24,000 nucleotides of DNA, from assembly GCA_902782635.1 (NCBI GenBank), contig CACZNT010000058.1:4173-28172 (forward strand). Reading direction: 5' to 3'. The notes under the pieces are model-generated. The model ran no database searches. It was not told the DNA's origin and saw only the letters and a program-made list of their open reading frames with translations. How positions within the stretch are numbered: position 1 is the stretch's first letter; each line of letters starts with the position of its first letter. Positions 1-24,000 of this stretch are shown here, piece after piece. Source of the stretch: an uncultured Coriobacteriaceae bacterium (lineage in GTDB: Bacteria; Actinomycetota; Coriobacteriia; Coriobacteriales; Atopobiaceae). The position numbers and the translations under genes were made by a program.

Positions 1-1
1 C

Positions 2-568
2 CTGGCCGCCGCCGACATCCTCGGCATTAACCGCATGCAGGCGGCAGACGCCCTCGCCACCGCGCGGGTCCCGGGGCGCATGGAGATCGTCGCGGCGTCC
101 ACCGAGCAGGTGGTGGGCATCGTCGACTACGCGCACAACAAGCTCTCCTTCCAGCGCTTCTTCTCCTCGATGGCGAAGGAATTCCCGGGCAGGCAGCTGA
201 TCGCCGTGTTCGGCGCGGCGGGCGACAAGGCCAAGGAGCGCCGCGTGGAGCTGCCGCAGGAGGCCGCCAAGTGGTGCGACCTCCTCATCTACACCGAGGA
301 GGACCCCGCCCACGAGCGCGTGGCCGACATCTGCGCCGAGATGGCGGCGGCCACGCCCGAAGGCCAGGACTACCTCGTCATCGAGGATCGCGAGAAGGCC
401 ATCGAGCACGCCGTCGACGTGGCCATCGAGAGTGGCAAGCCCAGCCTGGTGTGCCTGCTCGCCAAGGGCGACGAGACGCGCCAGCACGTGGGCGACGAGT
501 ACCCCGAGATGGTGCCCGACGGTGACGTGTTCACCCGCGCGATGTACCGTCACCTGACGAAGGAATAG
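2..568 (+). CDS. Mur ligase family protein, C-terminal part (MurE-like UDP-MurNAc-tripeptide synthetase); 5' end lies outside the window
   Basis: The frame of ORF 35..568 stays open back to base 2 (LAAADILGINR...). VPGRMEIV, VDYAHN, FGAAGDKAKERR, YTEEDP, DREKAIEHAV and LAKGDE match the C-terminal domain pattern of Mur ligases. Confidence 0.75.
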   Translation: MAAADILGINRMQAADALATARVPGRMEIVAASTEQVVGIVDYAHNKLSFQRFFSSMAKEFPGRQLIAVFGAAGDKAKERRVELPQEAAKWCDLLIYTEEDPAHERVADICAEMAAATPEGQDYLVIEDREKAIEHAVDVAIESGKPSLVCLLAKGDETRQHVGDEYPEMVPDGDVFTRAMYRHLTKE

Positions 569-602
569 CGCCGCCTGTCCGGGCGCCGACGAGAGGAGAA
601 CC

Positions 603-1517
603 ATGTCCTGGCAGACCTTCCCCGAGCGCCCGACGGGCGAGCTGGCCGAGCGACTGCGCAACATCAAGTACGTCTTCTCCGATGCCGACGGCACCATGCT
701 CACCGGCGCCAAGGCCACCGTGCGCTCCGACGGCACGCCCTCGGCCGAGCTCGTGCAGGTGCTCGTGGAGCTGCAGCAGGCCGGCGTGCAGGTGGTCCCC
801 ACCTCGGGGCGCAACCGCTCGATGCTCTTCGAGGACGCGCGCATCCTGGGGCTTCCCGGCTGGATCGCCGAGATGGGCGGGCTGCTGTGCACGCGGCAGT
901 CGAGCCAGCCCGAGTGGTGCTACTTCACCGGCGAGATGGAGTACGACCCGGCCTCCGTGCGCACGCCGCACGACTGGATCTGCGAGACCGGCGTCATCGA
1001 CGAGATCCTCGAGCACTGGCCGGGTGACATCGAGACCTATCACGACAACTACGTGGGGTTCGAGTATCGCGAGGTGACGGTGGCGATGCGCGGGCGCGTG
1101 CCGGACGACGAGATCCAGCAGGTGCTCGACTCCTTCCCGCTGCCGCTCTACGTGGCCGACAACGGGTATGTGAGCAAGATGAACGGGTCGACGACGATGG
1201 TCGACGTCGACATGGACCATCCCCAGGGCGTCCACACCTACCACATCATGCCGCGCGGCCTCACCAAGGGAACGGGCATCGCCGAGTACATGCGCCTCAA
1301 GGGCTGGAACCGCGACGAAGTGCTGGGCGCCGGCGACTCCCCCGCCGACTGCGAGATCGCCGAGGCATGCGGCCTTTTCCTCTTCATGAGCAACGGGCTC
1401 TCGCATCCCATGGCCGAGGTCGAGCTCGCGCGCTACGACAACGCCGTGGTGTCGCGCCTGCCGTCGACGGACGGCTGGGTGGAGGCGATGCGCGCCCTCC
1501 TCACCTGTAAGGAGTGA
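603..1517 (+). CDS. HAD-superfamily hydrolase, Cof/HAD-IIB type; substrate unknown
   Basis: ATG at 603 follows the RBS GAGAGGAGAACC. HAD motif I FSDADGTML sits near the N-terminus and motif IV GAGDSPADCE near the C-terminus. High GC3. Confidence 0.8.
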   Translation: MSWQTFPERPTGELAERLRNIKYVFSDADGTMLTGAKATVRSDGTPSAELVQVLVELQQAGVQVVPTSGRNRSMLFEDARILGLPGWIAEMGGLLCTRQSSQPEWCYFTGEMEYDPASVRTPHDWICETGVIDEILEHWPGDIETYHDNYVGFEYREVTVAMRGRVPDDEIQQVLDSFPLPLYVADNGYVSKMNGSTTMVDVDMDHPQGVHTYHIMPRGLTKGTGIAEYMRLKGWNRDEVLGAGDSPADCEIAEACGLFLFMSNGLSHPMAEVELARYDNAVVSRLPSTDGWVEAMRALLTCKE

Positions 1518-1521
1518 CTGC

Positions 1522-1687
1522 CATGAGACAAGGGGACAGGTAGCTTGTCTCAGGTGTCATCCTGAGCGAGCGAAGCGAGTCGAAGGATCCCCGCGGTAAA
1601 GGGCGAGGTCCTTCGACTACGCGCCTTCGGCGCTCCGCTCAGGACGACACCTGACATGAGACAAGCTACCTGTCCCCAAAGTGTCAT
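1522..1687. repeat. ~166-bp long imperfect inverted repeat (MITE/REP-like) between convergent gene ends; possible bidirectional terminator
   Basis: The left arm catgagacaaggggacaggtagcttgtctcaggtgtcatcctgagcg pairs with the right arm cgctcaggacgacacctgacatgagacaagctacctgtcccc, with a small indel and a few mismatches. The inner stem is gtcgaaggatc/gtccttcgac. It shares the GGGGAC and TGTCA motifs of the repeat family seen at 12591, 13935, 16871 and 19556. Confidence 0.8.
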
Positions 1688-1697
1688 ATTCCCAGGA

Positions 1698-3020
1698 TCA
1701 GTAGCGGTCGATGCCGGAGGAGGAGACGCGGGCGAAGAAGTGCGGCAGCTCGGCCGGCTTCTCATCGCGGATCTCGTAGGCGCTGGCCAGCAGGCGCTCA
1801 CCCTCGTCGAGATGGTCCTCGTCGGCAGCATATATGCGCGCCAGGGTCTCCCCCACCTCCACGCGGTCACCCGTCTTGCGCTCGAGCACGATGCCGGCCG
1901 CGTAGTCGATGCCGTCCTCCTTGCGGATGCGCCCACCGCCCAGAGCTACGCTCGCGATGCCGCAGCGCTCGGTGTTCATCGAGAACACGCGCCCGGAGCG
2001 GGCACTGCGCACCTCGCGCATGAGCCCCGGCTGCGGCAGCAGCGAGAAGTCCTCCAGCGAATGTGGGTTGCCGCCCTGGGCCTCCACCATCTGGAGGAGC
2101 TTCGCGAGGCCCTCGCCGTTTTCGATCTGACGCTCGGCCAGCGAACGGCACGCCACCAGATCCCCTTTGCCGGCCAGGCTCAGCATGTTCGCGGCCAGCT
2201 CGACGCACACGGCCGTGAGGTCCTCGGCTCCCCTGCCCTCGAGCACGCGCACGGCCTCCACGACCTCGAGCGCGTTGCCGATGGCCTTGCCGAGGGGGCG
2301 GTCCATGTCGGTGATAAGGGCGACGGTGGTGCGACCCACCTCCTCGCCGATCGACACCATCGCCTTCGCCAGCTCGATGGCCTGCTCGGGCGTCTTCATG
2401 AAGGCACCGCTGCCGCACTTCACGTCCAGAAGTATGGCGTCGGCGCCGGCGGCGATCTTCTTGCTCATGATGGAGCTCGCGATGAGCGGGATCGAGTCGA
2501 TCGTGGCCGTCACATCGCGCAGCGCGTAGAGCTGCTTGTCGGCCGGGCAGAGGTTGCCCGTCTGGCCGATGACGGCGCAGCCAACGGTGTTCACCACCTC
2601 GAAGAAGCGCTCGCGGTCGAGCGCCGTCGAGAAGCCGGGGATGGCCTCGAGCTTGTCGAGGGTCCCACCGGTGTGTCCCAGCCCGCGCCCGCTCATCTTG
2701 GCCACCGGCACCCCCAGCGACGCCACCAGCGGCGCCACGACGAGCGTGGTCTTGTCGCCCACGCCGCCCGTCGAGTGCTTGTCCACCTTGATGCCGGGTA
2801 TGGGCGAGAGGTCGACCTGATCTCCCGAGGCGGCCATCGCCAGCGTGAGCGTCGCCGTCTCGTGGGCGTTCATGCCGTTGAGGTAGATGGCCATGCAGAG
2901 GGCCGCGGCCTGGTAGTCGGGGATCTCGCCCGTGGCAACGCCCTCCACGAAGAAGCGGATCTCCTCGTCGGAGAGGACGGCGCCGTCGCGCTTGGCCTCG
3001 ATGACGTCGAACATCCTCAT
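1698..3020 (-). CDS. pdp: pyrimidine-nucleoside (thymidine) phosphorylase
   Basis: Start re-derived to MRMFDVIEAKRDG (ATG = complement of 3018-3020), 6 nt after the cdd stop. The KHSTGGVGDKTT phosphate-binding motif is present. 440 aa is typical of the family. The 110-codon upstream extension of the track ORF is R/G/P-rich junk overlapping cdd. Confidence 0.93.
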   Translation of the reverse strand: MRMFDVIEAKRDGAVLSDEEIRFFVEGVATGEIPDYQAAALCMAIYLNGMNAHETATLTLAMAASGDQVDLSPIPGIKVDKHSTGGVGDKTTLVVAPLVASLGVPVAKMSGRGLGHTGGTLDKLEAIPGFSTALDRERFFEVVNTVGCAVIGQTGNLCPADKQLYALRDVTATIDSIPLIASSIMSKKIAAGADAILLDVKCGSGAFMKTPEQAIELAKAMVSIGEEVGRTTVALITDMDRPLGKAIGNALEVVEAVRVLEGRGAEDLTAVCVELAANMLSLAGKGDLVACRSLAERQIENGEGLAKLLQMVEAQGGNPHSLEDFSLLPQPGLMREVRSARSGRVFSMNTERCGIASVALGGGRIRKEDGIDYAAGIVLERKTGDRVEVGETLARIYAADEDHLDEGERLLASAYEIRDEKPAELPHFFARVSSSGIDRY

Positions 3021-3025
3021 GGCGC

Positions 3026-3460
3026 TCACGCTCCCTGGGGCGCGGCGAAGCCCAGGTCCTCGGGGCCGAAGCTCTCCGGCAGGATGTCGCGCAGCAGGTA
3101 GGGCTTGGGCTCGAGCACGGAGTCGCCCAGGATGACGCGGAAGCTGTCCTTGTCGCAGAACTCGCGCATCACCTGGCGGCACACGCCGCAGGGAGCGCAG
3201 TAGCCGCGCGTGGGCTGGCCCTCCGGACCTCCCACCACGGCGATGGCGGCGAAGGTGGTGGCTCCCTCGGAGATGGCCTTGAAGAAGGCCGTGCGCTCGG
3301 CACAATTCGAGGGCGTGTAGGCCGCGTTCTCGATGTTGCAGCCCTGCCACACGCGCCCCTCGTCATCGAGCAGCGCCGCCCCCACCGACCAGTGCGAATA
3401 GGGTACGTAGGCCCGCTCGCGCGCCTCGAGCGCCAAGGCCACCAGTTCGGAATCGTTCAT
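3026..3460 (-). CDS. cdd: cytidine deaminase
   Basis: 144 aa. Zinc-ligand motifs CAERTAFFKAI and PCGVCRQVMREF. RBS GTAAGGAGACGAG lies before the ATG at 3460. Confidence 0.93.
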   Translation of the reverse strand: MNDSELVALALEARERAYVPYSHWSVGAALLDDEGRVWQGCNIENAAYTPSNCAERTAFFKAISEGATTFAAIAVVGGPEGQPTRGYCAPCGVCRQVMREFCDKDSFRVILGDSVLEPKPYLLRDILPESFGPEDLGFAAPQGA

Positions 3461-3485
3461 CTCGTCTCCTTACTCGAAAAGCGCA

Positions 3486-3511
3486 CGGGGCAGCCGCGAG
3501 CAGCTGCCCCG
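3486..3511 (-). terminator. GC-rich hairpin between the last permease gene and cdd (partial terminator or mRNA-processing/stabilising stem)
   Basis: On the minus strand CGGGGCAGC-tgctcgcg-GCTGCCCCG forms a 9-bp stem, followed by TGCGCTTTTCG. There are only ~25 nt to the cdd RBS, so there is no room for a separate promoter. Confidence 0.35.
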
Positions 3512-3536
3512 ATTGGTGCGTTCGCGCGTGCCGTCT

Positions 3537-4454
3537 CTACCTGCTGCCCTTTATGTAGGGCACGCCATCGGCCTTGGGCGCCACCGAACGTCCCACGAAG
3601 AGCAGCAGCACGACGATGGTCATGGCGTAGGGCAGCATGGCCAGGATCTGGCTGGGGATGGGGACCACGCCGCCGCCCAGGATGACGGTGAGCGCCTTGG
3701 TGAGGCCGAACAGCAGGCAGGCCCCATAGGCGCCCTGCGGCGTCCACTTGCCGAAGATCACCGCGGCGAGCGCGATGAAGCCGTGGCCGGAGATGGCCGT
3801 CTGGGTGAACTGCGAGATGACGGCGATGGTCATCGACGCGCCGCCGAGGCCGGCGAAGGCCCCGGAGATGAGCACGCAGGCGATGCGCACCTTGTAAACG
3901 TCGATGCCCAGGGTGTCGGCAGCCGCCGGGTGCTCGCCCACGGCCCTCACGCGCAGGCCCCACTTGGTCTTGTAGAGCACGAACCACACGAGCACGGTGA
4001 GCACCAGCGCGAGCACCGTGGTCACGTTGAGGTTGAGGTTGGCGTAATCCGTGCCCGCGAGGCTGCCCTCGGGGAAGATCTTGGGCAGCTTGGTGGCGAT
4101 GGGGGTCATCGCCGCGCCCTCGAAGAGGCGCTGGCACATGAAGAGCGCGATGCCGGGTGCCAGCAGGTTGATGGCGACGCCGGAGACGGTTTGGTCGGCC
4201 GCGAATACGACCGAGGCGATCGCGTGGAGCGCGGCCACGGCAGCGCCCGCAAGCCCCGCCGCCACAAAGGCGAGCCAGGGATTGCCCGTGAAGTAGCTCG
4301 TGATGGCCGCGGTGACGGCGCCGATCACCATCATGCCCTCGATGCCGATGTTGGTGACGCCGGCGCACTCGGAGATCACGCCTCCCAGGGCGCCGTAGAT
4401 GAGCGGGGTGGAGTAGCTCAGGGTGATGCCTATGAGCAGGATGGCTGTCGTCAT
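3537..4454 (-). CDS. ABC transporter permease, BMP/nucleoside-type (YufQ/NupQ-like)
   Basis: Start re-derived to MTTAILLIGITLSYSTPLIYGALGG (ATG = complement of 4452-4454), 2 nt after the stop of the upstream permease. Polytopic hydrophobic protein of 305 aa. The 86 extra N-terminal codons in the track ORF overlap the upstream gene. Confidence 0.85.
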   Translation of the reverse strand: MTTAILLIGITLSYSTPLIYGALGGVISECAGVTNIGIEGMMVIGAVTAAITSYFTGNPWLAFVAAGLAGAAVAALHAIASVVFAADQTVSGVAINLLAPGIALFMCQRLFEGAAMTPIATKLPKIFPEGSLAGTDYANLNLNVTTVLALVLTVLVWFVLYKTKWGLRVRAVGEHPAAADTLGIDVYKVRIACVLISGAFAGLGGASMTIAVISQFTQTAISGHGFIALAAVIFGKWTPQGAYGACLLFGLTKALTVILGGGVVPIPSQILAMLPYAMTIVVLLLFVGRSVAPKADGVPYIKGSR

Positions 4455-4456
4455 GG

Positions 4457-5635
4457 CTAGGCCTCCTTTTCCGTCGAGGGCAAAGCCGTGCCGTCCTTGG
4501 TGTGGAGCAGGTCCTTCTCGCTCCGGTTGCGCTTGTCCAGCCAATCGGCGATGGCGTTGGTGATGCCGGGGAGCGCCGTGAAGAACACGATCGTGCCGAT
4601 CATGATGTTGATGATGTTGGAGGGCGCGCCCACCGTCTGCTGGATCGTCATGCCGCCGTAGATGAGCGAGGCAAACAGGATGCTCGACGGGATGCAGCCG
4701 ACGCAGGAGCATCCCGCGATGAAGGCCACCGAGAGGCCGTTGAAGCCATAGCCCTCCATCGCCGCCAGCGTCGCAATGGCATGCGGGGAGATGCCGGTGA
4801 TGTTGAGGGCGCCCGCAAGGCCGCAGATGCCGCCGGAGATGGCCATGCAGGTGACGAGGCCACGGTCGACATTGATGCCCGCGAAGCGCGCGGCGTCGCG
4901 GTTGTGGCCCACGGCGCGCAGCTCATAGCCCAACTTGGTGCGCGAGAGCAGGATGCCCGCGACGATGGCCACGATCACGGCGATGAGGAAGCCGAAGTTG
5001 ATGTCGGTGCGCAGCATGATCTCCTTGAGCCAGGGGACGTTGTCGAGCGCAGCCATGCCCGCCTCCGACTTCTTCCAATTGGGGAGGATCATCGTGAAGC
5101 CCGAGGGGTTGATGGGATAGGTGGTTCCCGAGTTTGGCTTGTGGAACAGGTCGGTCTGCACCACGAAGTTGCAGAGGTAGAGCATGATCCAGTTGGTCAT
5201 GATCGAGGTGATGACCTCGTGGATGCCGAAGCGGGCCTTGAGGAATCCGATGAAGGCGCCAAGCGCCACGCCGCCCAGGATTCCCGCGCCCAGCACCAGG
5301 GGAATCTGGATGATGGGCGGGAAGTTGAAGAGGTATCCCACGATGGTGGAGAGGATGGTGCCGAAGATGTACTGCCCCTCGGCGCCGATGTTGAAGAGCC
5401 CCGTCTGGAAGGCGAAGGAGACGCCCACACCCGTGAGCAGGATCGGCGTCGCTTTGATGAGGACGTTGACGATGTACTTGGGCTTGCCGAAGGAGCCCTG
5501 GAGCAGGGCCGCGAACGAGTCGATGGGAGAGTATCCCGCTGCAGCCAGCACCACCGACGCGACGGCGAATCCCACCAGGATTGCCGCGAGGGCGGAGGCG
5601 AGCGGCTTGCGAAGGATCTTGGTGAGGGCGCTCAC
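4457..5635 (-). CDS. ABC transporter permease, BMP/nucleoside-type (YufP/NupP-like)
   Basis: GTG start (complement of 5633-5635) is preceded by AGGAGGTG and overlaps the ATPase stop as GTGA. The protein is polytopic, beginning MSALTKILRKPLASALAAILVGF. Confidence 0.85.
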   Translation of the reverse strand: MSALTKILRKPLASALAAILVGFAVASVVLAAAGYSPIDSFAALLQGSFGKPKYIVNVLIKATPILLTGVGVSFAFQTGLFNIGAEGQYIFGTILSTIVGYLFNFPPIIQIPLVLGAGILGGVALGAFIGFLKARFGIHEVITSIMTNWIMLYLCNFVVQTDLFHKPNSGTTYPINPSGFTMILPNWKKSEAGMAALDNVPWLKEIMLRTDINFGFLIAVIVAIVAGILLSRTKLGYELRAVGHNRDAARFAGINVDRGLVTCMAISGGICGLAGALNITGISPHAIATLAAMEGYGFNGLSVAFIAGCSCVGCIPSSILFASLIYGGMTIQQTVGAPSNIINIMIGTIVFFTALPGITNAIADWLDKRNRSEKDLLHTKDGTALPSTEKEA

Positions 5636-7161
5636 TGCGCACCACCTCCTGCCATGAGCAGGCCAAGCTGCTCCTCATCGACCGTCCCCTGCTCGAAGGT
5701 GCCCACGATTTGGCCGTGGTAGATGACGGCGATGGTGTCCGAGACGTCCATCACCTCGTCGAGCTCGAAGGAGATGAGCAGCACCGCCGTTCCCTTGTCG
5801 CGGGCCTCGAGCAGCGCCTTGTGGACGAACTCGATGGCGCCGACGTCGAGGCCGCGCGTGGGCTGGAAGGCGATGAGGACGTCCGGCTCGCTCGAGACCT
5901 CGCGCGCGATGATCACCTTCTGCTGGTTGCCGCCGGAGAGGCCGCGCGCCGGCTGGGTCTCGCAGCCTGCCGGGCGGATGTCGAAGCGCTCGATGAGGCC
6001 GCGCGTGAAATCGTTGACCCTGGCGTAGTCGAGCATCACGCCGCTGCCGAAGGAATCCTCGCCATGGCGCTCGAGCACGGCGTTCTCCCCCACCGTGAAC
6101 GGCAGGACCAATCCCCAGCGATGGCGGTCGGAGGGAATCGTGGAGACGGAGTGCTCGATGGTGTTGCGCGGGGTGGTGTTCTGGATCTGGGCGCCCTTGA
6201 CCTCGATGGTGCCAGAGCTGCACCTCACCAGGTTGCAGATGGCGTCCACGAGCTCCTTCTGGCCATTGCCGTCGATGCCGGCAATGCCGACGATCTCGCC
6301 CGCGCGCACCTCGAGGTCGAGATTGCGCACCTGGTCGATCTCGCGCTCGTCGGGCACGGTGAGGCCCTTGATCGAGAGCACCACCTCGCCCGGCTCGGCC
6401 TTGGTCTTCTCGACGGTGAGGTTCACGTTGCGTCCCACCATGAGGCTCGCGAGCTCGGTCTCGGAGGTCTTCGACACGTCCACCGTGCCCATGTACTCGC
6501 CGCGCCGGATGATGGAGCACTCGTCGGCCGAGTTCATGATCTCCTTGAGCTTGTGGGTGATGATGATGATCGTCTTGCCCTTGGCCACCAGGTCGCGCAT
6601 GATCTCGACGAGCTTCTCGATCTCCTGCGGGGTGAGCACGGCCGTGGGCTCATCGAGGATGAGCGTGTCGGCGCCGCGGTAGAGGGCCTTCAGAATCTCG
6701 ACGCGCTGCTGCATGCCCACCGAGATGTCCTCGATCTTGGCGTCCGGATCAACCTCGAAGCCATACTCCTCGACGAGATGGGCCACCTCCTGGCGGGCCT
6801 TGCCCATGTCGAGGACGCCGGCGGCGCCGCACACCTCGTCGCCCAGGATGATGTTCTCGGTGACGGTGAAGTTCTCCACCAGCATGAAGTGCTGGTGGAC
6901 CATGCCGATGCCGAGCTTGATGGCGTCGGTTGGCGTCGCGATGTCCACCTTCTCGCCGCCGAGGTAGATGTCTCCCGCCTCGGCCTGGTACAGGCCGTAG
7001 AGAATGTTCATGAGCGTGGTCTTGCCCGCTCCGTTCTCGCCCAGAATGGCATGGACGCTCTGACGCTTGACATCGAGGTCGACGGCATTGAGCGCCGTGA
7101 ACGAGCCGAAGATCTTGGTGATGCCGTGCATCTGCACCGCATAATCTGGAGAGACCTCCAC
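5632..7161 (-). CDS. ABC transporter ATP-binding protein with two fused ATPase domains (nucleoside/simple-sugar type)
   Basis: Domain 1 has Walker A GENGAGKTT, signature SVGMQQRVEILKAL and Walker B LILDEPTA. Domain 2 has LSGGNQQKVIIAREV and FQPTRGLDVGA. Start chosen as the GTG at 7161 (VEVSPDYAVQMHGITKIF) because AAGGGAGGTG lies 5 nt upstream. The track start at 7242 has no RBS. Confidence 0.9.
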   Translation of the reverse strand: MEVSPDYAVQMHGITKIFGSFTALNAVDLDVKRQSVHAILGENGAGKTTLMNILYGLYQAEAGDIYLGGEKVDIATPTDAIKLGIGMVHQHFMLVENFTVTENIILGDEVCGAAGVLDMGKARQEVAHLVEEYGFEVDPDAKIEDISVGMQQRVEILKALYRGADTLILDEPTAVLTPQEIEKLVEIMRDLVAKGKTIIIITHKLKEIMNSADECSIIRRGEYMGTVDVSKTSETELASLMVGRNVNLTVEKTKAEPGEVVLSIKGLTVPDEREIDQVRNLDLEVRAGEIVGIAGIDGNGQKELVDAICNLVRCSSGTIEVKGAQIQNTTPRNTIEHSVSTIPSDRHRWGLVLPFTVGENAVLERHGEDSFGSGVMLDYARVNDFTRGLIERFDIRPAGCETQPARGLSGGNQQKVIIAREVSSEPDVLIAFQPTRGLDVGAIEFVHKALLEARDKGTAVLLISFELDEVMDVSDTIAVIYHGQIVGTFEQGTVDEEQLGLLMAGGGAQ

Positions 7162-7212
7162 GTGCCACCTCCCTTGCGTTCGTGACCTTGCCGCATAGAC
7201 CTTCTCATAATA

Positions 7213-7240
7213 GAGGAGCACCCCTTTCGAGGTGCCCCTC
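7213..7240 (-). terminator. intra-operon hairpin after the binding-protein gene (attenuating terminator or stabiliser)
   Basis: Minus strand GAGGGGCACC-tcgaaagg-GGTGCTCCTC forms a 10-bp stem with one G.U pair, followed by TATTATG. It lies between the lipoprotein stop (7288) and the ATPase start (7161), a common arrangement in ABC importer operons. Confidence 0.4.
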
Positions 7241-7287
7241 ATGGAAGACCCTATAGGCGCGCGGGCGCCAGTTTTAGGCGAGTGAGC

Positions 7288-8391
7288 CTAGAGACCTGCG
7301 ACGTAGGTCTTGAGCTCGTCGGCGCTCTTGGGAACGACGATCTCGCCCTCCTTGATCTTCTCGATGACCGCGAGGGCATCGTTGTAGATCTCGTCGGGGA
7401 GCAGGTCGTGCGTGGGAGCAATGCCCACGGCATCCTCGGCAGCGCCCAGGGTGATGTTTTCGCCGCCCTTGAGGTCGCCCTCGAGCAGGCCGGTGGAGAT
7501 GTTGATGATGGCCTGGTCGACGCGCTTGAGCGCCGAGGTGATCACGGTGTCGGGGGCGAGGAAGGACTGATCCTGGTCGACGCCGATGGCCCAGATGCCG
7601 GCCTCCTTGCAGGCCTCGATCATGCCAGCGCCAACGCCGCCGGCGGCGTGGTAGATGACATCGCAGCCATTGGCGATCTGCTTCTCGGCGGTGGACTTGC
7701 CCAGCGCCGCATCGGAGAAGGAGTCGGTCCACTGGCCCTCGTAGGTGACGGAGAGACCCTTCTCCTTGTTGGCGTACTCGATGCCGGCGTAGTAGCCCTG
7801 CTCGAACTGCTGCATGACCTCGGAGTCGATGCCGCCGATGAAGCCGACCTTGCCGGCCTTGCTCATGCGGGCTGCGATGTAGCCGACGGCGAAGGAGCAC
7901 TCCTCCTGCTTGAAGGCCACGCCCGTGAGGTTGGCGGGATTGTCGGCATAGGTGTTGTCGATGATGGCGAACTTCACATCCGGATAGGTCTCGGCGGCCT
8001 CGAGCATGGCATCGCCCATCAGGAAGCCAACGCCCCAGACGAGCTCGGAGCCATCGTCGACGGCCTTGTCGAGGTTGGTCTTGTAGTCGGAGTCCTGCTT
8101 GGACTCGAGGTAGGCCACGTCGTAGCCGTGCTCGCTGCCGAGCACCTGCATGCCGGCCCAGGAGAGCTCGTTGAACGACTGGTCGTTGACGCCGCCCACG
8201 TCGGTGACCATCTCGACCTTGTGGCCGGTGCCCGCATCGGCGCTGTCCCCGGCGTCGGCCTCGGTGTCAGCGGCGTCAGCGGCATCGTCGCTGGCAGCCG
8301 GAGCGCCACCGCAGCCGGCGAGAGCCGCCATGGCAGCGGTGCCCATCGAGAACGCGAACGCGCGACGGGTCATCTTGGTGTTCATTGGCAT
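7288..8391 (-). CDS. BMP-family (Med/PnrA/TmpC-like) ABC substrate-binding lipoprotein, probable nucleoside-binding
   Basis: RBS GGAAGGAG lies 9 nt before the ATG at 8391. The signal peptide carries the lipobox LAGC (MTRRAFAFSMGTAAMAALAGCGG), followed by a D/A-rich linker. BMP-family motifs VWGVGFLMGDA and WAIGVDQDQ are present. Confidence 0.9.
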   Translation of the reverse strand: MPMNTKMTRRAFAFSMGTAAMAALAGCGGAPAASDDAADAADTEADAGDSADAGTGHKVEMVTDVGGVNDQSFNELSWAGMQVLGSEHGYDVAYLESKQDSDYKTNLDKAVDDGSELVWGVGFLMGDAMLEAAETYPDVKFAIIDNTYADNPANLTGVAFKQEECSFAVGYIAARMSKAGKVGFIGGIDSEVMQQFEQGYYAGIEYANKEKGLSVTYEGQWTDSFSDAALGKSTAEKQIANGCDVIYHAAGGVGAGMIEACKEAGIWAIGVDQDQSFLAPDTVITSALKRVDQAIINISTGLLEGDLKGGENITLGAAEDAVGIAPTHDLLPDEIYNDALAVIEKIKEGEIVVPKSADELKTYVAGL

Positions 8392-8463
8392 ACCCTTTCT
8401 CTCCTTCCGGGTGGCCCATGCCCACCCGCCTCGGCGGCAAGCCGCCTTTTCAACAATAAGCAG

Positions 8464-8472
8464 ATTCTATCA
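8464..8472 (-). promoter_or_regulatory. candidate extended -10 box (TGATAGAAT) for the ABC importer operon
   Basis: The minus strand reads TGaTAGAAT. The same TGnTAGAAT form occurs upstream of mgtA (14011-14019) and TGcGATACT upstream of psuK. It lies ~70 nt upstream of the lipoprotein ATG. No convincing -35. Confidence 0.3.
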
Positions 8473-8564
8473 GCTAATCGCGCTGGGATGCCACCGCAGC
8501 GGCGAGCGCGACCTTTCTATCAGCTAATCGCGCTGGGATGCCACCGCAGTGGCGAGCGCGACCT
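8465..8564. repeat. perfect-phase tandem duplication, 2 x 50 bp, one mismatch; the second copy contains the last 13 codons and the stop of deoD
   Basis: 8465-8514 ttctatcagctaatcgcgctgggatgccaccgcagCggcgagcgcgacct is repeated at 8515-8564 with T at 8550. Confidence 0.95.
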
Positions 8565-9240
8565 CCATCATCTGAGTGAAGCTCGTCTGGCGCTCCTCGG
8601 CGGGCAGGCTCTCGCCGCGCATCGGGATGTCGGAGATGGTGAAGATGCCCAGCGCACGCTTGCCGGCGGCCGCAGCGTTCATGTAGAGGCCGGCCGACTC
8701 CATCTCGACGGCCAGGCAGCCCATGTCCGCCCAGCGCTTGTGCCAGTCGTCGGGGCAGTAGAAGACGTCGCTCGAGACGATGTTGCCCACGCGAACGTTG
8801 ACGCCCAGCTGCTCGCCCGCGTCGACGGCCTTGCGCAGGAGGTCGAAATCGGCGAGGGGCGCGAAGGTGCCCGGCAGGTCGAACTGGCTCGCGAAGTTTG
8901 AGTCGGTGGAGGCGCCCTGCGCGATGACGACGTCGCGCAGCTGGACCTCGTCGCCCAGGCCGCCCGCCGTGCCGATGCGGATGATGGCGTCGACGTCGTA
9001 GTTGTGGAAGAGCTCCCACGAGTAGATGCCGATGGAGGGGATGCCCATGCCCGACCCCATCACCGAGATGCGCGTGCCCTCGTAGGTGCCGGTGAAGCCG
9101 AACATGTTGCGCACCTCGTTGAACTGCTTGACGTCCTCGAGGTAGTTGTCGGCCACGTACTTGGCGCGCAGCGGGTCGCCCGGCATGAGGACGACCTTGG
9201 CAATCTGGCCCTTCTTGGCTGCGTTGTGCGGTGTTGCCAT
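8524..9240 (-). CDS. deoD: purine nucleoside phosphorylase, DeoD type
   Basis: 238 aa. MATPHNAAKKGQIAKVVLMPGDPLRAKYVA...GFTGTYEGTRISVMGSGMGIPS...VEMESAGLY is the classic hexameric PNP pattern. RBS GGAGGGATAGC. The start lies 1 nt after the deoB stop. Confidence 0.93.
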   Translation of the reverse strand: MATPHNAAKKGQIAKVVLMPGDPLRAKYVADNYLEDVKQFNEVRNMFGFTGTYEGTRISVMGSGMGIPSIGIYSWELFHNYDVDAIIRIGTAGGLGDEVQLRDVVIAQGASTDSNFASQFDLPGTFAPLADFDLLRKAVDAGEQLGVNVRVGNIVSSDVFYCPDDWHKRWADMGCLAVEMESAGLYMNAAAAGKRALGIFTISDIPMRGESLPAEERQTSFTQMMEVALATAVASQRD

Positions 9241-9241
9241 G

Positions 9242-10432
9242 CTATCCCTCCAAAATCTCGTGTAGATGCGACTGGCCCACGCCCAGCTGCGGGGCGCCCA
9301 GGTACTCCAGGATGGTCTCGGCCATGTCCGCGAAGGTGGGGAGCGTGCCCAGGTCGACGCCGGAGCGCACCTTGGGGCCCACGATGAGCCAGGGGACGTA
9401 CTCGCGCGAGTGGTCGGTCGACGGGGTGACGGGGTCGCAGCCGTGGTCGGCCGTGATCATGAGCAGGTCGTCATCGCGCAGCTTCGGCAGCATCTCGTCG
9501 AGCTTGGCGTCGAAGTAGGAGATGGCCTCGGCATAGCCGTCCGCATCGTTTCGGTGGCCGTAGATCATGTCGGTGTCCACCAGGTTGGTGAAGCAGAGGC
9601 CCTCGAAGTCGCGGTCCATCCATTCGATGGTGCGCTCGATGCCATCGGCGTTGCCGGCGGTGAGCACGTGGTCGGTCATGCCGCGATGGGCGAAGATGTC
9701 CCAGATCTTGCCCACCGAGAGCACGTCCTTGCCCTGCTCCTTGAGGACGTCGAGCATGGTGGGGCCGGTGGGCTCGAGGGAGAAGTCGTGGCGGTTGAAG
9801 GTGCGCTCGAAATTGGGCCACTCGCCGATGAACGGGCGGGCGATGACGCGGGCGACGCCGTGCTCGCCCGCGAGGATCTCGCGCGCCTGGCGGCAGTACT
9901 CGTAGAGCTGCTCGGGCGGGACGAGGTCCTCGTGCGCGGCAATCTGGAAGACGGAGTCGGCCGAGGTGTAGACGATGAGCGCGCCCGTCTCGAGGTGCTC
10001 GCGGCCGTAGTCGTGGATGACCTGCGTGCCCGAGTAGGGCTTGTTGCAGAGGGCTTTGCGTCCGGTGGCCTTCTCGAAGGCCTCGATGACCTCGGGCGGG
10101 AAGCCGTCAGGATAGGTGGGGAACGGCTTGGGCGAGAGGACGCCCGCCATCTCCCAGTGGCCGACGGTGGTGTCCTTGCCGGCCGAGGCCTCCTGCATGC
10201 GCGCGAAGGCGCCCTCCGGATGGTCGACCGGGGCGAGCGAGTGCTCGTAGGGCGAGTCGAGCGCGCCCTCGACGTTGCACAGGCCGAGGCGGGTCATGTT
10301 GGGGATGTTCATCTTGGGGCTGGTGCCGCAGGCGCACAGGGTATTCGATCCCTCGTCGCCCCATGCGGCGGCGTCGGGTGCCTCGCCGCAGCCGAAGCTG
10401 TCGAGCACCACGACGAACACGCGCTTTGCCAT
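9242..10432 (-). CDS. deoB: phosphopentomutase
   Basis: 396 aa. N-terminus VVLDSFGCGEAPDA, and ITADHGCDP metal-binding motifs. RBS AGGAGGTAGCTT lies before the ATG at 10432. Confidence 0.93.
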   Translation of the reverse strand: MAKRVFVVVLDSFGCGEAPDAAAWGDEGSNTLCACGTSPKMNIPNMTRLGLCNVEGALDSPYEHSLAPVDHPEGAFARMQEASAGKDTTVGHWEMAGVLSPKPFPTYPDGFPPEVIEAFEKATGRKALCNKPYSGTQVIHDYGREHLETGALIVYTSADSVFQIAAHEDLVPPEQLYEYCRQAREILAGEHGVARVIARPFIGEWPNFERTFNRHDFSLEPTGPTMLDVLKEQGKDVLSVGKIWDIFAHRGMTDHVLTAGNADGIERTIEWMDRDFEGLCFTNLVDTDMIYGHRNDADGYAEAISYFDAKLDEMLPKLRDDDLLMITADHGCDPVTPSTDHSREYVPWLIVGPKVRSGVDLGTLPTFADMAETILEYLGAPQLGVGQSHLHEILEG

Positions 10433-10549
10433 AAGCTACCTCCTGTAATGGGATGGCGTTCCTTCACGTTTGACACCGACGATGATACCCAAATTGCGGG
10501 CAGGCCCCACGACCGTCTCGACAGACGTGCCGGCCTGCCGACGACGATG

Positions 10550-10600
10550 CCGCAAGTGCGCGTTAGCCGCCCCCGCCCGCCCCCGCCAACGCGCACCTGC
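10550..10600. repeat. 51-bp hairpin-forming repeat, copy A, in the deoB/psuK divergent control region
   Basis: ccgcaaGTGCGCGTTAGC-cgcccccgcccgccccc-GCCAACGCGCACctgc. The 12-bp arms (10556-10567 and 10585-10596) have one mismatch and enclose a 17-nt C-rich loop. Confidence 0.9.
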
Positions 10601-10644
10601 GCTCCCCCGTGCCCGGTCAGGGGCCCGCCGTCGCCGAAATCGCC

Positions 10645-10695
10645 CCGCAAGTGCGCGTTAGCCGCCCCCGCCCGCCCCTGCCAACGCGCACCTGC
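10645..10695. repeat. 51-bp hairpin-forming repeat, copy B; overlaps the -35 region of the psuK promoter candidate
   Basis: Identical to copy A except C10584 versus T10679. The offset is exactly 95 bp. It ends 12 nt before the TGcGATACT box. Confidence 0.9.
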
Positions 10696-10704
10696 CGCCT
10701 CACG

Positions 10705-10713
10705 TGCGATACT
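10705..10713 (+). promoter_or_regulatory. candidate extended -10 box (TGcGATACT) for psuK-psuG
   Basis: It lies 18 nt upstream of the ATG at 10732, just ahead of the RBS AGGAGGAAGCC, which would give a very short leader. Confidence 0.3.
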
Positions 10714-10731
10714 GTTAGCCAGGAGGAAGCC

Positions 10732-11646
10732 ATGCATGACCCTGCCTCATACGTCGTCGTCATAGGCGCCGCGAACATGGACATCGCCGGCAAGGCGGGC
10801 GGTGCGCTCGTCGCCCACGATTCCAACCTGGGCACGGTCCGCATGTCGTATGGCGGGGTGGGGCGAAACATCGCCCACAACCTGGCGCTCCTGGGATGCG
10901 AGGTCCACCTCGTCGCGCCGTTTGGCGAGGACGCGCTGGCCGACGAGCTCACGCGCGGCTGCCTCGACGCCGGCATCCACATGGAGCACTCGTTTCGCGT
11001 GAACGGCGCGGCCACGTCCACCTACCTCTACATAATGGATGCGGACGGCGAGATGCAGGTGGCCATCAACGACATGGACATCGTCTCCCAGATCACCCGC
11101 GAGCGCATCGAGGAGCGGCTCGACCTCATCCAAGGCGCGCAGGTGTGCGTCGTGGATGCGAACCTCGAGCCCGAGGTGCTGTCCTGGATCTGCGACCACG
11201 TGAGCGTCCCCATCTTCTCCGACCCCATCTCCTGCGCGAAGGCGCCGCGCCTGCAGGGCGTGATCGGACGGTTGCACAGCCTCAAGCCCAACCACATCGA
11301 GGCGGAGTTCCTCACCGGCTGCGCCGAGCCCGAGGACGCGGCGCGCAAGCTGCTGGAGACGGGCCTCGAGCGGGCGTTCGTGTCGCATGGGGCGAAGGGC
11401 CTCGTGTGCGCGCAAGGCGACGTGGTGGTGCGTCTGGGTCGGGCGCCGGGCACGGTGGCGAACGCCACGGGGGCGGGTGACGCCATGATGGCCGGGCTCA
11501 TCTGGGCCCACCTCGAGGGCATGGAGCTTGTGGATGCCGGGCGCGCCGGGCTGGCGGCCGCGGCCATCTGCATTGAGAGTGATCAGACGGTGAGTCCCGC
11601 GATGAGCGCGGCGGCACTCGTCGAGCGAATGGGAGGAATCAAATGA
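10732..11646 (+). CDS. psuK: PfkB-family carbohydrate kinase, probable pseudouridine kinase
   Basis: Start re-derived to MHDPASYVVVIGAANMDIAGK (RBS AGGAGGA). The C-terminal PfkB motif NATGAGDAMMAG is present. The gene is translationally coupled (ATGA) to psuG. The 41-codon extension in the track ORF runs through the repeats. Confidence 0.8.
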   Translation: MHDPASYVVVIGAANMDIAGKAGGALVAHDSNLGTVRMSYGGVGRNIAHNLALLGCEVHLVAPFGEDALADELTRGCLDAGIHMEHSFRVNGAATSTYLYIMDADGEMQVAINDMDIVSQITRERIEERLDLIQGAQVCVVDANLEPEVLSWICDHVSVPIFSDPISCAKAPRLQGVIGRLHSLKPNHIEAEFLTGCAEPEDAARKLLETGLERAFVSHGAKGLVCAQGDVVVRLGRAPGTVANATGAGDAMMAGLIWAHLEGMELVDAGRAGLAAAAICIESDQTVSPAMSAAALVERMGGIK

Positions 11647-12575
11647 GCCTGAACGAGCGGAACCTGAACGAGCACCTGGAGATGTCGGCGGAGGTCGCCG
11701 AGGCACTGGCGGCCGGGAAGCCGGTGGTGGCGCTGGAGTCCACCATCATCAGCCACGGCATGCCCTATCCGCAGAACGTGGAGACGGCTCTCGAGGTGGA
11801 GCGCATCGTGCGCGAGAACGGCGCCGTGCCCGCCACGGTGGCCGTGATCGGCGGCAAGCTGCGCGCCGGCCTCACGCCCGACGAGATCGACTACCTGGGA
11901 CGGCGCGGTCGCGAGGTGATCAAGGCGAGCCGACGCGACCTCCCGGTGCTGGTGGCGCGCAAGCAGGACGGCGCCACCACCGTGGCGGCGACGATGATCA
12001 TCGCGGCGCTGGCGGGCATCTCGGTGTTCTCCACCGGCGGCATCGGCGGCGTCCACCGGGGCGCCGAGACCACGATGGACATCTCGGCCGACCTCGAGGA
12101 GCTCGCGGAGACGCCGGTGATGGTGGTGTGCGCGGGCGCGAAGTCGATCCTCGACCTCGGGCTCACGCTCGAGTACCTGGAGACCAAGGGCGTGCCGGTG
12201 CTGGGCTATGGCACCGACGAGCTGCCGGCCTTCTACACGAGGCAGAGCGGCTTCGGCGTCGACTATCGCGTGGACACGCCCGCCGAGCTCGCGGCCATCT
12301 TCGCCGCCCAGCGCTCGATGGGATACCCCGGCGGCATGCTCGTCACCAACCCCATCCCCGAGGAATACTCCATGGACAAGGCGCGCATCGACGAGGTGAT
12401 CGAGCAGGCGCTGGCCGAGTGCGACGAGCGTGGCATCCACGGCAAGGAGACCACGCCCTTCCTGCTGGCGCGCATCGCCGAGATCACCGGCAACGACAGC
12501 CTCGACTCAAACATCCAGCTGGTCTTCAACAACGTCGCCCTCGGCGCGCAGATCGCCTCCGCCCTCGCCGGCTAG
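11643..12575 (+). CDS. psuG: pseudouridine-5'-phosphate glycosidase
   Basis: 310 aa. ALESTIISHGMPYPQN and GGIGGVHRGAETTMDISADLEEL are hallmark motifs of the PsuG/YeiN (IndA-like) family. RBS GGGAGGAATCAA. Confidence 0.9.
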   Translation: MSLNERNLNEHLEMSAEVAEALAAGKPVVALESTIISHGMPYPQNVETALEVERIVRENGAVPATVAVIGGKLRAGLTPDEIDYLGRRGREVIKASRRDLPVLVARKQDGATTVAATMIIAALAGISVFSTGGIGGVHRGAETTMDISADLEELAETPVMVVCAGAKSILDLGLTLEYLETKGVPVLGYGTDELPAFYTRQSGFGVDYRVDTPAELAAIFAAQRSMGYPGGMLVTNPIPEEYSMDKARIDEVIEQALAECDERGIHGKETTPFLLARIAEITGNDSLDSNIQLVFNNVALGAQIASALAG

Positions 12576-12623
12576 CGAGGTCCGCCTCGCGTGACAGATG
12601 GGGACAGTCCCCAAGTGTCACGC
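12575..12623. repeat. small hairpin plus a type-A palindromic repeat between convergent genes; likely terminator function
   Basis: GCGAGG-tccg-CCTCGC at 12575-12590, then GTGACAgatGGGGACaGTCCCCaagTGTCACgc at 12591-12623. Confidence 0.85.
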
Positions 12624-12642
12624 GCAAGGGGCAGGCCGACTA

Positions 12643-13869
12643 TCACATTCCCAGGACGTCGGGCCAGGCGGAGCTGAGGCCGGCGCGCTCGATGAGGTCG
12701 GCCGTTGCCGGCGAATCGCCCGTGAGCATGTACGAAATCGCGGGCAGCTCCTCCCATGAGGCCAGCTTGTCCCGCTGCTCGTCCGAAAGACCCTCGTAGC
12801 TGCGCAGACAACCCTTGAGACCGTCGAGCAGGGGCAGCGCCGCCGTGCCGCGACGGCTGCGCATGCAGGTCGTGCTCGCGCCCGGGCCCTCCGCGTCGCG
12901 CTCGGCCTTGGCGAGCAGCACCCCGCGCATGATCCAGAGGAAGATGGGAAGTATCAGGCTCAGCAGGAAGAGGGTGCGCATGTTCGACGCGCTCGAGGCG
13001 AAGAGCGTGAGCACCGAAAGTCCCAGGCCCAGGCCGTCGGCACGCGCCGCCGCGAACGCCTCCTGGCTCGCCGGCGACGACACCGTCATGATGACGAGCA
13101 CCGCGCCCAGGCCGAGGATGATGACGTTCTGCAGCCAGCCGCCACGCCAGGGGTCGCCGCCCACCCGCTGCGTGGCCGCCTTGAGCATCGGCGTGGCGAG
13201 CGCGTCCCCCTCGGCCAGGATCAGCCACTCCTCCGTCTGATCCTCGTCGAGCGGCCCCTGCTCCAGCTTGCGCACCAGGTAGAGCTCGGCGGGCGTGAGC
13301 ACGTCGTCGAGGGGGTCCACGTCGGCCGGCCTGCGCGCGGCGATGCGCTGCTCCATGGAGGTGCGTCGCTTGGCGACGGTCTTCTTGCCATCCGGCGCCA
13401 CGTGCTTGCCGGGGAGCACCTCGAGCCCCTCGTCTCCGAGCCGGATGATGCCCTGCCGCTCGAGGTCGAGCAGCGTGGCCACCGCGGCGGCGCGAGCGTC
13501 GGCGTGGAGGTTGTCGAGGAGGCCCACCGCGAGCGGGGTGAGGCCGGAGAGGCGCTTCTTGCAGCTGTCGAGGTCGGCGTCGACGTCGAAGGTCGCCTCG
13601 CCGCGCGCCTCGTGGAGCTTCGGACCCCACACGCGCTGCCAGGCAACCCAGGCAACGCCCAGCAGGATGAGACCGCCGATAATGAGGAAGAGCGTGGACG
13701 CGAACGTCGCCCGATTGGGGTCGCCTGCGCGCTCGGAGATGTCGACGGCGGCACGCTCGCACATGGGCAGCGCGACGAGAACGTACGGGACCAGCACGAG
13801 AACCACGAGGTAGCGGGCGTAGCGCCACATGGTGGACCCGCCCGCACCAGCCTGCTTGGTTGATGCCAC
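12643..13869 (-). CDS. hypothetical polytopic membrane protein (about 5 TM helices, ~170-aa cytoplasmic insert, ~100-aa C-terminal tail); no family recognised
   Basis: High GC3 in this frame. Hydrophobic helices include YLVVLVLVPYVLVALP, LFLIIGGLILLGVAWVAW, NVIILGLGAVLVIMTV and LFLLSLILPIFLWIM. GTG at 13869 follows the RBS GAGGAGAGGAGCAATC and a GATAAT box at 13897-13902. The ATG at 13830 is an alternative start. The track start at 14196 runs through the repeat and the mgtA promoter. Confidence 0.65.
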   Translation of the reverse strand: MASTKQAGAGGSTMWRYARYLVVLVLVPYVLVALPMCERAAVDISERAGDPNRATFASTLFLIIGGLILLGVAWVAWQRVWGPKLHEARGEATFDVDADLDSCKKRLSGLTPLAVGLLDNLHADARAAAVATLLDLERQGIIRLGDEGLEVLPGKHVAPDGKKTVAKRRTSMEQRIAARRPADVDPLDDVLTPAELYLVRKLEQGPLDEDQTEEWLILAEGDALATPMLKAATQRVGGDPWRGGWLQNVIILGLGAVLVIMTVSSPASQEAFAAARADGLGLGLSVLTLFASSASNMRTLFLLSLILPIFLWIMRGVLLAKAERDAEGPGASTTCMRSRRGTAALPLLDGLKGCLRSYEGLSDEQRDKLASWEELPAISYMLTGDSPATADLIERAGLSSAWPDVLGM

Positions 13870-13896
13870 GATTGCTCCTCTCCTCTTGATGCGAGG

Positions 13897-13902
13897 ATTA
13901 TC
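13897..13902 (-). promoter_or_regulatory. candidate -10 box (GATAAT) for the membrane-protein gene
   Basis: The minus strand reads GGGGGATAATCC, ending 27 nt upstream of the GTG at 13869. Confidence 0.25.
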
Positions 13903-13934
13903 CCCCATCCCGCCATCGCGCGCCCGGCAGACAT

Positions 13935-13987
13935 GTGACAGATGGGGAATGTCCCCAAGTGTCACGCAGACCTGTCCCCTTTGGCAT
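13935..13987. repeat. type-A palindromic repeat plus a type-B half-site
   Basis: GTGACAgatGGGGAatGTCCCCaagTGTCACgc at 13935-13967, followed by agACCTGTCCCCTTTGGCAT at 13968-13987. Confidence 0.85.
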
Positions 13988-14010
13988 ATCGCGCTGCGGT
14001 GGGGTGGGTT

Positions 14011-14019
14011 TGGTAGAAT
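14011..14019 (+). promoter_or_regulatory. candidate extended -10 promoter (TGgTAGAAT) for the mgtA leader
   Basis: tttGGTAGAATg lies ~160 nt upstream of the mgtA ATG. No good -35 at 17 nt. Confidence 0.35.
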
Positions 14020-14054
14020 GTAGCTGCCGAAAGCACACCCGAAGGAGGTGACCC

Positions 14055-14114
14055 ATGGACGCCGATAGTTGCAAATACGCCGCATCACGCAGCGCCATGG
14101 GTGCCGCCCGCTAA
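14055..14114 (+). CDS. candidate leader peptide ORF (19 codons, MDADSCKYAASRSAMGAAR) in the mgtA 5' leader
   Basis: The near-perfect SD GAAGGAGGTG (14041-14050) lies 4 nt before the ATG at 14055. The stop TAA is at 14112-14114, 66 nt before the mgtA ATG. The ORF is too short for the ORF track. Coding status is unproven. Confidence 0.3.
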   Translation: MDADSCKYAASRSAMGAAR

Positions 14115-14180
14115 CGCAATCCCCGCACGTCATCCATGGCCTGCCCGAACCGCGCCCGCATGCCGGGAGGGGAGGTCGCC

Positions 14181-16865
14181 ATGTCCAAGAACGCAATCAG
14201 GCAGAAGAACGCCACGCTGGAGCGCAGCTGGCTCATCCACATCGCATCGCTCGACGACGAGCAGCTCTTCGACGAGCTCTCGACGCGCAGGAGCGGCCTC
14301 GGGCCGGACGAAGTCGAGAGCTCCCGCGAGCTCCACGGCGAGAACCTCATGGCAGGGGCCGAGCGTACGCCGGCCATCGTCCGCCTGCTGGGATGCGTCG
14401 CCGACCCGTTCGTCCTCATCCTCATCGTGCTGGGCATCGTCTCGCTCATCACCGACGTCATCCTCGCCGCGCCCGGCTCCACCGATCCCGCCACGCCCGC
14501 CCTCATCGCGGGCATGGTGGTGGTCTCGGTGGCCCTGCGCTTCGTGCAGGAGTCGCGCGGGGAGTCGGCCGCCGAGGCGCTCGCGGAGTCCATCGAGACC
14601 ACCTGCAACGTCGAGCGCGCCGGCACGGGCCGCCGCGAGATCCCGCTGGACGAGGTCGTCGTCGGCGACATCGTCCACCTGGCCGCGGGCGACATCGTCC
14701 CCGCCGACATGCGCCTCATCGCCGCGCGCGACCTCTTCGTGGGCGAGTCGTCGCTCACCGGCGAGAGCGAGCAGGTGGAGAAGCACGACCGGCCCATCGC
14801 GGACGCCGCCTCGCCGCTCGAGGCCGCAAACCTCGCCTTCCTCGGCACCACGGTGATATCGGGCACGGGCATCGGCGTCGCGGTGGCCGTCGGCCAGTCC
14901 ACCATGCTGGGGACTATCTCGAAGAAGCTCTCCTCCACGGCCAAGCAGACGGCCTACGATCGCGGGATCGCCGAGGTCTCGGTCCTGCTCGTCCGCCTCA
15001 TGCTGGTCGTGGTGCCCATCGTGTTCGCCATCAACGCGCTCACCAAGGGCAACTGGCTCGACGCCCTGCTCTTCTCGCTCTCGGTGGCCGTGGGCCTCAC
15101 GCCGGAGATGCTGCCGATGATCGTCACCGCGTGCCTGGCCAAGGGCGCGGTGGACCTCTCGCGCGAGCGCGTCATCGTCAAGCGGCTCGACGCCATGCAG
15201 AACCTCGGCGCCATCGACGTCCTGTGCTGCGACAAGACCGGCACTCTCACCGAAGACCGCGTGGTGCTCGAGCGCCATCTCGACGTTGCCGGCGACGAGT
15301 CGGTGACGGTGCTGCGGCACGCCTTCCTCAACAGCCACTTCGAGACGGGCATGCTCAACCTCATCGACACGGCCATCATCGACTGCGCCCATCGCGAGAC
15401 GGGCCTGGATGACGACGCTCTGGTGGAGGACCACTACGCGGTGGACGAGCTCCCCTTCGACTACGAGCGCCGCCGTGTGAGCGTCGTGGTAGGCGATGCC
15501 GCCGGGCGCACGCGGATGATCACCAAGGGCGCCATCGAGGAGATCCTCTCCATCTGCGACAAGGTGGAGTACCAGGGCGTCGTCCATACGCTCACGCCCG
15601 AGCTGGGCGACGAGCTGCTCGAGCGCGGCCATCGGCTGGCTGCCGACGGCATGCGCGTGCTGGGCGTGGCGCGCAAGGACGACCCGGCCGGCGTTGGCTC
15701 GCTCACCACCGACGACGAGAGCCAGATGACGCTCGTCGGCTACCTGGCGTTCCTCGACCCGCCCAAGGCAGACGCCGCCGAGGCCATCACGGCGCTCGGG
15801 GCCCACGGGGTCGCGACGAAGGTCCTCACCGGCGACTCGCTGCGCGTGGCCTGCCATGTGTGCGAGAGCATCGGCATCCCCACCGAGCTTGTGGCCGACG
15901 GCGCTACGCTCGAGGGGCTCGACGACCGGGAGTTTGGCGAGGTCGTCGCCAAGGGGACCGTCTTCGCCAAGCTCTCCCCCGACCAGAAAGTGCGCATCGT
16001 GGAGACGCTCCAGGCGCAGGGGCATGCGGTGGGCTTCATGGGCGACGGCGTCAACGATGCCGCGGCCATGCGCGCTGCCGACTGCGGCGTCTCGGTGGAC
16101 ACGGCCGCCGACGTGGCCAAGGAGTCGGCCGACATCATCCTGCTCGAGAAGGACCTCATGGTGCTCGAGCGCGGCATCGAGGGCGGGCGGCGCACCTTCG
16201 CCAATATGAGCAAGTACGTCAAGCTCACCGCCAGCTCGAACTTCGGCAACGTGTTCTCCGTGCTGGTGGCCAGCGCCTTCCTGCCCTTCCTGCCGATGAG
16301 CGCCGTGCAGCTACTCTTCCTCAACTTCGTCTACGACCTCACCTGCACCGCCATGCCCTGGGACGCCGTCGACGACGAGGTGCTCGCCTCGCCGCGCTCC
16401 TGGGACGCCGGCTCGATCTCGTCGTTCATGCGGTGGATGGGGCCGATCAGCTCGGTGTTCGACATCATCACCTATGCGGTGCTGTTCTTCGCCATCTGCC
16501 CGATGGCGGCAGGCGGCAGCTGGGGCGAGCTGGCCGACGGCGGCGCGCGGGCCGTCTTCGTAGGGACCTTCCAGGCGGGATGGCTGCTCGAGAGCATGGT
16601 GACGCAGGTGCTGGCCGTGCACCTGCTGCGCACCGACCGCAAGCCCTTCTTGGAGAGCCACGCGGCGCCGCTGCTCATGGTACTCGGCTTTGCGGGAGTC
16701 GTGGTGGCGGCGGTGATGTGCCTGGCGCCCGTGGGCTACGTGATCGACCTCGCGCCGCTGCCGGTGGCGGCGCTGGGCGCGCTTGCGGCGATCGTCGTCG
16801 GATACGTGGCCTGCGTGCTCGTGGCGCGCCGCCTCTACCAGGAACGCTACGGCTCGCTGCTGTAG
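14181..16865 (+). CDS. mgtA: magnesium-translocating P-type ATPase
   Basis: Start re-derived to MSKNAIRQKN (RBS GGGAGGGGAGG). P-type motifs TGESEQVEK, DKTGTLTEDRV and MGDGVNDAAAM are present. The MgtA-specific C-terminal region is RTFANMSKYVKLTASSNFGNVFSVLVASAFLPFLPM. 894 aa. Confidence 0.92.
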   Translation: MSKNAIRQKNATLERSWLIHIASLDDEQLFDELSTRRSGLGPDEVESSRELHGENLMAGAERTPAIVRLLGCVADPFVLILIVLGIVSLITDVILAAPGSTDPATPALIAGMVVVSVALRFVQESRGESAAEALAESIETTCNVERAGTGRREIPLDEVVVGDIVHLAAGDIVPADMRLIAARDLFVGESSLTGESEQVEKHDRPIADAASPLEAANLAFLGTTVISGTGIGVAVAVGQSTMLGTISKKLSSTAKQTAYDRGIAEVSVLLVRLMLVVVPIVFAINALTKGNWLDALLFSLSVAVGLTPEMLPMIVTACLAKGAVDLSRERVIVKRLDAMQNLGAIDVLCCDKTGTLTEDRVVLERHLDVAGDESVTVLRHAFLNSHFETGMLNLIDTAIIDCAHRETGLDDDALVEDHYAVDELPFDYERRRVSVVVGDAAGRTRMITKGAIEEILSICDKVEYQGVVHTLTPELGDELLERGHRLAADGMRVLGVARKDDPAGVGSLTTDDESQMTLVGYLAFLDPPKADAAEAITALGAHGVATKVLTGDSLRVACHVCESIGIPTELVADGATLEGLDDREFGEVVAKGTVFAKLSPDQKVRIVETLQAQGHAVGFMGDGVNDAAAMRAADCGVSVDTAADVAKESADIILLEKDLMVLERGIEGGRRTFANMSKYVKLTASSNFGNVFSVLVASAFLPFLPMSAVQLLFLNFVYDLTCTAMPWDAVDDEVLASPRSWDAGSISSFMRWMGPISSVFDIITYAVLFFAICPMAAGGSWGELADGGARAVFVGTFQAGWLLESMVTQVLAVHLLRTDRKPFLESHAAPLLMVLGFAGVVVAAVMCLAPVGYVIDLAPLPVAALGALAAIVVGYVACVLVARRLYQERYGSLL

Positions 16866-16870
16866 GGCGC

Positions 16871-16951
16871 GTGACAGATGGGGACTGTCCCCAAGTGTCA
16901 CGCAGACCTGACCCTTTTGGCATGACAAAGGGGACTGTCCCTTTTGTCATG
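16871..16951. repeat. type-A repeat, type-B half-site and a complete type-B palindrome; the last hairpin plus its T-run is a likely intrinsic terminator of mgtA
   Basis: GTGACAgatGGGGACtGTCCCCaagTGTCACgc at 16871-16903, agACCTGACCCTTTTGGCATG at 16904-16924, and CATGACAAAGGGGACtGTCCCTTTTGTCATG at 16921-16951, followed by TTTTG. Confidence 0.85.
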
Positions 16952-16972
16952 TTTTGCGGCGGAGGCTATGAT
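16944..16972 (+). promoter_or_regulatory. candidate promoter for yjjI-yjjW: -35 TTGTCA (16944-16949, inside the repeat arm), 17-nt spacer, -10 TATGAT (16967-16972)
   Basis: Hexamers and spacing were read directly from the sequence. The RBS AGGGAGGAACG and the ATG at 17002 follow ~30 nt downstream. Confidence 0.35.
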
Positions 16973-17001
16973 GGTATGACCGGCAATGCAAGGGAGGAAC
17001 G

Positions 17002-18513
17002 ATGAGCGAGTTCATGGACATCATCACGGCGAGCAACCTCACCTACCAGCAGAAGCTCATTCACCTGGCGCAGGCCGCCGAGAACTGCGAGCACCCCATC
17101 CCCACCACGCCCGAGTTCGACCGCCTCTTCGAGGCCGACGCGCTCTGCGACATGCACGAGGGCAACGCCCCCTACCGCCCGCGCTACATCTGCGTCGACT
17201 TCGAGAAGTTCGCGCGCCAGGGAAGCGAGTTCCTCCGCCTCGACGCGCCGGACAACATCGACGACCTCATCGCGAACCTCGAGATCATCTACCAGAACAT
17301 CCCCAGCGTGACGGGCCGCCCCGTCTACTGCGGGCAGCTCGACCGCATCTTCGAGCCCTTCATCGCCGATCTCGACGACGACGAGGTCCTCCCCCGCCTC
17401 AAGCGATTCCTCAACTTCATCGACCGCACCGTCGCCAGCGGCTACTGCCACGCGAACCTCGGCCCCGAGGAGACGCGCGCGGGACGCCTGCTGCTCCAGG
17501 CCGACGCCGAGGTGCAGAACGCCATCCCCAACTTCACCCTCAAGTACGACCCCGACGTCACGCCTGACGACTTCGCACGCCTGGCGCTCTCGACCTCGAT
17601 GGCCTGCGCGAACCCGGCCTACGCCAACCACCGCATGCTCCGCGAGACCTACCCCGTGCCCGAGGCGGGCTACCCGGACGGCTACACGGTGGTCTCCTGC
17701 TACAACGTGCTCCCCCTGCGCGGCGGCGCCTACTGCCTCGACCGCATCAAGCTGCAGAACCTCGCGAGCATGGCCGAGGGCGTCGACCACTTCCTCGACA
17801 CGCTCGTCCCCGAGGCGACGGGCGCGCTGCTCGACTACATGAACGCGCGCGTCACCTTCCTCGTCGAGGAGTCCAACTTCTTCCAGAGCTCGTTCCTCGT
17901 GCGCGAGGGCCTCATCGAGCGCGAGCGCTTCTGCGGGATGTTCGGCGTCATCGGCATGCACGAGTGCATCGAGCGCCTCCTGCCGGGCAAGGTCTACGGC
18001 ACCGACGCCGAGGCCAACGACCTGGCCGACGCCATCATGGCCAAGATCACCGCGCAGGTGGAGGCGGCCCCGGCCGTCTACTCGGAGGTGGCGGGCGGCC
18101 ACTTCATGATGCACGCGCAGGCCGGCTTCGGCGACCAGCTCGAGTCGACGCCGGGCGTGCGCATCCGCGTGGGCGAGGAGCCGGAGGTCTTCTTCGACCA
18201 CCTGCGCCACTCCGCGCGCATGCACCGCTTCTTCACCGCGGGCGTCTCGGACATCTTCCCCGTCGAGCCTACGGCGACGTCGAACCTCGACGCCCTGCTC
18301 GACGTCGTGAAGGGCGCCTTCGCCATCGATGACAAGTACCTCTCGTTCTACCCGAGCGACTCCGACCTCGTGCGCATCACTGGCTTTTTGGTGAAGCGCT
18401 CGGAGATGGAGAAGTTCGCGCGCGGCGAGGCAGTGCTGGCCGACACGAGCCACGACGGCGAGGGCAACTGGCGCGCCAACGCGCTCGGCGACCGCAAGGT
18501 CCGCATGGGATAA
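17002..18513 (+). CDS. yjjI: small glycyl-radical enzyme of unknown function, YjjI-like
   Basis: 503 aa, lying 6 nt upstream of a glycyl-radical activase gene. The C-terminal SDLVRITGFLVKR fits the RVxG[FWY] glycyl-radical fingerprint about 40 residues from the end. Size and pairing match the YjjI/YjjW family rather than the 750-850-aa PFL-type enzymes. Assignment is from memory of the family, not from a search. Confidence 0.7.
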   Translation: MSEFMDIITASNLTYQQKLIHLAQAAENCEHPIPTTPEFDRLFEADALCDMHEGNAPYRPRYICVDFEKFARQGSEFLRLDAPDNIDDLIANLEIIYQNIPSVTGRPVYCGQLDRIFEPFIADLDDDEVLPRLKRFLNFIDRTVASGYCHANLGPEETRAGRLLLQADAEVQNAIPNFTLKYDPDVTPDDFARLALSTSMACANPAYANHRMLRETYPVPEAGYPDGYTVVSCYNVLPLRGGAYCLDRIKLQNLASMAEGVDHFLDTLVPEATGALLDYMNARVTFLVEESNFFQSSFLVREGLIERERFCGMFGVIGMHECIERLLPGKVYGTDAEANDLADAIMAKITAQVEAAPAVYSEVAGGHFMMHAQAGFGDQLESTPGVRIRVGEEPEVFFDHLRHSARMHRFFTAGVSDIFPVEPTATSNLDALLDVVKGAFAIDDKYLSFYPSDSDLVRITGFLVKRSEMEKFARGEAVLADTSHDGEGNWRANALGDRKVRMG

Positions 18514-18519
18514 GACGCC

Positions 18520-19371
18520 ATGTCCGAGCTGGCGCCCGTCAACAAGATCATCCCCTTCTCCCTGGTCGACGGGCCGGGGAGCAGGACGTCCGTATTCCTC
18601 CAGGGGTGCAACATCGCCTGCGAGTACTGCCACAACCCCGAGACGCAAACGCTGTGCATTGGCTGCGGGACCTGCGTCGCGGGCTGCCCGGCTGGCGCGC
18701 TCGCACTCGCTGACGGGCGCGTGAGCTGGGATGAGGGCGCCTGCGTGGGCTGTGACGAGTGCATCCGCGTCTGCCCGCACAGGGCGAGCCCCAAGATCCG
18801 GCTGATGAGCGCCGACGAGGTGTTCGAGCAGGTGGCGGGCTATGCGCCCTTCATCCGCGGGGTGACGGTGTCGGGCGGTGAGTGCATGCTCTGGCCGACG
18901 TGGCTCGAGCGCTTCCTCTCCCGCTGTCGAGGCGCGGGCCTGGGCACGCTCATCGACTCTAACGGGACGGTCCCCTTCTGGGAGCACCCCGAGCTCATGG
19001 AGGCTGCCAACGGCGTGATGCTCGACGTGAAGGCCTGGGACGCCGATGTGGCCGAGCGCCTCACCGGGCAGGGGCGTGCGCTCACGGAGACGGTCCACGC
19101 GAACCTCGCCTGGCTCGCGCGGGCGGGCAAGCTCGAGGAGGTGCGCGTCGTCGTGGTGCCCGATGGCTGGGGCGATGCCGAGGAGACGCTCGCCGGGATT
19201 GCGCGCACGCTGGGCGGTTTGGCTGACGATACGCGGCTCAAGCTCATCCGATTCCGCAACTTCGGCGTGGTGGGAAAGCTGGCCGGCGCACCGTCGCCCA
19301 CCGACGAGCGCATGCAGGGGCTGGAGACGCTCGCCTGCGAGCTCGGCTTCCGCACCATCGTCCTCACCTGA
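18520..19371 (+). CDS. yjjW: glycyl-radical enzyme activating protein (radical SAM), YjjW-like, with two ferredoxin-type auxiliary cluster motifs
   Basis: FSLVDGPGSRTSVFLQGCNIACEYCHNPET matches the GRE-activase N-terminal CX3CX2C region. CIGCGTCVAGCP and CVGCDECIRVCP are present. GVTVSGGEC is the SAM-binding GGE motif. Confidence 0.88.
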   Translation: MSELAPVNKIIPFSLVDGPGSRTSVFLQGCNIACEYCHNPETQTLCIGCGTCVAGCPAGALALADGRVSWDEGACVGCDECIRVCPHRASPKIRLMSADEVFEQVAGYAPFIRGVTVSGGECMLWPTWLERFLSRCRGAGLGTLIDSNGTVPFWEHPELMEAANGVMLDVKAWDADVAERLTGQGRALTETVHANLAWLARAGKLEEVRVVVVPDGWGDAEETLAGIARTLGGLADDTRLKLIRFRNFGVVGKLAGAPSPTDERMQGLETLACELGFRTIVLT

Positions 19372-19372
19372 G

Positions 19373-19549
19373 AAATGAGTCAATAGGGACGTAGTCAACT
19401 GACTCATTTTTGCTGCAATAACCAACATCCCGTGGGCCTTTTCCAACAAACTCTCCTCTGACCGGAGCCGTTGTCAACGCGATGTTGGTTAGCCACCTAC
19501 CCCTGGCCTCAAAATGAGTCAATGGGGACGTAGTCAACTGACTCATTTT
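19373..19549. repeat. 177-bp composite element: two 38-bp palindromic direct repeats flanking an 11-bp-stem inverted repeat; R1 may double as the yjjW terminator
   Basis: R1 at 19373-19410 is AAATGAGTCAatagggacgtagtcaacTGACTCATTTt, followed by T. R2 at 19512-19549 is identical except for one base (A/G). The internal TAACCAACATC (19419-19429) is perfectly complementary to GATGTTGGTTA (19481-19491). No coding capacity. Confidence 0.85.
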
Positions 19550-19555
19550 CACCGG

Positions 19556-19580
19556 CGCAGACCTGTCCCCTTTGTCATGC
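19556..19580. repeat. type-B repeat half-site
   Basis: gcgcagACCTGTCCCCTTTGTCATGc has the same motif as 13968-13987 and 16904-16924. Confidence 0.8.
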
Positions 19581-19677
19581 GGTCCAATTTCGTCTGCCGT
19601 GTCGGATACGATCCCAAATCGAGTATCCTCATAGACCCGATGACGCAGACCTGCGCGGTCTGCCCGAGAGGAGAACG

Positions 19678-20718
19678 ATGTCGTTCGACCCGCGCCACGA
19701 GGACTACCAGAGGATGGGCCTGCGCTTTGCCCGCACCCTGGACGAGACCGACCCATATGGGACGGTCCGTGCGTTCTCGGCGTTTGGCCGCAGGTTCTCG
19801 CAGAATCGCGACTCGCTCCCCCAATCGGATGGCGACCGCGCCTTCCACCTCGTGGCCGAGGCCACCAACCTCATCGACTACCAGCTCCCCTTCGTGGCAG
19901 ACGAGGAGTGCCTGCCCATGATCGAGCGGGCGTCGCGCATGCTCCAGGAGGCGATCGACCTCGACGCGGGCTGCCACGATGCCCATCGCATGCTGGCGGC
20001 CTCCACCACCTCGGGCTTCGAGAGCTACTACCGCTTCCTGTCGGACGGCGCCGAGGCCGTGCTCGCGGATTGCACGCGCGAGCGCGACGAGGCGCGCCGC
20101 CTTCCCGGGACGAACGAGCGGCGCCTGGGCAGCGAGCTCGCCATGCGCCCCTACGTGCGCTGGGCGGCGATGCGCTCGGCCAAGGCCCTCATCTGCGGAC
20201 GCTACCGCGAGGCGCTGAGGCTCGCCTTCGAGCTCCTCGAGATGTTCCCCTCCGATCCGGCCGACGTCCGCTTTACGGCCGCGCTCGCCTACGCAAAACT
20301 CGAGGACGAGGCAGGTCTCGACGAGCTCGAGCGGTCCATGCGCGCCCGCTTCGCCAAGCGCGGGACCGACGCCTGGATGCTCCTCGCGCGCATCGCGCTC
20401 GCCCGCAAGAGCGGCAGCGACCGGATGGCGCGCTCGTTCCTGCTCCGCCTCATCGAGACCTACCCGCATGCGGCGCTCACGCTCTTCCGCCAAGACGAGC
20501 TGCCCGACGGCGTGTTTTCGCGCCTCGCCGTGGCGCCGCTTAGCGAGGACGAGCTCATACTGGCCGTCTCCGAGGCGACGGTGCTGCTGCAGGAGGGCAT
20601 CGACTCCGACGAGCGCGGGCCGCTTGGCACCTGGCTCGCCGAGCAGCCCGAGGTGGCGCTCGCCCGCGCGGCTGCGGGCAAGGGCAAGGGCGCTGCCACG
20701 GGACGGAGCGCGCGCTAG
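19678..20718 (+). CDS. hypothetical protein, alpha-helical/TPR-like, paralog 1 (346 aa)
   Basis: RBS GAGAGGAGAACG lies before the ATG. Strong GC3 bias. No signal peptide or TM helix. A/L/R/E-rich helical repeats. Clearly alignable to the next gene. Ends in a basic G/K/A tail. Confidence 0.8.
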   Translation: MSFDPRHEDYQRMGLRFARTLDETDPYGTVRAFSAFGRRFSQNRDSLPQSDGDRAFHLVAEATNLIDYQLPFVADEECLPMIERASRMLQEAIDLDAGCHDAHRMLAASTTSGFESYYRFLSDGAEAVLADCTRERDEARRLPGTNERRLGSELAMRPYVRWAAMRSAKALICGRYREALRLAFELLEMFPSDPADVRFTAALAYAKLEDEAGLDELERSMRARFAKRGTDAWMLLARIALARKSGSDRMARSFLLRLIETYPHAALTLFRQDELPDGVFSRLAVAPLSEDELILAVSEATVLLQEGIDSDERGPLGTWLAEQPEVALARAAAGKGKGAATGRSAR

Positions 20719-21687
20719 ATGGACGGTCGTGCGGAGCTCGTGCTGAGATGCGCCACGCGCAGGCGCTCGGAGCTGGGCGGCCTCTCGGATGCCGCCTATT
20801 CCGAATTGCTCGCGAGCGTCGAAGCCAATCCGGAGCGCTTCGTCACCACCACCGCCGACGAGTCGTTTGCCGAGGTCGTGCGTGCGCTTGCCCAGATGGA
20901 GGCCGACGCTGCAGATGACGACCTCCTCGACGACGATCAGTACCTGCGGGCGCGCTCGCAACGCCTGGCCCGTCTCTCGGAGGCATGCGACCGCGCCCTC
21001 GCGCTCGATGGCGACAATCTCGACGCGCGCCTGCTCAAGATCCTCGCCGCCGACGAGCGGCCCGACGTGCTCATCGCACAGCTCGAGGCGCTCGACCGCG
21101 AAGTGCGACCCTCCGACGAGCAGGCCGAGCCCGTAGGACAGAGCTGGTCGAACGTCTACGCGCGTCCCTGGCTGCGCCTCAAGGCCGCGCTCTCGCGCAC
21201 CTATCTCGAGGCGGCCCGCTACCGCGCGAGCGCGAATGCCTGCGAGCAGCTGCTGTCGCTCTCGCCCGATGACGAGCTGGGCGCGCGTCTCACCCTGGCG
21301 CTCGCGCTCTCCAGGCTCGAGGACGAGGCCGCGCTCGATGCGCTCGACGCCCGCTTCGGCCGACGCGGAAATGCCTGGCTGCACCTCGCGCGTGTCCTCG
21401 TGCTCTACAAGCTCGACCGTCTGCCGGCGGCCCGCCGCGCCCTCAGGGGCTTCTGTGAGCTCTGCGATGGCGGGGCGAGCGCGCTTTTGCACCCCATGTT
21501 CGTTGACATCTACCTGCCCGACCGGCCCAGCTTCACCCCGGGGAGCTTCGAGGAGGCGGCCATGGCCGTGCGCGAGGCCGACCCCATCGTGGTGGACACG
21601 CCCGACTTCATTGGCTGGTGCGCCGAGCAGCCCAGCGTCACGGAGATGGCCGAGCGCTACTCCGACGAGCACGGCCTCGACTGGTAG
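20719..21687 (+). CDS. hypothetical protein, alpha-helical/TPR-like, paralog 2 (322 aa)
   Basis: The ATG directly abuts the upstream TAG (20716-20721). Shared blocks with paralog 1 are RPWLRL/RPYVRW, SPDDELGARLTLALALSRLEDEAALDALD/FPSDPADVRFTAALAYAKLEDEAGLDELE, RGNAWLHLARV/RGTDAWMLLARI and WCAEQPSV/WLAEQPEV. Confidence 0.8.
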   Translation: MDGRAELVLRCATRRRSELGGLSDAAYSELLASVEANPERFVTTTADESFAEVVRALAQMEADAADDDLLDDDQYLRARSQRLARLSEACDRALALDGDNLDARLLKILAADERPDVLIAQLEALDREVRPSDEQAEPVGQSWSNVYARPWLRLKAALSRTYLEAARYRASANACEQLLSLSPDDELGARLTLALALSRLEDEAALDALDARFGRRGNAWLHLARVLVLYKLDRLPAARRALRGFCELCDGGASALLHPMFVDIYLPDRPSFTPGSFEEAAMAVREADPIVVDTPDFIGWCAEQPSVTEMAERYSDEHGLDW

Positions 21688-21813
21688 CCGCACGCCGCGG
21701 ACAAGAGCCGAGTCGCCCCTCATATTTGCCATCCTCACCGGGACGGATGCGGCACCTGATGCGTATGAGCGGTCAACTGGCACATCTGATGCCTCGACGA
21801 GAAGGGCACTACC

Positions 21814-21996
21814 ATGGAGTTTGAGGATCTCGCCGAGGAGCAGAAGGCCAAGGCACGCTCCTGCAAGAACGCCGAGGAACTGATTGCGCTTGCCGCGAGC
21901 GAGGGCATCGAGCTCACAGACGATCAGCTCAAGCATGTTGCAGGCGGGATCGGCCAAAGCTGCATGACCATGCACGTAACCTGGTCGTCTGATTAA
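21814..21996 (+). CDS. candidate Nif11-like double-glycine leader peptide precursor (RiPP or bacteriocin-type), 60 aa
   Basis: MEFEDLAEEQKAKARSCKNAEELIALAASEGIELTDDQLKHVAGG / IGQSCMTMHVTWSSD. The leader pattern AEELxALAxxxGxELTxxQL...VAGG is followed by a 15-aa core. RBS AGAAGGG lies 8 nt upstream. 45 of 60 codons end in G/C. A hairpin follows downstream. Confidence 0.55.
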   Translation: MEFEDLAEEQKAKARSCKNAEELIALAASEGIELTDDQLKHVAGGIGQSCMTMHVTWSSD

Positions 21997-22024
21997 TCTG
22001 GCGCAACAAGGGCGGCTGCACCTC

Positions 22025-22068
22025 GCGCTCAGCACGATCGATGATATCTCTCGATCGAGCTTGAGCGC
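22025..22068. terminator. bidirectional hairpin between the convergent peptide gene and the DUF218 gene
   Basis: In GCGCTCAgcaCGATCGAtgatatctcTCGATCGagctTGAGCGC, two stacked stems form: GCGCTCA/TGAGCGC and CGATCGA/TCGATCG. Confidence 0.5.
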
Positions 22069-22089
22069 GATCTGCCTTGCCCTCGCGGC

Positions 22090-23604
22090 CTACCCCCCGA
22101 AGATCGCCGAGGACTCCCCCATCAGGAAGAGGGCGTATCCCGCCAGGACGTAAATCGACACGATGGCCAAGTAGGTGATGAGGATGCCCTTCCACCTGGA
22201 CGCCAGCAGGCCCGCGAACTCACGCAGGAACGCGTTCGGCCAGAAGTAGGCGCGCGTGCGGCTTCCCATGCCCTGCGCGGCCATGCCGGCCCGATGGGCG
22301 CACACGTAGCCGCGGAACACGTGGTAGTTGGTAGTCGAGAACCCCACGCGCAGCTCGCTCGCATCGCGACCCGCGTGCTCCTCGATCACCTTTCTGGAGA
22401 ATTCCATGTTCTCGTTCGTGGTGGCGGAGCGGTCCTCCAGCACGATGCGATCGGCGCTCACGCCTCGCGACACGAGGTAGTCGCGCATGCTCTGGGCCTC
22501 GGAGATCACCTCGTCGGGCCCCTGCCCGCCGCTGGGCACGAAGGTGGCGGGAGCGCCGCCGGCCTCCACGCACTTGGCGTCAAACTCCCGCGCGCGGTCC
22601 ACGCGCCCCGCCAGCAGCGGCGAGGGCGTCCCGTCGGCGCGAATGCCGCAGCCCAGCATCACCAGGTAGTCCACAGGCACGGCGGGCTCCATGCGCGACG
22701 CCATCCACGCGCATAGCATGGTGACGAGCAGCAGGCACTCCCCATAGCTGATGGCAACGGCGATGCACGACTCGACGATCTGCATCGTCGCAAAGGGGAT
22801 GCTCGCAGCGGCGCCGATGTTCCACCACTCGAGCCAGAGCCAAATGGCGGCCAGCCACAGCAGGCTCACTATGACGCCCAGCAGGTTGACGGGGCGCATG
22901 CCCTCGCGGCGGATGAGAACGAGGTTGCTCAGGGAGACCAGCAGGCACAGCAGCGCCATGGGGATGAGGCCGATGATGGTGAACATGTCCGCTGCCGAGG
23001 TCAGCATGTATGCCAGGTCGCTGAAGCTGCGCAGGCTGCCCCGGACGAGCAAGTAGGAGAACAGCAGGAACTGGAAGAAGAGGAACATCGCGCCGCCGCA
23101 CGCGGCCACCATGCCATAGTCGAACCAGCGGGCACACTTCAGCTCCGAGAGCGCGCTCGCGCACAGCGCCGCGGACACGCCGAAGAGGATGCAGGTGCAT
23201 ATGAGGATGGATTCCCAGCCGGAGAAGTCTATGCCGGCGCATATGATGGCCCCGTTGCGCACTTGCATGTTCCAGTAGGTCGACAGCATCTCGTCGCCGA
23301 ACGTCACGTCGGTCGCGCCATCCGCCACGGCCTCGAACGTGACGCACGCCGAGTCGCCGATCCCGTAGCTCACATTGGTGGCGCGCACCACGCCAGCGTC
23401 GGCAATGTGCACGTCATCAAGGCCAAAGCGGGAGAAGCCCTCGCCCTCGAAATAGGGCGGCGTCCACACCTCGTAGGTCGAGCACACCGAGCGGATGTGA
23501 AGGTAGCAACCAACGGCCATCGCGACCACGAGCGGTATGAGGATCAGAAATCGGCGCCAGAGGTTCTTCGGCGGGAGGGCGATGCCTGCGGCAGCATTGG
23601 TCAT
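22090..23604 (-). CDS. polytopic membrane protein with a C-terminal DUF218 (YdcF/SanA/ElyC-like) domain
   Basis: RBS GAGGAGAAACC lies before the ATG at 23604. An N-terminal TM helix and a ~100-aa extracytoplasmic segment are followed by about 6 TM helices. The DUF218 motifs are YLVMLGCGIRADGTPSPLLAGRVDRA, VPSGGQG and EDRSATTNENMEFS. A final TM helix closes the protein. Confidence 0.8.
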   Translation of the reverse strand: MTNAAAGIALPPKNLWRRFLILIPLVVAMAVGCYLHIRSVCSTYEVWTPPYFEGEGFSRFGLDDVHIADAGVVRATNVSYGIGDSACVTFEAVADGATDVTFGDEMLSTYWNMQVRNGAIICAGIDFSGWESILICTCILFGVSAALCASALSELKCARWFDYGMVAACGGAMFLFFQFLLFSYLLVRGSLRSFSDLAYMLTSAADMFTIIGLIPMALLCLLVSLSNLVLIRREGMRPVNLLGVIVSLLWLAAIWLWLEWWNIGAAASIPFATMQIVESCIAVAISYGECLLLVTMLCAWMASRMEPAVPVDYLVMLGCGIRADGTPSPLLAGRVDRAREFDAKCVEAGGAPATFVPSGGQGPDEVISEAQSMRDYLVSRGVSADRIVLEDRSATTNENMEFSRKVIEEHAGRDASELRVGFSTTNYHVFRGYVCAHRAGMAAQGMGSRTRAYFWPNAFLREFAGLLASRWKGILITYLAIVSIYVLAGYALFLMGESSAIFGG

Positions 23605-24000
23605 GGTTTCTCCTCGGCCGCCATTCTGCGGGAAAGCGCCTGCTACTCTCCACAGAAGATATCACGTATGCGAAAGATGACCCGCCCATTCTCGAAATGG
23701 CGCAAGTGGTGCCCCCGCCGTGCGGTAGTCAAGCCCAGAGCCGAGACTTGTGTCATAAACATACTGCCGACGTCAGCATCTTCTCCATTCAGCTCGTCAT
23801 ACATAAATTCATGCTGGATGCCTGAATGGCAACCCATGATGACAATTGATCATCGTAGGGGAAATCTTGTCAATGAAGTATTCGAGGACCGAGTCTCGCA
23901 CTTGCTCATCGTCGAAGCCGGTATTTGTCTACTTCTCAAAGCATACGAACTTCCAGTAGTACGATGGGGGGGACATTTCCCTACAGCTATAGATGTGAGA

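Follow-up and report, generated by a model that had tools for sequence, protein, structure and literature searches.

A Nif11-like double-glycine precursor peptide gene, probably an orphan, beside a conserved pair of TPR-like paralogs in the Atopobiaceae

Introduction

Among the described families of RiPP precursors, the closest to the peptide gene studied here are the Nif11-type precursors, or N11P (TIGR03798 / PF07862; PMC2887384), with examples such as the prochlorosin ProcA and LahA1-9 of the Lachnospiraceae (PMC6363468). Their leader is helical and acidic and closes with a Gly-Gly motif for cleavage, where similarity stops and a hypervariable, Cys-rich core begins. The precursor genes are often several per genome and remote from the genes for modification and export, and orphan genes are already a described trait of the family, whose leaders average ~70 aa (Haft et al. 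2010, PMC2887384). Other known systems share some of these characters. Ranthipeptides and sactipeptides are rSAM/SPASM-modified RiPPs with double-glycine leaders and short cores with Cys, whereas the class II bacteriocin and pheromone leaders (TIGR01847) span ~24 aa and typical bacteriocins are cationic. Finally, the RRNPP systems (NprR-NprX, Rap-Phr) show a comparable gene order, with one or more TPR proteins followed by a small co-oriented ORF.

Here we analyse a 24-kb stretch of Atopobiaceae DNA (hereafter, the window), where an earlier sequence-only reading had noticed a putative precursor of 60 codons directly behind two tandem paralogs, and had proposed either that the precursor is processed by enzymes encoded elsewhere or that the paralogs are its leader-binding, modifying or immunity partner. 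The peptide agrees with N11P in leader type, in the loss of similarity after the GG, in the hypervariable core and in its isolated location, and the loci of its relatives contain a C39-peptidase ABC transporter, for which cleavage and export are predicted. It differs from N11P in its 45-aa leader, characteristic of a short-leader subgroup, and in that the maturase adjacent to its relatives is an rSAM/SPASM enzyme, while none of the machinery is encoded in the 24 kb that hold the window copy. With ranthipeptides and sactipeptides it shares the short core with Cys, as well as the presence beside family members of an rSAM/SPASM enzyme of ~465 aa followed by PCAT-type exporters (locus L166), but the enzymes adjacent to the family match no equivalog and the window has none of them. 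The last ~13 residues of the leader (ELTDDQLKHVAGG) fit the logo of the class II leaders, to which the window leader adds an N-terminal, helical Nif11-like segment, and its core, unlike that of typical bacteriocins, is short (15 aa) and anionic.

Results

The locus

The features of the locus are the following (window coordinates):

19678..20718, plus strand: paralog A (346 aa), a TPR-like solenoid of the cytoplasm, first gene of the A-B pair
20719..21687, plus strand: paralog B, a 322-aa TPR-like solenoid, with its ATG directly after the TAG stop of A
21797..21802, plus strand: SD-like GAAGGG, by direct reading, 8 nt 5' of the peptide-gene ATG
21814..21996, plus strand: 60-aa precursor-peptide gene, from the ORF listing and the family profile
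22000..22090, no strand assigned: long GC-rich hairpin without U-tract, between the convergent peptide and DUF218 genes
22090..23604, minus strand: DUF218-domain membrane protein (Pfam DUF218, E = 5.8e-22), convergent with the peptide gene

Most of the elements described in the sequence-only reading were found again: the 60-codon ORF with its own SD, the GG at residues 44-45 followed by a 15-residue tail, the translationally abutted A and B (TAG, then ATG), the 126 nt between B and the small ORF, and the downstream hairpin, which is strong by folding (99 nt, -49.4 kcal/mol, z = -5.4). The arrangement GAAGGG..ACC ATG also occurs in locus L085, which carries the related peptide P0002. A terminator scan gave no consensus match at the hairpin or elsewhere 3' of the peptide gene, and a scan for consensus promoters between B and the peptide gene was equally negative. 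The DUF218 gene is the downstream neighbour in this species only and is not conserved beside A-B. One early description had to be corrected: the GC3 of the ORF, 45/60, is not host-like but falls in the lowest 3.9% of the 60-codon windows taken from the genes of the 24-kb window itself, whose mean is 55.2/60.

A double-glycine leader below the curated thresholds

The peptide would consist of a leader of residues 1-45 (MEFEDLAEEQKAKARSCKNAEELIALAASEGIELTDDQLKHVAGG) and a core of residues 46-60 (IGQSCMTMHVTWSSD), with the cut predicted after G44-G45. The leader is acidic and of the GG type, without a hydrophobic signal, and the last 13 residues ahead of the cut fit the published GG-leader logo, with Leu at -12, Thr at -11, Leu at -7 and Val at -4 (PMC2887384). 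It had been taken for a Nif11-type/NHLP-type leader, an assignment that stands for the family-specific profile and fails for the curated models, since the ORF reaches 16.6 bits with TIGR03798 (cut-off 32.3; model positions 21-50 of 68 aligned), 16.1 bits with Pfam Nif11, PF07862 (cut-off 23.8), and 13.1 bits with the NHLP model (cut-off 50.9). TIGR01847 also remains under its threshold (13.7 vs 15.7 bits), and two relatives, P0002 and P0003, score 18.0 and 26.2 bits with TIGR03798, both below the cut-off. In contrast with these curated scores, a leave-out leader HMM, built without the window sequence and without P0002, recognises the ORF with 83.3 bits (E = 8e-24) over positions 1-45 of 45; the match begins exactly at the ATG and is the only one of its kind among 18,042 six-frame segments. 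Because its 16.6 bits lie under the curated 32.3, we call the ORF, as judged from these profiles, Nif11-like rather than a certified Nif11 member.

A very large short-leader family

An exhaustive profile search retrieved 3,098 cluster representatives of the family, 309 of them at E <= 1e-10, whereas a word-indexed protein search with the peptide had returned just 3 matches. All the representatives are short and share the leader M.F.DLTPEQ.EKAKACK..EEL.ALAK.EGIELTDEQLEAVAGG, followed by unrelated cores. In an alignment of 34 members G44 and G45 are invariant and the cores cannot be aligned; 27 of these 34 members are matched by TIGR03798 at E < 0.01 (best E = 1.9e-8). The leaders of 110 parsed members have a median length of 47.5 aa, and the core contains Cys in 97 and Trp in 87 of these members. 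Two patterns recur in the family cores, an enrichment in Trp-x(0-7)-Cys and CxxC...CxxC motifs resembling zinc ribbons; Trp comes before Cys in 46/110 relatives, while in the window core Cys precedes Trp. Members can form tandem arrays of up to 7. On the basis of these comparisons, the 60-aa ORF truly belongs to a very large double-glycine (Nif11-like) precursor family, which is characteristic of anaerobes from gut and rumen. Metagenomes were scanned with a 7-sequence alignment as the query, and no copy of the peptide was found in the plasmid and phage collections searched. A string search of the literature for the leader motif yielded no paper, and the short-leader family is apparently unstudied.

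Modification and export genes

Some relatives of the peptide do have candidate machinery at hand. An rSAM/SPASM enzyme of ~465 aa adjoins the peptide in loci L166, L152 and L164 and in the high-GC locus L156, and a C39-ABC exporter together with a second ABC protein, presumably as a heterodimeric C39-ABC/ABC exporter, lies directly 3' of the peptide in L166, L130 and L146. These rSAM/SPASM enzymes match no equivalog model, with all scores far below the cut-offs (59-74 bits vs 340 for PapB; 59-68 vs 725 for TIGR04103, the NCBIfam "nif11-class peptide radical SAM maturase 3"). Such neighbours are scarce: the 121 proteins surrounding the peptide in 25 long loci gave just 3 C39 and 5 rSAM matches, and the 25 Pfam families that rank highest in these neighbours include no LanM-type match. 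Other members are orphans in housekeeping or mobile-element contexts (L093, L096, L170, L171, L174, L177-L179). The same holds for the window, where, as first reported, neither a maturase nor a C39-peptidase exporter is encoded within the 24 kb. Its sole radical SAM protein is a YjjW-type glycyl-radical activase, next to YjjI, and the association of a precursor with a maturase and/or C39 exporter by which RiPP and bacteriocin gene clusters are delimited does not occur there.

The paralogs A and B

The two upstream genes are indeed paralogs (BLASTP E = 2e-16; HHalign 99.7%, E = 2e-26 over 301 columns), with at least 498 homologs for A and at least 295 for B. Their description as all-helical, TPR-like proteins agrees with the AF2 models, which contain helices only (pLDDT 87 for A and 92 for B) and whose top Foldseek matches are all TPR proteins, as generic fold matches only. 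Profile matches in the PDB are restricted to designed alpha-Rep and CTPR proteins, and the single Pfam TPR and HEAT models stay under their cut-offs. From these models, A and B can be confidently predicted to be TPR solenoids. Domain and fold searches found in neither protein a catalytic domain, in line with the lack of a catalytic motif noticed before, nor an RRE-like domain, an HTH domain or membrane segments.

Discussion

Orphan precursor or stranded relic

We favour, with a probability of roughly 0.8, the explanation that the 60-aa ORF encodes an orphan double-glycine precursor, likely acquired or relocated and served from elsewhere if at all, and that A-B is unrelated to it and their adjacency coincidental. 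As far as the sequence can tell, the first of the two early proposals, processing by enzymes encoded elsewhere, is tenable, and it is supported by the family membership of the peptide, by the rSAM/SPASM and C39-ABC genes beside its relatives, and by the frequent orphans among them. The subthreshold scores with the curated models and the Cys-Trp order of the core count against our explanation. Under it, two partners would bind the helical leader of ~45 aa: a maturase, in the family clusters presumably the ~465-aa rSAM/SPASM enzyme, and, through its C39 peptidase domain, an ABC exporter, which would cleave after the GG and secrete the short Cys/Trp-containing core, here IGQSCMTMHVTWSSD. The gene stands alone between the TPR pair and the DUF218 gene, most likely after being acquired or relocated in the lineage of this species; it would depend on machinery elsewhere in the genome, if such machinery exists, and may be drifting towards loss.

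The alternative that best survives goes one step further and sees in the ORF a non-functional relic, acquired horizontally, stranded without maturase and exporter, and evolving neutrally. None of the other Atopobiaceae sampled has the gene, the window lacks the machinery, and the GC3 is well under the host mean. Moreover, in the sister strain L173 (99.3% identical) the 3 SNPs of the ORF are all non-synonymous, and one of them, L39H, destroys the conserved Leu at -7; however, these are only three sites, compatible statistically with neutrality and too few to prove it. Against a relic, five independent assemblies carry the ORF uninterrupted, with start, SD and GG kept, the leader shows a dN/dS of 0.23 relative to P0002, with synonymous substitutions dominating, and orphan precursors with distant enzymes are the rule for such families (PMC2887384). 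The low GC3 and the three non-synonymous SNPs suggest a gene that was acquired and is possibly decaying, and a complete relic seems to us possible, if rather unlikely.

In the opposite direction, the short-leader family could be an uncharacterised RiPP class with new chemistry, and the window copy a functional substrate that its actinobacterial host modifies in trans, an idea we regard as doubtful.

The paralog pair as a partner of the peptide

The second early proposal, which gives the TPR pair a new role beside the peptide, in leader binding, modification or immunity, has some appeal. Peptide binding is common among TPR domains, both models are confident solenoids, and the peptide gene is co-oriented with A-B, 126 nt away, with no consensus promoter between them. 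The distribution of both elements speaks against it. In 79/79 assessable Atopobiaceae loci the two genes stand in tandem, with A immediately 5' of B, and in none of these 79 was the peptide gene detected, either by tblastn or by the leader HMM with --max; conversely, a homolog of A or B is missing from all 90 loci with the peptide that were searched (473 kb). The peptide is also absent directly after B in the two closest relatives (75% and 57% identity), and what follows B in the closest relatives is a tRNA-like sequence or BioY. The tRNA-like end in L084 is truncated and is a reading of the sequence on which ARAGORN made no call. The conserved neighbours of A-B are genes for a Mur ligase, Fe-ADH, Ppx/GppA and transketolase, with no RiPP genes among them, and the proteins themselves lack catalytic domains, RRE-like domains and membrane segments. 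The pair is thus widespread without any adjacent small ORF, the very observation that the sequence-only reading had named as contrary to its proposal, and a partnership is not supported. Co-option of the TPR pair as a leader chaperone in this one species is much less likely even than the doubtful modification in trans considered above, and a dedicated partner is very improbable. As A-B is conserved family-wide without the peptide and the peptide loci lack A and B, we conclude that their proximity is a coincidence and not a new biosynthetic system, A-B being a family-wide cytoplasmic housekeeping module unrelated to the peptide system.

A still weaker case can be made for quorum sensing of the RRNPP kind, with A and/or B as cytoplasmic TPR receptors of a mature peptide encoded directly downstream. 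The order of a TPR gene and a small co-oriented ORF resembles NprR-NprX or Rap-Phr, and NprR, RapF and Rap-pLS20 are among the weak fold matches of A/B, but this likeness is that of generic TPR folds (E 0.06-0.17, TM 0.3-0.42), neither A nor B has an HTH domain, the leader is of the acidic GG type instead of a Sec signal peptide, and the peptide is missing from all relatives that keep A-B. We reject the analogy as highly improbable. Lastly, spurious ORFs abound in high-GC genomes and the curated models stay under threshold, but the idea that GC-rich DNA left this frame open by chance is refuted by the profile search, by the leave-out HMM with its single match along the entire leader from the ATG, and by the predominance of synonymous changes relative to P0002.

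Significance

A RiPP-like precursor beside two uncharacterised paralogs does not, in this case, make a functional unit, and therefore no new class of maturase, chaperone or immunity protein is implied. The locus also calls for caution, since double-glycine and Nif11-type precursors are often orphaned and recruiting their neighbours into a "cluster" needs evidence of co-occurrence. Both halves of the locus are nevertheless worth a specialist's look: the large short-leader family, found in anaerobes of gut and rumen and accompanied by rSAM/SPASM enzymes and paired ABC exporters, and the translationally coupled TPR pair found throughout the Atopobiaceae.

Gene content of the window

The window is a chromosome segment of about 67% GC, in which real genes were told apart by frame-specific GC3 and then annotated with Pfam. 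All coordinates in the sequence-only reading agree with our reading of the ORFs, and its statement that no LanB/C/M, YcaO, SPASM enzyme or C39 exporter (an ABC protein with a GG-cleaving peptidase domain) is encoded in these 24 kb was borne out by the Pfam annotation.

Features of the window (assigned with Pfam, except A, B and the peptide ORF)
1-10432, nucleoside-salvage and ABC-uptake genes
PfkB kinase and IndA-like genes
14136-16865, plus strand, P-type ATPase
17002-18513, plus strand, YjjI glycyl-radical enzyme
18520-19371, plus strand, YjjW-type activase of YjjI
19678-20718, plus strand, A, TPR-like paralog of 346 aa
20719-21687, plus strand, B, TPR-like paralog of 322 aa, its ATG immediately after the TAG of A
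21814-21996, plus strand, peptide ORF of 60 codons
22090-23604, minus strand, convergent DUF218 membrane protein

An ORF of 517 aa on the minus strand (12643-14196) has gene-like GC3 (0.86) and no Pfam match; its annotated 5′ end runs into the start of the ATPase gene, and its true start probably lies further in. At 23501-24000 the GC content falls to 0.53, against about 0.67 elsewhere, and searches for ORFs, tRNAs and Rfam families gave nothing convincing there. Mur-ligase and HAD-hydrolase genes, located 2-3 kb upstream of A-B in relatives (L087/L088), occupy positions 35-1517 of the window, about 18 kb upstream of the pair and separated from it by the nucleoside-salvage, ATPase and yjjI/yjjW blocks; this enlarged spacing reflects a lineage-specific insertion or rearrangement.

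Two kinds of repeat occur in the intergenic DNA. The 306-nt region between YjjW and A contains a 38-nt element with internal palindromy, AAATGAGTCAAT[A/G]GGGACGTAGTCAACTGACTCATTTT, in two direct copies (19373-19410 and 19512-19549) that lie 139 nt apart and agree at 37/38 nt. No further copy was found in the window or among the fetched loci (chance expectation 0); the element may represent an operator pair, a small RNA or the remnant of a MITE. A 23-nt box, GCAGACCTG[T/A]CCC[C/T]TTTG[T/G]CAT[G/A], precedes three plus-strand units, namely the P-type ATPase (13966-13988), yjjI-yjjW (16902-16924) and A-B (19557-19579). Its copy upstream of yjjI forms a palindrome with 15-nt arms (16921-16951), and similar sites, CCTGTCACC[T/A]TTGTCAT[G/C], are found just 5′ of A in two other A-B loci (L033, L037). 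The box is a candidate for a shared regulator or promoter element.

The peptide ORF as a member of a precursor family

Curated leader models agree in direction for the peptide ORF, yet all remain below threshold: TIGR03798 gives 16.6 bits (cut-off 32.3), PF07862 16.1 (23.8), NHLP 13.1 (50.9) and TIGR01847 13.7 (15.7). A word-indexed protein search with the peptide returned one identical protein and two relatives, nothing more, and these relatives keep the leader and the GG followed by unrelated cores. A family profile built from these three and searched against 1.84 billion cluster representatives matched 3,098 proteins at E <= 1e-3, of which 309 reach E <= 1e-10; nearly all of the 150 matches listed are 56-120 aa long. 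They share the leader consensus M.F.DLTPEQ.EKAKACK..EEL.ALAK.EGIELTDEQLEAVAGG, after which the cores are hypervariable. In 110 parsed members the median length is 47.5 aa for the leader and 23 aa for the core, with Cys in 97 and Trp in 87 of the cores, and TIGR03798 is matched at E < 0.01 by 27/34 family members.

A leader HMM from which the window sequence and its relative P0002 had been excluded gives the window ORF a score of 83.3 bits (E = 8e-24), over 45/45 leader positions and beginning exactly at the annotated ATG. The last 13 leader residues (ELTDDQLKHVAGG) conform to the published double-glycine logo (PMC2887384), and the leader codons, compared with those of the P0002 gene, give a dS of 0.74 and a dN of 0.17 (dN/dS 0.23). 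The profile matches, the leave-out score, the fit to the logo and the dN/dS together show that the ORF is a gene. Its earlier name, Nif11-like double-glycine precursor, describes it fairly, although it misses the TIGR03798 cut-off; the leader is a short variant, outside formal membership of that model.

The TPR pair and the peptide

A and B are paralogs over their whole length (BLASTP E = 2e-16; HHalign 99.7%, E = 2e-26, 301 columns). Their AlphaFold models are of high confidence (pLDDT 87 and 92) and consist exclusively of helices, and their Foldseek and PDB profile matches are only generic or designed TPR/alpha-repeat proteins. Both families have hundreds of members, all from Atopobiaceae/Coriobacteriales and essentially without annotation. 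Some NCBI records name A homologs “response regulator receiver protein”, a designation supported neither by Pfam nor by the all-helical AF2 model. With one genome per species, A lies immediately upstream of B in 79/79 assessable loci (of 80 that the scan returned), with variable flanking genes. Since a Mur-ligase-family gene (36/79), Fe-ADH (30/79), Ppx/GppA, transketolase and MazG recur nearby, the neighbourhood is a housekeeping one. The pair is an uncharacterised, translationally coupled set of TPR paralogs, Atopobiaceae-wide (L004-L083; window 19678-21687).

The suggestion that this pair is the partner of the peptide is not supported by these genomic comparisons. The A-B loci encode no such peptide according to tblastn with the window peptide (best E = 0.2) or P0002 (best E = 0.017), nor according to the leader HMM run without filters (E > 1). 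In a 57%-identity relative a convergent BioY gene overlaps B, and in a 75%-identity relative a sequence about 85 nt past B looks, on inspection, like the 3′ end of a tRNA gene in convergent orientation, truncated and not callable by ARAGORN. Conversely, the A and B HMMs, with 176 and 177 matches as positive controls, found no homolog in 90 peptide-bearing loci (473 kb; E > 3). A pair widespread without an adjacent small ORF is exactly the distribution that the sequence-only reading had named as refuting a partnership, and the TPR pair is unrelated to the peptide.

Organisation of the family in other loci

A metagenome scan yielded 80 loci with about 155 of these peptides, frequently arranged in tandem with as many as 7 in one array; these loci, apparently from gut or rumen samples, are mostly of 30-60% GC. 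Among the 121 neighbour proteins of the 25 longest loci, Pfam counts ABC_tran 7, ABC_membrane 6, Radical_SAM 5, SPASM 3 and Peptidase_C39 3, the remaining families being miscellaneous. In L166 the genes after the precursor encode, in this order, a 464-aa rSAM/SPASM enzyme, a C39-ABC exporter and a second ABC protein; this exporter pair recurs in L130 and L146, and the rSAM/SPASM enzyme in L152, L164 and the 62% GC contig L156. The rSAM enzymes in family loci are matched by none of the equivalog models. In the exporter pairs (L166 3911-8290; L130 5898-10246; L146 1786-6089) the C39-peptidase ABC protein precedes a same-sized ABC protein without C39, an arrangement that suggests a heterodimeric PCAT.

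A sister subgroup (L094-L168; e.g. L164 7098-11035, L112 728-4663, L107 5919-8241) has the same leader, MK.ELLKGLTEEQIAKVKACK..EELL.LAKEEGIELTDEQLEAVSGG, and cores of 40-55 aa with zinc-ribbon-like C.C..CP.CG...C..CG motifs, and lies on low-GC contigs, where up to 7 genes form a tandem array; a literature string search with its leader strings found no paper containing them.

Many members in the inspected loci are orphans; their neighbours are gyrA, an LPXTG protein, an IS110 transposase, CHAD/TauE/ADH genes, flavin reductases or TIR-domain proteins. Two unrelated short-core members have a TIR_2-domain protein 1-3 genes downstream (L174 4588-8028; L175; L177-L179, e.g. L177 10001-13036), in one case with faint Sel1 repeats; because TIR_2 does not rank among the 25 commonest Pfam families of the 121 neighbours, this may be a coincidence. 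Precursors of this kind are often encoded far from the genes for their modification and export, and some are known from species without an identified maturase (Haft et al. 2010, PMC2887384).

State and possible role of the window copy

The GC3 of the peptide ORF (45/60), previously described as host-like, is not so: for 60-codon windows in the window's own genes the mean is 55.2, and the ORF falls in their lowest 3.9%. The hairpin noted downstream of the ORF was confirmed (-49.4 kcal/mol, z = -5.4) and has no U-tract. A search of plasmid and phage collections found no copy of the peptide. The ORF is intact in four further assemblies, of which the most divergent, the sister strain L173 (99.3% nucleotide identity), carries three SNPs in it, 3/3 non-synonymous (A7T, I24L, L39H), with loss of the conserved cleavage-motif Leu at -7 through L39H. 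These SNPs fit relaxed constraint and are too few for a test. Over 19553-22500 the divergence between these conspecific strains is mosaic: A is 100% identical, while 10 SNPs (with 7 amino-acid changes) fall in B, 3 in the peptide ORF and 7 in the DUF218 gene, which suggests a recombination tract beginning inside B. That the gene is a stranded relic seems rather unlikely to us, and would be a sub-case of the favoured reading of the gene as an orphan family member, not a competitor to it.

The earlier observation was largely correct and its interpretation half right. At the level of sequence, the window peptide belongs to the family and has its leader/core architecture, and other members are associated with rSAM/SPASM enzymes and C39-ABC exporters; beyond this, the leader would dock on a maturase and on an exporter's C39 domain, both encoded elsewhere, the cut would fall after G45, and the released 15-mer would possibly be cross-linked via Cys50. 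The window peptide is an additional member of an already known kind of precursor.
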